A DNA stretch of 64,000 bases from Microbacteriaceae bacterium (GCA_965660355.1 CBFHZN010000003.1:40211-104210); one strand, 5' to 3'; shown: positions 1 to 64,000, counted from the stretch's first letter. Numbers and translations: made by a program. Notes: generated by a model from the letters alone, not told the origin.

Positions 1-1015
1 TAGTGATTTTAGTTAGGGTTTTTAAATCACTTTCATTCAATTGAGCATTAGTACCTAATGCTTGTCCAACCGCTAACTGTGCCTCTTGTAATCCTTTTAC
101 AGAAACATTAGCATCCATTGAGGAATTTGCGATAGAGGCAAAGTCTTGCCTCATTTGAACCGCACTAGAGGCAGACATTCCTAAACCTTTGGCTAAGTCT
201 CCTATTGATTTTTGGGATTGGATAAATCCATTTACCAAACCTGTTATTATACCTAAGACTAAATTTGCGGGGTTTAGCATTCCTTCACGGATTTGCTTTC
301 CTATGTTTTTAAAACCTGCTCCTAAAGCCTTAACTGGAGAGTTGGTTTTTTTAAGGTTTTCCTCCATGGCCTCAACAGCGGTATTAGCTTCAAATACATT
401 TCCAAGTATTGGGATTTTAGAGAGACCCTTTAGTATCCCCCCAGCTATCCCTAATTGCTTATCTATTTTTTCCCTATTTTTAAGTTCTTCAATTGAGGTT
501 TTATTTAATGACTTTAAGGTACTGTCTTTTTCATCCAATAATCCCTGGATGTTAGTAAGCATGACTTTTTCTTTATTAGAGAGTTCTTCGTTTTTTGATT
601 TATCTAGAAGGAGGTCTCTACTTACTTTTAGATTTGCGGTTTCTGAGGATATTTTGGATTTTAAGGAACTTAATTGTTTGCTTGAAAGTTTATTTATATC
701 AGATTGATGATCTCTAAGTTGACCACTTATAGAGGTTAAAGAGTTTAAAGATTTAGAAGCACTACTATACGCTTTATTGTTATTTCCTATCTCTTCAGTT
801 ATAGATTTAAAAGATTGGAATATGGATGAAGCATCAGTATCTAATAAATTTATATATTCATTAACTTCTTTAAGTTCTTGTTTTAACTTATCTAAATCAG
901 CGTTTTTGGGGTCCAAATTTTCAAATGGATTTTTATCACCCAATATTTTATAAGATTGCTCTATCTGCTTTAAAAGGTTTTGAGCTTCTTTTAATTTATC
1001 ATTTAGATCAGCCAT
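1..1015 (-). CDS. Tape measure protein, N-terminal part (gene continues past window start)
   Basis: ATG at 1015-1013. I translated the minus frame by hand and it stays open to position 1 (338 aa: MADLNDKLKEAQNLLKQIEQSYK...LGIAGGILKGLSKIPILG...). Coiled-coil/Gly-rich composition and position after tube and chaperone genes. Missing from the ORF track because no stop lies in the window. Confidence 0.6.
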   Translation of the reverse strand, partial: MADLNDKLKEAQNLLKQIEQSYKILGDKNPFENLDPKNADLDKLKQELKEVNEYINLLDTDASSIFQSFKSITEEIGNNNKAYSSASKSLNSLTSISGQLRDHQSDINKLSSKQLSSLKSKISSETANLKVSRDLLLDKSKNEELSNKEKVMLTNIQGLLDEKDSTLKSLNKTSIEELKNREKIDKQLGIAGGILKGLSKIPILGNVFEANTAVEAMEENLKKTNSPVKALGAGFKNIGKQIREGMLNPANLVLGIITGLVNGFIQSQKSIGDLAKGLGMSASSAVQMRQDFASIANSSMDANVSVKGLQEAQLAVGQALGTNAQLNESDLKTLTKIT

Positions 1016-1029
1016 TCAATGTTATTTTA

Positions 1030-1039
1030 TTATAAATAT
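1030..1039 (-). promoter_or_regulatory. Conserved intergenic 10-mer (plus TTATAAATAT, coding strand ATATTTATAA), candidate phage promoter element
   Basis: Exact 10-mer, 14 nt upstream of the tape-measure ATG. Confidence 0.45.
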
Positions 1040-1053
1040 TAAAAGCCCACAAA

Positions 1054-1374
1054 TTATTTATAACTCGCAGGCTTCTTATATTGTTTGGATGCTTGAGTAA
1101 AATCAGGAGCATTTACGGTACCATCAGGATTTACCATTGTTTTCTTTCCTTTATCCCCACCACTAGTTGCATTATTTACTTTATCATTTTCTTCTTTATA
1201 GTAAGAATTGATTTTATTGAAAGTGAATTTACGTAACCAAATAGGCATATTGTAAATTGTATTCCAATCATATCCTCCTTTACCATGAAAAACTATCTCA
1301 TGAATTTGAGTAAAAATAGCAGCTCTAGTTTGAGCGGCGGTCTCAGATATCAGGCCAAAAAAACTCAACCCCAA
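1054..1374 (-). CDS. ORF overlapping the 3' end of the chaperone candidate; possible +1 frameshift extension (G/GT-like) or independent small tail protein
   Basis: 106 aa ORF starting at TTG. Overlaps 1343..2071 by 32 nt in the +1 frame across a run of 7 U. Lies immediately upstream of the tape measure. Confidence 0.45.
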   Translation of the reverse strand: MGLSFFGLISETAAQTRAAIFTQIHEIVFHGKGGYDWNTIYNMPIWLRKFTFNKINSYYKEENDKVNNATSGGDKGKKTMVNPDGTVNAPDFTQASKQYKKPASYK

Positions 1375-2071
1375 TTGGAATATTGATTCGATCTGACTCT
1401 CCTTGGGGAAAAAAAGTTAAATCCACGTCTGGTTGAATTTGCTTAACATAGTCTCTTAGTGCACGTGAGTCCCGTGCTAAGAGATATTTATCAACGAACT
1501 CCCTTATATCCTTGGGTTCGCGTTTACCTTCCACAGATGTGATCAGATACTTCATGCGTGTTGATAGTTCGGGTGAACCATCTTTATTGATTTTCTTTAA
1601 TCCTTCTAACTCACGAGAAATTGCTTGCTCATCAGCATGTGTTAAAAGTTTAAATGTTACGTTATATTTTGTGTGGGGTAAAGTAAATGAGAATTCATTT
1701 TCCTCTGCTGCCTCAACATCTGGGTGAAGTGGTTTGTTATTTATTTCTGATAGATCCACTGTATGGGATTCTCCACTAATCATAAATGAATATTCTTGCC
1801 CGTATCCTAAAACACGAGCTGCTACCATTAGGGCATTTTTATCTCCAATTAGCAAATCATCGTATTTGATTTTTGACACAATAAGGGATTGCATCACTTT
1901 ATCTAATACTGTTCCTTTTTGAATATATGATTGGTTGGTGAGGATGTCTTCCTCTTTTGCTGTCATATACTTCATTTCCACTGTACCACTTTTTAACCCT
2001 GATTCCTCAGAGTAAAATTTACCCTTTGAGGGTAACTCAACCATTTCAGTTGGTAATTTAAATTCGCTCAT
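1343..2071 (-). CDS. Putative tail assembly chaperone (call based on position)
   Basis: 242 aa ORF between the tube and tape-measure genes. Ends ..GVEFFWPDI over the U7 tract. Confidence 0.45.
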   Translation of the reverse strand: MSEFKLPTEMVELPSKGKFYSEESGLKSGTVEMKYMTAKEEDILTNQSYIQKGTVLDKVMQSLIVSKIKYDDLLIGDKNALMVAARVLGYGQEYSFMISGESHTVDLSEINNKPLHPDVEAAEENEFSFTLPHTKYNVTFKLLTHADEQAISRELEGLKKINKDGSPELSTRMKYLITSVEGKREPKDIREFVDKYLLARDSRALRDYVKQIQPDVDLTFFPQGESDRINIPIGVEFFWPDI

Positions 2072-2108
2072 AATTTTTATTTGTTATAACTTTTATATTG
2101 ATAAATAT

Positions 2109-2480
2109 CTATAAATTAGTGATGTTGTCTGAGGAGGTGATAAATTTTTTAACTCCTGGTGTTTTTCTAATTTCAGATGCTATATCTTGCATTTTATCTC
2201 TAGTAAACCCCCCCTTAGTAATCCAAGGATACCCATCTACTTTAACTGTTAACGTTGTTTTGAAGTTGGATATATCCTGTTCATTGTAAGGGATAGGCTC
2301 AACTGAGGATATTGTTGTGATTCCTGTTATGGCTCTAAGATCTGAATATATTTCTTTTTGTGGGCGTGTATTTAAATCAGTGATTAATGTTCCCACCATT
2401 TTAAACTTGTCTTGATAATCCTCTTTAAGGATATTTTTAATTTCCTCTTTAATAATGGATTTTATATCATTTCGTTTCAT
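2109..2480 (-). CDS. Hypothetical tail-module protein carrying a family-A N-terminal leader (MKRNDIKSIIKEEI)
   Basis: 123 aa ORF, tightly packed in the tail operon, with the 10-mer directly upstream. Confidence 0.6.
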   Translation of the reverse strand: MKRNDIKSIIKEEIKNILKEDYQDKFKMVGTLITDLNTRPQKEIYSDLRAITGITTISSVEPIPYNEQDISNFKTTLTVKVDGYPWITKGGFTRDKMQDIASEIRKTPGVKKFITSSDNITNL

Positions 2481-2483
2481 ATA

Positions 2484-2493
2484 TTATAAATAT
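2484..2493 (-). promoter_or_regulatory. Conserved 10-mer TTATAAATAT (plus)
   Basis: Exact copy 3 nt upstream of the ATG at 2480 and just downstream of a terminator hairpin. Confidence 0.45.
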
Positions 2494-2498
2494 TATGG

Positions 2499-2531
2499 GA
2501 AAATAAAAAGCCTATCTCAGAAAGACAAGCT
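2499..2531 (-). terminator. Rho-independent terminator after the tail tube gene
   Basis: Minus strand reads AGCTTGTCT-TTCTG-AGATAGGCT (9 bp stem with two G-U pairs) followed by TTTTTATTTT. Confidence 0.55.
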
Positions 2532-2557
2532 TTTTTATTATTTTTTAAAAATACATT

Positions 2558-3046
2558 TTAGTAATTCAAGATACAATAGTCAGGTTGAACAGTCATTGTA
2601 ATGTTTACTGCTGTCCCATCATCATCCCAGTTATAATCACCAAATGATGCCTCTGTAATTAATGCTCCTTTTACAACCCATTCAGAAACTATATCACCTA
2701 CTGGGCCTACAACATTGAATGTTAAATCTTTCTTATAAAAATCAGAATACCCATCTCTACCAGTTACAGATTCGTGATGTAAACGAACCCATTCCATTAC
2801 GGATTGTGCTCCTGATGGAGTGATAGGATCAAATAATGTAAATTGGATTGTCCCCCATGTTGTTTTTCCTTTTACAAAACGTTGAATATTAATGTGGTTA
2901 AGAGCAACCGGTGTTTGTGATAGTGTTACCGCACCCATCCCTTTTACTAGGTATGAAGGAATACCATCAATATATAATATAAAGCGGTTTGTTTGTTTCG
3001 GTTCAAACGCTGTAAAAAAGATTTCATTTGGATTTAATACTGCCAT
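2558..3046 (-). CDS. Tail tube protein (T4 gp19-like)
   Basis: 162 aa, directly downstream of the sheath genes. N-terminal ..NRFILYIDGIP.. pattern and size are typical of the contractile-tail tube family. Confidence 0.7.
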   Translation of the reverse strand: MAVLNPNEIFFTAFEPKQTNRFILYIDGIPSYLVKGMGAVTLSQTPVALNHINIQRFVKGKTTWGTIQFTLFDPITPSGAQSVMEWVRLHHESVTGRDGYSDFYKKDLTFNVVGPVGDIVSEWVVKGALITEASFGDYNWDDDGTAVNITMTVQPDYCILNY

Positions 3047-3072
3047 TTTATTTTAAGTTAATTTTTTATCAA

Positions 3073-3082
3073 TTATAAATAT
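3073..3082 (-). promoter_or_regulatory. Conserved 10-mer TTATAAATAT (plus)
   Basis: Exact copy between sheath paralog 2 and the tube gene, 26 nt upstream of the tube ATG. Confidence 0.45.
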
Positions 3083-3098
3083 TAGTTACTTTAGGTTT

Positions 3099-4832
3099 TT
3101 AAACAGGGAAACTAGCTCCTGTTGGTTGAATGATAAAATCTAAATTAATAAATTCTGCTGTTTTAGTTGGTTGTATATAGATTTGACCCACTAATTGATT
3201 TCTATCTACCACATCTGGGGTGTTGTTTGTATCATCCATTATTACTTTAAAGGCATATAAACCTTCTTTTTGTTTAATTCTTTCCAAGTATGGATTTACG
3301 GTTGTTAAGAATTTATTTTGAGTTGTTAAAGTGTTTTGTTCAAATACTAAAGTATCTGCTACTTGTCCAATGTATGATTTTAATTCAATTAACAATCTTC
3401 GTACATTTACTCTATCTAAAGCTGATGATTCTTTTTGTAATGTTTTTTGCCCTGCTATAGAAACCTGATTGTCTTTAGTGGAAATAGGGTTAATATTATT
3501 ATCATATAAATCATTTTTAGAGGGTTGTGATAATTTGTATTCTGCTTTTTGGATAGTATTTAAACCTCCTCTATTTAAACCAGCGGGTGCGAACCATGGA
3601 GCTTTAACTCTATCATTAAATGCATATACTCCCCCTATTACAGTTGAGGCCGGTACCCATACAAGTTTCCCAGTTTCCGGATCTTGCATTCTAACCCAAG
3701 GCCAATAAGTAGCAGCATATGATGAATTCTTGCTTTGTGCTTGGGTTATTGCAGCAGTTCTTGTTGAACCATGTACTGTCATATCAGGAATATAAATGCT
3801 ATCTCCTCGTTCTTGAGTATTTGATATAATAGTATTAATAACTGATGAGTGTTCCGTGTCTACTAATCCGGGTGTTAATAACACATTAAATTTATAATCC
3901 TGGTTGTTTGAAAGTAGATTTACCATGTTTGTGTAATCAGCCGCTACTACTCCTTGGGTTTGTGTTGATATATTTTCATAAAAATTAGCCCCGGATGCAA
4001 CCTCCCCATCTGCTCCATCAAATGAATTATTTTGGAAAGGTGGTATAGTTCCAACATATGTTGGGTCTGGTAATCCATTTGCATCTAAATAGTTAGGGGT
4101 ATTTTTTAATACTTCTTTTATTCTAATATATTTTGAGGCGTTTGGGTAATTACCAGATATCACCTCTACTTGGTTTGTTGTTGGATTATAACCCATTTCT
4201 TCATCTCCTATTACTTTAGAAATGTAATTTGGAGAGGTTGGGTCTAAATTTACTCTATTGAAAGATTCTAAAATTACTTTATCATTCTCTCTATCGTTTC
4301 CTCTTCTTACTACAACATTAAATGTTCCTGATGCTGTTGAAGGATTAGTTATTTCTATACGTAAGTTATCAACAGTTCCATTAGATAATACACCACTAGC
4401 ATCAACAGATCCTGAACTATTCATTATAATCCCTTCGGATATTGTTTCTATTGTAAATACTATATCATTTGTTGTGTATGAATTATTTACGTATCCATTT
4501 ACTATATAACTACCACTTTCTACAACATCAAGTTCTGCGGATGTGAAAGATCCACTTGCTACTCGAGCAACTAATAATGAATTTCCTCCGGAATTAAAAT
4601 AATTAAAAGCGGAAATAGAAGTGAAATATGAATATGAATCACTGCCACTTATAAGAGATCCTCCAAATACATTTTTATAATCTGAGTATGAGGTTACTAA
4701 TGTTGGAAGTTCAACAGGTCCTTTTACTGTTGGGCCTATAATTGCTGCTCCTACTTTAGTAGGAAGTGGAGAATTAAATGATTGATCTAATTCGTTTAAG
4801 GTTACGCCTGGAGATGATGATAAGTTTGCCAT
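3099..4832 (-). CDS. Tail sheath protein, paralog 2 (T4 gp18-like)
   Basis: 577 aa. C-terminal block ALDRVNVRRLLIELKSYIG...DDTNNTPDVVDRNQLVGQIYIQPTKTAEFINLDF matches the gp18-family C-terminal signature. Confidence 0.9.
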   Translation of the reverse strand: MANLSSSPGVTLNELDQSFNSPLPTKVGAAIIGPTVKGPVELPTLVTSYSDYKNVFGGSLISGSDSYSYFTSISAFNYFNSGGNSLLVARVASGSFTSAELDVVESGSYIVNGYVNNSYTTNDIVFTIETISEGIIMNSSGSVDASGVLSNGTVDNLRIEITNPSTASGTFNVVVRRGNDRENDKVILESFNRVNLDPTSPNYISKVIGDEEMGYNPTTNQVEVISGNYPNASKYIRIKEVLKNTPNYLDANGLPDPTYVGTIPPFQNNSFDGADGEVASGANFYENISTQTQGVVAADYTNMVNLLSNNQDYKFNVLLTPGLVDTEHSSVINTIISNTQERGDSIYIPDMTVHGSTRTAAITQAQSKNSSYAATYWPWVRMQDPETGKLVWVPASTVIGGVYAFNDRVKAPWFAPAGLNRGGLNTIQKAEYKLSQPSKNDLYDNNINPISTKDNQVSIAGQKTLQKESSALDRVNVRRLLIELKSYIGQVADTLVFEQNTLTTQNKFLTTVNPYLERIKQKEGLYAFKVIMDDTNNTPDVVDRNQLVGQIYIQPTKTAEFINLDFIIQPTGASFPV

Positions 4833-4850
4833 TTTTTATTTTGGGTTTTA

Positions 4851-4860
4851 TTATACATAT
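4851..4860 (-). promoter_or_regulatory. Variant of the 10-mer (TTATACATAT)
   Basis: One-mismatch copy 18 nt upstream of the ATG at 4832. The same variant occurs at 47064..47073. Confidence 0.3.
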
Positions 4861-4867
4861 TAGGAAT

Positions 4868-6619
4868 TTATTCAAAAGTAACACCTGATGGAGTTATGTT
4901 GAATTCTAATTGTATAAATTCTACGGTTTTTGTAGGTTGGATGAATATCTGACCGATTAATAGGTTATTATTTACAGCTGATGGGGGGTTGTTTGTTTCA
5001 TCCATTATTACTCTAAAGTCATCTAATCCTTCTCTTTGTTGAACTGATGATAAGTAAGGATTAACTTGTGATAAAAAATCATTTCTAGTAGATGTTGTAT
5101 TTTGTTCAAATACTAAACCTTCTGCTACTCTACCGATAAAAGATTTTAACTCAATTAATAGTCTTCTTACGTTTACTCTATCTAAAGCTGATTTTTGTTT
5201 TTGAAGAGTTTTTTGTCCAAATACTACAACTCCTAAAGTTGGGGAAGTTATTAATGGATTTACATTCGCTTGATATAGAGCATCTCGGGTTGTTTGCTGT
5301 AGTTTTCTTTCAGCTCTTAATATTGTTGGTAATAATCCTCTAGTGGTTCCAGCAGGTGCTATCCAAGGCTCAGAAACACTATCATTAAATGCATATACTG
5401 AGGGGATTATAGTTGATGCTGGGATCCATATTTCTTCTCCAGTATTTGGGTCTAATGTTTGTAACCAAGGCCAGTAAGTAGTAGCATAAGTGTTATCAAT
5501 TGAGTTTGTTGAGGAGATGGTTGGGATTAGCATACTACCATATTCTACAGTATCTATAATAGCCATAGTATCCCCTCTTTCTCTACATTTTGTTATTAAT
5601 GATGTAATAACTGGGGTGTGAGTTGCTAAACTACTTATTAATCCTGGGGTAGAGATATATTTGAATTGGAATTCTTCTTTATTTCCTAAAAGGTTAATTG
5701 AGGAGGTATAATCACTAGCTTGTAATCCCTGGGTATTTGTGTTGTTGATAGAGCTATAATAATTTCCTACTCCAACAGGTAAGTTGGATCCTATAGCCCC
5801 ATTAAAGGAATTTTGTTGAGTAACAGGGATAAGTGAGGTAAAGGCAGCTACAGGGTCTCCATTATTATCTAAATAATTAGGGGTTTTTGTATTTACATTA
5901 CTTACTCTAACATAATTTGATTGATTAGAATAATTACCATTTGATTCTAAATAATAATCAGCACCATCATTAACTATACTGGTGGTTTGATTTCCTATTA
6001 CTTTTTCAATATAGTTAGGGGAGAATGGGTCTAATGATAAATTACTCCATGTTTCTAAAACTATTGGGGAATTTGTGTTATCATCTCCTCTTCTAATTAA
6101 AAGTGTAAATTCACCTGAGGATGTATTAGGGGAGGTTATTTGGATTCTTAAGTTATCTTGAGTTCCATCTGTTAAAGCCCCATTTGGGAGGAGAGAGGAT
6201 GAGGAGTTCATAATTAAACCTTCACTTAAAGTCTCTAAAGTAAATGCTATATCAGATGTTGAATATCCGGGTACAACATATCCTCCACTTATAAAAGTAT
6301 TGTTTGATATAACATCAAGTTCTGAGGGAGTAAAAGAACCACTTGTTACTCGAGTAACTAATAAGCTAGTTCCTCCCCTTTCAAAATAGTTATATGCTGA
6401 AACGGAGGTTAGGTAAGTGTATACTTGACTTCCACTTGTAAAAGTAGTTCCAAATTTATTGATGTATTGGGAATATGAAGTAACAACTGTGGGACTTTCT
6501 ACAGGACCTTTAACTGTAGGCCCCACAATTGCTGCTTGGATTTCGGGTGGTTGTTGTGTTATAAATGATTGATTATTTTCATTTAATACAACTCCAGGGG
6601 ATAAGATTGTTTCTGCCAT
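4868..6619 (-). CDS. Tail sheath protein, paralog 1 (T4 gp18-like)
   Basis: 583 aa. Collinear with 3099..4832 over its full length (by eye more than half identical), with the same C-terminal signature ALDRVNVRRLLIELKSFIG...IFIQPTKTVEFIQLEF. Confidence 0.9.
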   Translation of the reverse strand: MAETILSPGVVLNENNQSFITQQPPEIQAAIVGPTVKGPVESPTVVTSYSQYINKFGTTFTSGSQVYTYLTSVSAYNYFERGGTSLLVTRVTSGSFTPSELDVISNNTFISGGYVVPGYSTSDIAFTLETLSEGLIMNSSSSLLPNGALTDGTQDNLRIQITSPNTSSGEFTLLIRRGDDNTNSPIVLETWSNLSLDPFSPNYIEKVIGNQTTSIVNDGADYYLESNGNYSNQSNYVRVSNVNTKTPNYLDNNGDPVAAFTSLIPVTQQNSFNGAIGSNLPVGVGNYYSSINNTNTQGLQASDYTSSINLLGNKEEFQFKYISTPGLISSLATHTPVITSLITKCRERGDTMAIIDTVEYGSMLIPTISSTNSIDNTYATTYWPWLQTLDPNTGEEIWIPASTIIPSVYAFNDSVSEPWIAPAGTTRGLLPTILRAERKLQQTTRDALYQANVNPLITSPTLGVVVFGQKTLQKQKSALDRVNVRRLLIELKSFIGRVAEGLVFEQNTTSTRNDFLSQVNPYLSSVQQREGLDDFRVIMDETNNPPSAVNNNLLIGQIFIQPTKTVEFIQLEFNITPSGVTFE

Positions 6620-6632
6620 TTAGGGTGTTTTG

Positions 6633-6642
6633 TTATAAATAT
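6633..6642 (-). promoter_or_regulatory. Conserved 10-mer TTATAAATAT (plus)
   Basis: Exact copy 13 nt upstream of the sheath paralog 1 ATG. Confidence 0.45.
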
Positions 6643-6645
6643 TGC

Positions 6646-6909
6646 CTAAAGAGGGGATATTTCACCTGTGTTTGGGTCTATATTACAATCTCCATAAGTT
6701 TTAGAAAGGTTTTCTGAGAATGTTGTTTCGTCTTCTTTTAATTTTTCCATAAATTCTTCTGCTTGTTTTCTTCTTTCAGCAATTTGAAATTTTAGGATCT
6801 CGATTTGTCCTAACTCCATTGTTAGAGATTGAGAGCGTTGTTGGATATCTTTAAGGGTATCCATTTCCTCTTGTGTTAATTTTTTTGCTTCTGTTTGTAA
6901 ATTTTCCAT
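6646..6909 (-). CDS. Hypothetical coiled-coil protein
   Basis: 87 aa ORF with charged heptad-like sequence, preceded by the 10-mer. Confidence 0.5.
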   Translation of the reverse strand: MENLQTEAKKLTQEEMDTLKDIQQRSQSLTMELGQIEILKFQIAERRKQAEEFMEKLKEDETTFSENLSKTYGDCNIDPNTGEISPL

Positions 6910-6928
6910 AGATTTTATTTTTTTTTAT

Positions 6929-6938
6929 TTATAAATAT
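6929..6938 (-). promoter_or_regulatory. Conserved 10-mer TTATAAATAT (plus)
   Basis: Exact copy 19 nt upstream of the ATG at 6909. Confidence 0.45.
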
Positions 6939-6943
6939 AATAA

Positions 6944-7447
6944 TTATTTTGATGTTTGCCAATCTTTTTGTAAGTCTAAGTATTTTTGTTGATCATCAGG
7001 GGTCATTTCCCACCACTTATCCATTTTCCAAACCCATCCCGTAAGTTGTGAGCATATAAGTCGTTTTGTTTCTAAATCCTCCCCATTAAATTTATATTTT
7101 TTTGTTATAAGCTTCCAGGGGATACGGAATATAAAAGTAAACAAATCATATTTTACTTTTCTTCCCACTATTGAAATTGCTCTTTTTGCTATGCTTTTAT
7201 ATTCTTGGGATGCATTGATATTTCTGTAGATTATATATTCATATCTCCACTTAGATTTCCACTCCTCTAGAGTATTTAATTCAACTCCTTTACGTTGCAT
7301 ATCAACAATATACATCCTACCCCAAATTTCTATAGCTATTGCAGTATGGGAATATTTTGAGTTTGTTGCTTTTCTAATTATGTTACTAAGTAAGCTATTC
7401 CTACTACATATTAGAATATCACCATGTTTTATTTTATTATCTTCCAT
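6944..7447 (-). CDS. Permuted papain-fold peptidase, YiiX/YaeF (C92)-like; candidate cell-wall hydrolase
   Basis: 167 aa. HGDILICSRNSLLSNIIRKATNSKYSHTAIAI ... KYDLFTFIF ... LICSQLTGWVW has the His-before-Cys order and spacing of the C92 family. Confidence 0.45.
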   Translation of the reverse strand: MEDNKIKHGDILICSRNSLLSNIIRKATNSKYSHTAIAIEIWGRMYIVDMQRKGVELNTLEEWKSKWRYEYIIYRNINASQEYKSIAKRAISIVGRKVKYDLFTFIFRIPWKLITKKYKFNGEDLETKRLICSQLTGWVWKMDKWWEMTPDDQQKYLDLQKDWQTSK

Positions 7448-7558
7448 ATTTGGTTTTTTAAATTTTACTCATTTCGGTATAAACACTTACATTGTCAGTT
7501 ACGGTAATACCTCCCAGGTAATATGTTTATTAAGTTTTGTATTAGTCCTATTTTAGTA

Positions 7559-7762
7559 TTATTTATTTATTTCAATCATCATCTTCATATGTTCTAACTC
7601 TTTCTCTTCTTTCCAATCAAGATATTCTTGTGGTTCTTCATCATACCACACCCAACCATCAATTTCTTTTTTATTATCTTCTGATAGTATATCTCCATTA
7701 GGTAATGTAATCATATTACCCCTTACCCACTTATCATTATTCTCTTCGTATTTATAAAACAT
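7559..7762 (-). CDS. Small conserved partner protein of LRR genes, copy 3
   Basis: 67 aa. Shares the (F/L)P(D/N)G.I(M/L).E(D/N)N..DG...(Y/W)..E.P.EY.(D/E)W pattern with 14130..14315 and 15797..15991, and sits directly downstream of an LRR gene. Confidence 0.6.
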   Translation of the reverse strand: MFYKYEENNDKWVRGNMITLPNGDILSEDNKKEIDGWVWYDEEPQEYLDWKEEKELEHMKMMIEINK

Positions 7763-7800
7763 AGTTTAATTTATTTTTTATAATATTAAGTTTATCTTAA

Positions 7801-9003
7801 TTATGTTACAACTGTCCATCCTTTAGCGGTTGCTATACTTGTATCACAACCAGCACTACCAGGCATTCCACTAACATCTATAGTCTGTGTTCCAGCAGCA
7901 GTTCCAAGTGATGTAAACAATTCATCTATTGCATCGGCAGTCATTTGATTACCACTTACATCAACACCAATGGTCAATCTATTCAATACAATTCTTTGAA
8001 GTGAACCAGTTGATAAGAACATACCAAGTGTATTATTAATATTAATACAATCAGTCATCACAACCTCTGGTAAACTTCTAGCATTTCTAAACATATATCT
8101 AGCATCTTCTAAAAGAGGCATATTAATTTCTCCTATACTATAAGGTCCATTGTTAACTGTACCACCAAAGAAATATAAACCAATTGTATTATTTAATGCA
8201 ATCACATCACCAATAGAATAATTATTAGCGTGTATAAAGAATGAATTTCCATTTGTTGTTGATGAACCAAGTGTCAAACGTCCTATCTTAAAGTTATCTG
8301 AATATCTAAAAACTGCATCACTTGTAGCATTATCAATACTTACATCTCCTAAATTTTGACCATATAAAGAAGTCCCATTAAAACCATCATCCCAATTAGA
8401 AACATCTATATTAAAGAAATTACTTGGTAATTCTAACTTTTTAAGTTTAGTCATATATCTAAAACATCTTAAATTACTACCCTCATTCGGTGATTTTAAA
8501 TATACGTGTTCACAAATATGAGCAATTGCTAATGTTGAAATATAAACTCTAGATGAACCAGAACCATCTGGATTACCATCTCCTAGATAACTAACTACTT
8601 CAAGTGCATTATGTGAATTCTCATCACCATCAACATAACATAAACAAGCTCTTGAACTCCCAGTATCTAATTCCATATCAACTTCAACAAGAACAGGTTT
8701 ATAATTTCTACCATCTTCTAATGTTAAAATAGGTACTCCTGTTATAGTAGAATAATCATATGTGTGTTGTATGTCAGGATAAGTTGTGCCACTTGCAGCA
8801 GTGCTTGTAGTACCATCGCCCCAATCAACTACAGAATCATTATTTAATGTAAACTTTAGAATATTCGGGTTATCCTCAATAACTGCAAATACAACATATA
8901 ATTTAGTTTCAGTACCATCATCTGCTGGAATTGCTGGCCATTGAGTATTTCTCTTCCAAATAAACTCTGGTCTTGCTTTAATATATCTTCCCACACTTCC
9001 CAT
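7801..9003 (-). CDS. BspA-type leucine-rich-repeat protein with PKD-like DWGDGT segment, paralog 3; putative receptor-binding/adhesin protein
   Basis: 400 aa. ..VVDWGDGTTSTAASG..HTYDYSTITG.. then repeated F..(C/A).SL..(I/V) units. Collinear with the C-terminal parts of 14317..15807 and 15984..18245. Confidence 0.6.
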   Translation of the reverse strand: MGSVGRYIKARPEFIWKRNTQWPAIPADDGTETKLYVVFAVIEDNPNILKFTLNNDSVVDWGDGTTSTAASGTTYPDIQHTYDYSTITGVPILTLEDGRNYKPVLVEVDMELDTGSSRACLCYVDGDENSHNALEVVSYLGDGNPDGSGSSRVYISTLAIAHICEHVYLKSPNEGSNLRCFRYMTKLKKLELPSNFFNIDVSNWDDGFNGTSLYGQNLGDVSIDNATSDAVFRYSDNFKIGRLTLGSSTTNGNSFFIHANNYSIGDVIALNNTIGLYFFGGTVNNGPYSIGEINMPLLEDARYMFRNARSLPEVVMTDCININNTLGMFLSTGSLQRIVLNRLTIGVDVSGNQMTADAIDELFTSLGTAAGTQTIDVSGMPGSAGCDTSIATAKGWTVVT

Positions 9004-9004
9004 A

Positions 9005-10525
9005 TTACTTCTCTATTTTTAATTTAATTACTGATGCCGTTGATACAGTTATTCCAATTTCATCTCCAAGTGATATAGAATTACCTAATGTATAAGCTGA
9101 ACCATTTATTGTTATTGTAGTTGTTGGGGCATTAACAATATTGTCTACTGCTGTTATACTAATAGCGTCATCAGCATATAATGTAGTTGATGTATCATCC
9201 ATTAAATCAATTGTCCATCTTTCTATTGCTACTGTTATTTCTCCATCTACATCTAATTTAGTTGATGGTGTTGAAGTTCCAATACCAACATCTCCATTGG
9301 GTTGTATTCTTACAACTTCTGTCGGGGTGGTATTGGAGGCCCAAAAGCTAAGACCGATTCTTGTATTACTACCGCCGTTATAAGGTCGTATTTCTGCATA
9401 ACTAGAAATAGACCCTGCATCTAATCGTATTCCATTTTCTCTAACGCTATTAATGGTAGTTGGCTCTGGTGGTGCATTTTCGATTCTTAGAATACCCTCG
9501 TCAATGTGGAGTTTATTTGTTGGAGAAGTTGTTCCAATACCTAAATTACCTTGAAAATAGCCATCACCAGCATCGTTAATATTAAAAATGGTTATATTAG
9601 ATTGATTATTAATTTTCATTGCATCTGTACTTGATGTGTTACCATTAGTTCTAATACCTAACATAGCACCCAATGATGGAATGCTAGGAAATGGTGAAAT
9701 GTTAAATCCTGCTGCACCTTTTACATAAGCACCAATACCACCACCAACAATTAAACCAATACCAACATTATTACTAATCCAAGTTATTGAATTATAACCA
9801 TTAACTAATCTTTTTATAGCAATACCACCATCACCAGTACTTACACCTTTTACTAAAAAATCACCATCATTAACGTGTAATTTATATGTTGGTGTTGTTG
9901 TTCCAATACCTATAAGACCATTATTTGTAGCGTTTAATAAAATATTCCCGTCACTACCCGAGAAATACCCTACACCTGTTTCTAAAACAATGTTTTTCCC
10001 CGAATTTTGAGATGGGGTTTGTTCGCTCAATCTACCGTTAGATGAAACTATTTTGGTTTCGTACCCCGGAAAATTTAGTGTTGAAGTAGTCGCACCTAAT
10101 GTTATTGTACCACCTATATAATTTGAAAATGAAAGTATTGGATAGTTTTCGCCACCTGTTCCGACTAATTTATCTGAATATATCCTAAATATTTTGTTAT
10201 TTACTTCATTCCTAAATTCTGCTTGTAAGTCAGCTGAATTTGAATTAAATTGAAAATACTGATAACCATTCGAAACTGGAAATCTAATATAACTATTTGA
10301 GTTTCCATTAATGTAATTACCCTGAGCAGAGTTTCCAGTTAAAGTAATATTATTTTCAAATATTTCTATTCTTTTGTTGCTGTCACCCATTCTAGTCATT
10401 GTTAGCTTACCATCAGCGTCAATATCTAGTATCTTCCCATTCTCGCTTTTAATCTCAAATATAGTTCCGCTAGTCAAATTACTAATCCAACTAATTGCTC
10501 CTTGTACTCGTTTTAAAAATCCCAT
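9005..10525 (-). CDS. Tail fibre-like protein with repeated GIGT..P..KL.(V/I) motifs
   Basis: 506 aa, Gly/Asn/Ser/Thr-rich. Three copies of the motif: GIGTTTPTYKLHVNDG, GIGTTSPTNKLHIDEG, GIGTSTPSTKLDVDGE. Confidence 0.6.
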   Translation of the reverse strand: MGFLKRVQGAISWISNLTSGTIFEIKSENGKILDIDADGKLTMTRMGDSNKRIEIFENNITLTGNSAQGNYINGNSNSYIRFPVSNGYQYFQFNSNSADLQAEFRNEVNNKIFRIYSDKLVGTGGENYPILSFSNYIGGTITLGATTSTLNFPGYETKIVSSNGRLSEQTPSQNSGKNIVLETGVGYFSGSDGNILLNATNNGLIGIGTTTPTYKLHVNDGDFLVKGVSTGDGGIAIKRLVNGYNSITWISNNVGIGLIVGGGIGAYVKGAAGFNISPFPSIPSLGAMLGIRTNGNTSSTDAMKINNQSNITIFNINDAGDGYFQGNLGIGTTSPTNKLHIDEGILRIENAPPEPTTINSVRENGIRLDAGSISSYAEIRPYNGGSNTRIGLSFWASNTTPTEVVRIQPNGDVGIGTSTPSTKLDVDGEITVAIERWTIDLMDDTSTTLYADDAISITAVDNIVNAPTTTITINGSAYTLGNSISLGDEIGITVSTASVIKLKIEK

Positions 10526-10528
10526 ATC

Positions 10529-11080
10529 TTAATCTTTTTGCTCAACAATTATTTTCCCTTCTAGATTCTGTTCTGTCATAACGTGTGGCATCATAATCTC
10601 AAAGTCAGATTTACCATTTTCATTAGGCGTTTGACTAATTGAACTATAATAAGCAGTGAAATACTTATCTCCTTTGAATATATGTTTTTCAGTTGATTGT
10701 GCGTTCAAACGCTGCTCCCTTGTGATGACTTCGGCAACGTCAATTAGATTATCACTAATTAAAACTTCATTCAGCCATTCAATGGGTATTAACATCCGAA
10801 TTGACTTGCTGTCAATTAACCAGTTTTGATTCTCTTCCTCAACTATAAAGTCAGTCAACTTTTCTTCGGCTAATTTAGCAAGACATTCATCGTGAATAGA
10901 TACTGTTTCGAAGAACTTGTCCGCTATCTGAAAGGTTGTGAACTTGTGAACTTCCGTTTTACTTGGCTCAATGTTATCAGACGCTAAATCGAACACATCG
11001 AATCCAACGTGATTGTTACTTGTGTTAATCTTAGTGATTATGACTTTTTGACCTGTTGTTTTATTGTATAAATTTTTCAT
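10529..11080 (-). CDS. Hypothetical protein between the fibre genes
   Basis: 183 aa ORF, closely spaced with its neighbours. No motif recognised. Confidence 0.5.
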   Translation of the reverse strand: MKNLYNKTTGQKVIITKINTSNNHVGFDVFDLASDNIEPSKTEVHKFTTFQIADKFFETVSIHDECLAKLAEEKLTDFIVEEENQNWLIDSKSIRMLIPIEWLNEVLISDNLIDVAEVITREQRLNAQSTEKHIFKGDKYFTAYYSSISQTPNENGKSDFEIMMPHVMTEQNLEGKIIVEQKD

Positions 11081-11091
11081 TTTCTTTTATA

Positions 11092-13359
11092 TTAATTTTC
11101 ATACACATCCCATTCTCTAGTAGTCAGAGAGTCGTCTGTCGCTGATGTTGTGTATTGCAGGTTTCTTACTACTGTATTGTTTGAATTTACTGTATTTTCA
11201 AAAGTTGTAGTTTTGCAGTCTGTGAAAGTGTTGTTGTTGCCTGAATTTGTAATGCCTGAATTGAAAATTGTGTTTTTAATATTACTAAAAGGATAATTAG
11301 AAAAATTAACAGGTTGGTTAAATATACATTTATCGACAATAAATAGGTTTTCTCCTGCATTAGTACTAGCTGTGACGAAACTAGTCGTTATATTAAAAAC
11401 ACAATTTTCAATAATTATTTCATCATTCCCGTTGAAACTAGTTATTATATTAGGTTGAGCAGTAATTGTAGAATTTCTTAATTTAAATTTTCTACTATTA
11501 TTAGGTCTATTAGTCAGACCTTTAAAAATTCCTCCATTATAGCTGCCGCCGTTAAATACAAGAAACTCTCCTTCTACATTTGCATAATAATCACTTTCAT
11601 GGTTTATTTCTATATTACCAGATAAAATATTAATACTTTTAATAACTTTAGCTCTTATTCGTGTATCTCCTCCGTCTATTGTAAGACCATCAATAACAAA
11701 ACTATTCGTTCCTATTCCTTCTATACATCTTTCTGTATTATTAGTAACTTTCATATAGCAATTACTAATATAAGCTTGTTGGCTTTGGTTGTATGTACCT
11801 ATAAATCTTGTAGCATTGATATTTCCTGTAGAAACAAAATAAGAATTTTTAATTATGAGACTAGACCTAGATAAATTATTAGTAGTGTTAATGAGATAAC
11901 AATTAGCTGTGTTAATTTGGCTATTTAGGTTGCAATTATCAAAAACTAAATTGATCTCACCAGTAATTCCTGGATTATGTAGTAAATTTGCGCCATTATT
12001 TCCTGGTGTATTGCTAGAGCCTATAATGTTACAACATCTAAATTCAACTTTTATAAATTTTTCGTTGTTATTATATGGTCCTGCTTCAATTTGATTAGTA
12101 CCTAAATTAATAGCATCTCCGTTACCTATTAAAAGAAACTCATTTTGGATAGAAGTGCTTTGCGTTTCAGTAATTTCTCCAACTTGTTTTAAGATGTATT
12201 TGCCATCAGCTACTGCTGCTTGAATAGACGTGTAATCTGCACCCGTTGTGCCTACTGTTGGAGGTACTATTCCTGTTAGTTGTGATCCATCTCCTTGAAA
12301 GGAGCCTGTAAAAGAACCAGAGAATGAACCCGTGTTGTGTGTTTGTTTGAATTCATCTAAATCAAAGTACACTGTACGATTTTCTGGTCTTACATACAAG
12401 ACACCTTGAGTAGGTGAATTTGACGCATTTAATACCTTCCCTATACGAATTGCTTTTATTGGGGGTGTTGGGATTATTGTGGTTGCTGATCCAGATACTG
12501 TTGAGGATAAATATAATTGATCATCTGTGTTAAATGATGTTAAATTTAGACCACGAGCTACACCATTCAACATGATGGCTCCAAAATTATTTACCCCTAT
12601 ATCTTGTAATACAACTCCAATAAAACATGAACAATCTGCACCAGAGGTTGCTATGGCTCTTTTTACACGAGGGGTTTGTCCTGTAGTGGTTGAGGTGAAA
12701 TCAACTATGGTGCCTTTGGTTAAAGTAACAGTATCGGCATTTCTTACACGAGCATACAAGGTTTGTCCCAACTCAATTGGGACATCATTTTCTATGTAAA
12801 ATGTAAATCGACCATCATCAAATGAATATCCTAAATCACCTTGTGTTCCTGTGAATGTGCCTTGTTGGGTAAATGATATTCTATCGGTTTGTAAAGAACC
12901 ACTTAATAATATTGCTTGTACTGTGTTTGTTACATCAATGCTCCCACTAACTGAAAGTGATCCTGTTATCTCAACATCACTATCACGTGTAATGGGATTA
13001 GAGCCTGACCATTTGGATGATATTAGGCCAGTTAACTGTGAACCATCCCCAATAAAACTACCTGTAAATGATCCGGTGTTATATATTTGTGTAAATGTTT
13101 CAAAGCTACCAGATAAAATATCTATACTAGAGCTGTTTGCAAGTATTCGTGTGTCAAATGATGAGCTATCCTGTACATATGAGGATGTAAAATCATTAAA
13201 TACTGTTAAAGGTGTATAGCTACCAGAGGCAGATGTTTGAGTTAAATATCCAACATCATTTACTAAAAGAGATATAAGGTTCCCCTCAAACAAAACTCCT
13301 TTAAATTTGGAGTTTTGCCATAAGTTATTATAGGTTCGTTTGGGGGTTTGTTCTGCCAT
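11092..13359 (-). CDS. Tail fibre / beta-helix-like structural protein
   Basis: 755 aa. Duplicated segment (YNTGSFTGSFIGDGSQLTGL and HNTGSFSGSFTGSFQGDGSQLTGI). Asn-rich C-terminal repeats resemble a right-handed beta-helix. Confidence 0.55.
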   Translation of the reverse strand: MAEQTPKRTYNNLWQNSKFKGVLFEGNLISLLVNDVGYLTQTSASGSYTPLTVFNDFTSSYVQDSSSFDTRILANSSSIDILSGSFETFTQIYNTGSFTGSFIGDGSQLTGLISSKWSGSNPITRDSDVEITGSLSVSGSIDVTNTVQAILLSGSLQTDRISFTQQGTFTGTQGDLGYSFDDGRFTFYIENDVPIELGQTLYARVRNADTVTLTKGTIVDFTSTTTGQTPRVKRAIATSGADCSCFIGVVLQDIGVNNFGAIMLNGVARGLNLTSFNTDDQLYLSSTVSGSATTIIPTPPIKAIRIGKVLNASNSPTQGVLYVRPENRTVYFDLDEFKQTHNTGSFSGSFTGSFQGDGSQLTGIVPPTVGTTGADYTSIQAAVADGKYILKQVGEITETQSTSIQNEFLLIGNGDAINLGTNQIEAGPYNNNEKFIKVEFRCCNIIGSSNTPGNNGANLLHNPGITGEINLVFDNCNLNSQINTANCYLINTTNNLSRSSLIIKNSYFVSTGNINATRFIGTYNQSQQAYISNCYMKVTNNTERCIEGIGTNSFVIDGLTIDGGDTRIRAKVIKSINILSGNIEINHESDYYANVEGEFLVFNGGSYNGGIFKGLTNRPNNSRKFKLRNSTITAQPNIITSFNGNDEIIIENCVFNITTSFVTASTNAGENLFIVDKCIFNQPVNFSNYPFSNIKNTIFNSGITNSGNNNTFTDCKTTTFENTVNSNNTVVRNLQYTTSATDDSLTTREWDVYEN

Positions 13360-13507
13360 CTATATTAAAAATGAGTTTGATTATATGGTGTTTTCTTGAT
13401 AGGTATTAAAATCATTACCTATTTCAATCTTGGTTAATGTATCAATAATTTTGGTTTCTTTTGTTTCTAACATCCCACTATTACTGTATATACGTCCATG
13501 TTTTCTT

Positions 13508-14119
13508 TCATAGTTTAAACTTTTCTTCAAAATATTTATGTTTTCCTTTTTTCTTGTCTCGTTTGTTTTTTACAATCATTTGAATTGTGTAGCTAATTGA
13601 TTTAATTGAAAAATTAAGTGGTTGAGGTCTATAATTATCTATTAAAATAAACCGAAAAACTTCTGAAAGAAAAGCAGAACCAGAACCAAAAAACATAGCA
13701 GGAACAACGTATGAGTCACGTTTTCCGTGCCTTGACATTTTAAGCATCAAATCAGACATTTTGTAAGTCAAAGCAGTTCCGAATGTCCCTTCAGCTACTC
13801 CGTAATATGACCATGCTATGTCTTGGTAGGAGAAAAGTCCATTTTGTTTAAAATTGTAGTCGTATATTTCTTTTCCTACAATTGGTAAAGTTGATGCTAC
13901 TGTTGTCCTTAATGCTGCACGCCAATAATTAACGTTGTTGTCAATCATATAAGTAGTGCCAAACACACCCATTCCAAAGCCAACTAACTCATGCTTTTGT
14001 TTATCTTTACCATAACTCCAAGAGTCTTTTAAACCCTCCTGAGCGTTAACTGTTGTAGATAAAATTGCGATAATAAAAATTAACTTTTTCATAATTATTT
14101 GTTTTAAGTTTGGGGACAA
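13508..14119 (-). CDS. Secreted/membrane protein inside the receptor-binding cluster (DUF2279/YfiM-like is a weak guess)
   Basis: Likely start at M10 (14092): MKKLIFIIAILSTTVNAQ is a signal peptide. Later hydrophobic segments and a basic C-terminus. Confidence 0.5.
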   Translation of the reverse strand: MSPNLKQIIMKKLIFIIAILSTTVNAQEGLKDSWSYGKDKQKHELVGFGMGVFGTTYMIDNNVNYWRAALRTTVASTLPIVGKEIYDYNFKQNGLFSYQDIAWSYYGVAEGTFGTALTYKMSDLMLKMSRHGKRDSYVVPAMFFGSGSAFLSEVFRFILIDNYRPQPLNFSIKSISYTIQMIVKNKRDKKKGKHKYFEEKFKL

Positions 14120-14129
14120 TATACGAAAA

Positions 14130-14315
14130 TTAAGTTAATTCCTCGTTTTGCTCTTTCCAATCTAAGTACTTTTGCGGAGGTGTTTCTGCGTAAAAATACC
14201 CGTCACGTTCAAAATCGTGGTTATCTTCATCCATTATTTGACCGTCGGGAAATATCAACTTTGATACATTTTCCCACGTTCCGTCTTCTTTCTCTCTGTA
14301 TATTTTCTTTTCCAT
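14130..14315 (-). CDS. Small conserved partner protein of LRR genes, copy 2
   Basis: 61 aa. ..IFPDGQIMDEDNHDFERDGYFYAETPPQKYLDWKE. Its start lies 1 nt after the upstream LRR gene stop. Confidence 0.65.
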   Translation of the reverse strand: MEKKIYREKEDGTWENVSKLIFPDGQIMDEDNHDFERDGYFYAETPPQKYLDWKEQNEELT

Positions 14316-14316
14316 A

Positions 14317-15807
14317 TTATGCGTATGCTATTGTGTATCCCTTACCAGTTGCTATTCCTGTTGGCTCGCCACTTGTGAAAGCTGGCAGTGTTATTGTTTG
14401 CGCTCCTGATGCTGTACCAAGTGAATCGAATAAATCTTGCAAGTTTTGCCCTGTGATTTGAGTCTCTTTAATATCAAAACCCACTGTGATACCTGTTAAT
14501 AATAATCTTTTCAGTGAAAAACAATCTGTGAACGCTGCAAATGTGTTTGTCACTCCTGACATATCGCCCAAAAATTCTATTTTTCTAACGCTTTCACACC
14601 TATTAAATGTCGTGCTAAGCCTAGTTAATGATGATCCTACTGTTATCGTTCCTATTTCAGTTAGTACTTTATTTCCTATAAACATCTGAAGCAAATCAGT
14701 TGCCATTGGAGCGTATATATTACCCACTTTTCTAATTCTGCTATTTCTGAACATCTGATTAAGGTTGCCTGAGTTTACATTAGAAAAAGTTAGATTTCCT
14801 ATTTCACTTATAGCTGATGTATCAAAGGCACGACCTCCTGCTGTTTGGTCTGAATTTATATTTATAGGATTCCCGTTTAAATCTCTAACATTTCCCAAAG
14901 CTGTAAAGGCATCTATTAAACTGCCCATTGGATAAGTAGAGGAATCGTAATCAAAAATACGTAAATTTGACATACCTTGATTTACAGCGTTAAACTGACC
15001 TATATCCCCCGTAATAACTAAACGCTCCAATAATCTACATTTATATCTTGCCGTAACTGATGGTTGAAATACTAATCCGCTTATGCCTGTTGTGTCTAAT
15101 CTAATATCTAGCCAGTTCTGAGTTCTTTCATTAACCCCTGTCGTTGGGCTTGTTATTTCTGAAATAAATAATTGAGTAATATTACTAGGTAAATCAATTT
15201 GAACGATAACCATTTTGTAATTAAAACCATTACCGTCAACTAAAACAGGGCTTGTTATTGTTGCATAGTCGTAAACGTGGTTTTCTGTTCCTGTGCTTGT
15301 GACCGTTGTGCCGTCACCCCAATCAATTAAACTTGCTGTGCCGTTCTTATTAATAGCGACTGCATTAAATCCATTCTCATAAACCGCAAACAAACCATAA
15401 AAAACATTATCCCCAGCCGTTACCGTTGGCATATCTAACCAATCTGGATTTCTTGTCCACCATCCTTGATCTGGTGTTATATCCAAATTAACATCATCCC
15501 CACTAACACTATCAACTGTTATTGCGTTACCGTCAGCGTCTAGTAGATTAAAGTTCTTTGAACCGCCTGAAGGAATTGAAGCAGTTACTTCGTTGGTGTT
15601 GATTGTTGCTGTGGCGGCAGGCGCTGCAATTTCCAAATCATTACCTGCCAGCGTGTTGTTTGTAGCTATTGGATTTCCATCTGTATCTACAGTCGAAACA
15701 CTTAAAGTATCGCCACTCGCAACCGTACCTAGGTTGGTGGAGTTGACGTCTATTGTTACTTTAGGACATTTTAACTTCCTTATAGTTATAGTTTTATTAG
15801 AACTCAT
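14317..15807 (-). CDS. BspA-type LRR protein with PKD-like segment, paralog 2; putative receptor-binding protein
   Basis: 496 aa. GWWTRNPDWLDMPTV..IDWGDGTTVTSTG..HVYDYATIT.. then LRR units (MFRNSRIRKVGNI, TFNRCESVRKIEF, AFTDCFSLKRLLL). The C-terminal 48 aa are nearly identical to those of 15984..18245. Confidence 0.65.
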   Translation of the reverse strand: MSSNKTITIRKLKCPKVTIDVNSTNLGTVASGDTLSVSTVDTDGNPIATNNTLAGNDLEIAAPAATATINTNEVTASIPSGGSKNFNLLDADGNAITVDSVSGDDVNLDITPDQGWWTRNPDWLDMPTVTAGDNVFYGLFAVYENGFNAVAINKNGTASLIDWGDGTTVTSTGTENHVYDYATITSPVLVDGNGFNYKMVIVQIDLPSNITQLFISEITSPTTGVNERTQNWLDIRLDTTGISGLVFQPSVTARYKCRLLERLVITGDIGQFNAVNQGMSNLRIFDYDSSTYPMGSLIDAFTALGNVRDLNGNPININSDQTAGGRAFDTSAISEIGNLTFSNVNSGNLNQMFRNSRIRKVGNIYAPMATDLLQMFIGNKVLTEIGTITVGSSLTRLSTTFNRCESVRKIEFLGDMSGVTNTFAAFTDCFSLKRLLLTGITVGFDIKETQITGQNLQDLFDSLGTASGAQTITLPAFTSGEPTGIATGKGYTIAYA

Positions 15808-15991
15808 AATTTTCTATATTTTCTTGATTTTCCAACCATTCAGTATATTCCGTTGGTGGCTCTTCTGACCAAAAGAAACCATCTCTTGCAAAGTCGTGGT
15901 TATTTTCATCCATGATTTGACCATCAGGAAACACAACTTTTGTATAATTTCCCCAATTTCCGTGTTCGTCTATTCTGTATATTTTATGCAT
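15797..15991 (-). CDS. Small conserved partner protein of LRR genes, copy 1
   Basis: 64 aa. ..VFPDGQIMDENNHDFARDGFFWSEEPPTEYTEW. Overlaps both flanking LRR genes (by 8 and 11 nt). Confidence 0.65.
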   Translation of the reverse strand: MHKIYRIDEHGNWGNYTKVVFPDGQIMDENNHDFARDGFFWSEEPPTEYTEWLENQENIENYEF

Positions 15992-18245
15992 ATGCTATTG
16001 TATATCCTTTTCCTGTTGCTATTCCTGTTGGCTCTCCACTTGTAAAGTTAGGTAGTGTTATTGTTTGTGTTCCATTTGCTATACCAATTGAATCAAATAA
16101 ATCTTGTAAGTTTTGTCCTGTGATTTGTGACCATCTTATGTCGAAGCCTACTGTAATGTTGGGGAGGATTAAGCGTCTTAGGGAGTTACACTCTTGAAAT
16201 GTTTGGTTAGTATTATTTACCCCCGACATATCTCCTGCAAAAATAATTTCTTTTAAACTAAACGCTCTAAAAAATGCTAGGGATAAATTTAAAAGAGACA
16301 CTCCAACTGTAATTGTGCCTATTGAATATAATTTATAACAGAAATAGAAAGCCCCGTCTAATTGAGTTGCACTTGGAATGTTAATATCACCTATTTCTTG
16401 AATATTACTATTTATGAAAAACATTCTTCTTTGACTTTCACCTAATAAATCAGTGATATTTCCTACTTTAGAAATTAAAGTTTCTTGAAATGCAAACTGC
16501 TGACCAGATGAAGGTCCTGATATTGTTTGAGCATTAATACTTACAGGTGTGCCATTTGCGTCTGCCCTAAAATCATTAAAAGAACCAAACTCAGTCCTTA
16601 TCTGATTAAACCAATTATAATCTACAACTTTTAAATTAGGGCATAATTTTGCATTACGCAACCTTACTAAATCCCCTATAATATTTATTCGCTCCAAATA
16701 ATTCATCCTATATTGATTATTATTCGATGCATCAAAACTCAAGTTAAAAATTCTTGTACTGCTAATAGCTACATCCAACCAATTTTGAGGTCTTAAATTT
16801 GTTCCTGTTGTGGGTGTTGTGGTTCTATCTATTTGAACTAGAAGAGTAGTACTATCAAAGTCAAACTCAACCATCACTTGCTTATAATTCCTACCATCGT
16901 CTGAAACTAATACAGCACCCGAAATAGTTGAATAGTCGTAAACATGGTTGTACGTTTGATTTGCACCACTTCCTGAATCAGTCGCACCATCGCCCCAATC
17001 AATAGAATGATTGCCACCACTCAATAAGATAGCCACCGCATTAAAATCATCCTCAAAAACCGCATACAACCCCGCAAACTTGTTATCCCCCTCGTTTATA
17101 GTTGGCATTGGTAACCATCCCTCAGGACGTTCCCACCAAACTTTAGGGCAAAAACTTTCCAACTCTATAACTTGATCTGACATTGCTGGGAAAGTGAGGG
17201 TATCTAATACATTACCATCCTCATCTTCAATAACATAGTTAATATCGTTAAGTTCTCCAGTTGCTCCTGAGAATATAGATTGACTGAATGAGTTGTCTGA
17301 GTTAATTACGGTTGCTGGGCGACATACTGGGGCAGGTAAGGGAGGGGTTGAGGGTGGTGTTGGAGAGAGGTTATCAATTTCTACACCAAATGTTAATTTT
17401 GATTTACTGTTGTATTTTTTAATGGAGTTTAAATCCTTTTGCACCACATCAGGAACTATATATCCATTTATCTTTAAGGTAAATGTACTTCGTACTACTC
17501 TGTTTGTCCCTTGATTTAACTCATTGGTTGTAGCAAATGAATCAATGCGTGCTTTAAACTTAAAACGTTCAGGATCGCCCCAGTATGAATCAGATGCATA
17601 ATTAATTGATTCAACGATTTTATTCAGTTGTTCCACATAGTATGTTTGCACTATGAAGCTATATGTTAATGTAACATAATCAGGAACAACATTTGCTATA
17701 AATTGCTTATTGGGAACTCTATTATTTAAAACATCAAAATTGGAATATGAATTCTTTTTATTATATGCTGTTTGCCAAAAAGTATATAAATGAGGATCAT
17801 TAGCATCTAACTTTCTTGTAATGCTTCTATTTTTGGTGATATCATCCCTCTTGAATACCGCGATAGGCATCATCAATTTCCCATTTTTATCCCTTATGAT
17901 ACCATCTTTTTGAATTGCTTTAAAACGCTCAGGAGAACCATATACCAAAGGTACTGGGATTCTTTCCCCATTTTGAATTACAAATGGTTTTATAACATTT
18001 TCAAAATAGTATAGTACTGCCTCATCAACATCTTGCAGATTAACCGAAAATGGTTTATGAGTATCCCCTGTATGGGATAATTTTTCTGCTCTATTGTGGT
18101 CTACTCCCTTTTGTGATTTGGGTGTAAATTGTCTAAAATCTATAGAAGGATCAACACCCTCTCCGGTTTCCGGATTTGAGTAAGGGTTTATCAAATTATT
18201 TGATATTTCCTTTTGAGATTTTGGTGTTGGTTTTTTATTTGCCAT
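15984..18245 (-). CDS. Fusion protein: T4 gp15-like tail completion/neck-proximal domain (N-terminal about 290 aa), Pro-rich linker, and BspA-type LRR domain
   Basis: 753 aa. The N-terminal part (..IPVPLVYGSPERFKAI.., ..TLTYSFIVQTYYVEQLNKIVE.., ..TFTLKINGYIVP) resembles gp15 and follows the gp13/gp14-like genes. Linker PTPPSTPPLPAP. The C-terminal 450 aa is collinear with 14317..15807. Confidence 0.55.
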   Translation of the reverse strand: MANKKPTPKSQKEISNNLINPYSNPETGEGVDPSIDFRQFTPKSQKGVDHNRAEKLSHTGDTHKPFSVNLQDVDEAVLYYFENVIKPFVIQNGERIPVPLVYGSPERFKAIQKDGIIRDKNGKLMMPIAVFKRDDITKNRSITRKLDANDPHLYTFWQTAYNKKNSYSNFDVLNNRVPNKQFIANVVPDYVTLTYSFIVQTYYVEQLNKIVESINYASDSYWGDPERFKFKARIDSFATTNELNQGTNRVVRSTFTLKINGYIVPDVVQKDLNSIKKYNSKSKLTFGVEIDNLSPTPPSTPPLPAPVCRPATVINSDNSFSQSIFSGATGELNDINYVIEDEDGNVLDTLTFPAMSDQVIELESFCPKVWWERPEGWLPMPTINEGDNKFAGLYAVFEDDFNAVAILLSGGNHSIDWGDGATDSGSGANQTYNHVYDYSTISGAVLVSDDGRNYKQVMVEFDFDSTTLLVQIDRTTTPTTGTNLRPQNWLDVAISSTRIFNLSFDASNNNQYRMNYLERINIIGDLVRLRNAKLCPNLKVVDYNWFNQIRTEFGSFNDFRADANGTPVSINAQTISGPSSGQQFAFQETLISKVGNITDLLGESQRRMFFINSNIQEIGDINIPSATQLDGAFYFCYKLYSIGTITVGVSLLNLSLAFFRAFSLKEIIFAGDMSGVNNTNQTFQECNSLRRLILPNITVGFDIRWSQITGQNLQDLFDSIGIANGTQTITLPNFTSGEPTGIATGKGYTIAYA

Positions 18246-18757
18246 TATAATCTTTCTCTAGTGATTTGTACTTTATCCGCAGGAACATAAATAGTTTTAC
18301 AAATTATAGATACACTTGTACCAAAACCATCTAATCCTGGATTTAATGGGTTGGGTTCATATGGGAATGCAGGGTTTTTACCAGCAAAGAATTGGTTAGC
18401 ATTTGTGGATTCTACCTCATAATATCCTTCATTATACATTATGATATCTCCTACCTCAGGTACTAATTGTGCATCAACTAAATCATCCCTAAAGAATTTA
18501 TATGTTATACCCCATTGAAAATCAACCCCATTTAAATCATCAGTTGGGAATTCTTGTGCATCTCTTTGTATTAAAGCATTTAATATAACGGGCTCAAAGT
18601 AATGTCTTGCTCCAGAGGCTTCCCCATACATGTTTACTTTAGTTTCATTTAATTTTAACTTATAGTATACACATTGTTGGGTGATTATATCCCACATCAA
18701 CTCACGGTTGATTCCTCTAAATAATGAGATGTCGCGTTTTCCGCCAAAGAGAGCCAT
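18245..18757 (-). CDS. Neck protein, T4 gp14-like
   Basis: 170 aa, between the gp13-like and gp15-like genes. ..GDIIMYNEGYYEVES.. is reminiscent of gp14. The call is mainly synteny-based. Confidence 0.45.
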   Translation of the reverse strand: MALFGGKRDISLFRGINRELMWDIITQQCVYYKLKLNETKVNMYGEASGARHYFEPVILNALIQRDAQEFPTDDLNGVDFQWGITYKFFRDDLVDAQLVPEVGDIIMYNEGYYEVESTNANQFFAGKNPAFPYEPNPLNPGLDGFGTSVSIICKTIYVPADKVQITRERL

Positions 18758-18758
18758 A

Positions 18759-19910
18759 TTATCCTACGTAAATTGTCATTGGGACTTGTCCTAAAGATTT
18801 ATTTTGAGCATCTCCTTCAGCTGCTTTTTTTTCAAGTAGCCCCTTTCTAGAAGTCTCATCAAAATATTTCCTTAATCTTTCTATTAAAGCTGTTTTTTCT
18901 GTAGTAGCAGCCGATATTAAATCCCCCTGATTTAAAGTTATTTCTGAATCAGGGATTGGGATGTTTTGATATTTACCTCTAACGTATCCTAATATTTCCT
19001 TAGCTATGGCCAATCCGTACTCAAATATCCATTGTCTACCAATGGAATTAATGCGTGAATATTGGGGGTTAATATAAGGAACATTAGAAACGTTGGTTAT
19101 TATATCTTGACCGTTTCTATCAATGTAAGGTTGGTTTGTTTCGTTTAATTTTACATAATGAAAATTTAAAGTATGTATACGATTTGTTTGTGGGATAGGG
19201 AATATCCTTAATTGGTTATTTACTAACTCAAATGAATATTGTGATTTACGAATTTGATCGTTAAATTCAATAGCCTGTATTTTTGCTATATCATAACTAA
19301 TAGGCATCATCATAAAGTTAATAGCAGGGGAGAATGATCCCCATCCAAAACTATCCATTAATCCCATCATACCCGTACCTGTACCGGCATATGGGTCAAA
19401 ATAACGAGTAATGGGAGGTGGTGCTTCATAAAATACTCTTTTAATCTCTATTCTACCTTGTATTCCATTATCTAATGCCCACTGATTCATATCATAATTC
19501 TGTTGACGTGAGTTTAAAGCGATTGACCCTGTGTGGTATGTTACTGTACCACCAACCCCTGCTTCTGTTCCATATTGGTTTGATAAACGAACTATCTCTG
19601 ATAGATTTTCATTTACTAACTCATTATTTGCGGGTGATATAGTTTGAGAGGCTCCCTGGAAGCTTAGTAGGTTATCAGCAATTTGTGAAGCATATAGTTC
19701 ATTACCATAGGTAGTGGTAGCTTCTTCAAGAGCAGTATAAAAGTTTATATCCTGTAATTCTATATCTACTAAAGGATATCCTAATCTTTGAGAAGCAAAT
19801 CTCGCAAATTTATCAGCATCTTGTTGAAATTGTAATTCGTTATCATAAAACCCAAATGGAGTATTTCCAGGGGTAAATGAACTTGAACCCGGCCAAATTG
19901 GAATGTTCAT
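18759..19910 (-). CDS. Neck/head-completion protein, T4 gp13-like
   Basis: 383 aa. N-terminal ..RLGYPLVDIELQDINFYTALEEATTTYGNELY resembles the gp13 N-terminal motif (RRLGAP.INVEL....Y......LE.Y). Confidence 0.55.
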   Translation of the reverse strand: MNIPIWPGSSSFTPGNTPFGFYDNELQFQQDADKFARFASQRLGYPLVDIELQDINFYTALEEATTTYGNELYASQIADNLLSFQGASQTISPANNELVNENLSEIVRLSNQYGTEAGVGGTVTYHTGSIALNSRQQNYDMNQWALDNGIQGRIEIKRVFYEAPPPITRYFDPYAGTGTGMMGLMDSFGWGSFSPAINFMMMPISYDIAKIQAIEFNDQIRKSQYSFELVNNQLRIFPIPQTNRIHTLNFHYVKLNETNQPYIDRNGQDIITNVSNVPYINPQYSRINSIGRQWIFEYGLAIAKEILGYVRGKYQNIPIPDSEITLNQGDLISAATTEKTALIERLRKYFDETSRKGLLEKKAAEGDAQNKSLGQVPMTIYVG

Positions 19911-19914
19911 ATTG

Positions 19915-20367
19915 TTAAGAGTTTACTACAGTATATTCTATATCAATTGAGGATGATATAGGATGTACTTGGATTAATTCAATTGTATCATTAAATACTC
20001 CCCCATTTGTTAAAAAATCTAATGATGAATTTACACTAGATAATAATATAGTGGATTTTGGTTTTACCTCATGAGTAAAATCCCCACTTGAGCCACTTAA
20101 TATTAAAGCAGCACTATATTGAGTATCTAAATTTGTTACTCTAATATATTCAATACTACTTGAAACGAATGTACCTGCTCCGGGTGAAGGGGGGGTAGTT
20201 TTTATTATATCAGTTGATACATCACCGGGACATGTTAATATTCTATGATCTACATTTGTTATGTTTTCTATAGAATGAATTACTTCATGTTTGATAACAT
20301 TATTTCTAACTACCCGTTCTTCGGTAATTGTTATATTAAAAGTTGTAGGGGTTAGGGATGAAGCCAT
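19915..20367 (-). CDS. Hypothetical virion-module protein
   Basis: 150 aa Ser/Thr-rich ORF between PhoH and the gp13-like gene, preceded by the 10-mer. Confidence 0.5.
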   Translation of the reverse strand: MASSLTPTTFNITITEERVVRNNVIKHEVIHSIENITNVDHRILTCPGDVSTDIIKTTPPSPGAGTFVSSSIEYIRVTNLDTQYSAALILSGSSGDFTHEVKPKSTILLSSVNSSLDFLTNGGVFNDTIELIQVHPISSSIDIEYTVVNS

Positions 20368-20379
20368 TTCAATATTTTA

Positions 20380-20389
20380 TTATAAATAT
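20380..20389 (-). promoter_or_regulatory. Conserved 10-mer TTATAAATAT (plus)
   Basis: Exact copy 12 nt upstream of the ATG at 20367. Confidence 0.45.
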
Positions 20390-20391
20390 TA

Positions 20392-21090
20392 TTAACTTCT
20401 AAAAGTTTTATAAACATCCAAAATTGAATCAACTATTGTGTGTCTGTGGTTTTTTTCTAAAGTGGTTAAATTAAACCCCTCTATTGAGGACATATGCCGG
20501 CACATGAAATCAAAACCAGAATCTTTTTTATATTTTAAGTCAATTTGGGCATTATCACCACAAAATATTACTTTTGAGCCTTTACATATTCTTGTCAATA
20601 TGAGTTCGGTTTGGGTATCTGTTAGATTTTGTGATTCATCAACTACAACTAAACAATCAGTAAAGTTTCTACCTCTCATAAAAGAAATAGGTACTATCTC
20701 AATTAACCCATCTTCAATGCACTTTTCTATTTTTACTTTGTTATATAAACGGTGCATATTTTCATACACTGGGGCTGTAAAAGGGGCTAATTTCTCATTG
20801 ATATCACCGGGTAAAAAGCCAATATCCTCACCTGCTACTACAGTTGGACGTGTGATAATTATCTTTTCTATTTCTTTTCGGAATAGTAAATCTAAAGCTA
20901 TATTGGCTGCTAAAAGGGATTTACCTGATCCTGCTTTGCCTTTTAAAACTGATACGGTATTATTTAATACTTCGGCCTTGGCAAGTTTTTGCTCTTCATT
21001 TAATTGAAGTTTGAATTTTATTGGACCTTTTGGTTTACGTTTCCCTTTAAAAGTTTCTTGTGCCTCTGGGGTTCTATTAAAATCTGTCAT
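20392..21090 (-). CDS. phoH: PhoH-like ATPase
   Basis: 232 aa. Walker A GKAGSGKSLLA, Walker B VVVDESQN, then ..FCGDNAQIDL.. as in the PhoH family. Confidence 0.85.
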   Translation of the reverse strand: MTDFNRTPEAQETFKGKRKPKGPIKFKLQLNEEQKLAKAEVLNNTVSVLKGKAGSGKSLLAANIALDLLFRKEIEKIIITRPTVVAGEDIGFLPGDINEKLAPFTAPVYENMHRLYNKVKIEKCIEDGLIEIVPISFMRGRNFTDCLVVVDESQNLTDTQTELILTRICKGSKVIFCGDNAQIDLKYKKDSGFDFMCRHMSSIEGFNLTTLEKNHRHTIVDSILDVYKTFRS

Positions 21091-21104
21091 GAAACTATAT
21101 TTGT

Positions 21105-21114
21105 TTATAAATAT
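21105..21114 (-). promoter_or_regulatory. Conserved 10-mer TTATAAATAT (plus)
   Basis: Exact copy 14 nt upstream of the phoH ATG and downstream of the MCP terminator. Confidence 0.45.
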
Positions 21115-21123
21115 ACATTATGA

Positions 21124-21152
21124 TACAAAAAAGCCTGACTTTCGCCAGGCTT
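21124..21152 (-). terminator. Rho-independent terminator after the major capsid gene
   Basis: Minus strand reads AAGCCTG-GCGAAAGT-CAGGCTT followed by TTTTTTG. Lies 28 nt after the MCP stop. Confidence 0.7.
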
Positions 21153-21179
21153 CTTAATTTATTATAATTTTACTTTCTA

Positions 21180-22817
21180 TTATAGAGAAGCTAAATTATT
21201 TACAAAGATACGACCGTAAAATTCAGGTCTGATCATTTTCTTCGCGTAACGAGTAAGTAACCCTTTACGTGGAGTAAATGAGTCTGGATCGTATACAAGT
21301 GGTGTCATGATTAATGGCACATATGGAGAGAATACAGCTCCTGTTTCCAAGAATTGATTTCCTCTATAACCCATTAATATAACATTTTCTGTCATGTATG
21401 GGTTCTTGTATACTTGGTAACGGTTGTTTAGGTTACCTGATTTTTGGATACCAAATGCGTAGTTCATTTTTGTAGCCTCACCATCAGAAGTTGCTGCGAA
21501 TCCAGGGATTGATTCTAATACAGTAGATACTGAAGGAGATACTACCATGAAGTTTGCACCACCTCTAAGAGTCTTTTGGTGAATCTTATTTGATACTTTT
21601 TGCATTTTAGTTCCTAAAGTTTGGAACCATTGACCTTGAGTATTAAAATACCCTAAATCATCTTCCCAAGCGGTTCTAGTATCATTTAAGTAGTTGTTAG
21701 ATTTAACTGACCAATATTCATCAGAAGCTGATGCGTCTTTAATCAACATATCAAGGTTTTCTAAGTCAATCTCTAAAGAGATATACTCACTCATGATATT
21801 TGTTAATTCAGCTTCTGCATCTAATGATTGGTAAGCATTTAAATCTTGTGCAAACTCAGGAGTCCATTGTGTTTTTAACTTACGTGTTTTAGCCACGATA
21901 GCCTCTGATTTCATTTTGATATCAATCTCTGGGATTGCTATATCACTTGCGGATTGTGCATTTGGGAAACCTGCACCATTGTTATCTTCAAAATCACCAC
22001 GAGCATTATCTGCTGGTTGAACATTGTAGAATAGGTCTGCTGTTCCTGTGATTGATGAACCTGACTCAAATACAAATATTACTGTACCTGGAGCTCCAAC
22101 TGTAGTGTATTCTGGGAGAATATTTGCTGGGTTTACATCTGATCCACTGATAGAGAATGCTCTAACACCTTTTAAATCAGCATTAGATGGCAAATCTACT
22201 GTAACTGCTGTTAAATCACCTGCTGCTATTGAAGCTGATAATTCAGCATCATAGTTTACTTGTGACCAATCAGCTGATGCTGATGTGAATGATGACCCTG
22301 TGCTAAATTGGTTAATTGAGTACGCAAATCTACCTGCTCCATATAAACCTCCTGTTGGGTCGTTTGCAGCACCTGGGTTTGTGTCTCCATATAATGAATC
22401 ACCACCATCGTATACGTTTCCTGATCCACCTCCAAAGTTTAATTGTTTGTTTTGACCAAACTGGAAGTCAAGGAAAAATACAAGACCTGAAGGTAAGTTC
22501 ATTGGTTGAACTGACATAAATTCTTTAGTAGATAAGTTACCAAATACTTTACGCACCATTGGTAGAGCTACACCAGCCCACTGTTCACCTTGTCCTACTT
22601 GGAAAGTACCACCACCAATATTTGTAGCAGAAGCCTCAGTTACAAGTTGTTTTGCTTGATTTTCTAGAATAAGTGCCATATTGTTACGGTTGATCTCTGT
22701 ATCAAGACCCTCTAACAATCCTGTCTTATTCCACTTTGCTGCTACTCTAGCAGCATCACTCTGCTTATTTTTCCATTCGGAAGCAGAGTCATTAAGTAAT
22801 GAATTAATTGTTGACAT
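21180..22817 (-). CDS. Major capsid protein, T4 gp23-like
   Basis: 545 aa. KWNKTGLLEGL..ILENQAKQL, ..PMVRKVFGNL..SVQPMN.PSG.VF.., and ..AKTRKLKTQWTPEFAQDLNAY..DAEAEL..EI.. match recalled gp23-family blocks. Confidence 0.9.
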   Translation of the reverse strand: MSTINSLLNDSASEWKNKQSDAARVAAKWNKTGLLEGLDTEINRNNMALILENQAKQLVTEASATNIGGGTFQVGQGEQWAGVALPMVRKVFGNLSTKEFMSVQPMNLPSGLVFFLDFQFGQNKQLNFGGGSGNVYDGGDSLYGDTNPGAANDPTGGLYGAGRFAYSINQFSTGSSFTSASADWSQVNYDAELSASIAAGDLTAVTVDLPSNADLKGVRAFSISGSDVNPANILPEYTTVGAPGTVIFVFESGSSITGTADLFYNVQPADNARGDFEDNNGAGFPNAQSASDIAIPEIDIKMKSEAIVAKTRKLKTQWTPEFAQDLNAYQSLDAEAELTNIMSEYISLEIDLENLDMLIKDASASDEYWSVKSNNYLNDTRTAWEDDLGYFNTQGQWFQTLGTKMQKVSNKIHQKTLRGGANFMVVSPSVSTVLESIPGFAATSDGEATKMNYAFGIQKSGNLNNRYQVYKNPYMTENVILMGYRGNQFLETGAVFSPYVPLIMTPLVYDPDSFTPRKGLLTRYAKKMIRPEFYGRIFVNNLASL

Positions 22818-22839
22818 TTGTTTTTTGTTTGTTTTTTAG

Positions 22840-23973
22840 TTAATGTTTTGGGTTATAAAAAGCCAATTCTCTCATTCTAGAAAACTTATCATCCGTTATG
22901 ATAGGTGACTTAGCATTTTCAGTAATGATTGATTTTGAAGCACTTCCTAAACTTTCTTTAACGGTTTTTCCTGTTTTTTGTTTCAAACCTTCGATTAATG
23001 TTTCATAAACTAGTTTGGTTTCTTTTACATTAGTAGCGTTATCAAAAGCATTTAGTACTTTAACTTTTTGTGATTCATTTAAGTTTTTAGACTTAAACAC
23101 TTTATTTGTGTAAAGAAGTTTTGCGTTTAATAAATTTACTTCATTTAAATCTTTACGAAGGGATTCAATTGTTGAATGTGCTTCTTCAAGATCACTTGAT
23201 GGAGATTCTTCAGCTTCTTTAGCAAGACGTTCCATTTCTGCTTTTAATTCTTTAGCACTTTTAGCTTTTGCTAAACGTGATCTAATTGCATTAACTGCAA
23301 ATCCAGTTGCTATTGCTAGAGCTGGGGCTATCATAGATATGATAGCTTCAGTATCGTTCAACCCAAAAGAAAATTCTTGAAGATCTTCTTTTTCTTCATA
23401 AACTTCTTCTTCTTCGATTTCTTTTAAAAGTTCTTCGATATCTACCATTCCACTTTCATCTTCCATTTCTTCTTCTTCACCTTCTGTATCACCAGATTCT
23501 AATTCACCTGATTCTACCATGTCGGAAATTACATCTTCGATCATTTTTTTAAGATCTTCATCTGTCATATCCTCTAGATCAAGTGGTTCACCTTCTTCTT
23601 CTTCTTCAGATTCTTCTGATTCATCATCTTCTGATTCATCATCTTCTGATTCATCTTCAGCTTCTTCAGCTTCATTTAAAGGTTCTTCTTCTTCATCTAG
23701 TTCTGCTAATAGTTCATCTAGATCTAACTCTTCCTCTTCAATATCTTCTACTTCTTCTACGTTTCCATGAGCCGTAGGGCCTTCTGGATCCATGTCTGAA
23801 TATGCTTCATTTGTTTCTTCTTCTTCCATTTCTTGAAGTTTTGCAGAAAGCATTTCTTTGATACGTGGAGTAAATGATTCTTCTAGAGCGCTTTTAGCAT
23901 TTGCTATTGCCATTTCTTTTACGGCTTTAGCTTCTGCGATTGCTTCTTTAAGCAATTCTCTGTTTGTTGCCAT
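22840..23973 (-). CDS. Prohead scaffolding protein (gp22-like by position), hyperacidic
   Basis: 377 aa between the protease and MCP genes. Coiled-coil ends and a central D/E tract of about 130 aa. N-terminus MATNRELLKEAIAEAK. Confidence 0.7.
   Translation of the reverse strand: MATNRELLKEAIAEAKAVKEMAIANAKSALEESFTPRIKEMLSAKLQEMEEEETNEAYSDMDPEGPTAHGNVEEVEDIEEEELDLDELLAELDEEEEPLNEAEEAEDESEDDESEDDESEESEEEEEGEPLDLEDMTDEDLKKMIEDVISDMVESGELESGDTEGEEEEMEDESGMVDIEELLKEIEEEEVYEEKEDLQEFSFGLNDTEAIISMIAPALAIATGFAVNAIRSRLAKAKSAKELKAEMERLAKEAEESPSSDLEEAHSTIESLRKDLNEVNLLNAKLLYTNKVFKSKNLNESQKVKVLNAFDNATNVKETKLVYETLIEGLKQKTGKTVKESLGSASKSIITENAKSPIITDDKFSRMRELAFYNPKH
23611..23670 (-). repeat. Short tandem repeat (about 15 nt units) inside the scaffold gene encoding ESEDDESEDDESEE
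   Basis: ttctgattcatcatc repeated 2.8 times on the plus strand. Confidence 0.7.
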
Positions 23974-24043
23974 TTTCCTAAATTTGTTTTTTGTTGGGAA
24001 AGTACGTTTATTGAATAATAACGTAATAGTTTTTATTTATTTT

Positions 24044-24072
24044 GATGTCACATAGATATGTGAGGTGACATA
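24044..24072 (-). promoter_or_regulatory. Nested palindrome in the long leader upstream of the scaffold-MCP genes
   Basis: ATGTCAC-(13 nt)-GTGACAT with an inner CACATA-GA-TATGTG. Lies between the terminator at 24114..24140 and the ATG at 23973. Confidence 0.3.
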
Positions 24073-24113
24073 TTCAGATGATACATATATGGAAAGGGGG
24101 TAAAAGTCGCAGA

Positions 24114-24140
24114 GACAAAAAAAGCTCTCAAAAAGAGAGC
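24114..24140 (-). terminator. Rho-independent terminator after the prohead protease gene
   Basis: Minus strand reads GCTCTC-TTTTT-GAGAGC followed by TTTTTTTG. Confidence 0.6.
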
Positions 24141-24165
24141 AATTTTGTTTTAAGTTTTTATAAAA

Positions 24166-24798
24166 TTATAATATAGGACATGATCCTTTAGCACATAGTA
24201 TTTCTGTTATTAATGCATTTGTGCGGGCATATTTATGTAAGAATGTAGATTGGGATTCGTTTAGTTGGCCGTTCTTCATCCATGAATTAGGGTTGGATGG
24301 GTTAGAAACTAAATCCCATGTTAACAATTCAAAATCATCTTGTACCTCCATTACCTCACCCATTTGCTTTAATGAGCCCATTCCACGTGAGGAAACTCCT
24401 AATGTTAACCCATTTCGAATTAAAGCACCAGCAATGCGACCTGCATCTGTACCTAGGGGTCCTGGATCTGCAAATATTTCTATGGTTCCCATTATGTTAT
24501 CTCCATCCCACCAAAGTTTACGTATAGCATGGGAGGAGTTTTGGAGGTTGATTATTTGGGATTCTGGGTGGTCTAGTTCTCCACAGGTTTCAGTAGATTT
24601 TTGGGATATTTTTTCATTGAATTTTTTTAATTCTCTTTCCCATAAATCTCTTTTATAGTATCTACCGTTACCATTTTTTACCTCAACTGTTGCTAATATA
24701 CCCTCAACAATTATGTTACCACCACTTTTTATCCCCTCTGCTAATTGGATGGGGTTTGGGTGGAACTTTTGGGTTTCTATTAAAAATTCTTTTTCCAT
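24166..24798 (-). CDS. Prohead core protease, T4 gp21-like (peptidase U9/S77 family)
   Basis: 210 aa. FLIETQ.., ..EVKNGNGRYY.., GELDHP, KLWWDG, and GVSSRGMGSL mirror recalled gp21 blocks (LLIET, GELNHP, MWWKG, GVSSRGLGSL). Confidence 0.85.
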   Translation of the reverse strand: MEKEFLIETQKFHPNPIQLAEGIKSGGNIIVEGILATVEVKNGNGRYYKRDLWERELKKFNEKISQKSTETCGELDHPESQIINLQNSSHAIRKLWWDGDNIMGTIEIFADPGPLGTDAGRIAGALIRNGLTLGVSSRGMGSLKQMGEVMEVQDDFELLTWDLVSNPSNPNSWMKNGQLNESQSTFLHKYARTNALITEILCAKGSCPIL

Positions 24799-26186
24799 TA
24801 TATGTCGTAATCAAGTCCTAAATCATATCCTTCTAAAAACTCTACTATTTCTTCCTCATAGTTTGGAAATGAAGCAGCTATTGTTGGGATTGAATCTATA
24901 TCACCCCCCACATCAGCAAATTTTTCAACTACTTGGTTTAATATATCTTGTGGTAGATTCTCTTCATTTTCAAACATTTCAGTAGTTTTTTTAGAAATAT
25001 TATCTACTGTTGTATCAATATCATCCAATGATGCTTTTACTTTATCTATCTTTTGATCATCAATTGCCTCCTCAATAGGTTCATCTTCATCAATTATCTT
25101 ACTTTTAGCAGGTTTATCCTTTTTAGATAATTGTTTTTCGATTTTTGCTTTTGCTTTTCCTAAAGTTTTGATGTCTTTTTGAATTTGTTTTACTTTATTT
25201 TTATCTGTTAAAGCTTTCATATCTTCATCTTCATCTAAACGATTAAGTTGAGATTGACGCTTTTCCATTGCGGCTTCTATTTTTTCTAATTTTGTATCTA
25301 AGATTTCCATCTCAGCTTCCTTGTTAATAGCCGCTAGTTCTTTTTCAACAGATTCTCTAATAACTTTACGTAACTTAGATTCATTTATATTCTCAGGGAA
25401 TGCACTAGCAATAATACTATCAATTAGCTTTTGATCAACCTCTTGATCCTCTAAATAATTATATGCCTCATCTTCAGACATTTGGTTTGAAGCTATTATA
25501 CTTATGTAGTGGTCTGGTGTATTTGAGTCAAGTTTAGTTAGCTCTTTATCAACCATTTCACGAACTACTTTACGTAATTTAGATTCCTTTAAATCACCAT
25601 ATCCTGATGCTTTATATTTTCCTTTAGCTTCTTCTGGTGTTCCTAAACCAGGTGCTTCAGTTTGATATCCTAACCCCTTAACTCCAAATTGTCCATCTTC
25701 GGTATAGTGGATAGGATTTTTTTCTAGGTTTTTATATACAATGGATTTTAATTCTCCCATTGTTTTCCCCTCGTTTTTAGGATCACACATTTCAGCATAA
25801 TACCCCTTCATTACTTGATCAAAAATCAAATTATCATGGTTGGTTTTATCTGAGGTATCGAATCCATGAGATAAATTATCATCAACTTGTTTTGATGGTT
25901 TTTTTAACTCGGCTTTTTCCTCTTCCTCTTGAGATTCTTTTAAAAAGTTTTGGAAAGCTACCTCGTATGGGGTTTTAGCGGTTGATTCTATACCGTTTAT
26001 AGGTTCAAGGTTTACTATATTTTCAGAAATTACACTTTTACCCTTTAAAACATTCACAACCTCTGAATATGTAGCTGCGTTACGGATAAAGTTAGGGAAT
26101 TGATGTTTTGCTTCTTTTATAAAGACATCCTTGTGTCCTTTTCCTTCCTTAATAAGTAAATATTGATCTTGAAGTGTTTTTTTCAT
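24798..26186 (-). CDS. Hypothetical head-module protein (prohead core candidate)
   Basis: 462 aa between the portal and protease genes. Internal duplication ESKLRKVVREMVDKEL / ESKLRKVIRESVEKEL. N-terminus ..YLLIKEG. Confidence 0.5.
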   Translation of the reverse strand: MKKTLQDQYLLIKEGKGHKDVFIKEAKHQFPNFIRNAATYSEVVNVLKGKSVISENIVNLEPINGIESTAKTPYEVAFQNFLKESQEEEEKAELKKPSKQVDDNLSHGFDTSDKTNHDNLIFDQVMKGYYAEMCDPKNEGKTMGELKSIVYKNLEKNPIHYTEDGQFGVKGLGYQTEAPGLGTPEEAKGKYKASGYGDLKESKLRKVVREMVDKELTKLDSNTPDHYISIIASNQMSEDEAYNYLEDQEVDQKLIDSIIASAFPENINESKLRKVIRESVEKELAAINKEAEMEILDTKLEKIEAAMEKRQSQLNRLDEDEDMKALTDKNKVKQIQKDIKTLGKAKAKIEKQLSKKDKPAKSKIIDEDEPIEEAIDDQKIDKVKASLDDIDTTVDNISKKTTEMFENEENLPQDILNQVVEKFADVGGDIDSIPTIAASFPNYEEEIVEFLEGYDLGLDYDI

Positions 26187-26860
26187 TATTGTTCAGTTAA
26201 AATTCTTTTTATATCTTGTAGGTAACTTTTTGTGATTTCTATAGGTGAATTTATATCGTATGAACCTGGGTTTCCACCAAATAGGGTTGCTGTTTCATTC
26301 TTTGCATTTGAGATTAAAGGTGTAATTTCATTTAAAAGCTTTTCTATATCCTCTATACTTTGCAATCTTTGTTTTTGAAAATCATTCATTTCACTTAAAA
26401 CCTCATCCTCCCATAAGTCTATTTTATCAAAGGATTTGGGTTTAGTTTTTGGGATGTCTTTGTATCCTAATTTATAATAGTATTTCTTAGCACCCTTTTT
26501 ACTATATGCTTTAGGTGTTGCGTATTGTGCACCTTTCCCAGAGGAAATAGAAGCACCTCCTTGGGAAGTAGAAGATGCTTCATCAATTTCCCCATATTTT
26601 TTTAATAATCTTGAGTATTTATTTCTTAAAGTTTTAGCTATTTTTAATAATTCCTCTGATTGGCTAGTTTGGACTCTTCTTTGTACTTTTTCTAATTGAG
26701 TAACTACATCATTAATATCTTTATATAATCTTTGAAGGTCAGGTTTATACTCTACTGCCCATGTAGTAGAATTAGTTATAGGATCAAGTTTGGTTTGTTT
26801 TGTTATAAAATCCCTTGCTTCTGCAATTGTTGAAAAAATATTTTCTTTAATTAGAGCCAT
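26186..26860 (-). CDS. Hypothetical head-module protein
   Basis: 224 aa, start/stop overlap with its neighbours. N-terminus MALIKEN. Confidence 0.5.
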   Translation of the reverse strand: MALIKENIFSTIAEARDFITKQTKLDPITNSTTWAVEYKPDLQRLYKDINDVVTQLEKVQRRVQTSQSEELLKIAKTLRNKYSRLLKKYGEIDEASSTSQGGASISSGKGAQYATPKAYSKKGAKKYYYKLGYKDIPKTKPKSFDKIDLWEDEVLSEMNDFQKQRLQSIEDIEKLLNEITPLISNAKNETATLFGGNPGSYDINSPIEITKSYLQDIKRILTEQ

Positions 26861-27707
26861 TTACTATTTTTAATTCGTTTACTAAATCACAATATTGTAG
26901 TAAATCTATTAAATCATTATCCCTAAGTTTAGTTTGTTTGTTAGGTATCTTGATAATAGATACTATCTCATTAATTTTTATTTTTGTAACCTCATTAGTA
27001 GTTTTTTTATTTAACTCTAACAATTCATTTTTTATCTCATTAGTTTTTGTAATGTAAAAATCTTTTAGTTTGGTAGTATTATCAATCGAATTTATATATT
27101 CTTTTAAGATGTTTTTTTGATTTGTAGATAAATTTTCATACTTCCCATTAAATTTATCTACCATAATTCTATAAGTTAGTAATTTAGTATCCTTATCACT
27201 ATCATTAAATTCTTTTATAACATCATTTTCTACATTTTTAGTTTTAATGTCAGGAATAGAAAGATGTTCTAATATTGTTACTTTATTTTGAATTATCTGT
27301 TGGGGGTTTTTTAATGGGGAATTTTCAATTTCTATTAGTGTGTAGAATGCAGCGTATGTTTTATAATTGGGGAGTTGATGGTTAAAAAATACGTTTAAAT
27401 CATAATGTTTTCTGAGTTCTGATATAATGTTGTATTTTTGTCGTTTAAGTGCTCCCCTATTAAGTAATTTGGAGTTTTCTAACAATGTTGAAAGTACCAG
27501 GCTAGCCTTAGCTTCTGATAGGTTAGTGCGTTTTGTTAGGGATTCATAAAGTTTGTATTCTCTCCCAAGTTCTGATTTTACAAAATACTTTTGGAGTATG
27601 TCTCTGGCAGGGGAGGGATTATCCTCTAAGGTATCAGTTGTTATTTGACGTACTAAAAGTTCGAATAATATGCCTGTGTTTTTGTACTTTGAATGTTTTA
27701 TACGCAT
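26847..27707 (-). CDS. Hypothetical head-module protein
   Basis: 286 aa ORF just downstream of the portal gene, with the 10-mer upstream. Confidence 0.5.
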   Translation of the reverse strand: MRIKHSKYKNTGILFELLVRQITTDTLEDNPSPARDILQKYFVKSELGREYKLYESLTKRTNLSEAKASLVLSTLLENSKLLNRGALKRQKYNIISELRKHYDLNVFFNHQLPNYKTYAAFYTLIEIENSPLKNPQQIIQNKVTILEHLSIPDIKTKNVENDVIKEFNDSDKDTKLLTYRIMVDKFNGKYENLSTNQKNILKEYINSIDNTTKLKDFYITKTNEIKNELLELNKKTTNEVTKIKINEIVSIIKIPNKQTKLRDNDLIDLLQYCDLVNELKIVNGSN

Positions 27708-27726
27708 CCTAAAAGGTTTGATTTAT

Positions 27727-27736
27727 TTATAAATAT
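27727..27736 (-). promoter_or_regulatory. Conserved 10-mer TTATAAATAT (plus)
   Basis: Exact copy 19 nt upstream of the ATG at 27707. Confidence 0.45.
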
Positions 27737-27747
27737 ACGAAGAGTTA

Positions 27748-29628
27748 TTACTCTCGTAGTTGTGATTCATCTAGCAACGAATTTCCTTTAATATCTTTTT
27801 CATATATTAATTGTTTTTTGCGAGATATTAAATCCTTAAATATTTTTTTATTTTCCATAGCTAATGGAGAATCACCCTTATATTGGGGTTTTGTAGATGT
27901 AGATTGATTTTTATCAGCTTTCATACCATCACTCCCAATTCTATCTTTACCAAAAGCACTATCTTGGGTATTTCTGTTACTAACTCTTTCTTTAGGTCTT
28001 CCTAAGGGTTCTTTCTCATCATACCCTTCAGGAAGTTCATCATCTTCATACCTGCCTCTACCATACAATGATGCTAAATCGTGGGGTGTACCATAAGATT
28101 TACCAGTTTCTAAGGGATCATTCCCTTCATTTTCAATTTGGGTAATGCGGAATTTACGTTTTTTATCTTGTAATGTTAAGTCTCTAAACTCATTATATTG
28201 ATCTTCACTTAAATCCCATATTTTTTCATATATGTGATCAGTTGGGAATAAACCACTTTCTTGCATTTGGGAAGAAAGTTCCATTTTTTCCTTCATTAAA
28301 GCTACTTTTTCTTGGCTATATATAATAGAAGGAGTTGTTAAACTCAATTCAAAGTTAGCAATACTTTCATCTTTGTATCCTTGGGTGTATAAATGGACAA
28401 CTGCTATTTTATGTAGTTCTGAAACTATTATTCTTTGGATGCGCTCTATGGTGCGAGCGAATCTTATATCTTCAGCGGCTAATGTAGCTTTTCCTTCTAG
28501 ATCTTTCTCATATCCCATAAAAGCTTTTGGGACTTTTAAAGCAGCAAATAACTTATCTCTTAAATATTCAACATCTTTAATTCCATCATACTGCAACCCG
28601 CCTAGATTGTCTATCTTGGTTGCTTGGTCATTTCCTCGCACCGGAATGTAAAAATCTTCTAAGAGATTTTGCATGTTATATTTTAAATTGTAATCCCCAG
28701 TTTCTTGATCTATGTATGGAGTACGCTTCATTTTAGAAATTGTCTTTTGCATAAAGTTTTCTACCTCAGCAGGAGCTATGTTTCCAACATTAATATAAAA
28801 TATCCGTTTTTCAGGGGCTCTAACTATACGATGAATTAACATTGCATCCTCCATCATAGTATATTGTTTAAATAATTTACGGGCAGGTTCTAGATATGAT
28901 CTACCATAGGGTAAAAAATTAGTGTCAGATAATAATCTAAAATGGGCTACCTCATAGTTGTCAAAATATATAGAAGTGTCGTTTAGTTGTTGATTACCAG
29001 GAACAGTAAAATACCCCATACTTGTGGGAGAGGTAGCTCCTTCTGGGTTGAATCTGAACCTAACATCGGAAGGTCTTTCTGTGTCGTATCCATCTTGTCT
29101 TTCTATATGGAATGCATTGTAGGGGATAACATTATATACCCCAAATTTTTCTGATATTTCTAATTTAAGGAAAAAATCTCCATATTTACACATATTGCGA
29201 ACCCAGGGCCATAAATTAAATTCAACATTTAAAATGTCATAAAATAGATTATATAATAACTTTTGGACATCTTCATTACTACTTTTTATCTGTAATACTT
29301 CTCCATTATCATTTTTTAAAGTACTTTCATCTGCTATTATATCCAAAGATGAAGCTACAATAGCATCTTGATCCATTGAATCATATTCTGAGTATAGTTG
29401 GGGTCTTAGGGTTGTGTAGTTAAAACTACTTTGATATCCATAAATAGAAGTGTTTGAATTAGTCCATATTCTATTAAATCTGTCTACTACAGAATTGTTA
29501 GAATATTCTCCAGAGACCTGGATTTTGTTTATGTCTATTACTTTTAAGTCTCCATCCCCATCATTACGCATGATAATATCGGTTGAGAATAAGCGTTTTA
29601 AACGTGTAAATAAAGTAGTATCTGCCAT
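27748..29628 (-). CDS. Portal protein, T4 gp20-like
   Basis: 626 aa. ..MMEDAMLIHRIVRAPEKRIFYINVGNIAPAEVENFMQK.. matches the gp20 core block ([27 protein letters not shown]). Confidence 0.9.
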   Translation of the reverse strand: MADTTLFTRLKRLFSTDIIMRNDGDGDLKVIDINKIQVSGEYSNNSVVDRFNRIWTNSNTSIYGYQSSFNYTTLRPQLYSEYDSMDQDAIVASSLDIIADESTLKNDNGEVLQIKSSNEDVQKLLYNLFYDILNVEFNLWPWVRNMCKYGDFFLKLEISEKFGVYNVIPYNAFHIERQDGYDTERPSDVRFRFNPEGATSPTSMGYFTVPGNQQLNDTSIYFDNYEVAHFRLLSDTNFLPYGRSYLEPARKLFKQYTMMEDAMLIHRIVRAPEKRIFYINVGNIAPAEVENFMQKTISKMKRTPYIDQETGDYNLKYNMQNLLEDFYIPVRGNDQATKIDNLGGLQYDGIKDVEYLRDKLFAALKVPKAFMGYEKDLEGKATLAAEDIRFARTIERIQRIIVSELHKIAVVHLYTQGYKDESIANFELSLTTPSIIYSQEKVALMKEKMELSSQMQESGLFPTDHIYEKIWDLSEDQYNEFRDLTLQDKKRKFRITQIENEGNDPLETGKSYGTPHDLASLYGRGRYEDDELPEGYDEKEPLGRPKERVSNRNTQDSAFGKDRIGSDGMKADKNQSTSTKPQYKGDSPLAMENKKIFKDLISRKKQLIYEKDIKGNSLLDESQLRE

Positions 29629-29639
29629 TTGTTACGATT

Positions 29640-31238
29640 TTATAGGAGCCATGAGATGTCTTCATCTCCTCCTGAGTAGGGGTTATCTATTTTGTATGGG
29701 TTTGGGTTAGAACTATCTTGGGAATATCCTCCAGAATAACCAACACCTTTTGTTGTTGTAGAATTTTTTGATATACTATTTAACATACTTTTATGCATTT
29801 CAACACCATTTTGTCTTAGTTTAAATGATGAATCTCTTAAAAAACAAGCCATAGACATTGCCATTATTAAATCATCATTATAACCATTTTGGGCTTCGGG
29901 TCTTCCATTTTTCCAGATGAAAACCTTCATTTCTTCTAAAGTTCTAGAAGATTTTAAAGTTAAGCCTTTATCTCTAATAGCTTCTTGGAATTTTCCCACC
30001 GCTATAGGTCTAGTGGAGGAAGAATTTGTAAAGCCTGGTGTCATTTTACTATGGTCCATGTATGGGTCAAAATATGTATCAACATTTAATGCATTTCCTT
30101 TCGGTGAATAATACAAATTCTGATAGCCCCTATCAAGGATAGTTTGAATAGTAGACCAACCAATTGAAGAGTTTTCTGGGGCTAATAGGGCATTATTATA
30201 TTCTGTTGCTATTCCAACCAATAAATTACCAAAATCAGTAGTTCCAATTTGTCCTCTATACTCTCCAACTTGTGTAAAATTCTCTATGTCTATTATTTGG
30301 AATGTTGAGTAGTCTTTCCCATCTCCCCTAGCAACATCAGCTGTTATTAAATATGTTTTTTCATAATTAGCAGGTTCCCATATCCATAAATCTTGATTAA
30401 TTCCTCTTTTCTCTAAGGGGGGTTGGATTATTTGATCCTCATAATAACTAATTTCAGGGGCTAAAAATACAGTATCCCCAGAGGTGGTGAAATCACAATC
30501 ACATTCTTGAGCTGCCATTTTAGGACCCAAGTCTTTATCTTGTTGGTCTCTCCATGATTGGTCTCTTTCTGGGTGGACATTCCATTTTAATTTTATGGGG
30601 AGGAAACTATTATCCCCCTCCTCAGCTGATACCCAGGTTTTGTGAAACCAATTACCGGTACCATAAGGTGTTGAAAGTGCTATACATCCACCTCCTGTAG
30701 CTAAGGTTTGTTGAGCTGATGCCCATATTTCTCCAATATTATCAATAAAAGCTGCCTCATCGATTAATAATAAAGATACTGCTTCTGAACGGCCAGCGTC
30801 ACTTGATGCTGATGTGGCTTTAATTTGGGAACCATTATTTAAACGTAAGGTAAGTTTATTATGTTCTTGGGGTTTTTCTTTTTCTCTCAACCATGAAGGT
30901 AAATTATCATACATGAATTTTACCTTAGTAACCATATTTTTAGCAGTTTCTTGTTTTGTTGCAATACATAAAATGTTTTTATCTTGATTAAATAACATCA
31001 TATGGAGTGAGTATCCTGCGGATAAAGTTGATAATCCTAACTGTCTGGATTTTAATATTATAGAATATGGATTTTCTTGAAATAGGGTAAGTACTCTATC
31101 TTGGAATGGGTATAAATTAAATGGTATTCTTCCTCTTTTTGGGTGTTGGATGAAGCAATACTTTTTCATAAAATATGATGGGGATGTGGCACATCTTATA
31201 TATTCCTCTCGTATAGCAGTTTTAAGATCTTTACCCAT
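29640..31238 (-). CDS. Terminase large subunit, T4 gp17-like
   Basis: 532 aa. Walker A-like SRQLGLST, Walker B LLLIDEAAF, and a C-terminal RNaseH-like nuclease segment (ITADVARGDGKDYSTFQIID). Confidence 0.9.
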   Translation of the reverse strand: MGKDLKTAIREEYIRCATSPSYFMKKYCFIQHPKRGRIPFNLYPFQDRVLTLFQENPYSIILKSRQLGLSTLSAGYSLHMMLFNQDKNILCIATKQETAKNMVTKVKFMYDNLPSWLREKEKPQEHNKLTLRLNNGSQIKATSASSDAGRSEAVSLLLIDEAAFIDNIGEIWASAQQTLATGGGCIALSTPYGTGNWFHKTWVSAEEGDNSFLPIKLKWNVHPERDQSWRDQQDKDLGPKMAAQECDCDFTTSGDTVFLAPEISYYEDQIIQPPLEKRGINQDLWIWEPANYEKTYLITADVARGDGKDYSTFQIIDIENFTQVGEYRGQIGTTDFGNLLVGIATEYNNALLAPENSSIGWSTIQTILDRGYQNLYYSPKGNALNVDTYFDPYMDHSKMTPGFTNSSSTRPIAVGKFQEAIRDKGLTLKSSRTLEEMKVFIWKNGRPEAQNGYNDDLIMAMSMACFLRDSSFKLRQNGVEMHKSMLNSISKNSTTTKGVGYSGGYSQDSSNPNPYKIDNPYSGGDEDISWLL

Positions 31239-31245
31239 TAATATA

Positions 31246-31671
31246 TTATTTTATTATAAATATAGCAAGAATACCACCTAATATGGCTGTGGTGGTAGAT
31301 GATATAATGAGACCCGTTTTTAATTTTTTATTTTGGTTTATTAAATCATTATTTATCTTTAATAGATCTTTTTCCCTATTTAAATGGTATGATTCTTTGG
31401 TTTTATATGAACCTATAATAGTTTGATAGTTTGTTTCTTTATAGAGGAGTAGGTCAATTATCTGAGAGTTATTTTCTAATTTATTATTACTTATAGCTAA
31501 TAGGTTTTGGGTGTATTCTAATTCAATAGATAAAGAATCATATCTAATTAATTCTCTAGATATATTTTGAACTGTTTGATAATCAAAACATATTTTATTT
31601 GTATCTATCTGTGATAAACTTGTAAAGCTCAGTAGAAGTATAATTACTAACATCTTGAATTTGTTTTTCAT
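31246..31671 (-). CDS. Secreted coiled-coil protein with C-terminal transmembrane anchor
   Basis: I prefer the start at M25 of the track ORF (31246..31743): MKNKFKMLVIILLLSFTSLSQ is a signal peptide. C-terminal TM GLIISSTTTAILGGILAIFII. Confidence 0.5.
   Translation of the reverse strand: MKNKFKMLVIILLLSFTSLSQIDTNKICFDYQTVQNISRELIRYDSLSIELEYTQNLLAISNNKLENNSQIIDLLLYKETNYQTIIGSYKTKESYHLNREKDLLKINNDLINQNKKLKTGLIISSTTTAILGGILAIFIIK
31254..31263 (-). promoter_or_regulatory. Conserved 10-mer TTATAAATAT (plus)
   Basis: Exact copy 15 nt upstream of the TerL ATG, overlapping the 3' end of the upstream gene. Confidence 0.45.
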
Positions 31672-31954
31672 ATGTTTTTCTTTGGTTTTGGATATTTTTA
31701 TTAAGGGAATCAACTTGTGTTTTGTATTTAAAAGATATATCAAGATACTCTAAATATCTATTTTCTAATTCCCTATTTTTATTCTCATATCTTTGGATAA
31801 CTCCAGATAGACTATCAAGTTGGGGTTGATATGGGTTTGAGATGAAATTGGAGGAAACATTATTTCTATTTATAAGAAACAATGTAACCCCCAACAGTAT
31901 AATTCCTATTAAAATTAAATGTAATTTATCTAAATTCAAAACCCATTTTTTCAT
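31595..31954 (-). CDS. N-terminally membrane-anchored coiled-coil protein
   Basis: 119 aa. TM LHLILIGIILLGVTLFLI followed by coiled coil. Its 3' end overlaps the next gene out of frame. Confidence 0.5.
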   Translation of the reverse strand: MKKWVLNLDKLHLILIGIILLGVTLFLINRNNVSSNFISNPYQPQLDSLSGVIQRYENKNRELENRYLEYLDISFKYKTQVDSLNKNIQNQRKTYEKQIQDVSNYTSTELYKFITDRYK

Positions 31955-31957
31955 ATT

Positions 31958-33019
31958 CTATACTTCTCTACCAGCTGTCCTTTTTAAATCATCAAGCATA
32001 GATTTTGGTAATTTGTATTCATCTTTTGCTTTCTTTAAATATGCATCAACTACAGCTTTATTATCACTATATTTTTTAATGAATTTCAACCCTGCATTGA
32101 ATAGTTTCTTTTTATCCTCGGGGGTTGATCCTAATGCTTTAGAGGTTGCATCTTTTTCTAAAGATGCTAGGGCTTCTTTATCTTCATCATCCAATTTTGG
32201 GGATGGAGTAGATTTTACGGGTTTTGTTTCAGTTTTTTTTGGAGATGCTTTTTGAGTAGGTTTTGATTTGGAATTACCACCAGTTGATGGTCTACCTCTT
32301 TTTCCTAATTTTCTTTCTCCTTTAGTTAAAGAAATGAATTTGTTTAATTGGTTATCGTGTAGAGTTTGATCTCCAAGAGCAGATACAACTCCACTATCAG
32401 ATTTAATTTTTTTCTTAAGGGCTAATCCTTCTAAATCAGAATTATCATTAATTACTTTTTCAATTGAGGATTTTAAGTCACCGGCAATTTTAGCCATTTC
32501 ATTTAATCCTAATGCTTTTTTAGCATATCTTTGGGTTTGAGGACCTCCTAAAGAAGGGGTATATGGTCTTCCACCATCTAAAAATGCGGTATATGAAGAT
32601 AAATCAAATTCTGCTCCTGCTTTATTAGCTAGGGTTCTTAACACTTTTTGTGCTTCAGGACTTTCATATGCATCCTCTTGTGCTGCTACAGCAGCATCAA
32701 AATCCTCTAAAGCTTTTACAATATGAGGTTTTACCTCAAATTCTCTACCTTTAATGGTAATTTCATCTTGTTTTCTAGCTTTGGCACTTAATAAAAATGA
32801 AGCTACTGTATTAGCATCTTGCTTTAAATCTGGGTATGATTTAGTAATTGCAGCAATTGCCTTTTTAGCTGCTCCTGATACAGTACCAAATACTGGGGTT
32901 CCTTCTGGGGAGAGGCTTATATCTCTTCCTCCTGATGGGTTATCATCTATAAATACTCTTTCTTTTAATGCAGATGAAATTTCTTCTTGTATAATTTCTA
33001 CTAAACGTTTTTTATTCAT
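31958..33019 (-). CDS. Hypothetical protein with a Lys/Pro/Ser/Thr-rich basic tract near the C-terminus
   Basis: 353 aa. N-terminus MNKKRLVEIIQEEISSALKE (loose family-A leader). Tract ..KRGRPSTGGNSKSKPTQKASPKKTETKPVKSTPSPK... Confidence 0.5.
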   Translation of the reverse strand: MNKKRLVEIIQEEISSALKERVFIDDNPSGGRDISLSPEGTPVFGTVSGAAKKAIAAITKSYPDLKQDANTVASFLLSAKARKQDEITIKGREFEVKPHIVKALEDFDAAVAAQEDAYESPEAQKVLRTLANKAGAEFDLSSYTAFLDGGRPYTPSLGGPQTQRYAKKALGLNEMAKIAGDLKSSIEKVINDNSDLEGLALKKKIKSDSGVVSALGDQTLHDNQLNKFISLTKGERKLGKRGRPSTGGNSKSKPTQKASPKKTETKPVKSTPSPKLDDEDKEALASLEKDATSKALGSTPEDKKKLFNAGLKFIKKYSDNKAVVDAYLKKAKDEYKLPKSMLDDLKRTAGREV

Positions 33020-33034
33020 TTTTATTTACTTTTA

Positions 33035-33044
33035 TTATAAATAT
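33035..33044 (-). promoter_or_regulatory. Conserved 10-mer TTATAAATAT (plus)
   Basis: Exact copy 15 nt upstream of the ATG at 33019. Confidence 0.45.
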
Positions 33045-33574
33045 CATAAAGATAGTACCTGTTGCATTTTATTAATTCTCTCTTCAACTGATCCAGATAA
33101 AGTATGTAAATTCTTTATTTTGTAAGTGTAATCATGAAGTATACGCTTAATAGAATTATCTATGGTTTTACGGTATTCTTCATCATATGCTCTAACTCCA
33201 TTATCCTCTAATTCAACTCCATCAGGGGAAACATAGAATATGTAATCATACTCATTTATTAGGAGGGATGCTAAATTTTCAAAATATTCATTTTGGTAAT
33301 AAGGGATTGATCTAGAAGAAGATGTAAATGCTAGTACATCTATTATAGTCCTATCAGTTATTACATTCTCTTGAATTAACTCACTAGCACGTTCAGCTAA
33401 GAATATTATTTGTCCCTTTAAAGTAGAATCAGTGTTTAGGGGAATACCTAAATCTCTTAAATATTTTGAACGTTCTGTTATAAAGTTGTAATCTTTAAAT
33501 TCGGGTAATTCCTTTAGAGCATTTACCAAAGTAGTTTTCCCTACACTGATTGTGCCACATAATCCTATTTTCAT
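33044..33574 (-). CDS. P-loop kinase, AAA_28 / NadR C-terminal (ribosylnicotinamide kinase)-like
   Basis: 176 aa. Walker A GTISVGKTT, ..ITDRT.. and ..YDYIFYVSPDGVELEDNGVRAYDEEYR.. resemble the NadR kinase domain layout. Confidence 0.45.
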   Translation of the reverse strand: MKIGLCGTISVGKTTLVNALKELPEFKDYNFITERSKYLRDLGIPLNTDSTLKGQIIFLAERASELIQENVITDRTIIDVLAFTSSSRSIPYYQNEYFENLASLLINEYDYIFYVSPDGVELEDNGVRAYDEEYRKTIDNSIKRILHDYTYKIKNLHTLSGSVEERINKMQQVLSL

Positions 33575-33587
33575 AATTTATTTTACT

Positions 33588-33845
33588 TTAATAATTTGTT
33601 AAATTTTTTAAAACATATATAAGATCTTTAGCTTCATCTTTTAATAATTTTAAATATTTTGAAGCATTCTCTCCCCCATATTCTCCTATACTAGAAATAT
33701 TTTTAATTAAAATGTAACATGCTTCTTTTATATCTAAAAAACCACTATCTAAATTATCCCAATCGATTTGATTTAATAAAGATTCTATAGTTTTAATATA
33801 ATTAGAAGCTAATACTTCAACAAGTAATTTAGATATTCTTTCCAT
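33588..33845 (-). CDS. Hypothetical protein
   Basis: 85 aa ORF, helical composition. Confidence 0.45.
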   Translation of the reverse strand: MERISKLLVEVLASNYIKTIESLLNQIDWDNLDSGFLDIKEACYILIKNISSIGEYGGENASKYLKLLKDEAKDLIYVLKNLTNY

Positions 33846-33954
33846 GTTTCTTTAGTGTGTTTTTGGCTTTTTTAATAGCTTGACGGATGAATGAAATATC
33901 TTGATCAATCTGTTTTATTTCAGACTCTGTAAGTTGTTTTTTATCTTTCCCCAT
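33829..33954 (-). CDS. Possible small ORF (41 aa, MGKDKKQLTESEIKQIDQDISFIRQAIKKAKNTLKKHGKNI)
   Basis: Hand-translated. Fills the gap between two genes and overlaps the next start by 17 nt. Below the track length cut-off. Confidence 0.3.
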   Translation of the reverse strand: MGKDKKQLTESEIKQIDQDISFIRQAIKKAKNTLKKHGKNI

Positions 33955-33959
33955 ATTAG

Positions 33960-35258
33960 TTAATTTTTATTTAAAACTCCTTCAGCTACATAAACACCAT
34001 GCGAACCACTAACAGTTATACCCCTTGCACTTAAAGCATCTCCTACAAAATGTACGTTAGGAAAATTTATTAAACTAAGATCTTTATAATTTACTTTTAC
34101 CTCGGGTGATAGGTATTTTACCTCTGGTATATATATTCCCCAATCATCTTTAAGTGTTGGGAATACTTTTTTCATATCCTCAATGAAATCCTCTACATAT
34201 TCGAAATAACCACCCATTGTTTCTCTAACCATATCTAGGTTATCTATTTGATAAGATGTTACATCATTCCCCTCAGATGTAGTAGAGGGTTTACGAGATG
34301 GGCTATAATATAAACCAGTACCCTCTAATTGTAATTTACTTACTACATCACGTGACCATTTAAATGGATCTTCAATACCATTTATTTCCATTAAAATACC
34401 AAAATTAGTCATATTATTTCGGTATGCTTCATCTTTTTTAGCATGTCCATTATATGAATGATCTCCATATGTTTCCTCTACAGCAACATAAGCGGCATTA
34501 TTGTTTGTACAGAATGAACGTAACGAAACACCTTTATCTTCGAATTTTCTATATAATTTGAAATCATAGCTAATATCAATTAGTTTTTGGAAGTGATGTT
34601 GTGGTGCTTCGAATCTACATCCAATTTGTACTGATTTTGGTTCATCTGGGAGTTTGTAATCTTGGGCTAATTGTTGGGCAAAATCAATTCCTGATTTTCC
34701 TACGGCAAATATTAGGGTATCATAGGGAAATCTAAGTTTAATGTTATCTGTTTCAACTAACTTTTGATTAAAATGAATATCTGTTACTTTAGTTTCCCAT
34801 TTAAAATTAACCCCTTTAGATACTAGATAATCATACCAATTTTTACCAATTTCATGGAGGTAATCTGTACCAACATGCCACACAGGAAACAAACGTAAAC
34901 CAAAGTATGGTTTAATAAAATCTGGTTCCGCAACTGGATTTGAACATTGTACTTCTTCTGGTTTGGGGTGGAAACGTTTAAAATTTGTAATAACCTGGTC
35001 CATCAATTCCATGGCTTTTTCTTCACCGGTATATTTAGATAAATGACCACCAATAGCTGTGTGGTATGTTAATTTACCATCACTCCATCCTCCTGCTCCT
35101 AGCATACCTGTCATTACTTCCTCAGGTAACCTGTTATATGGATCTTTACCCATATCAATTATTGTTATGAGTTCTCCAGGGTAATCATTGTCTACAAGTT
35201 TAGTTGCAGCGTTAATACCGGCTACTCCTGCTCCTACAATTACTATTTTTTTATCCAT
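33960..35258 (-). CDS. FAD-dependent oxidoreductase (COG2509-like)
   Basis: 432 aa. N-terminal Rossmann motif IVIVGAGVAGINAA and GAGGWSDGKL, characteristic of this dehydrogenase group. Confidence 0.7.
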   Translation of the reverse strand: MDKKIVIVGAGVAGINAATKLVDNDYPGELITIIDMGKDPYNRLPEEVMTGMLGAGGWSDGKLTYHTAIGGHLSKYTGEEKAMELMDQVITNFKRFHPKPEEVQCSNPVAEPDFIKPYFGLRLFPVWHVGTDYLHEIGKNWYDYLVSKGVNFKWETKVTDIHFNQKLVETDNIKLRFPYDTLIFAVGKSGIDFAQQLAQDYKLPDEPKSVQIGCRFEAPQHHFQKLIDISYDFKLYRKFEDKGVSLRSFCTNNNAAYVAVEETYGDHSYNGHAKKDEAYRNNMTNFGILMEINGIEDPFKWSRDVVSKLQLEGTGLYYSPSRKPSTTSEGNDVTSYQIDNLDMVRETMGGYFEYVEDFIEDMKKVFPTLKDDWGIYIPEVKYLSPEVKVNYKDLSLINFPNVHFVGDALSARGITVSGSHGVYVAEGVLNKN

Positions 35259-35290
35259 TTATTTAATTTAATTTTTATGTTATAATATAC

Positions 35291-35323
35291 GAAAATAAAA
35301 AAGCGTCTCCAAATAAGAGACGC
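35291..35323 (-). terminator. Rho-independent terminator
   Basis: Minus strand reads GCGTCTC-TTATTTG-GAGACGC followed by TTTTTTATTTT. Confidence 0.7.
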
Positions 35324-35358
35324 CACAGCTGCCATAAAATTATAAACTCTTTCGAGTC

Positions 35359-35377
35359 CCTAGGCTATGAATCTAGG
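35359..35377 (-). repeat. Hairpin motif copy 1: CCTAG-GCTATGAAT-CTAGG (plus)
   Basis: 5 bp stem and 9 nt loop. The loop is identical to the copy at 35765..35785 and the stem differs by compensatory changes. Confidence 0.6.
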
Positions 35378-35400
35378 TATATATTAGTTTATTTTAATTT

Positions 35401-35727
35401 TTAAATTGAATCTCCATCACTAAAGTAATAGAAACTCATTTCTGAACGCATAGCATTTTCTAATTCTTTGTCAGTCCTTTGTTCAACATCTTCAATATAT
35501 TGTTCAAATTCACCCCAACCCTCATCATCATTAATAAATTGTTCAGCATCAACCTCTTCATTATTAAATTGGGAAAGGTAATTAAGGGCTTTTTGTTTAT
35601 CAATATAATAAAAATTATATTCTTCATCACTTTCTTCTTCATCTTTAACAACATATTTGTTATTAATATTGTTTTCTTCAAATAATCTACCTTCAGCTAA
35701 ATATTTTTTTAAGTCAAAATTATCCAT
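35401..35727 (-). CDS. Acidic hypothetical protein with family-B leader (MDNFDLKKYLAEG)
   Basis: 108 aa ORF. The alternative-frame ORF 35460..35681 inside it is low complexity and I rejected it. Confidence 0.6.
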   Translation of the reverse strand: MDNFDLKKYLAEGRLFEENNINNKYVVKDEEESDEEYNFYYIDKQKALNYLSQFNNEEVDAEQFINDDEGWGEFEQYIEDVEQRTDKELENAMRSEMSFYYFSDGDSI

Positions 35728-35764
35728 ATATTTTTATTTTAAGTGTTTAATGTTTATTTTTATC

Positions 35765-35785
35765 ACCCAGGCTATGAATCTGGGT
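35765..35785 (-). repeat. Hairpin motif copy 2: (A)CCCAG-GCTATGAAT-CTGGG(T) (plus)
   Basis: Same 9 nt loop as copy 1. Stem covaries (T-A to C-G), and one extra A-T pair is possible. Confidence 0.6.
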
Positions 35786-35801
35786 TGTTTGTGTGTTGTT
35801 T

Positions 35802-36284
35802 TTAGTCTCCGGTGTATGTTGCTCCCATACTACCTTTGGATTTTCTAGGGAATACCCCCCCAGGGATGGTTTGGGAGGGGATTTTTTGATTTATTATTTT
35901 AATAAGCTTTACATTAAGGGATTGGGCTTCTTCTCTTGTTAAATCTTCCAATCTGTCTCTTTCTATTCTTGAGAGTTCAAGACTTACTACTTTATCTAAT
36001 TCTTTCTCAGGGTGTTTTTTTATAAGATTTTTAATAGCATTGAGGTGAGAAAGACGAGACGTATCAACCTCTTTTAAATCAACTGATTGGTTTTTAAATT
36101 GATTGTAGTTAAGTTTTATAATTTTTTGGGTTTTTGGGTTTTTTAGAGTTATAATGAATTCGTCTTCATCAATAACTACATAACGAGTACCTTTATATAG
36201 AACTACATCACCGGGTTGGGGAGATCCCCTTAATGCTTTTTTAATTTCCTCTTTAATGAGTTGTTTTAAATCTGATTTTTTCAT
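35802..36284 (-). CDS. Hypothetical protein with family-A leader (MKKSDLKQLIKEEI)
   Basis: 160 aa ORF. Confidence 0.6.
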   Translation of the reverse strand: MKKSDLKQLIKEEIKKALRGSPQPGDVVLYKGTRYVVIDEDEFIITLKNPKTQKIIKLNYNQFKNQSVDLKEVDTSRLSHLNAIKNLIKKHPEKELDKVVSLELSRIERDRLEDLTREEAQSLNVKLIKIINQKIPSQTIPGGVFPRKSKGSMGATYTGD

Positions 36285-36757
36285 ATTGTTGGCTTAACTA
36301 TTATAGTATTTTTTTCTAAAATATCCTCTAATGTATATCTTGTTTTATCTAAAAATTTATTTAATGTTTGTCTATATAATCTATGGCGTAAATTATCATT
36401 AGCTTCTAAATAAAATTCTGTAAAATATTCTGTGTAGTATTTTAAGATTTCGTTTAAGAAAACATAGATAAACGTATTAAATATTCTTTCATCATATGTT
36501 GGGGGTTTATCATATCGTTTATTTCCTTTATCATCTACCCACCCAAATTTAATTTCAGCTATTGTGTCTCCTTTATATAAAGATTGGTTTAAAATTATAA
36601 AATGTTGAATATCTTTTCTATCTTTAAACACCCATAAATTTTTGCGGGTATGTTCAAAATCATAATGGTTATCAGGATTTACAGATTCAATCATTAACTC
36701 GTATGAGGAAGTTATAAGTTCCTCTTTAATGAGTTGTTTTAAATCTTGTTTTTTCAT
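36281..36757 (-). CDS. Hypothetical protein with family-A leader (MKKQDLKQLIKEEL)
   Basis: 158 aa ORF. Its first 39 nt match those of 35802..36284 at 37 positions, but the rest is unrelated. Confidence 0.6.
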   Translation of the reverse strand: MKKQDLKQLIKEELITSSYELMIESVNPDNHYDFEHTRKNLWVFKDRKDIQHFIILNQSLYKGDTIAEIKFGWVDDKGNKRYDKPPTYDERIFNTFIYVFLNEILKYYTEYFTEFYLEANDNLRHRLYRQTLNKFLDKTRYTLEDILEKNTIIVKPTI

Positions 36758-37044
36758 TCTTCTATCTTTATCTTGAGTGTATTATTTCCTTTTATTACAC
36801 GATGCCACTCTTTTGCGTTTATAAATATACAAACTCCCTCTTTGAGTTCAACTGGTAGTTCATTATCTCTTTGAAAATACCAACCTTTACCTTCTAAAAC
36901 TTCTACTGTTCGATTTTCTAAATCCCGATGCCAAAGTAGCTCAATTGGATCTATATTATCACTAAACTCGCGTATAATATATTTATCTGTGATCTCTATG
37001 TCTGTGTACGGATTACTCACTTTCTTTACGTTCTTGCCACTCAT
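36754..37044 (-). CDS. Hypothetical small beta-rich protein (cupin-like is a weak guess)
   Basis: 96 aa ORF. ..LWHRDLENRTVEVLEGKGWYFQ..WHRVIKG.. Confidence 0.4.
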   Translation of the reverse strand: MSGKNVKKVSNPYTDIEITDKYIIREFSDNIDPIELLWHRDLENRTVEVLEGKGWYFQRDNELPVELKEGVCIFINAKEWHRVIKGNNTLKIKIEE

Positions 37045-37447
37045 AAGATACTTTATCTGTATCTATAGGACCGCCTGCGGCCCAAGTATAGCATGTTCTT
37101 TCACTATGACATTTAAAATTATGCATCCAACAATATCCTAAGTAACCACCATCTTGAACTGAACCAGGCATACACTCTAACATTCTTTCTGAGATATCAA
37201 ATGCAACACAATTCTTACATTTAGATTCTTTAGCTACCTCTACTGTTGTATTCCAATGATCTGCTGCTAGTTCCCAATATCCTTTATCTGTTAAATTAAG
37301 GGGACCATATTTAATATAGTCTGCTTTAATAGCTGAGTTTCTATTTCTAGTGTTTAACTTTAAATCTTGGGTAGGTAAAGGGCAAGCCATTGCTGCCTCA
37401 TATAATTTACCTTCTTTTAAATATTTTTTTAAATCAAATGTATCCAT
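37013..37447 (-). CDS. Cys-rich hypothetical protein with family-B leader (MDTFDLKKYLKEG)
   Basis: The track ORF runs to 37555, but M37 (37447) abuts the upstream stop (37449) and restores the leader shared with two other genes. Cys pattern C..C, CWMH.F.C, TC. Confidence 0.55.
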   Translation of the reverse strand: MDTFDLKKYLKEGKLYEAAMACPLPTQDLKLNTRNRNSAIKADYIKYGPLNLTDKGYWELAADHWNTTVEVAKESKCKNCVAFDISERMLECMPGSVQDGGYLGYCWMHNFKCHSERTCYTWAAGGPIDTDKVSYEWQERKESE

Positions 37448-37448
37448 G

Positions 37449-38129
37449 TTATTTTGTTTTTCCCCATTTAGTACCTTTACCTTTATCTTTACATTTTGCT
37501 GCTGTAGGACGACATGAAGGATATTTTGAACGTTTTTCTCCTTTTTCTCTACCACATGCTTTATATCCTGTTATTTTACCATCTTTTCTAATAGGTGCAT
37601 TACAATCAACCCATCCACCTTTTTTACCAGGTGTTCCTGAGCGTTTGAACCATTTATGGAGTGATTCATCTTCTTGAATTATTTCCTTAATGATATCTTT
37701 TAATTTAGCATATCCCGAGCCATAAGGAGCAGCTTTACCTGCTTGAGGATCATCTACTTCTTTAATATTTTTCCAAATATCTCCTTTTCTACATCTAACT
37801 ACAGCACCTGATTTGTAAGCGGAAGGTTTATCGAATTTACGATCAGCAATGCGTAAGCATCTGTCACGTTTTTTCTTTTTTTCTGTGAGGTTTTCTTTGG
37901 TTTTTATAAAATTTAGTATTTTTATAATATCATCCAACTGTTTTAAAAAGATTTCAAATTCTTGAGGATTGTCTTTTATATATTCTGCTCCTAAATCAAT
38001 AAAACCATTTATAGCATTATCAACAATTAATGTATATCCTCTAAAAAGACTAGGTTTTATTTCTTTTATATCTAGTAAAAGAGAATCTACTTTGTTAGAA
38101 AGAGGTTTTATTTTATCAAAGTTGTTCAT
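37449..38129 (-). CDS. Basic Cys-containing hypothetical protein
   Basis: 226 aa. ..RCLRIADRKFDKPSAYKSGAVVRCRKG.. and a basic C-terminus ..GGWVDCNAPI..YKACGRE..YPSCRPTAAKCKDKGKG. Confidence 0.55.
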   Translation of the reverse strand: MNNFDKIKPLSNKVDSLLLDIKEIKPSLFRGYTLIVDNAINGFIDLGAEYIKDNPQEFEIFLKQLDDIIKILNFIKTKENLTEKKKKRDRCLRIADRKFDKPSAYKSGAVVRCRKGDIWKNIKEVDDPQAGKAAPYGSGYAKLKDIIKEIIQEDESLHKWFKRSGTPGKKGGWVDCNAPIRKDGKITGYKACGREKGEKRSKYPSCRPTAAKCKDKGKGTKWGKTK

Positions 38130-38274
38130 CTTCTATATTAAAGTCTTTTTTCATTTTTTCTATTAAATTAGAAAGATTTTGATTAATTTTAGAAGCTTTT
38201 TGATTTTTTTCCTCTAAAATTATTTGTTTAACAATTTCCTCTTTAATAAGTTGTTTTAATTCTAAGTGTTTCAT
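38116..38274 (-). CDS. Small ORF (52 aa) with family-A leader (MKHLELKQLIKEEI)
   Basis: Hand-translated. Stop overlaps the next gene start by 14 nt. Below the track length cut-off. Confidence 0.45.
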   Translation of the reverse strand: MKHLELKQLIKEEIVKQIILEEKNQKASKINQNLSNLIEKMKKDFNIEDEQL

Positions 38275-38286
38275 GTTGTTATTTTT

Positions 38287-39399
38287 CTACCAAAATCCGC
38301 TAAATGAGCTTTTTAAACCTAATAATTTTGCATATCGAGGTAATCTACATGACCAATAAGAAGGTTTTGTGCGGTCGGTTTTCTCAGAGCATTTATGTCT
38401 TGCTGCAAATGCTTTTCTTGCTTTAGGATCGTTTATTTTTGCTCTTAAACCACCTGAACCAAAACGTACTGTTTTGATTTTTTTGGTTTTAGGGTCACGA
38501 ACATAAACCTTATATGCTTTACCACCTGATGATGAACGCATTGGTTTTCCAATTGGTTTTTTCTTTTCCTCGTTTAAGGGTTCTTTAATATATACCTCTA
38601 TTTCCATAGTTTCATTATTGAAACCCATTTCATATTTTGAGGTATCTAGACTAGAGTATATTAAAGCTCTAAATAAACGGTAACGAGCGGCGTTTAAAGC
38701 TTTAAAGTTAAATGAGCTATATTTTGGTAATATTACTTTAACAAGTATCATACCAAATGTGTTCATCACTTTTTCATCTTCGTATTTACGAGGAATGTCA
38801 TCCGTTGTCCATTCTTGGGATGTTGGATTAAACCATAATAATTTAACACTATTCCCTTTTAAAAACATTAATTTACGTTTAATGCCATGTTTGTCAGTAA
38901 AAATAAATTCATTTCCTAATTCATTAGATTTTATATCATCTAACTTGTATGAATTTTCTATATTTACTGATTCGTATATTTTACCATATACCTGGATGTC
39001 TTCTAAAATTGGCTCATATGGATTTTCATCCTCTATAGGCAAATCTAAAGGTACTTTTTTACCTTCATACATCCCATAATTACCTAAATCTGTCTCCTCT
39101 AGAATTTGCTTATCATCTTCATTCACATGGATAATTTCACGTAAATATAATGAGCGAGCTTCAGCCCATAAATTTAGAAAAGATTGTGAACCATAACGGA
39201 ATGTGTTTCCAGTGAGTGGGAGTTGATTATCCACGTGATAACGCAGATTCTCCGATAAAATTTGTTTAGGAGCTACACTTTCATTTAATACTACTCCAGG
39301 GTTACCTACATCCCCACAACTGTGGCAACCACAGTTACAATCTTTCTTTGTGGGAGGAGTAGATAATACCTCTTTTATTAGTTTTTTTAAACGTTCCAT
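38287..39399 (-). CDS. Hypothetical protein with N-terminal Cys cluster and basic C-terminal domain
   Basis: 370 aa. ..DCNCGCHSCGD.. and C-terminal ..KAYKVYVRDPKTKKIKTVRFGSGG..ARHKC..PSYWSCR... Confidence 0.55.
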   Translation of the reverse strand: MERLKKLIKEVLSTPPTKKDCNCGCHSCGDVGNPGVVLNESVAPKQILSENLRYHVDNQLPLTGNTFRYGSQSFLNLWAEARSLYLREIIHVNEDDKQILEETDLGNYGMYEGKKVPLDLPIEDENPYEPILEDIQVYGKIYESVNIENSYKLDDIKSNELGNEFIFTDKHGIKRKLMFLKGNSVKLLWFNPTSQEWTTDDIPRKYEDEKVMNTFGMILVKVILPKYSSFNFKALNAARYRLFRALIYSSLDTSKYEMGFNNETMEIEVYIKEPLNEEKKKPIGKPMRSSSGGKAYKVYVRDPKTKKIKTVRFGSGGLRAKINDPKARKAFAARHKCSEKTDRTKPSYWSCRLPRYAKLLGLKSSFSGFW

Positions 39400-39400
39400 G

Positions 39401-40855
39401 TTATGATATTTTTATAAATACTGAGCTGAATTTAGTAACTGAGGAAGCATATCTGATTATATCGGATACTATTTCGTTTTGGAGGTTGGGGGATTCATTC
39501 TCTATTATATGAGCTACTAGTGTGGATAGATATTTTGAAACTAACCAGTTAAGATCTTTCTCCTCAATTAAAACTTCCATTTCCCCTTGGGTTGTAGGTT
39601 TAACAATTTGGGAGTAGTTTTGTGTAAATTCTTCTATAAATTTAGGATCTTTGGATTTTATTTTATCTTGTACTTCTTTAGCGGAAGGAAGGAGTGGGAC
39701 ATTATTAAGTTTAAATATGTCATTTATAGCCCCATGCCCTATTTTACCATGAGATGCAGTTTTTCCTGCTATCTCACCAGCAAAGTTTGTAGCAAAATTG
39801 AATGTTCTGAATGTTATCTTTCCATCATCATAAACTATAACTGTATTGTTATTTGTTTCACGTGAATCAGATCCTTCATACTTATACCCTTTAGCATCCT
39901 GTTCATCTATATTATAAACACCTATAGTTGGGGATGTTGATGTTTTCTTTAAAGATACTCCTAATAGCTTATTATCAGCATATAAATTAGCTAATGTGGA
40001 ATTTAATTCCCCAATTTCTGTAGGGAAAGACATATTCAATATGGATTTATCTACCATCCAAATATCAGCGGGGTTCCATTTATCTGATTGAAAGGATAAC
40101 TTTTGGGATTTTTTAGCTTCTTTAAAGGCCTCATATATTCCTTTTACAAAATCAGATCCTCTATGTTGTTGGAAATTAGGGTTTTTATAATTTGAGTATA
40201 AAATATTAGCCGAAGCTATAAAAGTATCTAACCAAGAGGTTTGGGAAGTTATGAATTCTTTACACTCCCCTAATGTTGAAGATACATCACATAATTGATA
40301 AGCGGTTTCTATATTTTCGGGGGTTAAATCTTCTGGAGAGATTTTACCTTTAATAATTTCATAAGTAATTGCATTAACTACACTTTGAGAAGATTCCTGT
40401 ATATCTGTGTTTTTACTTCCCCCTCCCATTCCATATCCACTTCCAAACTCTTTTGTTTTCTCAAAATTACTTAGAGAATATGAATTCCCATCTTTATCAA
40501 ATAATACTTTCTTCCCCCTAGCAAATATAGAATAGTCTTGATTTTGGAGGGATTCAATAGCTTCTTTGGATTTTTCAGGGTCTAAAATAATAGACTCCCC
40601 AGTAGTTAACTCAAATTCTTCCCCACTTTTTAATTTTTCTAAAAATCGTTGCCCTCTATCCTCATATTTTCCTGATAGTTCATGTCTTGATGGAAAAGGT
40701 TTTTGTAGGTCTGCTGTTGATAATTTCACTTCGTTTATCCCTATTTTAACTAATTCATTTTCTAATATTAAAACATCCTTAGGATCTTCCATATTAGGAT
40801 ATCCTTTAGGGAATTTATAAGCAATCCCATTTAAGAATTTAGTTAAAATATCCAT
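39401..40855 (-). CDS. Hypothetical protein; possible PD-(D/E)XK-type nuclease core (weak)
   Basis: 484 aa. ..KWNPADIWMVDK...(about 30 aa)...LLGVSLKK.. resembles a D...(S/E)xK nuclease motif. Confidence 0.3.
   Translation of the reverse strand: MDILTKFLNGIAYKFPKGYPNMEDPKDVLILENELVKIGINEVKLSTADLQKPFPSRHELSGKYEDRGQRFLEKLKSGEEFELTTGESIILDPEKSKEAIESLQNQDYSIFARGKKVLFDKDGNSYSLSNFEKTKEFGSGYGMGGGSKNTDIQESSQSVVNAITYEIIKGKISPEDLTPENIETAYQLCDVSSTLGECKEFITSQTSWLDTFIASANILYSNYKNPNFQQHRGSDFVKGIYEAFKEAKKSQKLSFQSDKWNPADIWMVDKSILNMSFPTEIGELNSTLANLYADNKLLGVSLKKTSTSPTIGVYNIDEQDAKGYKYEGSDSRETNNNTVIVYDDGKITFRTFNFATNFAGEIAGKTASHGKIGHGAINDIFKLNNVPLLPSAKEVQDKIKSKDPKFIEEFTQNYSQIVKPTTQGEMEVLIEEKDLNWLVSKYLSTLVAHIIENESPNLQNEIVSDIIRYASSVTKFSSVFIKIS
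39412..39421 (-). promoter_or_regulatory. Near-exact 10-mer (TTATAAATAC)
   Basis: 12 nt upstream of the ATG at 39399, inside the 3' end of the upstream gene. Confidence 0.35.
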
Positions 40856-40857
40856 TA

Positions 40858-41322
40858 TTAATCTTCTGTTGGTGGTTCCTCTGTTGGTGATTCCTCTGTT
40901 GGTGGAGTATCCTCGGTTGGAGGGGAGTCACCAAAATCACCATCTACTTCTTCATCACTTCTTACCCCATATCTTAAAATATTAGAGAGAGCTTTAGCTG
41001 CTTTTTCTTCCTCAGGTAAGTTTTTCAAATAATATTTTTTACCTTCAATTTGAGCTATCCAACTTCTTTCACCATATATTAAATAAAAATTTTGATCATT
41101 TTTAAAATTGATACGGAATGTAGTTGGGCGTGGAGCTACCCAATCGATTGTTGAGAGGAAGAAATCAAAATCTTTAGTTAATAGATCAACTAATATTTTC
41201 TTTAGTTCTGGGAATTTAGTTAGCTCATCATATTGTATTGCTTCTTGGGAGGTTATTCTTCTATTTGAATATACTTGTTTAGTTAGTACTCGTATTTTAT
41301 TTTTAAGTTGATTAAGATCCAT
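40858..41322 (-). CDS. Hypothetical protein with C-terminal PPTE(D/E) repeats
   Basis: 154 aa ORF, start/stop coupled with its neighbours. Confidence 0.55.
   Translation of the reverse strand: MDLNQLKNKIRVLTKQVYSNRRITSQEAIQYDELTKFPELKKILVDLLTKDFDFFLSTIDWVAPRPTTFRINFKNDQNFYLIYGERSWIAQIEGKKYYLKNLPEEEKAAKALSNILRYGVRSDEEVDGDFGDSPPTEDTPPTEESPTEEPPTED
40862..40923 (-). repeat. Tandem repeat of about 15 nt encoding PPTEDTPPTEESPTEEPPTED
   Basis: tc(t/c)tctgttggtg(g/a)(t/a) repeated 3 times plus a diverged copy. Confidence 0.7.
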
Positions 41323-42284
41323 TATCTATTTTCTTTAAGTTTAGCTAAAACAGCTTCTTTAATTTTATCTTTAAAGGACATACCTTTTTTTATAGATTTT
41401 TTTGGAGTCATTTCTTCATCAATAACATCTTCTTGAGTAGCTACATTAACCATAGCATCTATTTGAGGTTCTTTTATTTCAAAATCAAGATAATGTTTGG
41501 CTGAAACTAGCATGTCTTTAGCTTTGGTGATTTTTGCTTGCCACCAATGTGGGAAATCAACCTCACCATCCATTTTATCAAATTTGTCTAGCATTTTATA
41601 AAGTTCCATGGCATATTTCCCAATACGATATAGGTCACCTTTTAACATATGTGGTTCATCATCAGTATGGCCTATATCAAGATCTTCAGATAAAGACTCA
41701 TTAAATTGGCCCTCAAATCTAGCGTTAATTCCTTTTTTAATGAAAATAGTTTCTAATTCATTTTCAAGTCTATCTATAGTAGATTGATCTCCTTCTTCAG
41801 GAAAGAACCAATAGTCTTCTTGAGGGTTATAGATACCGTAAAAACCGCTTTCTTCAATAGCTTGGTCAATCAAATCATTATCTTTTTTTGATTTACCTAC
41901 TACTATTAAACCAGATCCTTCAAAATCACTACTTGAATTATATGATTCATTAGTTTTCATAGATTTTTCAATAGCTGCTCCCCTTTTTTTCTCATATGAA
42001 GAAAGTTTACCATCTTTATTTAAATCTGCTTTTTTAGGGTTTTGGAGAGCATCTTTAATCATTTCTTTTAGTTTTTCAGATTTACCCATTTTTTCTTTAG
42101 TTTTTTTTCCAGATGATTGTTTTTTAACTTGATTCACGGCAGTACCATAAGCTACTGCCTCTGCGTTACTGCCGTGTTTCTTTACAAGTTTGTCTCTACG
42201 TTTTGAGTCAGTAACGATGGCTAAAAAATTATCATAAATTTTTTTTGATTCCTCAGAATTGAATGCCTCGTTAATTTCCTCCAT
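41322..42284 (-). CDS. Hypothetical protein (EF-hand-like [12 protein letters not shown] segment)
   Basis: 320 aa ORF, ATG overlapping the upstream stop. Confidence 0.5.
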
Positions 42285-42286
42285 TT

Positions 42287-42457
42287 TTACTTTTTTACTT
42301 CAGATAAAGATGTCTTCTTATATTCAGCTGCTAACTTTTTAATTTCATTAGCTGCTCTACGAGCTCGCCCAGCTGCTGCTTTAGATGTTTTTGCATTTTC
42401 TGTTTCTAAAATAGCTACTTGCTCTGTAATTAGTTCAAAAATTTCTGTTGTTGTCAT
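42287..42457 (-). CDS. Small basic helical protein (56 aa, [56 protein letters not shown])
   Basis: Hand-translated and frame checked (171 nt). Fills the gap, 2 nt from the next ATG. Confidence 0.5.
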
Positions 42458-42475
42458 AAATTTAATTTTTATTTG

Positions 42476-42495
42476 TTTATTTATTTATTTATTTA
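42476..42495. repeat. (TTTA)5 microsatellite
   Basis: Read directly. Overlaps the stop codon of 42493..43017. Confidence 0.8.
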
Positions 42496-43017
42496 TTCTT
42501 CTCCTCCAATAAAATCACTAACAAAGAATTTGATAGTATTTGATATTTGAGTAGTAAGCTTTTCATTTCCACTTGCTTTAGATAACTTTAAAGATGTCAT
42601 TAAAGAATCCATTATTTCACTATCATCACCTTCCATATCTCCCCCAATAGCCTCTATCTCACTATCTTCATCAGCTGGGGGTTCTGGTTCTTCTTCTGAT
42701 TCATCTTCAGTTTCTTCCTCATCCTCTTCGGCTTCAAAAAGGTCTAATTCATCATCAAATAGATCAGATTCTTCTTCAGTATCTCCTAAAGTCATGACAT
42801 CATCAAACATGTCCTCAGGATTTTCCATTCCCATGTCAATACCTTCTTCATCATAATCTTGATAATCTTCTAATTCTTTTAAAATCATTTCTTTAACTTT
42901 ATCACGAAGATTACCTTCATTTAAGGTATTTGGTTTTTTAGAAGTGGTAAATGGGTTATAATTTTCTACTACTTTATTTTCTTTTAGGTATTTTTTTAAA
43001 TCGAAATTGTCTTTCAT
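42493..43017 (-). CDS. Hyperacidic hypothetical protein with family-B leader (MKDNFDLKKYLKEN)
   Basis: 174 aa ORF with D/E-rich centre. Confidence 0.6.
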   Translation of the reverse strand: MKDNFDLKKYLKENKVVENYNPFTTSKKPNTLNEGNLRDKVKEMILKELEDYQDYDEEGIDMGMENPEDMFDDVMTLGDTEEESDLFDDELDLFEAEEDEEETEDESEEEPEPPADEDSEIEAIGGDMEGDDSEIMDSLMTSLKLSKASGNEKLTTQISNTIKFFVSDFIGGEE

Positions 43018-43031
43018 TTTTTATTATTTTG

Positions 43032-43041
43032 TTATAAATAT
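43032..43041 (-). promoter_or_regulatory. Conserved 10-mer TTATAAATAT (plus)
   Basis: Exact copy 14 nt upstream of the ATG at 43017. Confidence 0.45.
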
Positions 43042-43045
43042 TACG

Positions 43046-43624
43046 TTATTTTTGTTTCTTCAAACCTTCCATATATTTAATACCTTCTTCTAGGGACTTA
43101 TTAAATCTTTCACGATCTATCCCCCCAACCCATTTCTGGATGTCTCCTGCTTCTGTGATGTGACCATTATTGCTTTCGTTAAGGGCATTTTCCATAAATA
43201 ATTTATAATCCTCTATATGGCTGTCTATTTCTTTATTATGTAATTCATTTACATGTTCTTCCCACTTCCCACTAATTTTTAATCGTGTTTCGGTTTTAGC
43301 TCTACAATCCAAACATTCTCCAAAAGATTTATAATAGAAGGGGTCTAACTGTTTATCCATTAGAGTTTTACAATTTGGACAAAATAAAGGCATGGAGGTT
43401 TTTTTAAATTTATCCAGTTTGGTTATATTTTCTTTTATACCATTTTTTATAGTCCAGGTTTTACCATCTTGTTCCCAAACATCCCCCTCACAATAATCTT
43501 TTTTTTCTTCTCCTTTATATCCTACACTTTGGGTTGTTTTACTTCCATTTTTACCCTTAATGATGTTTCGCATACGCTCAACATCACGTTTTTGAAATTC
43601 TTTTTTTAAAATGTTGTCTTTCAT
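43046..43624 (-). CDS. Hypothetical zinc-ribbon protein
   Basis: 192 aa. CPNC...(16 aa)...CLDC. Confidence 0.5.
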   Translation of the reverse strand: MKDNILKKEFQKRDVERMRNIIKGKNGSKTTQSVGYKGEEKKDYCEGDVWEQDGKTWTIKNGIKENITKLDKFKKTSMPLFCPNCKTLMDKQLDPFYYKSFGECLDCRAKTETRLKISGKWEEHVNELHNKEIDSHIEDYKLFMENALNESNNGHITEAGDIQKWVGGIDRERFNKSLEEGIKYMEGLKKQK

Positions 43625-44187
43625 ACCCCTAATTTTTGTAATTGTTTAATAGTATCATCAGCACTTGTATGGAGTATTCCTATACCCCCTTTTAAATTCC
43701 AACCATCTATTGTTGGTTTTCTATCATCTATTAGGATCCTACCTTTTTTTGATAGATCTTTTTTAAATTTAGATGCTTTAAATTTTAATTCTCTCATATT
43801 ATCTAAACGTTTAACCCATTCAGTTTTACCTTGTTTAGATTCATTATGAGATAATTTGTATTTAACATCAGCAGGCAAATCGTGGTTAACTGAGGGGGCT
43901 GTTAAAATGTATGGGTTGTATGGTGAAATATAATCCCATAGTTGTTTACCGTCAGGCATCCATTCTAATCTCTCCCAATACTGTTTTTCGGATATACCCT
44001 TTTCGGTTAAACTATTTCTAAATAAGTCCCAAAAGTGTTGACTGCCTTGTCTATCAGCGTGATGAGTTTTTATCCCTGTTAATTCCTCATATCCCTTATC
44101 AAAATCAACTAATACTCCATCTAAATCACAAAATATTGTATATTGTGAATCTTGAAATTCTTTAAGCAAATCAACTAGTTTTATCAT
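43621..44187 (-). CDS. HAD-superfamily 5'(3')-deoxyribonucleotidase (NT5C-like)
   Basis: 188 aa. The DxDGV motif FCDLDGVLVDF near the N-terminus, and size typical of NT5C. Confidence 0.6.
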   Translation of the reverse strand: MIKLVDLLKEFQDSQYTIFCDLDGVLVDFDKGYEELTGIKTHHADRQGSQHFWDLFRNSLTEKGISEKQYWERLEWMPDGKQLWDYISPYNPYILTAPSVNHDLPADVKYKLSHNESKQGKTEWVKRLDNMRELKFKASKFKKDLSKKGRILIDDRKPTIDGWNLKGGIGILHTSADDTIKQLQKLGV

Positions 44188-44191
44188 AATA

Positions 44192-46309
44192 TTAAAATGT
44201 GGGTAAATTTAATACTTTTAATCGGGTTTTCCAAAGATCTAGTATTTCTTCTTTTTCTTGGGGGGTAATATCTTGGGAATTTAAGTATGTATTTATTACA
44301 TCTTTAAATGGTACTTTCTCTTTTTTGGCTCTAAAATACATACCTTGTAAATTAGCATCTATTTCTTTCTCTAATTTGAAGTATTGGTCAGGTGATAATA
44401 ATTTTGAATTTATAAGTTGACGAATTAAAATATCATCCTCCATAAATTTATTAGGTTTTAAGTTGGAACCCTCTCCTTGAGTTAAATGTTCTATCTCATG
44501 ACGGATTACATCTTTAAGACCCATTGAAACTTCACTCCATGATTCTGGGAGGGTATTTGGGTCTATTTCAAATCGTACTTGTATCCAATCTTCTTCATTA
44601 TCTGCACCTCCATCAATATCTAATTTTTGTGGGAGATTTGGAGTAAAAGTTAAATAAGCATCCACCTCTACTTCTATATCTCTTGTTGAATATTCACCTT
44701 TGTATATTGATTCTTGTCTTTCTCCACTATCAAAATCACTTTTCCACTTTTTAAAGATGTCTGAGGATATAGTGTTTGATATTTTATCGTAGCGTCCTTC
44801 CATTAGGGTATCTTCCTCAAATAATTCTCTTATAAATTGGTTTATCCCAAATGGATCTTTTTGTTTTTTTTCTTGGAAATTATCGGTCCAATTTCTAAAT
44901 GTCATTGTACCCTTTAAATTAGCTTCTTCCTCAAGTTTATTTAAATGGTCATCTTCTTGTGTGTTTGTAGTAGATATTTCTCCTAATCTTCCTTCTATAT
45001 TTTGAATATGGTGGATCATTTCATGTGAAAAACTTCTAACTACATCTTTTGGATGTCTTCCTTCAGTATACAATACTATTTCTTTGGTGTTGGGGTTATA
45101 GTATGCGGTTTTTCCTAAAAAATTCCCTGCATTTTCTTTATCTCCATGTTTAAAAACAACTTTAGGTAAAGGTTTTATATTCATGTCTTTAGAAAGCATG
45201 TATTTAGTTAAATCCTTTATTTGCTGTTTATAATCTATATAATCTGAATAGGTAGTATTTTCATTTAATCCTATTAGTGTGTAATTAGGCTCATTTGGGA
45301 TTGTTTTAGGTTTTAATATGTTGTTTATTTTTATTGTATCTCCCTCTATAGAAATGTCAAAATCTGAGGGGGAGATATTACTATAATAATTTTTATAGTA
45401 TTCTATCCTATTAAAGTTAGTAGTTTCTTCTAATAACTCATCCTTAAATTTTGAAGGAAGTGTTGAAAATTTTCCTTTAGATATTTTATTAGTTAACCAC
45501 CCCAATAAAGTAGTACCTGAGGCTCCTAATATTGGAAATGTTACTGCTATTCCACTAGATTTGAGAATGTCATTAAAATTTCTTTTAAGCTTTTCTTTTT
45601 CCTCATCTGTCATATTTTGTTTTTGAAGATATTTTAAAGCTAAAGATTTAAACCCTCTAAAATCATTTTTTTGAGAAGTAAAAGCATTTTTAAATTTTTG
45701 GGTTAGGACTTTTAACTTATTAGAGTTGATTTCATTTAAAGTACCAGATGTTAAAATGCTCCAAATTTTTAACTTATCATCCTCAGATACCTCAGCGGGT
45801 AAAAAGTTTTTAAAATCATTATAATCCCCATTCATTAATGATAAACGAGCACCTGTTCCACTTACTTTAAAATCACTATCAAAAATTATAGGTTTAAAAT
45901 TATCATATTTTCCTTTTAAAGAATCAAATCTTTTTATATCCTCTAAATCTTGTTCCCCTCTTACCCCTACTACCGGGAAATAAAAGTTATTAGGGTTGTT
46001 TTTAATTATTGAGTTAACATCACCTATTGGGGATGGTTTTTCTGAAATTTTTATTTTTACTTTTGATGGAAGGTATTTTTTATATATCTCCCATATTTTA
46101 AAGCTTTTTTCCTTGCTAATTCCATCTCTTATTCCATGTCCTATTAAAACTATTACCTCATCTAACTCATCTCTTTTTGCAATCTCTAAAGTTATATAGA
46201 AATGTCCTAGAGTAGGTGGTTTAAACCCCCCAGGTATAAGTGCTATATTTTTTGGGGAATTATCTTCTTCCAAAAAAGGTTGTATGAGTTCTTGGATGAA
46301 TTTACCCAT
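44192..46309 (-). CDS. Multidomain protein: N-terminal cytidylyl/adenylyltransferase-fold (NMNAT-like) domain plus a C-terminal region with two HExxH motifs
   Basis: 705 aa. GGFKPPTLGHF ((H/T)xGH) and VSGTGAR (ISSTxxR-like) in the first 160 aa or so. HEMIHH and HEIEH lie downstream. A hydrophobic segment GIAVTFPILGASGTTLLGWL sits between them. Confidence 0.5.
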   Translation of the reverse strand: MGKFIQELIQPFLEEDNSPKNIALIPGGFKPPTLGHFYITLEIAKRDELDEVIVLIGHGIRDGISKEKSFKIWEIYKKYLPSKVKIKISEKPSPIGDVNSIIKNNPNNFYFPVVGVRGEQDLEDIKRFDSLKGKYDNFKPIIFDSDFKVSGTGARLSLMNGDYNDFKNFLPAEVSEDDKLKIWSILTSGTLNEINSNKLKVLTQKFKNAFTSQKNDFRGFKSLALKYLQKQNMTDEEKEKLKRNFNDILKSSGIAVTFPILGASGTTLLGWLTNKISKGKFSTLPSKFKDELLEETTNFNRIEYYKNYYSNISPSDFDISIEGDTIKINNILKPKTIPNEPNYTLIGLNENTTYSDYIDYKQQIKDLTKYMLSKDMNIKPLPKVVFKHGDKENAGNFLGKTAYYNPNTKEIVLYTEGRHPKDVVRSFSHEMIHHIQNIEGRLGEISTTNTQEDDHLNKLEEEANLKGTMTFRNWTDNFQEKKQKDPFGINQFIRELFEEDTLMEGRYDKISNTISSDIFKKWKSDFDSGERQESIYKGEYSTRDIEVEVDAYLTFTPNLPQKLDIDGGADNEEDWIQVRFEIDPNTLPESWSEVSMGLKDVIRHEIEHLTQGEGSNLKPNKFMEDDILIRQLINSKLLSPDQYFKLEKEIDANLQGMYFRAKKEKVPFKDVINTYLNSQDITPQEKEEILDLWKTRLKVLNLPTF

Positions 46310-47061
46310 TATATAAATTGTTTTATTTTTAATTTAGCACTATCAATAGTATCAAATTTAGGAAGTTGTTTGATGGATGAAGTTATATCACTTATCAACT
46401 CATCAAATTGTTGTTTTGATTTGGCTTTTTGTTCGGGAGTTTTAGGTTTTCCTTTAGCTTTAGAATCCTCAAGGTATGGACGTAATAATTCTATATTAAA
46501 ATCTTTATTAGCATCTTCTGGGTTGTTGTTTATTAGGATAAAGTTATTACCAAATTCTTTCCTATAAGTTTCAATACTTTTATTAACACCTCTCCATGTG
46601 CGTAGTACAATTGAGGGCATTAAGCTTCTTTCACGATTTTTATTTCGCTCTAAAGATACAAGAGGAGAAACATAAATCATTAACATTAAACATTCATACC
46701 CTAAATCCTCTAATTGTTGTTTTTTCTTTAAAATTGGGTTAGGGGCAGCCCCAGTTCCATCAATTATTATATTATTTCTATCCTCTATTGATTTTTCTAA
46801 CTTAGATTGAGTAACTTTACGAGCTTGGGCTTGTAATTTGGCGGCTTGAGAAAGTTCATCAGGGGTAAAGTCTTTTTGCTTTAACCCAATACCACTAGCT
46901 TTAAGCATTTCCTCATAAGTATCATCAGAATTTATAGTTTGAAAATCTTGTGGTAACAAGAGACGATTCATGTATGATTTTCCACTTCCAGCTGGTCCTG
47001 CTAGAAATATAGCTTTAGGTCCTCCTTGAATTTCATTTAGTATTTTTATTAAGCTTATCAT
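46309..47061 (-). CDS. P-loop NTPase/kinase (AAA_33/zeta-like)
   Basis: 250 aa. Walker A GPAGSGKS and IIIDGTG. Confidence 0.5.
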   Translation of the reverse strand: MISLIKILNEIQGGPKAIFLAGPAGSGKSYMNRLLLPQDFQTINSDDTYEEMLKASGIGLKQKDFTPDELSQAAKLQAQARKVTQSKLEKSIEDRNNIIIDGTGAAPNPILKKKQQLEDLGYECLMLMIYVSPLVSLERNKNRERSLMPSIVLRTWRGVNKSIETYRKEFGNNFILINNNPEDANKDFNIELLRPYLEDSKAKGKPKTPEQKAKSKQQFDELISDITSSIKQLPKFDTIDSAKLKIKQFI

Positions 47062-47063
47062 AG

Positions 47064-47073
47064 TTATACATAT
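47064..47073 (-). promoter_or_regulatory. Variant of the 10-mer (TTATACATAT)
   Basis: 2 nt upstream of the ATG at 47061. Same variant as at 4851..4860. Confidence 0.3.
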
Positions 47074-47855
47074 TATAACTTTCGTTTAGCTGTAGTTCTG
47101 AATGAAGTGAATGATGGTTTTTCGTAAGGATTTTCTAGATCAAATAATGTTCTAACTGTTTCAAATATTTTTAAATTTTCCTCTTGTGTGCGGGATGATT
47201 CATACATCTCCCAATTTTTACCAGTCATTTTTTCTTTAGAAGATTTACGTTTAGCAGATTTTAACCATAATATTCCCACTCTATCTGCTTTTTTACCATA
47301 ACATTCCTCATAACATTGAGCATACATAGCACATTGTAAATCATAGGTAGGTTGTAAATGGTTAGATGTTTTAAAATCTATAATCCATAATTCACCTTCA
47401 ATTTCACAAACTAAATCACACGTTCCCGCTACTCTATATTTATCTGAAAAAAGGTGTACTTCTTCCTCAATTAGGGTAGGGTTATATGTTTCCCAAAAAT
47501 CTACAAATCGTAAAAACATTTGCCATACCTCCACATCATATTGTGGATGGTTTTTTTCATTTAAAAATGTTTGTTCCTCTCCTCTAAGGTATGCCTCAAT
47601 TAAATTATGAGTAGCTGTACCTTGCTCACCAGCTTTTTTTACAATATAATCTGCTGCGAATCCAACTTGTTTTAACCATTGCTCAAAATATTTACCTTTT
47701 GGATAAGTTCCTAGAATGTGGGTAATTGAGGGATAATATTCACCATTCCGTTTATAGTAACGAGAATCGGGCATGGTGATTTGTTGATAATCATCTGAGA
47801 TTTTAAGTATTCTATCGTATGAGGTTTTGTAAGTGTTTTTATTTGTTTTTTTCAT
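47073..47855 (-). CDS. PD-(D/E)XK (RecB/Cas4-like) exonuclease
   Basis: 260 aa. ..GTCDLVCEIEGELWIIDFKTS.. followed by QCAMYAQ (QxxxY). Confidence 0.65.
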   Translation of the reverse strand: MKKTNKNTYKTSYDRILKISDDYQQITMPDSRYYKRNGEYYPSITHILGTYPKGKYFEQWLKQVGFAADYIVKKAGEQGTATHNLIEAYLRGEEQTFLNEKNHPQYDVEVWQMFLRFVDFWETYNPTLIEEEVHLFSDKYRVAGTCDLVCEIEGELWIIDFKTSNHLQPTYDLQCAMYAQCYEECYGKKADRVGILWLKSAKRKSSKEKMTGKNWEMYESSRTQEENLKIFETVRTLFDLENPYEKPSFTSFRTTAKRKL

Positions 47856-48787
47856 ATAAGTGAAAGTTTTTTCTCCATAAGTTTATAAGATGTTAATGGA
47901 GAAACATTTTGTATAAGTTTTGTGAAATTTTCAAAACCTAACTCACTTGGATCTTTTCCAGGTAATTCAACTAAATATACTTCTTTTCCTAAGTTTAGGA
48001 GGTTTTCACAGAAGTTTAAAGCTTTATTTATTGCATCATTATCTAAAGCAATATATATTTTTTGTACTTTAGAGGTAACAATTTTTTTCATTAATTCATT
48101 TTGAATATTTTTCCCAAATAGTGGGATAGCATTTCTTTTTATAGCAATAGCATCAAAAGGACCTTCACATAATATTATAGGTAAATCCCAATTAATAAAC
48201 AATTCAAACGGTATAATATCTCGGGAAACATCCGGGTTACGATATTTTACGTAAGGATCTTTTTCAATTGATCTTGCGGTAAAATAATTTAATTTCCCTT
48301 CACTATCATATGAAGGAATTACTATCATATTTGAATATGTTCCGGTTTCACAATATTTTATATTGTATTTAACTATATCAGGTTTTGTAATCCCACGTTT
48401 TTTTAAATAAGCAAGTGAATGGCGGGCTGTAAGGGTAGTATTCCCTACTAGAGATTTAATTTCCTTGGGAAGTTCTAAAATAGGGGTGGTGGGGGAGATA
48501 TTTTTATAGTAGCTTTCGGATACATTCTTTACTAATCTGGATAGTTCAGTAAAGTATGATGGGTCAGCTTTTATTTGTTTAAAAAGGGATTTTAAGGTTT
48601 TGCCTTTTTTATCACAAGACCAACAATGCCATGGGTTATAACCTTCTGTATTTTCAGTTAAGTTGACTTCTAATTTGGGTTTGTGGTGGTTACAAAATGG
48701 ACAGTTATATGCTTGGTTACCTTTAGAGGTACGTTTTCCTGCTCCTAGGAGTTTGTCAGTTAAATTTACTAATAACTCATTTATCAT
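47852..48787 (-). CDS. DNA primase (zinc ribbon + Toprim, DnaG/T7-type)
   Basis: 311 aa. CPFC..(about 25 aa)..CWSC zinc ribbon, plus Toprim motifs ILCEGPFDAIA and ALDNDA. Confidence 0.75.
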   Translation of the reverse strand: MINELLVNLTDKLLGAGKRTSKGNQAYNCPFCNHHKPKLEVNLTENTEGYNPWHCWSCDKKGKTLKSLFKQIKADPSYFTELSRLVKNVSESYYKNISPTTPILELPKEIKSLVGNTTLTARHSLAYLKKRGITKPDIVKYNIKYCETGTYSNMIVIPSYDSEGKLNYFTARSIEKDPYVKYRNPDVSRDIIPFELFINWDLPIILCEGPFDAIAIKRNAIPLFGKNIQNELMKKIVTSKVQKIYIALDNDAINKALNFCENLLNLGKEVYLVELPGKDPSELGFENFTKLIQNVSPLTSYKLMEKKLSLI

Positions 48788-48811
48788 AACCCTTAATATA
48801 ATAATTTTACT

Positions 48812-49252
48812 TTATACTTCCAAGTCTTTTTTATAGAACTTTCCTAGTATATTTGAATTTAACCATTCATCAGACTCTAATACATTGTACATAAATTGAT
48901 ATTTACACTCAAAATACGTAAGTAATTTTTTATTATCAACAAATTTTATAATTTCTCTAGTAAATTCCTCTTGTTTTTTTTCTTTTATAATGGATTTTAT
49001 ATATTCTTCTGACCCATAATATGTTTTCCAATCAGATTCCTTCTGGATTGTTTCTGTTGTTGGTCTTCTGCCTCTCCCTGTTTGTTCAGATAATTGTTTT
49101 TTGGTTAGTTTCTTTTTAATATTGTGGAAGAGGGACTTTTTCCCTAAATATTTTTTACCTGTGGGGGTGTGGGTTGTGATGTATATAAAACCAAAAGTAC
49201 CTTTTGGGATTTGTTCTAAATTTTCTATTTTAGTATTGTTGTATAACCACAT
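48812..49252 (-). CDS. GIY-YIG-like domain protein (weak)
   Basis: 146 aa. GFIYITTHTPTGKKYLGKK fits the GIY..(10 aa)..YIG spacing. Confidence 0.35.
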   Translation of the reverse strand: MWLYNNTKIENLEQIPKGTFGFIYITTHTPTGKKYLGKKSLFHNIKKKLTKKQLSEQTGRGRRPTTETIQKESDWKTYYGSEEYIKSIIKEKKQEEFTREIIKFVDNKKLLTYFECKYQFMYNVLESDEWLNSNILGKFYKKDLEV

Positions 49253-49260
49253 AATTTTAA

Positions 49261-49869
49261 TTAAAAGATATTAGAGGAGGAGATATTAGTTGTAGTTACT
49301 TGGGTATTCCAAACCTCACTGTATCCTAAAACTGAAATTCTTGTTTCTGGGGATAATGAATCAAAAGTTATAGAGAATCCTGAGGAGGCTGTTAGTAATG
49401 ATCCTGTGGTCATATCTTTTATGCTCCCATATATATTGCTAGCCGCAGGGGTTTCTAAGATAAACCTAGCTTCAGATACAGGTGGTCTTGGGTTTATGAA
49501 TATAATATTATAACTTTCACCTGAGAGGGATGAGGTTGGGAGGGTGATTTTACAAAAATCCAACCCAGTGAACGATCCAGTAATATCCAATGCCAATGTT
49601 CCTCCTGAGGATATGTAATCAGTTAGGGGGAATGTAATGGAGGATGTTACTTGGAGGGTATTATATGTTGGGGGAGAATATAGAGCATATGATGCTGAAA
49701 TATTATTTATTACTCCTGCAGAGCCTGTTATTTCTGTAACTGTTAATGACCCACTTATTGATAAATTGTAATCATCCAACCCACTTAAGGCATCTATTAA
49801 TTGAGTTATGTGTGATGGTTCTATAATGGAATTTGTTAGAATTTCACTTTTATTTAAATTTTTACTCAT
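49261..49869 (-). CDS. Ser/Thr-rich virion structural protein (baseplate/fibre module)
   Basis: 202 aa ORF at the downstream end of the structural block. Confidence 0.5.
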   Translation of the reverse strand: MSKNLNKSEILTNSIIEPSHITQLIDALSGLDDYNLSISGSLTVTEITGSAGVINNISASYALYSPPTYNTLQVTSSITFPLTDYISSGGTLALDITGSFTGLDFCKITLPTSSLSGESYNIIFINPRPPVSEARFILETPAASNIYGSIKDMTTGSLLTASSGFSITFDSLSPETRISVLGYSEVWNTQVTTTNISSSNIF

Positions 49870-49873
49870 TTTA

Positions 49874-50776
49874 TTATAAATCTAGGTTAACTATTATATT
49901 TGTATCTGTTGTTGGTGATGTAGGTAAGGGTTGTGATAATTTTGCAATTGCTATTAATTCTCCATCATTATTATGTAAACCTATAGAAGTTACAAATGGG
50001 GAGAAGTGTCCTTCAGTTATATATGGTTTTAAGTTTCCTTCACTAATACTCCCAGTTATTACTGTTGGATTATGTGTTAAATTAAACTCATTCTCCCTAA
50101 TAGTACATTTATATTGAGTTTCATATATTGTTAAAGAACTCTTAAATGAAAGTAGGGTGGGATTTTCTATAAATTGAGTATATGTATTAAGTATATTTTG
50201 AGGTGGGAGAGAAATTAAATTTAAAATACATATCCCATGTTCATATATTATATTTCCAACTAATGACCCACTATTATATAATCTCCCCTCACCATCATCC
50301 TCTATAACACCATCAGAGGATTCTAATATAAAAGTATTTGGGGTAATATATTCTCCAAAAATGTTTGAAGGGATTGATATTACCCCTATTTGGTTTCCTG
50401 ATCCTGTAGGGAATGTTCTATGGGGAGGAAGGGTAGTTGTTAAATAATTTTGGTAATTGGTAGTATTTTCTCCTCCTACTATAGTATTATCAGTATTGAA
50501 TATTATTAATTCTGCAGGGTTACCATCTAAGTTTTCAGTAAAATTTGAGTAGTATAGATGCTCTATTGATTTGTATACTAAATATGTATTTTGTTGGGTT
50601 ATATATCCTGTTAAATTTGTGTTGGGTGCAAATAAAGTTGGGGGGGTATTAGTCCCTATAAAAATGTCTATCCCCGAACCTGTTATTTCTGTAAGACTTT
50701 CATAACTAAAAGTTTTATTGAGTTTAAAAGGTGTTGTTGAAATGTCAGAAGTAGTAAAAGGTTTGAAGAAACTCAT
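49874..50776 (-). CDS. Structural protein, paralog of 50780..51787
   Basis: 300 aa. Shared C-terminus IGLHNNDGELIAIAKLSQPL...IIVNLDL versus VGLYNDKNELLAVAKLSRPI...IRIKLDF. Confidence 0.55.
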   Translation of the reverse strand: MSFFKPFTTSDISTTPFKLNKTFSYESLTEITGSGIDIFIGTNTPPTLFAPNTNLTGYITQQNTYLVYKSIEHLYYSNFTENLDGNPAELIIFNTDNTIVGGENTTNYQNYLTTTLPPHRTFPTGSGNQIGVISIPSNIFGEYITPNTFILESSDGVIEDDGEGRLYNSGSLVGNIIYEHGICILNLISLPPQNILNTYTQFIENPTLLSFKSSLTIYETQYKCTIRENEFNLTHNPTVITGSISEGNLKPYITEGHFSPFVTSIGLHNNDGELIAIAKLSQPLPTSPTTDTNIIVNLDL

Positions 50777-50779
50777 TTA

Positions 50780-51787
50780 TTAAAAATCTAATTTTATCCT
50801 AATTAAAGATTCTTTAGTAAAATCCTTTAATATTGGACGTGATAGTTTAGCAACCGCTAATAATTCATTTTTATCATTGTATAGCCCAACAGTTGTTATA
50901 TACGTTTGAGGATTATTTATATAGTTTGGATATATTACTTCACCTGTACTTGTGATAAATGAAGGATTTTCAGTATAATTGAATTCTGAATTTCTTGAGC
51001 GAATGAATATGTAATCAGAAGATATAGTTTCTTTGGAGTTTAATGAAAAATCTCCTCCCCCACTTATAGCTGTAAATAAGGTTTGTTGGTTTGTTGAATT
51101 TAATATACCTAAAGATCTATCCGCAACTAAACCTATACTTTCTTCTATAGCCTCGGGGTTTAATAGTATTGTTCCTAGTTCTGGGAATAGTAAACCATAT
51201 GATCCTGAATTTGGAACATATCCCCCACCGGGAATTGCTGATCCATTTGATCCTGATACTATTTGGAATACTCTGGAGGTTCCAATAAATTGGTTTATGG
51301 TAGCATCTTGAGAGTTATCTGTAAGATTTAGTATTCCTCCAGATCCGGATAATGTTAAATTTAGAGATCCTGGGAATATTGATTCTTTGTATCTTGCTCT
51401 ATCAATTGAGATTGCCCAAAAATGAGAACCTGTAATGAGGTTTGTATTATCACCAAAAATAAATTCCCCATTCTCATCTTCTAATATCAAAGATCTATAT
51501 TGACCATAGGTTGATCTTGTAGGAGTATTTCCTGGTACTGCTCCATTATATACTGTTCCTCCTCCCCCTGTAATATCTCCATATGCTATGCTAAATTGAG
51601 ATTGGGCTGTTGGTTCTAGAGACCCAGTATTATATACTGAAAGGTAGAAGTTCCCTGATGATCCTCCTAATTGTGTGGATGAGGTGAAAAATTGGTTTAG
51701 GGTTGGTTGATCATAAGACCATAGGGTAGAGGTTATAGCATCACTACTTACTACTAAATCTTCAGGATCTAATCTTTTAAAGCTCAT
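50780..51787 (-). CDS. Structural protein, paralog of 49874..50776
   Basis: 335 aa. See the paralog entry. Confidence 0.55.
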   Translation of the reverse strand: MSFKRLDPEDLVVSSDAITSTLWSYDQPTLNQFFTSSTQLGGSSGNFYLSVYNTGSLEPTAQSQFSIAYGDITGGGGTVYNGAVPGNTPTRSTYGQYRSLILEDENGEFIFGDNTNLITGSHFWAISIDRARYKESIFPGSLNLTLSGSGGILNLTDNSQDATINQFIGTSRVFQIVSGSNGSAIPGGGYVPNSGSYGLLFPELGTILLNPEAIEESIGLVADRSLGILNSTNQQTLFTAISGGGDFSLNSKETISSDYIFIRSRNSEFNYTENPSFITSTGEVIYPNYINNPQTYITTVGLYNDKNELLAVAKLSRPILKDFTKESLIRIKLDF

Positions 51788-51797
51788 TTAATTTATT

Positions 51798-52394
51798 TTA
51801 ATTAGTTTGTGTTATGGTTAATGGAATTGTAATTCGTGCTCCACTATCAATACCTACAAAGGTAATAGTAGTGCTTATTTGTGGGTTAGAATTGAATAAG
51901 GTATTTATAGTAGTAGCCCTTAAATTTATTTGAGTTCCTTTTACTGTACGAGATACCTCTGTACCTAATGTAGATGTAGAAGTAATATCAGCCTCATTTA
52001 TTGGGTCAGTATCTAATCCTACTCCAGTAAATGTTCCCAATAATCTAACATCCGCTATAGTTGCTGTGTATCCACTGTTTTCAAATATTTGAGAGTTACC
52101 TAAATAATTTAAGGTTTGTGGTGTTATGGCTAAAGATGCCCCTTGTTGTAAAGTAATTGCAGCATATCCTAAATCTAAAACCGGAAGTTTTGCGGTTCCT
52201 CTAGGTAATGTTACTAATTTATATTTCATAATTTGGGTTTCATCAGGAAATGCTTCTAATAAGGGCATATTATTTATAGCTTCTCCGTAAAATGATGATC
52301 CGGAAGGGTGAGTGGGGTTATATAATGTATAATCTATCTCATCATCACTTAATGAAAATTGGGTGATACGGAATGACCCATCATTTTTGGCCAT
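51798..52394 (-). CDS. Structural protein; true start may lie upstream (frame open to 52472)
   Basis: 198 aa from the ATG. 26 in-frame sense codons precede it with no ATG/GTG/TTG. Confidence 0.5.
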   Translation of the reverse strand: MAKNDGSFRITQFSLSDDEIDYTLYNPTHPSGSSFYGEAINNMPLLEAFPDETQIMKYKLVTLPRGTAKLPVLDLGYAAITLQQGASLAITPQTLNYLGNSQIFENSGYTATIADVRLLGTFTGVGLDTDPINEADITSTSTLGTEVSRTVKGTQINLRATTINTLFNSNPQISTTITFVGIDSGARITIPLTITQTN

Positions 52395-52530
52395 TAACTC
52401 TCTTCCTTTTTTGGTTAATATAGCATCTACTGTTACTACTTGATTATTTAAATATCCGATGATTTCTAGGTTTTATATGTTAATAATATGTTTAAAATTT
52501 ACTTATTTTAATATGTGGTTCTAATATATG

Positions 52531-52540
52531 TTATAAATAT
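52531..52540 (-). promoter_or_regulatory. Conserved 10-mer TTATAAATAT (plus)
   Basis: Exact copy just downstream of the 817-aa gene stop and upstream of 51798..52394. Confidence 0.4.
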
Positions 52541-52542
52541 AA

Positions 52543-54996
52543 CTAGAGCAAGCCTTTGTTAGTATATTCATTAATATATTTATCCACATTATCATCTAAC
52601 TTTTTTGTTTTATAATCAGGTTCAACTAAATATGGACCTGATTCAAATGTTGAGTTGGGAGGTCTAAATCCCTCAACGATAATTGAAGTTGGGTCATCCA
52701 CGTATCTGGTAATTGAGAATTTGTTTAAATCTATTCCTGATCCTGAGATTGGGGAGTCTAATCTAATTGATAGAAATGACCAAGAACCAAATTGGAGAAA
52801 TTCTGCTTTTTCAATCATGAAAGTTTTATCTCCTTCAAATCTAATTTCATCCCCAATTTTGAATTCTATAGGTAGGTTTATATTATTATACCCAGATGTT
52901 GGGATGTCTTTTTGTTTTACGTTAGGGTTATTATAAAATGTTGATAAAAATAAATCACCTTGGGGGTTTGGGGTAAAACCACCTAAAATATTTATGTTAG
53001 CTATAGATATAGTGTCTGGGAGGAAGGTATATTGGAATAGGTTTTCAGATAGAGTAGAACCCGAAACAGTAAGTGCTGGGGTGGGAGAGGGTGATTGGGT
53101 AATGGTAAAAGTGGAATTGGCATTAAGAGGAAATACATTTGAATGACCCCTAGTATATTGAATTCTAATTTTATCCCCCACTTGAAGTTGATTGGTTGGT
53201 ATAGTATGTCTTAATTGTAAGGGTAAGGGGGCCCCCCCAATAAATCCACTCCCATAGGTTCCGTATAAAGAGCCTACGGGCCTTAACTTTAATTCAGTTG
53301 TTACCCCAGCTCTAATTCTAACCAATCTAGCATAAAAAGATGAAATAAAATTGTTATTATTTGTTATAGTAGCATTATGATCAAATGTTAATGATTCAAT
53401 ATTGGATGATAATAGGGATGTTTGAATTTCATATTCAACAAGTGCTGAGTTTACTTCAGTAGTTATATCTGTACCTGTTGATATGTTATTAAGTTTATTA
53501 GGATTCATATAATTCCCCCCTATTCCAGTACCTAGTAGGTCTCCATCAATATTAATAGCAGCAGTTAAATTTTCAGTTACTTCTACACCTGAGGTGATAA
53601 ATTCTACGAAATCTAATGATGAGGTAAAAGAAGATATTCCGTCTCTTTCTGGATATTCTATTTGGTTATATAGATAAGGTTCTATTCGTTTACCTGATCT
53701 GATTACTTTTCTAGTAAATTCTCCACTTATTTCTAATTCACGAGAAGGGATAAGTTTTATTTCTTCACCTACTTGGAAATTATTTCTTAAATTTTGAATA
53801 AAATTTTCAGATGCTCCTGGAGAGGTTAGATTACCATCTTCATCTATTAAGTATTTTATTTTTACTGTGGAAGCATCTTGTTTTTCTGGGGGCCATCCAC
53901 TAACCCATTCAGCATAAGCTATTTGGGTTTTTAGTGATTCTATTGAGGGGGTTTTGCCAAAGTTACCTTCATTATAATTAGTATCTGTCCATTTGTTAAT
54001 ATCCTCAGTTGTGTTTTTAGAACCTAAATATCTTGATGAGATATGTCTTAAAGAGGTATAGTTAGAATCTTGAACTTGGGCTTTTAAAGCATTTCCATCT
54101 ATTATCAAATCAAAATTAGTGGGAATAGTTATACCTGTTGAGTAATCTATTAGTTGATATTTATAACTTGTTTGATTTTCAGTTGCATTTCCATACAGGG
54201 GTTGACAATTAAGGGCATTGGCATAATTAGCAGACATATAGGGTTCTGGGATACTTACCATTTCTGGGCCTGTAGCTGCTGAGGAGGAAATAGAAAAATA
54301 AGAATCTGAGGAGAATACTACATTTCCTATGTTGCCTAATGTTCCTATAGCGTTAGCAAATAGAAAATATTTATCTCCTGGGAGAGATTCTGTTATTGAA
54401 GAAGTAAGGAAAAATAGGTTTTGTTCAACTTCTGGGTCTATTATGGTTGAATCTAATTCAATAAATGTAAAACTATTTGCTCTATTTAATCTTAGGCTCA
54501 ACTCCCAATCCCCAACAGTGTTAAATGATGTATTATTAATACTTCCCGAACATTCTATATATAAATCTTTTTGTGGGTATGTTAATAATTGGTAAGCGTT
54601 AGCAGTTCTATTACCAATGGGAATTGGAGATGAAGTATAATAATTTAAATTATCTGTTATAGGGTTTAAAGTGAATATCTCGGAAGTGGAAGGTATAGAT
54701 TGATTTTGAATACTAGATGAAAATTCATATTCTATCTTAGACCTATTATTCTCAATTGTGGTTGGTGATAAAAGATTATTTGGGTTTGTGCTATTTATAT
54801 TAGCATCAATTTCATACAGGAAATGATCTTGAAATTGGGTAAGACTGTTAATTTGAAAGGTTTCATTAGATGTAACACTCCCACTAACCCAAGGAAGAGT
54901 TATTTGGGTTAAGGATTGGAGAGTATTGGTTTGATCAACTCCATTTTGATCTATTTTAGAAACCTTTATGTACCAAACTGGTTGGGATGCACTCAT
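52543..54996 (-). CDS. Large virion structural protein (baseplate/fibre)
   Basis: 817 aa Ser/Thr/Asn-rich ORF in the baseplate module. Confidence 0.55.
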   Translation of the reverse strand: MSASQPVWYIKVSKIDQNGVDQTNTLQSLTQITLPWVSGSVTSNETFQINSLTQFQDHFLYEIDANINSTNPNNLLSPTTIENNRSKIEYEFSSSIQNQSIPSTSEIFTLNPITDNLNYYTSSPIPIGNRTANAYQLLTYPQKDLYIECSGSINNTSFNTVGDWELSLRLNRANSFTFIELDSTIIDPEVEQNLFFLTSSITESLPGDKYFLFANAIGTLGNIGNVVFSSDSYFSISSSAATGPEMVSIPEPYMSANYANALNCQPLYGNATENQTSYKYQLIDYSTGITIPTNFDLIIDGNALKAQVQDSNYTSLRHISSRYLGSKNTTEDINKWTDTNYNEGNFGKTPSIESLKTQIAYAEWVSGWPPEKQDASTVKIKYLIDEDGNLTSPGASENFIQNLRNNFQVGEEIKLIPSRELEISGEFTRKVIRSGKRIEPYLYNQIEYPERDGISSFTSSLDFVEFITSGVEVTENLTAAINIDGDLLGTGIGGNYMNPNKLNNISTGTDITTEVNSALVEYEIQTSLLSSNIESLTFDHNATITNNNNFISSFYARLVRIRAGVTTELKLRPVGSLYGTYGSGFIGGAPLPLQLRHTIPTNQLQVGDKIRIQYTRGHSNVFPLNANSTFTITQSPSPTPALTVSGSTLSENLFQYTFLPDTISIANINILGGFTPNPQGDLFLSTFYNNPNVKQKDIPTSGYNNINLPIEFKIGDEIRFEGDKTFMIEKAEFLQFGSWSFLSIRLDSPISGSGIDLNKFSITRYVDDPTSIIVEGFRPPNSTFESGPYLVEPDYKTKKLDDNVDKYINEYTNKGLL

Positions 54997-54998
54997 TA

Positions 54999-55008
54999 TT
55001 ATAAATAT
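54999..55008 (-). promoter_or_regulatory. Conserved 10-mer TTATAAATAT (plus)
   Basis: Exact copy 2 nt upstream of the ATG at 54996. Confidence 0.4.
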
Positions 55009-55026
55009 TATTGTATGTTAAAAATT

Positions 55027-58000
55027 TTACCCAAGTTCATCGTCCCCATAAACTACATTACCATATTCCCCTACGGAATATCTTCCAGTTTGGAATTCTT
55101 CTGTAATTTGTCTTGGGCCTACCCAAATTGATATGTATCCATTAGTTGGAGAATTATTTTGGGGTAACCAATAATTAATGGGTTCTGAAATCCAATTGTA
55201 GAATCTTACTCCGAAAAAAGCGATAGGGGTTGGGTCCACTTGTTTAAAAGGGTCACAACCTGGGTTAAGGTTTTGTTGGGTTACTATTAGAGTAGAACCA
55301 CTAAACTCTCCATTATAAAATTCATCTTGAGTAGTATGTGGGGTGTTTACTCTCCCCAGTAAAGAAGGGGTTATCTCATCCCAACTTTGAGTTATATCAA
55401 ATATATTCTCAGGACCATTCCCATTAGGACCATATGGGGTAGTGTTTATACCATTAAAAACTTCAAATGATCCCCCTGTACCTCCATTATATTCTCCTAT
55501 TTCAATAGATCCTGTTAGGGTTTGATCTGAGAAAGACATGGTAGGTTGGGGATATCTATTTCTTTCTAGTTTATGCTGTTTTATAACAACCCCAGAAGCT
55601 AAACTTGTACGAGCAGGTATAAAATCTTTAACCATTTTAAATACTGAGTTGTCAAAGTATTTGATTAATCTTATATAATCTGTGAGGTTGTAATTTTTTA
55701 TATATTTACTAAAATATTCATTTCTTAATTTATCCAATTCAGGATAAGAGGTCAAATAAGAATTTCTTAATATAGGGTCCCCTATTAATTCTCCAATATT
55801 AAAATATCCTAATTGAGAATCAATATCATCATTAATTTCATTTTGTGGGGAGAATGCTACTTCTAAATAATTTATATGTGGAGAGTAACTTGTATCTTCA
55901 TCAAATTGTTGGTTGAGTGATCTAAACACTGATAAGGTATCTCCATCTGGGATATTATTATTTTTGAGTTGGATTTTATTAGAAATCCTATTTTTTATAC
56001 CAGAATTTGGTTGGTCTATAAATACCCATTCTCTATTTGTTTTGTAAATTGGATCTACTTCATAAGTAAAATTACTATTTGATGTAAAGGATGAAGTTAA
56101 ATCCCATGAACCTGTTATTTTCGGATGAATAGATATGTTATCTTCATTTAATTCACCCCCTAAACTCGCTCTAAATGCCAATTCATTGGGAGAAGAATTC
56201 AATAAATTCCCCTCACATGATAATGGATTCATTACATAATCCAAAAATGGGGTTGATTCTAAAACACTTGTATAGTATCTTATCTCTTGGAGAGAGCCTG
56301 AGAGTGGGTTATATGTATTTCCTCTTATAGTGATTGGGGAGGTACCCCCAAATGAGGAAGTTAAAGACGAATCCCAGTTTAAGTTGGTAGTTATATGAGA
56401 GGAGGTGATATAAAATCCTATATTGTTATCCTCATTTGAGTTGTATATTTTATTCCCTACGTGAAGGTTATAATTAGTATTCGATCCAATATCTTCTTTG
56501 GTTACCATGATACTCCACCAATCGCCATTGAAAAATGGTAAATATATGCTTGAGGAAGTGGAGAAACTGTCTGCGGTAAATTTTAAATTTGCATATTGGT
56601 GATAGGGGTCAATAATAGAGCCTGAGTATGATCCACTGGTAGTTCCAGATCCAGTATATTCTAAAGTTAATGCTACTTCTTCTCCATTATCTAAAAACCA
56701 TATAGATTGGGAATTTTCTGTTGGTGTTGGAGTTTCTAATTTAAACCTTAATTGTATAGTGTTTGGAGTGTTTGAGGGTGAATTCCATAGAGGATTTAAT
56801 TCCCAATCTGTTACTACTTTATTGTTTCTTTGGGTAGTAAAACTTTTATTGTAGAGATGATACCAATAATCCCAATCATTAATATTGTTTTTGTTTTTAC
56901 CCCCAAACTCACTAATTCTTAAAGTAGTATCTGGTATTCCATAGGATGTTATTAAAGCACGTAAACCATTTAATGTACCTTTTGAATTAAGGAGGTATGG
57001 CAAATTATGATAAATACGTTTATATAGCGATTTATTCACATCATCTAACGGGATAATATCATTTGACGCTGATATAAGAGTGTCTATATATTCAAATCCT
57101 TGGGGAGTTGGGAGAGAACCAGTTATATTATTAAAGGGGAATAAATTTCCATTTTCTGTAATTCCTAAAAATGAAGAATATAAATCGTTTGTTGAAAAAT
57201 TATTTTGATAAATTTTTATACCTAAATCCCTTATGGTATCAGCTACTAAATCTTTTGATATACCAAAATTTAATCGATTATCATTATCGAATTTATTTGT
57301 AATATCTTTTATATAAACCCATATGTTATCATAATGTTGGCCTAACATATTAACAAAAAGTTCATAGGGAAGATTTTCAGGATCTTCCCTTAAATATTCT
57401 GGGATGCTGTAAAGTAAATAATCTTTATTTTGTTCATCATATAGTGAAGCTGATAGAATTATCCCTCCATATAGGGGGCTATTTTCATTTGTACTTCCAA
57501 ACCAACTTAAGGTAGAAGAATCAGTTGTTGTTGCTAAAGTGTAAGGGGGGGTTGAAGTGGTTTTGGGCCAAGCATATGAACTACTACTATAATATAAAAA
57601 GTATTCATATTTATCAAAGTTATTTAAAATATTATCTTGTTTATTTTCAAACTGTTGGATGCTTCCTAATACCTCTATCGAACCTGTGGATGAGCCAGAA
57701 ACACTAGATTGAATTTGAAAGATTGAGGATGAATATTCCTCTAAAAGATAAATTTTATTATAAAAATTTTTTAAACGATTTTGAGCTGAGCTAAAATGGA
57801 TAAAATTATTGAAGTCTGAGTAGTCTACGTTAATTTCAATATTTTTATCTGTTAGAAGAGTTGTGATTTGGGTTGATAATCCATTATTGTTTGAAGATAA
57901 AAGAGATTCATATGAACTTAAAGGAGTGGAATTGTTAACTTGGTCTTTTACATCTAAGTTAAAATTAGGTCCTTGTATTTTTATTTTATCATTAAATTCA

Positions 58001-58671
58001 ATTATCTCATCCTCAAATTCTATTTCATACGCCAGTGGATTTTCTAATAACGTCACAATCCAACCCTCAGATTTTAAATCAAAATCAGGGGGGAGTGCAT
58101 CATATAGTTTGATTAATATGGAGGGGTTAGTTGGGTCTTCATTATCTAATTTAATGTTATTAGCTATAACAAGATTATTATTTCCGAAGTTTAAATAAAA
58201 ATCTATGAAAAAGTTGTTATTTTCTCTTTCAGTTATAAACTTACTAGAATGTTTTATTAAATCCTCTTTTGATATTACATTACTATCTAAACGGAGTTCT
58301 TTACGGTCAGTTGAAATTTCAGTTATGTAAAGGAAATCAGAAGGAGAACCTATTTTTTTATTAAGAAAATTATAATATGTGTAATAAGAACCCTGTGTGA
58401 ATCCTTGGGAGGAAAGATCATTTTCTGGGTTAATTTGGATTTTAGATATATTTCCATTTAGACTAGATTGTAAATCCTCTATTATAGAATATGAATTGTA
58501 ATTGTAATCTATGAAAAGTTGAGATTTGTTTAAGTCTAAAATAAGATATTCTATATAACTATCACTTTCAATTGAGGTATCCACCTCAAATGAAGGAACT
58601 AAATTTATATCTTTTTCATCATAAGAATATGTAGAAAAGTCATTAGGTGATATTTGAAAAATGTTAGCCAT
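55027..58671 (-). CDS. Very large baseplate/fibre protein (occupies a gp7-like position; possible LamG/jelly-roll segment)
   Basis: 1214 aa ORF downstream of the gp6-like gene. ..LRFKLETP..SIWFLDNGEEVALTLEY..GDWWSIMVTKE.. resembles a concanavalin-like lectin fold. Confidence 0.5.
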   Translation of the reverse strand: MANIFQISPNDFSTYSYDEKDINLVPSFEVDTSIESDSYIEYLILDLNKSQLFIDYNYNSYSIIEDLQSSLNGNISKIQINPENDLSSQGFTQGSYYTYYNFLNKKIGSPSDFLYITEISTDRKELRLDSNVISKEDLIKHSSKFITERENNNFFIDFYLNFGNNNLVIANNIKLDNEDPTNPSILIKLYDALPPDFDLKSEGWIVTLLENPLAYEIEFEDEIIEFNDKIKIQGPNFNLDVKDQVNNSTPLSSYESLLSSNNNGLSTQITTLLTDKNIEINVDYSDFNNFIHFSSAQNRLKNFYNKIYLLEEYSSSIFQIQSSVSGSSTGSIEVLGSIQQFENKQDNILNNFDKYEYFLYYSSSSYAWPKTTSTPPYTLATTTDSSTLSWFGSTNENSPLYGGIILSASLYDEQNKDYLLYSIPEYLREDPENLPYELFVNMLGQHYDNIWVYIKDITNKFDNDNRLNFGISKDLVADTIRDLGIKIYQNNFSTNDLYSSFLGITENGNLFPFNNITGSLPTPQGFEYIDTLISASNDIIPLDDVNKSLYKRIYHNLPYLLNSKGTLNGLRALITSYGIPDTTLRISEFGGKNKNNINDWDYWYHLYNKSFTTQRNNKVVTDWELNPLWNSPSNTPNTIQLRFKLETPTPTENSQSIWFLDNGEEVALTLEYTGSGTTSGSYSGSIIDPYHQYANLKFTADSFSTSSSIYLPFFNGDWWSIMVTKEDIGSNTNYNLHVGNKIYNSNEDNNIGFYITSSHITTNLNWDSSLTSSFGGTSPITIRGNTYNPLSGSLQEIRYYTSVLESTPFLDYVMNPLSCEGNLLNSSPNELAFRASLGGELNEDNISIHPKITGSWDLTSSFTSNSNFTYEVDPIYKTNREWVFIDQPNSGIKNRISNKIQLKNNNIPDGDTLSVFRSLNQQFDEDTSYSPHINYLEVAFSPQNEINDDIDSQLGYFNIGELIGDPILRNSYLTSYPELDKLRNEYFSKYIKNYNLTDYIRLIKYFDNSVFKMVKDFIPARTSLASGVVIKQHKLERNRYPQPTMSFSDQTLTGSIEIGEYNGGTGGSFEVFNGINTTPYGPNGNGPENIFDITQSWDEITPSLLGRVNTPHTTQDEFYNGEFSGSTLIVTQQNLNPGCDPFKQVDPTPIAFFGVRFYNWISEPINYWLPQNNSPTNGYISIWVGPRQITEEFQTGRYSVGEYGNVVYGDDELG

Positions 58672-59020
58672 TATTTTGGTTTGTAGTTATATCTATTATT
58701 TGTTGTTGGGCATCTAATAATTCTTGTCTTAATTGTGAAATTTCCCTTTGGAGAGCATCTATTTCTTCTTCATTCCCTTCAAAATTTATATAGTCTGAGC
58801 TTTGGGTTATTAAGAATTCATGTGAATTAATATTTCCCCTTTCAGGGATATCAAAAAACAATTCATTATATAATTCAAAAAATTGATCTACTGTAATTTC
58901 AGAATCGATTTGTTCTTGAATGGTTTTAACCCCAAGTTGATTAAATTTAGTATCTATAGTTTTTACATATAAATCTTTATTATAAACTGTTTTATTTAAT
59001 TTAATTTCGTTAGACATCAA
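58664..59020 (-). CDS. Hypothetical baseplate-module protein with C-terminal coiled coil
   Basis: 118 aa ORF with overlapping starts/stops. Confidence 0.5.
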   Translation of the reverse strand: MMSNEIKLNKTVYNKDLYVKTIDTKFNQLGVKTIQEQIDSEITVDQFFELYNELFFDIPERGNINSHEFLITQSSDYINFEGNEEEIDALQREISQLRQELLDAQQQIIDITTNQNNG

Positions 59021-60126
59021 TTAATTATTTTAAAATAATAGTTATCATCATGAATTTTTATAACTCCATTGTTAATGGTTTTTATTTGGATTTTATAATA
59101 TCTTTCGGGTTCTAAACCATTCATATAAAGATTAAAATAATTACCTTCACTATCAGCACTTATTTGAGTATAATCATCATCAAAGTTAATAACAAATTCA
59201 TTAGTATCCAAGTCCTTTACCGCATAGTAGGAAGAAGTAGGTAAATAATATTGATTTGTAAACAAAGAACTAGTTTGAAATACTCTGGTTGGGTATGTTG
59301 GTGCACAGTTTATTTTAAATCTATTTATCGAATTTGGATAAAACTTATTTGGGTTTTCCTCTAAAGATATCTTGATATTATTATTTCCTATAATGTTAGA
59401 TTCACTTCCAGTTAATATACTCTCATAGTCTCTCCATTTAAATTCTAAAGTGGGAGGGTAGATTGTATTCGTATCTACACTAAAATATTTTAAATTTGGT
59501 TGAACATTAATAGAGGGGTTAAATTCTATATTATCCTCAAACTTTGTTATAAATCCATAATTTGGGAGGGAACCACTATACCACTTTTCAACTATATTCT
59601 TTACATTAACATTTATGTCTTTTTCACTTCTTAAACCAAATGATTGAGTTATTGAATATGTGGAAGTGTTTGATCCTGAGTAGAACCAGCTTCCCCCTCC
59701 TGGGTTTGTTGGGGAGTATGAGCTTGTTATTAATTCACTTCCTATACTTCCACTTTCTAACCATGGGGTAAGAGAAGAAACATCAGTTGTTGACCATGAA
59801 ACTCCATTTATAGTTGTTGGAATATCCCCATATTCACCCAACCCATTATCCCAAGATTGAGCTAAGGGGAGAATTTCAATGTTTGTATCAAAAGATAATC
59901 CTGTAGAGTTTGCTATAAAATTTCTAAAAGAAACATCCCATTGATTATCTTGAATTTTTTCATTTATGACTTCTTGAATCTCAGAATGGAGAAATTGGGT
60001 TAAAAAACGGGATACATTAGTTGGAGTATTCCAAACCTCACATATAGCATCTAATCCTGTATTTGCTGTAGGGTTTCCAGAGTATAAAGTTGCATCTTTA
60101 TATGGGAAAATTTTATATATAGCCAT
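59017..60126 (-). CDS. Baseplate-module structural protein
   Basis: 369 aa ORF directly after the gp6-like gene. Confidence 0.5.
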   Translation of the reverse strand: MAIYKIFPYKDATLYSGNPTANTGLDAICEVWNTPTNVSRFLTQFLHSEIQEVINEKIQDNQWDVSFRNFIANSTGLSFDTNIEILPLAQSWDNGLGEYGDIPTTINGVSWSTTDVSSLTPWLESGSIGSELITSSYSPTNPGGGSWFYSGSNTSTYSITQSFGLRSEKDINVNVKNIVEKWYSGSLPNYGFITKFEDNIEFNPSINVQPNLKYFSVDTNTIYPPTLEFKWRDYESILTGSESNIIGNNNIKISLEENPNKFYPNSINRFKINCAPTYPTRVFQTSSLFTNQYYLPTSSYYAVKDLDTNEFVINFDDDYTQISADSEGNYFNLYMNGLEPERYYKIQIKTINNGVIKIHDDNYYFKIIN

Positions 60127-60139
60127 GGTTTAAATTATA

Positions 60140-61996
60140 TTATAAGGGTACAACTTGACCTTTAATGTCTTGATTAGGGAATTTAATTTCAAAAATACTT
60201 GGATCTAGTGAGGGGTATATTACTTGGTTTTGAGTTGCTGATCTTATATCATATTCATATTGTGAATACCCATTAATTGAACCTGCTTTATTAATTATAT
60301 GTACATCCTTTACAGTTTGTACCCCTTCTATTTTATCTAACATTATGTATAAATCTCTTAACATAATTGGTTGATTTATCTGCCACTTTTCTATGTCAAA
60401 ATATTCTTTCAGTTCTGATATACATTCAAGGAGGACTTCATTGTTGTTGTAATCGGGGAGTATTATTAATTCAAAATTTATTCCTATATTGATAACAAAG
60501 GCATCTCTGATTTCTATATTATCTCCTACAATGCGATATTGGGATAAATAGGTTTTAAGATTTTTCTTTAATGTGGTTGTTGGGGGTACTAAGTAACCAT
60601 TGGAATCTTTACTTAAACAAAATAAGTTAAGGGTTTCTATGGTTGAGACTTGATTATCTTTTAATAGAGGTTTTACTATGTGTGCCTTAAAAATACTCCC
60701 ATAATCTGAAGGGAGGCTTAAAGCTCTTACTAGATAATCGTCCGAGGTTACTGATCTTTGTTGGGATGCAATCATAGATAAGGTATTTTGCCTTATTTCT
60801 TCTATGGTATCACCACCACCACCACCAGATGCTGCTTCTTCATTATTTGAAACTAATGTGGAAAAAACATAATTGGATGTAGTAGGATTTAAATTTGGAG
60901 AATTAAATGTTACTTTTGAGGTATCAATATTTGTAAGAGTATTTGCATCTACATTTGATGATACCCCTCCCCCAGTTAAATATCTCACAGTTAAATTAGT
61001 ATTTGAGGGAGATATTCCATAAGTATCAGTATATAGAAAATTGGTTGGTGAGTATGCGGATGTTAATTTGTCTTGCTTAAATGGTAAACCTAAACCTACA
61101 TTATTAGGGTTGGGGGTTATATCCTCATCATTATCTTGAGTTGTTCCTGCGCCAAATTGTAATTGGATGTTATTATTTTCTAAAACTCTAGTAGCAAATC
61201 TTTTTTGTACTTTTTTAAGTTTTAATATGTAAGGTACTTCCCCTTCAGTTCCCACATTATTAGGATCATATATGTTAGTGTTTTTGATTTTATCATACAC
61301 CATTTCTTGACCTAAAAAGTCTACCTCATACCATTTATCACCTTGGGAGTCTTTAACATCTAATATTTTTAAAAAGTCATCTCCATTAATTTCAACAGTT
61401 TGGAATTTTTCTGGAGCTCCAAAGTTAAAAGTTGAAGTCTGTATTTCAGATGATATTGCTTTTCTTGTTTTTTTCAATAGGTAATATTCTGGACTTCCTC
61501 CAGAGATTTGATATACTGAAATTTCTGTTGGGTCTTGGGAACTTGAAATCGAGAAATCAATTTTATCTTGGATGATAAAGCTTGATCCTCCGGTATTACT
61601 ATTTATAGTTGTGTTTTCTCCTACAGTTAAAGTATAATCAAAATCAGGAACTACACTCCCTGATACTGTTTTGGAGGGGATTTGTTGATAAAAGTCTATA
61701 TAAACTTGGGCTGCTGTTGATATTTTAGGTTTGTACCCAAACATATAAGCTAATTCATATATTGAATTAGTTTGACGAGCATATTGAACAAAATTTTCTT
61801 GAATTTGGTTATCAAGATAAAATCCTAATACATCCCCAACATATGAGGCCTGTTCTATAAACATTACTCCAGGGGAGGAGGGTGTAAAATCATTATAAGT
61901 ATTAGGAAAATATATTTTAGAAAACTCTATTAGTTGTTGTCTAAAATCATTAAAATCTTTATTAAAATATGATATATCTCGTTTTATTTTAGTCAT
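60140..61996 (-). CDS. Baseplate wedge protein, Baseplate_J / T4 gp6-like
   Basis: 618 aa. N-terminal ..FNDFRQQLIEFSKIYFPNTYNDFTPSSPGVMFIEQASYVGDVLGFYLDNQIQENF.. is typical of the J/gp6 family, and it follows a gp25-like gene. Confidence 0.7.
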   Translation of the reverse strand: MTKIKRDISYFNKDFNDFRQQLIEFSKIYFPNTYNDFTPSSPGVMFIEQASYVGDVLGFYLDNQIQENFVQYARQTNSIYELAYMFGYKPKISTAAQVYIDFYQQIPSKTVSGSVVPDFDYTLTVGENTTINSNTGGSSFIIQDKIDFSISSSQDPTEISVYQISGGSPEYYLLKKTRKAISSEIQTSTFNFGAPEKFQTVEINGDDFLKILDVKDSQGDKWYEVDFLGQEMVYDKIKNTNIYDPNNVGTEGEVPYILKLKKVQKRFATRVLENNNIQLQFGAGTTQDNDEDITPNPNNVGLGLPFKQDKLTSAYSPTNFLYTDTYGISPSNTNLTVRYLTGGGVSSNVDANTLTNIDTSKVTFNSPNLNPTTSNYVFSTLVSNNEEAASGGGGGDTIEEIRQNTLSMIASQQRSVTSDDYLVRALSLPSDYGSIFKAHIVKPLLKDNQVSTIETLNLFCLSKDSNGYLVPPTTTLKKNLKTYLSQYRIVGDNIEIRDAFVINIGINFELIILPDYNNNEVLLECISELKEYFDIEKWQINQPIMLRDLYIMLDKIEGVQTVKDVHIINKAGSINGYSQYEYDIRSATQNQVIYPSLDPSIFEIKFPNQDIKGQVVPL

Positions 61997-62403
61997 TATG
62001 TAAATGATAAGGTTATGTCATCTGTTAAATTGGTATTAATTATAGAATAATTAAAATTGATAGTTATGGTATGAGAATCATTTCCTCTTAAAATTTCTAA
62101 GGAATTAATTATTATATTGGGAAATAGGGTAGTTATTTTACTTTGTAAATCTTCCCTTAAAAAATCTAAATTATTATCCGTGATTTGAGTAAATAAAAAA
62201 TCCCTTAAACCCGCACCAAAGGTGGGATTTAAAAATCTTTCTCCTGGATTGGTTAGGAGGAAGTTGATTAAGGAGCTTTTAATAGCATCCTTTGTTTGGA
62301 AGTTGGATTTGAAAACTGCAGGACCATTAAGGGGTAGGTCTATACCTACAGCTGCTGATTTATTTAAATCAATGGGGAATATTTGTTTTTCTCCAAAGGC
62401 CAT
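61996..62403 (-). CDS. Baseplate wedge protein, GPW/gp25-like
   Basis: 135 aa. ..LLTNPGERFLNPTFGAGLRDFLF.. is the gp25/GPW signature. Confidence 0.75.
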   Translation of the reverse strand: MAFGEKQIFPIDLNKSAAVGIDLPLNGPAVFKSNFQTKDAIKSSLINFLLTNPGERFLNPTFGAGLRDFLFTQITDNNLDFLREDLQSKITTLFPNIIINSLEILRGNDSHTITINFNYSIINTNLTDDITLSFT

Positions 62404-62771
62404 TATTTAGATCCATTTAATAAACTATTTATTTGATCCATTCCTACTTCTCCGGTTCCCAAATTTCCATTTATTGGGTCATTTACTCCACTAGGATTAA
62501 ATGGGGTTATATCCTGTGTTGAGAAACTCTTTGCAGTTTCCCCTAAAACAGACATATATTTTTGTCTTAATTCTTCAGAGGTTGGGGGTGGAGAATTCAA
62601 TGGGGTAGAGGTGTTTCCTATACTATCATTAAAATTTAATTTGGGGTCCGAATTTTCCATTAATCCTTTAGATGGGGATTTTATGGCTTCTAATAGTAGA
62701 TCCTTTAATTCTTCCTGAATTGCTTCTTTTACTGCTTTTTTAATAAGGTTTTTAAATGTTTCTGTTTTCAT
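62403..62771 (-). CDS. Hypothetical baseplate-module protein
   Basis: 122 aa ORF. N-terminus MKTETFKNLIKKAVKEAIQEELKDLLLEAIK. Confidence 0.5.
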   Translation of the reverse strand: MKTETFKNLIKKAVKEAIQEELKDLLLEAIKSPSKGLMENSDPKLNFNDSIGNTSTPLNSPPPTSEELRQKYMSVLGETAKSFSTQDITPFNPSGVNDPINGNLGTGEVGMDQINSLLNGSK

Positions 62772-62776
62772 ACGTG

Positions 62777-62786
62777 TTATAAATAT
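62777..62786 (-). promoter_or_regulatory. Conserved 10-mer TTATAAATAT (plus)
   Basis: Exact copy 5 nt upstream of the ATG at 62771. Confidence 0.45.
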
Positions 62787-62790
62787 ATTA

Positions 62791-63894
62791 TTAATCGGCT
62801 TTTAAATTGTTTATTTTAATATTAAATGCTAGTTCTTCAATTAGTATTTGAGTAGAAGAGCTATAAGAATATTCTCCTCTTAACAATATAACACCTTTTG
62901 AGTTTTTAGCCACGGCTCTCTTACGTTTTAAACTATCAGTTGTTTGTTCTGTTTCTATATCAAAACTAAAACCATTTACTTTTTCATAGCTTGTCGGAGA
63001 TTTTTCTCGATTTAAGGCATTTATTTGTTCAACTATTTCGGGATTTAAAGATTCTAACTCAGTAGAGTCTTTAACACATGATTGGATTTGAAAATCTAAT
63101 GATTCTAACAATTCTAATATTTTTGATAGTATACTTCTTAAAATAAAAAGAATAACAATTATCCCACCGTTTATATTTTTATACTTTTTTACTTGAGTAT
63201 CTAATTCTCCACCAATTAGGGAAGGTGCTGGGGGAGATGGGATAGGGATTAAAGGGATAGCTTTTAAAGAAATTTCAGTAGCTATTAATATTCCTTGCAG
63301 TATCCCTAAAGCTTTTAAAGTACTATCTATAACATTAAAAGTTATATTTAATTGTTTTACAAGCTTATTTCTCCTTTCTATAATCTTTTTTAATTTATTT
63401 TGATCAGGGCAAAAGTTTGGGGGTTTGTTCTTTTTAAGTAATGCTTCTGATATTTTAGAGATTCCAAAGTTTACTAATAGGGTTAAGATTATAGGTATTA
63501 AAGTATATTTTAAAGTTTTTATAAGATCTCTTAATTTCTTTTGTTGTAGTTGTTCAAAATTAGTATTTGAAAGGTTTAACTGGGTAATTTCTGGGGAGGT
63601 TAGGGGGAGTTGTTCGGTTATTTCTTCATCAAATCCTTCTTTTAAGGATTTTAATCTTATTACTCCTAAGTTTTCCCTTATTTCTCCTGATAGCCTGTAT
63701 ATTTTTTTTGTAGATTCACTAAATTCTGGGGATGATATTGTTATTGTGGGGAGTTGGGTTGGGGTGAATTGTAATGAAAATTCTCCCTCACTATTAGAGG
63801 TAGTTGTATTATCTCCATAGGAAATTATTACCCCCTTAAGTGGATTTTTTGATTTATCTACTACTACCCCATATATGATTTTTTCTTCACCCAT
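62791..63894 (-). CDS. Hypothetical tail/baseplate protein with N-terminal CarboxypepD_reg-like beta-sandwich and hydrophobic segments
   Basis: 367 aa. ..IYGVVVDKSKNPLKGVIISYGDNTTTSNSEGEFSL.. Two hydrophobic stretches (LIPIILTLLVNFGI, GGIIVILFILRSIL). Confidence 0.45.
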   Translation of the reverse strand: MGEEKIIYGVVVDKSKNPLKGVIISYGDNTTTSNSEGEFSLQFTPTQLPTITISSPEFSESTKKIYRLSGEIRENLGVIRLKSLKEGFDEEITEQLPLTSPEITQLNLSNTNFEQLQQKKLRDLIKTLKYTLIPIILTLLVNFGISKISEALLKKNKPPNFCPDQNKLKKIIERRNKLVKQLNITFNVIDSTLKALGILQGILIATEISLKAIPLIPIPSPPAPSLIGGELDTQVKKYKNINGGIIVILFILRSILSKILELLESLDFQIQSCVKDSTELESLNPEIVEQINALNREKSPTSYEKVNGFSFDIETEQTTDSLKRKRAVAKNSKGVILLRGEYSYSSSTQILIEELAFNIKINNLKAD

Positions 63895-64000
63895 TATATA
63901 GTTTTGCTAGTTTTAGATACAAATCTAGAGGTTTGTATTTTTGTTTTCATATTCTCCACTTGGGTTTTTAAAGAAGAGGCTGCAGTGTTAATGGGAGTAT
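63894..64000 (-). CDS. 3' end of an upstream gene (5' part beyond the window)
   Basis: The minus frame is open from the window edge to a TAA overlapping the next ATG (TAATG): ..TPINTAASSLKTQVENMKTKIQTSRFVSKTSKTI*. Confidence 0.4.
   Translation of the reverse strand, partial: TPINTAASSLKTQVENMKTKIQTSRFVSKTSKTI

Follow-up and report, generated by a model that had tools for sequence, protein, structure and literature searches.

Otherwise unrelated proteins encoded in the window—the whole 64,000-nucleotide stretch of DNA analysed here, from a T4-like phage probably of marine Bacteroidota—begin with near-identical N-terminal leader peptides, and selection acts on the leader peptide itself. Judged by sequence comparison, the label is modular: no fewer than three leader classes (A, B and one of 10 residues) are interchangeable, and hundreds of unrelated, fast-turning-over accessory proteins of this phage lineage bear them. 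The best explanation appears to be that the leaders are T4-type capsid-targeting propeptides that would subsequently be clipped by the prohead protease; this is, in our estimate, a little better than an even proposition.

Leader-bearing proteins in the window

Profile scoring of the window proteins, using HMMs trained on independent IMG/VR leaders, identified three members of the A family (MDNFDLKKYLxE) and five of the B family (MKKxDLKQLIKEE); a 10-residue variant of the same leader pattern heads four further window proteins. A slash follows the Glu of each site in the entries below.

42493..43017, minus strand: A-leader protein, 174 aa, N-terminus MKDNFDLKKYLKE/NKVVE/N, mature part very acidic (HMM E=2.3e-10)
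35401..35727, minus strand: A-leader protein, 108 aa, acidic, N-terminus MDNFDLKKYLAE/GRLFE/E (HMM E=6.8e-16)
37013..37447, minus strand: A-leader protein, 144 aa, N-terminus MDTFDLKKYLKE/GKLYE/AAM-ACP... (HMM E=4.3e-12)
35802..36284, minus strand: B-leader protein (B1), 160 aa, N-terminus MKKSDLKQLIKEE (HMM E=1.6e-12)
36281..36757, minus strand: B-leader protein (B2), 158 aa, N-terminus MKKQDLKQLIKEE (HMM E=4.7e-10)
38116..38274, minus strand: B-leader protein, 52 aa, N-terminus MKHLELKQLIKEE (HMM E=4.8e-9)
2109..2480, minus strand: B-leader protein of the tail module, 123 aa, N-terminus MKRNDIKSIIKEE/IKNILKE/D (HMM E=1.2e-7)
31958..33019, minus strand: B-like leader protein, 353 aa, Lys-rich tail, N-terminus MNKKRLVEIIQEE/ISSALKE/R (HMM E=4.5e-5)
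62403..62771, minus strand: marginal B-like N-terminus MKTETFKNLIKKAVKE, 122 aa (HMM E=0.042)
38287..39399, minus strand: leader in the 10-residue register, MERLKKLIKE/V, 370 aa, Cys motif (marginal B HMM E=0.011)
33588..33845, minus strand: candidate leader in the 10-residue register, MERISKLLVE/V, 85 aa (by motif-end register)
43621..44187, minus strand: NT5C-like (HAD) enzyme with the N-terminal extension MIKLVDLLKE/F before its DxDGV motif
46309..47061, minus strand: Zeta_toxin/AAA_33 kinase with leader MISLIKILNE/IQGGPKA, Pfam AAA_33 domain from residue 18

An earlier note on this DNA had claimed near-identical leaders on unrelated proteins. All N-termini that it quoted were recovered at their coordinates on the minus strand, and its claim is upheld by the HMM scores and by the adjacent genes B1 and B2, in which only 14 residues align, 12 of them identical; the window holds more leaders than it had listed. 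The mechanically called ORF at 37013-37555 begins at a GTG; according to its orthologues, the true start is the ATG at 37447 (37013..37447). Orthologues elsewhere carry corresponding N-termini. The protein at 2109..2480 has 281 homologues, and its two-site B leader is kept in nearly all of the 120 orthologues among the matches listed, with P2 of the second site varying; orthologues of 38116..38274 in loci L178 and L205 have the same leader, and those of 38287..39399 either retain ..L[IK]xLI[KR]E/VL or begin directly at the Cys motif. In Flavobacterium phage immuto, the likely counterpart of 62403..62771 (by similar N-terminus and position) begins MKLDLLKKLIKEAVKE, and the homologue of 43621..44187 is annotated as a deoxyribonucleotidase.

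AT-rich genomes give N-terminal helices rich in Lys, Glu, Leu and Ile, and an [LI]xE motif occurs in 18% of interior 16-residue windows, so that chance or compositional bias might be thought to produce such leaders. The motif lies within the first 16 residues of 27/68 window ORFs (p=2e-5 against that background), however, and the stricter Phi-x-x-Phi-[LI]-x-E within the first 20 residues of 14/68, as compared with 2% (p=1e-10). In eight proteins the first such motif has its last residue at position 12, and in four at position 10, sharp peaks where 0.12 per position is expected. A 15-residue consensus is nearly invariant over more than 130 ORFs; the A leader is essentially missing from cellular genomes and does not occur in conserved neighbouring gene families of the genomes that bear it. 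Enrichment, consensus and distribution thus already contradict compositional bias, which we consider scarcely credible.

Leader conservation, distribution and cargo

Each leader carries two [LI]-x-E sites, the first at residue 12 and the second at residue 17/18 or 20. Counted as [LIVM]xE, the second is found in 127/137 A and 99/115 B leaders versus 19-23% in cargo interiors; its spacing is fixed, and conservation at P3 and P1 contrasts with a free P2. The leaders start at Met1, and their conservation is over by residue 18-24, just past this second site. The invariance of E12 reflects in part the search pattern; in an alignment not selected for it, E12 conservation is at least 90%. Common to the leaders are four determinants: P7, P4 and P3 are hydrophobic, and P1 is Glu.

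That selection acts on the peptide follows from synonymous variation in leader codons that encode fixed amino acids, with usage roughly that of the background except for some codons, and from the lack of conserved DNA upstream of the leader ATG. The same data bear on the possibility that the conserved 5' coding stretch serves expression—as an A/T-rich initiation enhancer in hosts without Shine-Dalgarno sequences—or cassette recombination, the peptide itself having no role. Such a role would suit the A-rich upstream regions and A/T-rich leaders, the nearly identical leader DNA of B1 (35802..36284) and B2 (36281..36757), and the swapping of leaders among genes located in hypervariable regions. 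It would not account for substitutions that are conservative in protein (L/F, K/R, I/L/V), nor for leader classes that are alike in physico-chemical pattern and have no DNA in common, and together with the codon and upstream data these make it quite improbable.

Two other classes of N-terminal leader were considered and rejected. Sec, Tat or lipoprotein signal peptides do not fit, as the leaders read from the sequence as charged and amphipathic, lacking a hydrophobic stretch. RiPP precursor leaders were set aside because the sampled cargos mostly extend ~50-400 residues beyond the leader, some being folded enzymes, and because no family of RiPP enzymes turned up beyond a Lant_dehydr_N hit on the scaffold protein, below the cut-off.

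At least 266 ORFs in IMG/VR carry A or B leaders. Nearly all lie on contigs from a single T4-like lineage; phage immuto is its closest isolate and makes Bacteroidota the likely host phylum. At least two genes are held in common with the window or with immuto at 110/120 A loci and 104/115 B loci. Searching 596 Gb of cellular genomes with the A pattern returned only 10 matches, two on a single phage-like contig and the rest in unrelated proteins. The leaders are thus peptide-level modules of one gp21-bearing phage lineage, not found in hosts; the alternative raised in the earlier note, of a generic AT-rich helix or of leaders also common in hosts, is answered accordingly. Its proposed check of leaders against gp21-type proteases across related phages did yield co-occurrence, but since all carriers belong to one clade, this counts as a single evolutionary observation. 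In Mel-JY01, the nearest outgroup examined, the protease is present, and the 41 kb surrounding the head module contain neither A nor B leaders.

The cargo is diverse. BLASTP sorts the 266 sampled ORFs into 170 clusters of unrelated cargo, which bears out the expectation of a set far larger than that of T4, and a Pfam domain was found in only ~3/150 cargo representatives. An expectation that the cargos would be small acidic or Cys-rich proteins holds for some; B cargos tend to be basic, and enzymes are among the carriers. Leader-type N-termini occur on the zeta-toxin-like kinase, the NT5C-like hydrolase, an NMNAT-like enzyme and an Fe-S-type protein, and on an ECF sigma factor in a relative. 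A and B leaders are mixed in six cargo clusters. The Cys-rich domain of 37013..37447, annotated by others as HiPIP-like, has 1333 homologues, and its orthologues bear an A, a B or a third ('W') leader, or none, with the conserved domain starting at an invariant C22-P23; leaderless homologues occur in other phages. Orthologues of the kinase at 46309..47061 retain MIxLxxLLKE, and one (L046) has an A leader at the same junction. In other phages, leaderless homologues of one cargo are neighbours of a capsid maturation protease and of a protein whose match to the LPD23 (polyvalent-protein) domain is weak and sub-threshold.

Head module and a possible route into the capsid

The head module of the window encodes the components that such a route would employ.

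24166..24798, minus strand: intact gene for a prohead protease of T4 gp21 type (Peptidase_S77; Pfam PF03420 E=5e-26), own N-terminus MEKEFLIE/T
22840..23973, minus strand: acidic scaffold with many [LI]xE sites, N-terminus MATNRELLKE/AIAE/A (by sequence, position and conservation)
21180..22817, minus strand: gp23-type major capsid protein (Pfam Gp23 E=3e-73)
24798..27707, minus strand: three genes between the portal and protease genes, at 26847-27707, 26186-26860 (MALIKE/N) and 24798-26186 (..YLLIKE/G...VFIKE/A)

The gp21-type protease noted earlier at 24166..24798 is confirmed by Pfam and by alignment to the T4 gp21 structure (PDB 5jbl, E=2e-16), with the catalytic residues in place: GELDHP (His), GVSSRG (Ser) and WDLVSNPS (Asp) are all aligned, these positions being assigned from what we take to be the catalytic residues of T4 gp21. 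It is the presumed leader-processing enzyme. Its own N-terminus places a site at ..FLIE-8, and T4 gp21 has LIE-9 (PMC9026906). The scaffold gene lies between those of the protease and the major capsid protein and is conserved in immuto and related loci; its product is the presumed docking core for the leaders. In the major capsid protein, [LI]xE sites (ALILE/NQAKQLVTE/ASATN) fall where T4 gp23 is cut, by alignment to mature gp23*. The three genes at 24798..27707, none of which matched a Pfam family, are candidates for prohead core proteins, in a place that we presume to be that of T4 genes 67 and 68; N-terminal LxE sites recur in the immuto counterpart (..AIQE/G..HFIAE/A). The head-module N-termini MALIKE, ..YLLIKE and MATNRELLKE, which had been grouped with the leaders, do have LxE sites but do not belong to the A or B families.

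A promoter-like motif, TATTTATAA, is held in common by structural genes and five leader genes. It occurs 22 times versus 6.9 expected, with 16 copies on the coding strand, and is a putative late-promoter element. Copies precede the genes for tail tube, sheath, TerL and head proteins, as well as the five leader genes, by 11-35 nt.

43032..43040, minus strand: copy of TATTTATAA, 23 nt upstream of the start of 42493..43017
2484-2492, 33035-33043, 39412-39420 and 62777-62785: further copies before leader genes (at -12 for 2109..2480, -24 for 31958..33019 and -14 for 62403..62771)

In the course of events that we infer, a 10-12-residue amphipathic N-terminal peptide would dock its protein on the scaffold core during prohead assembly; the gp21-type protease (24166-24798) would cut twice, after the Glu of the first site and, 5-12 residues on, at another [LI]-x-E; and the small leader fragments would exit the head, leaving the mature protein packaged, to be ejected with the DNA into the next host. 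No virion proteome of this phage lineage turned up in the literature searched. As cargo of a capsid, conserved enzymes such as the kinase would be out of the ordinary, as would an Fe-S-type protein or a sigma factor, and a cytoplasmic role would fit them at least as well; also against capsid targeting are the location of some leader genes in replication or chaperonin (GroEL/GroES) neighbourhoods, a number of carriers (8-13 in 64 kb) far above the T4 precedent, and the protease of Mel-JY01, present without A or B leaders in the 41 kb examined.

These carriers and gene neighbourhoods would suit a leader that acts as an interaction tag for some other common partner in the infected cell—the phage's chaperonin, a host factor, a complex of several enzymes, or a compartment in which replication or assembly takes place—on proteins that are never packaged, LxE being part of an amphipathic helix. 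Leader variants are concordant within a genome (position 13 agrees in 32/36 pairs versus 0.46 expected), which points to a shared partner of any kind or to gene conversion. A tag of this sort leaves unexplained, however, why conservation should stop precisely at a second [LI]xE whose P2 is free and why the leaders match experimentally mapped T4 positions; no candidate partner was identified, and we know of no interaction-tag system of such a kind. We consider it unlikely, if distinctly less so than an expression role for the 5' stretch.

On the capsid-targeting reading, it is possible, though we place it somewhat short of even, that a whole T4-like clade, probably on Bacteroidota, uses a portable, cleavable two-site label in at least three interchangeable versions to load the capsid with a large, fast-changing injected repertoire: hundreds of ORFan families, enzymes, a kinase, an Fe-S-type protein and a sigma factor. 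If so, the leader would offer a sequence handle by which injected effectors, including anti-defence proteins, could be listed straight from metagenomes, and a natural packaging tag for engineering these phages. T4 provides a precedent for the same labelling on a much smaller scale.

Comparison with known systems

The T4 capsid-targeting sequence (CTS) of IPI, IPII, IPIII and Alt, removed by gp21, is likewise a 10-20-residue N-terminal peptide on unrelated, fast-evolving accessory proteins; the T-even internal proteins are diverse and have the CTS alone in common (PMC3012670). Mutagenesis assigns targeting to CTS residues 4 and 7 and processing to residues 8 and 10 (PMC9026906), that is, to P7, P4, P3 and P1. 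Both CTS and leaders end in (L/I)-x-E, hydrophobic at P7, P4 and P3 and with Glu as P1, and this match at the determinant positions favours capsid targeting. Across P7-P4-P3-P1, T4 has Y-F-I-E, the A leader L-Y-L-E and the B leader L-I-I-E, P4 being I/L in B leaders and F in T4. The leader sequences MDNFDLKKYLAE and MKKSELKQIIKEE stand beside MKTYQEFIAE in T4 (MKTYQEFIAE/A in IPII and IPIII); from P4 to P1 the A leader reads YLAE and T4 FIAE, but 10-12 residues are too few to argue common descent. As in T4, an S77 protease, a gp23-type capsid protein and an acidic scaffold are encoded in the genome, and the genes lie in variable regions. Unlike T4, the leaders here have a regular second site and at least three interchangeable classes in one genome, and the sampled clade has no fewer than 170 families of cargo where T4 has a handful; enzymes are among the carriers, and the likely host phylum is Bacteroidota.

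In the giant phages phiKZ, 201phi2-1 and SPN3US, many head proteins are similarly processed after Glu by gp21-related proteases, at several propeptide sites (PMC9026906). Multi-site propeptides are documented for SPN3US, in which the diverged paralogues gp53 and gp54 start with the same 15 residues, sites lying at residues 12 and 15 (PMC5694885). However, the giant-phage motif is (S/A/G)-x-E, the propeptides are mostly longer than 100 residues and protein-specific, and a portable leader common to a whole family is not known from these phages. The present phage is T4-like and of ordinary size, and its leaders are excluded from the phiKZ-type propeptide class by a P3 of L or I, a length of 12-24 residues and their occurrence on many proteins.

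No homology was found between the leaders and LXG, MIX or polyvalent-protein modules. LXG/MIX effectors and phage polyvalent proteins nevertheless follow the same logic, joining a conserved N-terminal address to interchangeable payloads in an arms-race setting; LXG/MIX-type systems employ folded domains of at least 100 residues and are based on secretion systems, whereas the leaders here are 12-20 residues long and putatively cleavable.

Leader peptides and the leader-gene block

On balance, we lean towards reading the recurrent N-terminal peptides of this phage as capsid-targeting propeptides of the kind known from T4 (the capsid-targeting sequence, CTS), cut by a gp21-type protease, two-site in design, present in several interchangeable versions, and heading a very large repertoire of cargos (the cargo being the remainder of each protein). 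The N-termini quoted in the earlier note were all confirmed in the sequence. Two leader types, A (MDNFDLKKYLxE) and B (MKKxDLKQLIKEE), both end in [LI]-x-E sites. Leader HMMs built from independently gathered IMG/VR leaders and then scored on the window recovered three A leaders (starts 35727, 37447, and 43017; E 7e-16 to 2e-10) and five B leaders (starts 36284, 36757, 38274, 2480, and 33019; E 2e-12 to 5e-5), with two marginal matches (starts 39399 and 62771). Two neighbouring B genes are alignable over 14 residues only, the leader carriers being otherwise unrelated, and a PHROGs and Pfam search of ten carriers in the window returned essentially no matches. Of the 68 window ORFs, 14 have the motif Phi-x-x-Phi-[LI]-x-E at their N-terminus, as compared with 2% of interior windows (p=1e-10), and 13 of these 14 map within 31958-47061. 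Eight proteins have their first motif ending at residue 12 and four have it ending at residue 10, against an expectation of 0.12 per position. This enrichment, and the peaks at residues 12 and 10, make chance or a compositional artefact a scarcely credible source of the leaders.

A third leader class has a 10-residue register, M-x-x-Phi-x-x-Phi-[LI]-x-E, equal in length to the T4 CTS.

Members of the 10-residue leader class
33588-33845, class member
38287-39399, class member
43621-44187, NT5C-like hydrolase
46309-47061, Zeta_toxin/AAA_33 kinase (AAA_33 domain from residue 18)

This leader is kept in orthologues of the hydrolase and the kinase; kinase orthologues carry MI[GSK]LxxLLKE, with an A leader instead in one, at the identical junction. 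A similar N-terminus is frequent among orthologues of the NMNAT/NadR-like protein (44192-46309).

Between 31.9 and 47 kb, conserved backbone genes alternate with variable cassettes, which are the leader genes; this block separates the head module from a module of tail and baseplate genes encoded on the same strand. The window has a G+C content of ~31%, and its minus strand carries almost all genes.

T4-type head module of the window
20392-21090, PhoH
21180-22817, gp23-type major capsid protein
22840-23973, acidic scaffold
24166-24798, Peptidase_S77/gp21 protease
27748-29628, gp20-type portal
29640-31238, T4-type large terminase

At the DNA level, no GenBank phage matched the head module or the leader-gene region by megablast. 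Among isolates, Flavobacterium phage vB_FspM_immuto (hereafter immuto; 57% identity, 160 kb genome) has the closest capsid protein, followed by Microcystis phage Mel-JY01 and Rhodothermus phage RM378. Tandem paralogues at 3099-4832 and 4868-6619 (53% identical, starting MANLSSSPGVTLNE and MAETILSPGVVLNE) are both homologous to an immuto gene annotated as tail sheath. Three small paralogues of 61-67 residues (..FPDGQIMDE..; 7559-7762, 14130-14315, and 15797-15991) are interspersed among large fibre-like genes and may serve as adaptors or in fibre assembly. Directly upstream of the terminase gene, 31246-31671 and 31595-31954 encode small proteins with N-terminal hydrophobic segments, within the leader-gene block whose other proteins are soluble; the Mel-JY01 terminase gene is likewise preceded by a comparable small-protein pair (L251:9942-10683, on the Mel-JY01 stretch).

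The nonamer TATTTATAA is over-represented in the window (22 matches vs 6.9 expected), with 16 matches on the coding (minus) strand.

Examples of TATTTATAA copies on the coding (minus) strand
2484-2492, 3073-3081, 6633-6641, 20380-20388, 21105-21113, 27727-27735
31254-31262, 33035-33043, 39412-39420, 43032-43040, 54999-55007, 62777-62785

It stands 11-35 nt upstream of the genes for tail tube, sheath, TerL, a head protein, PhoH, and a large structural protein, and at the same distance upstream of five leader genes. It contains TATTTATA, whose reverse complement is TATAAATA, the late -10 box of T4. We read the nonamer as a candidate, and probably an actual, late-promoter element of the phage, which would place the leader genes behind it in the structural expression class.

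Distribution of the leaders and selection on the peptide

A search of IMG/VR with a degenerate DNA pattern for M-x-x-FDLKKYL-x-E returned at least 120 loci holding at least 148 ORFs; the B-leader pattern returned at least 120 stretches, which represent 115 new loci and contain at least 131 ORFs. At least two separate genes are shared with the window or immuto by 110 of the 120 A loci listed and 104 of the 115 B loci listed; those sharing fewer are mostly short fragments, and two outlier loci encode a family B DNA polymerase. Among the IMG/VR matches listed, both leaders are widespread but restricted to one phage clade, and the phylogenetic sample is effectively that of a single clade. Immuto has A-type leaders (MENFDLKKFLVENKLTTNSKILKE), one on a gene flanked by replication genes, and also B-type leaders, with a looser B-like version inside the head module; its gene adjoining the protease has a divergent A-like N-terminus (MENNFDIHKW...) that the A HMM missed. 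Leader proteins of immuto are encoded, for example, at 103806-104354, 118632-118931, 102294-102869, and 125241-125468. In the outgroup Mel-JY01, the 41 kb surrounding the head module contain neither leader. A tblastn search of phages with a 20-residue leader gave no match, which carries no information for so short and low-complexity a query; literature searches found no mention of the leader strings and no virion proteomics for immuto. A leaders are not equally common in hosts, a possibility raised in the earlier note: across bacterial and archaeal genomes totalling 596 Gb, the A pattern occurs in only 10 stretches. Six of these belong to a single high-G+C deltaproteobacterial enzyme family, two come from one 14-kb phage contig syntenic with the window, and two are isolated and unrelated.

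A leaders are near-invariant over residues 1-15 (MDNFDLKKYL[AV]E[GN][KR]L), and the B consensus is MKKSELKQ[IL]I[KR]EE[IV]. A second [LIVM]-x-E is present in 127 of 137 A leaders, ending at residue 17/18 (23/24 in the VENKVTTNSKMLNE variant), and in 99 of 115 B leaders, at exactly residues 18-20 in 79; the background frequency in cargo interiors is 19-23%. Within this second site, P3 and P1 (the putative scissile Glu) are conserved and P2 is free, with a dozen different residues, and column conservation is lost directly past it. Selection acts on the leader peptide. A DNA- or translation-level role is improbable, as leader codons vary synonymously, broadly matching background codon use with some deviating codons, and the 60 nt upstream of leader starts have no conserved feature beyond the A-richness that commonly precedes start codons. 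Within-genome leader pairs agree at position 11 in 31 of 36 cases (0.45 expected) and at position 13 in 32 of 36 (0.46 expected), an excess that points to either a shared partner or gene conversion. Two other kinds of leader were rejected: RiPP leaders, since the cargos are mostly ~50-400 residues long, some being folded enzymes, and RiPP enzyme families were not found; and Sec, Tat, or lipoprotein signal peptides, since the leaders are charged amphipathic peptides without a hydrophobic stretch.

Cargos and leader exchange

The 266 sampled cargos form 170 BLASTP clusters, with a median mature-part length of ~100 residues; only ~3 of 150 cluster representatives contain any Pfam domain (Zeta_toxin/AAA_33 kinase, ECF sigma factor, DUF6576). 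Cargos are not confined to the small acidic or Cys-rich proteins of the earlier note: A cargos are mostly acidic (66% with pI <5), and B cargos are more often basic (37% with pI >9). Six clusters mix A-led and B-led members. Conserved neighbour families at 33044-33574 and 36754-37044 have a leader in no member. Of the 120 listed orthologues of the tail-module gene 2109-2480, nearly all retain a two-site B leader.

The Cys-rich protein at 37013-37447, whose domain is annotated in other records as "high potential iron-sulfur protein" (HiPIP), belongs to a large phage family with 1333 homologues. Its orthologues carry an A leader, a B leader, a third type (MKLLIENWRKFIQEAKELV-), or none, and the leader is always joined just ahead of the invariant Cys22-Pro23 of the conserved domain, in which Cys is invariant at 22, 77, 80, 106, 113, and 119; the AlphaFold2 model, with a mean pLDDT of 50, is too poor for use. 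In unrelated phages, leaderless homologues adjoin a capsid maturation protease. When the neighbouring proteins were searched against PHROGs and Pfam, one of them gave a weak match, below threshold, to the polyvalent-protein domain LPD23. In the Actinomycetia phage DSL-LC01 (L252), the domain makes up the C-terminal portion of a protein of 244 residues (family also in loci L253-L255), flanked by a protein of 3290 residues on one side and the capsid maturation protease on the other. These neighbourhoods hint weakly at a head-associated role for the domain. Near this Fe-S-type cargo, 33960-35258 encodes a 432-residue FAD/NAD(P)-binding oxidoreductase with a Pyr_redox_2 N-terminus; few backbone genes in the variable region are as well conserved, and 31 of the A-leader loci listed (120 in all) contain it.

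In a related phage, an ECF-type sigma factor of 199 residues, with Sigma70 regions 2 and 4 (L089:8509-9105, plus strand), has the long A leader; if packaged, it would be an injected sigma factor. Leader-type N-termini on enzymes and on this sigma factor would equally suit a cytoplasmic tag for another shared partner, a possible but less probable alternative that, if true, would mean that phage accessory proteins are organised by a principle not yet described.

Capsid-borne proteins are the first to act in infection, and those of T4 include host-restriction inhibitors. To our knowledge, almost none are known beyond a few model phages, because they lack a recognisable sequence feature. If the leaders are capsid-targeting signals, a single short motif would pick out injected-protein candidates by the hundreds among abundant aquatic phages; "viral dark matter" ORFans would become a defined functional class, the T4 CTS principle would be ancient and expandable, and a ready tag would be available for loading foreign proteins into such phages.

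Comparison with the T4 capsid-targeting sequence

As a capsid-targeting signal, the leader would direct its cargo to the capsid, where the gp21-type protease would then clip it at two sites. The window protease retains the residues aligning with the His, Ser, and Asp of the T4 enzyme, and its own N-terminus reads MEKEFLIE-8; T4 gp21 itself has LIE-9 (PMC9026906). The window capsid protein reads ALILE|NQAKQLVTE|A at the gp23 cut position. T4 internal proteins have propeptides of 10-19 residues, in which residues 4 and 7 mainly govern targeting and residues 8 and 10 processing (PMC9026906, a review of Black's work); these residues are P7, P4, P3, and P1 counted from the scissile Glu. Both T4 IPII and IPIII start MKTYQEFIAE|A, so that P7/P4/P3/P1 read Y, F, I, E in T4, as compared with L, Y, L, E in A leaders (P4-P1 YLAE vs FIAE) and L, I/L, I, E in B leaders; the 10-residue class matches the T4 CTS in both pattern and length. 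Judged by sequence, the leader system would work like the T4 CTS, agreeing with it in every feature testable in this way except homology, for which the 10-12 comparable residues are too few. The T-even internal proteins are similarly a diverse set with the CTS alone in common (PMC3012670), and phage SPN3US encodes diverged paralogues with identical N-termini holding two closely spaced sites, its multiple sites having been explained as an aid to fragment clearance (PMC5694885).
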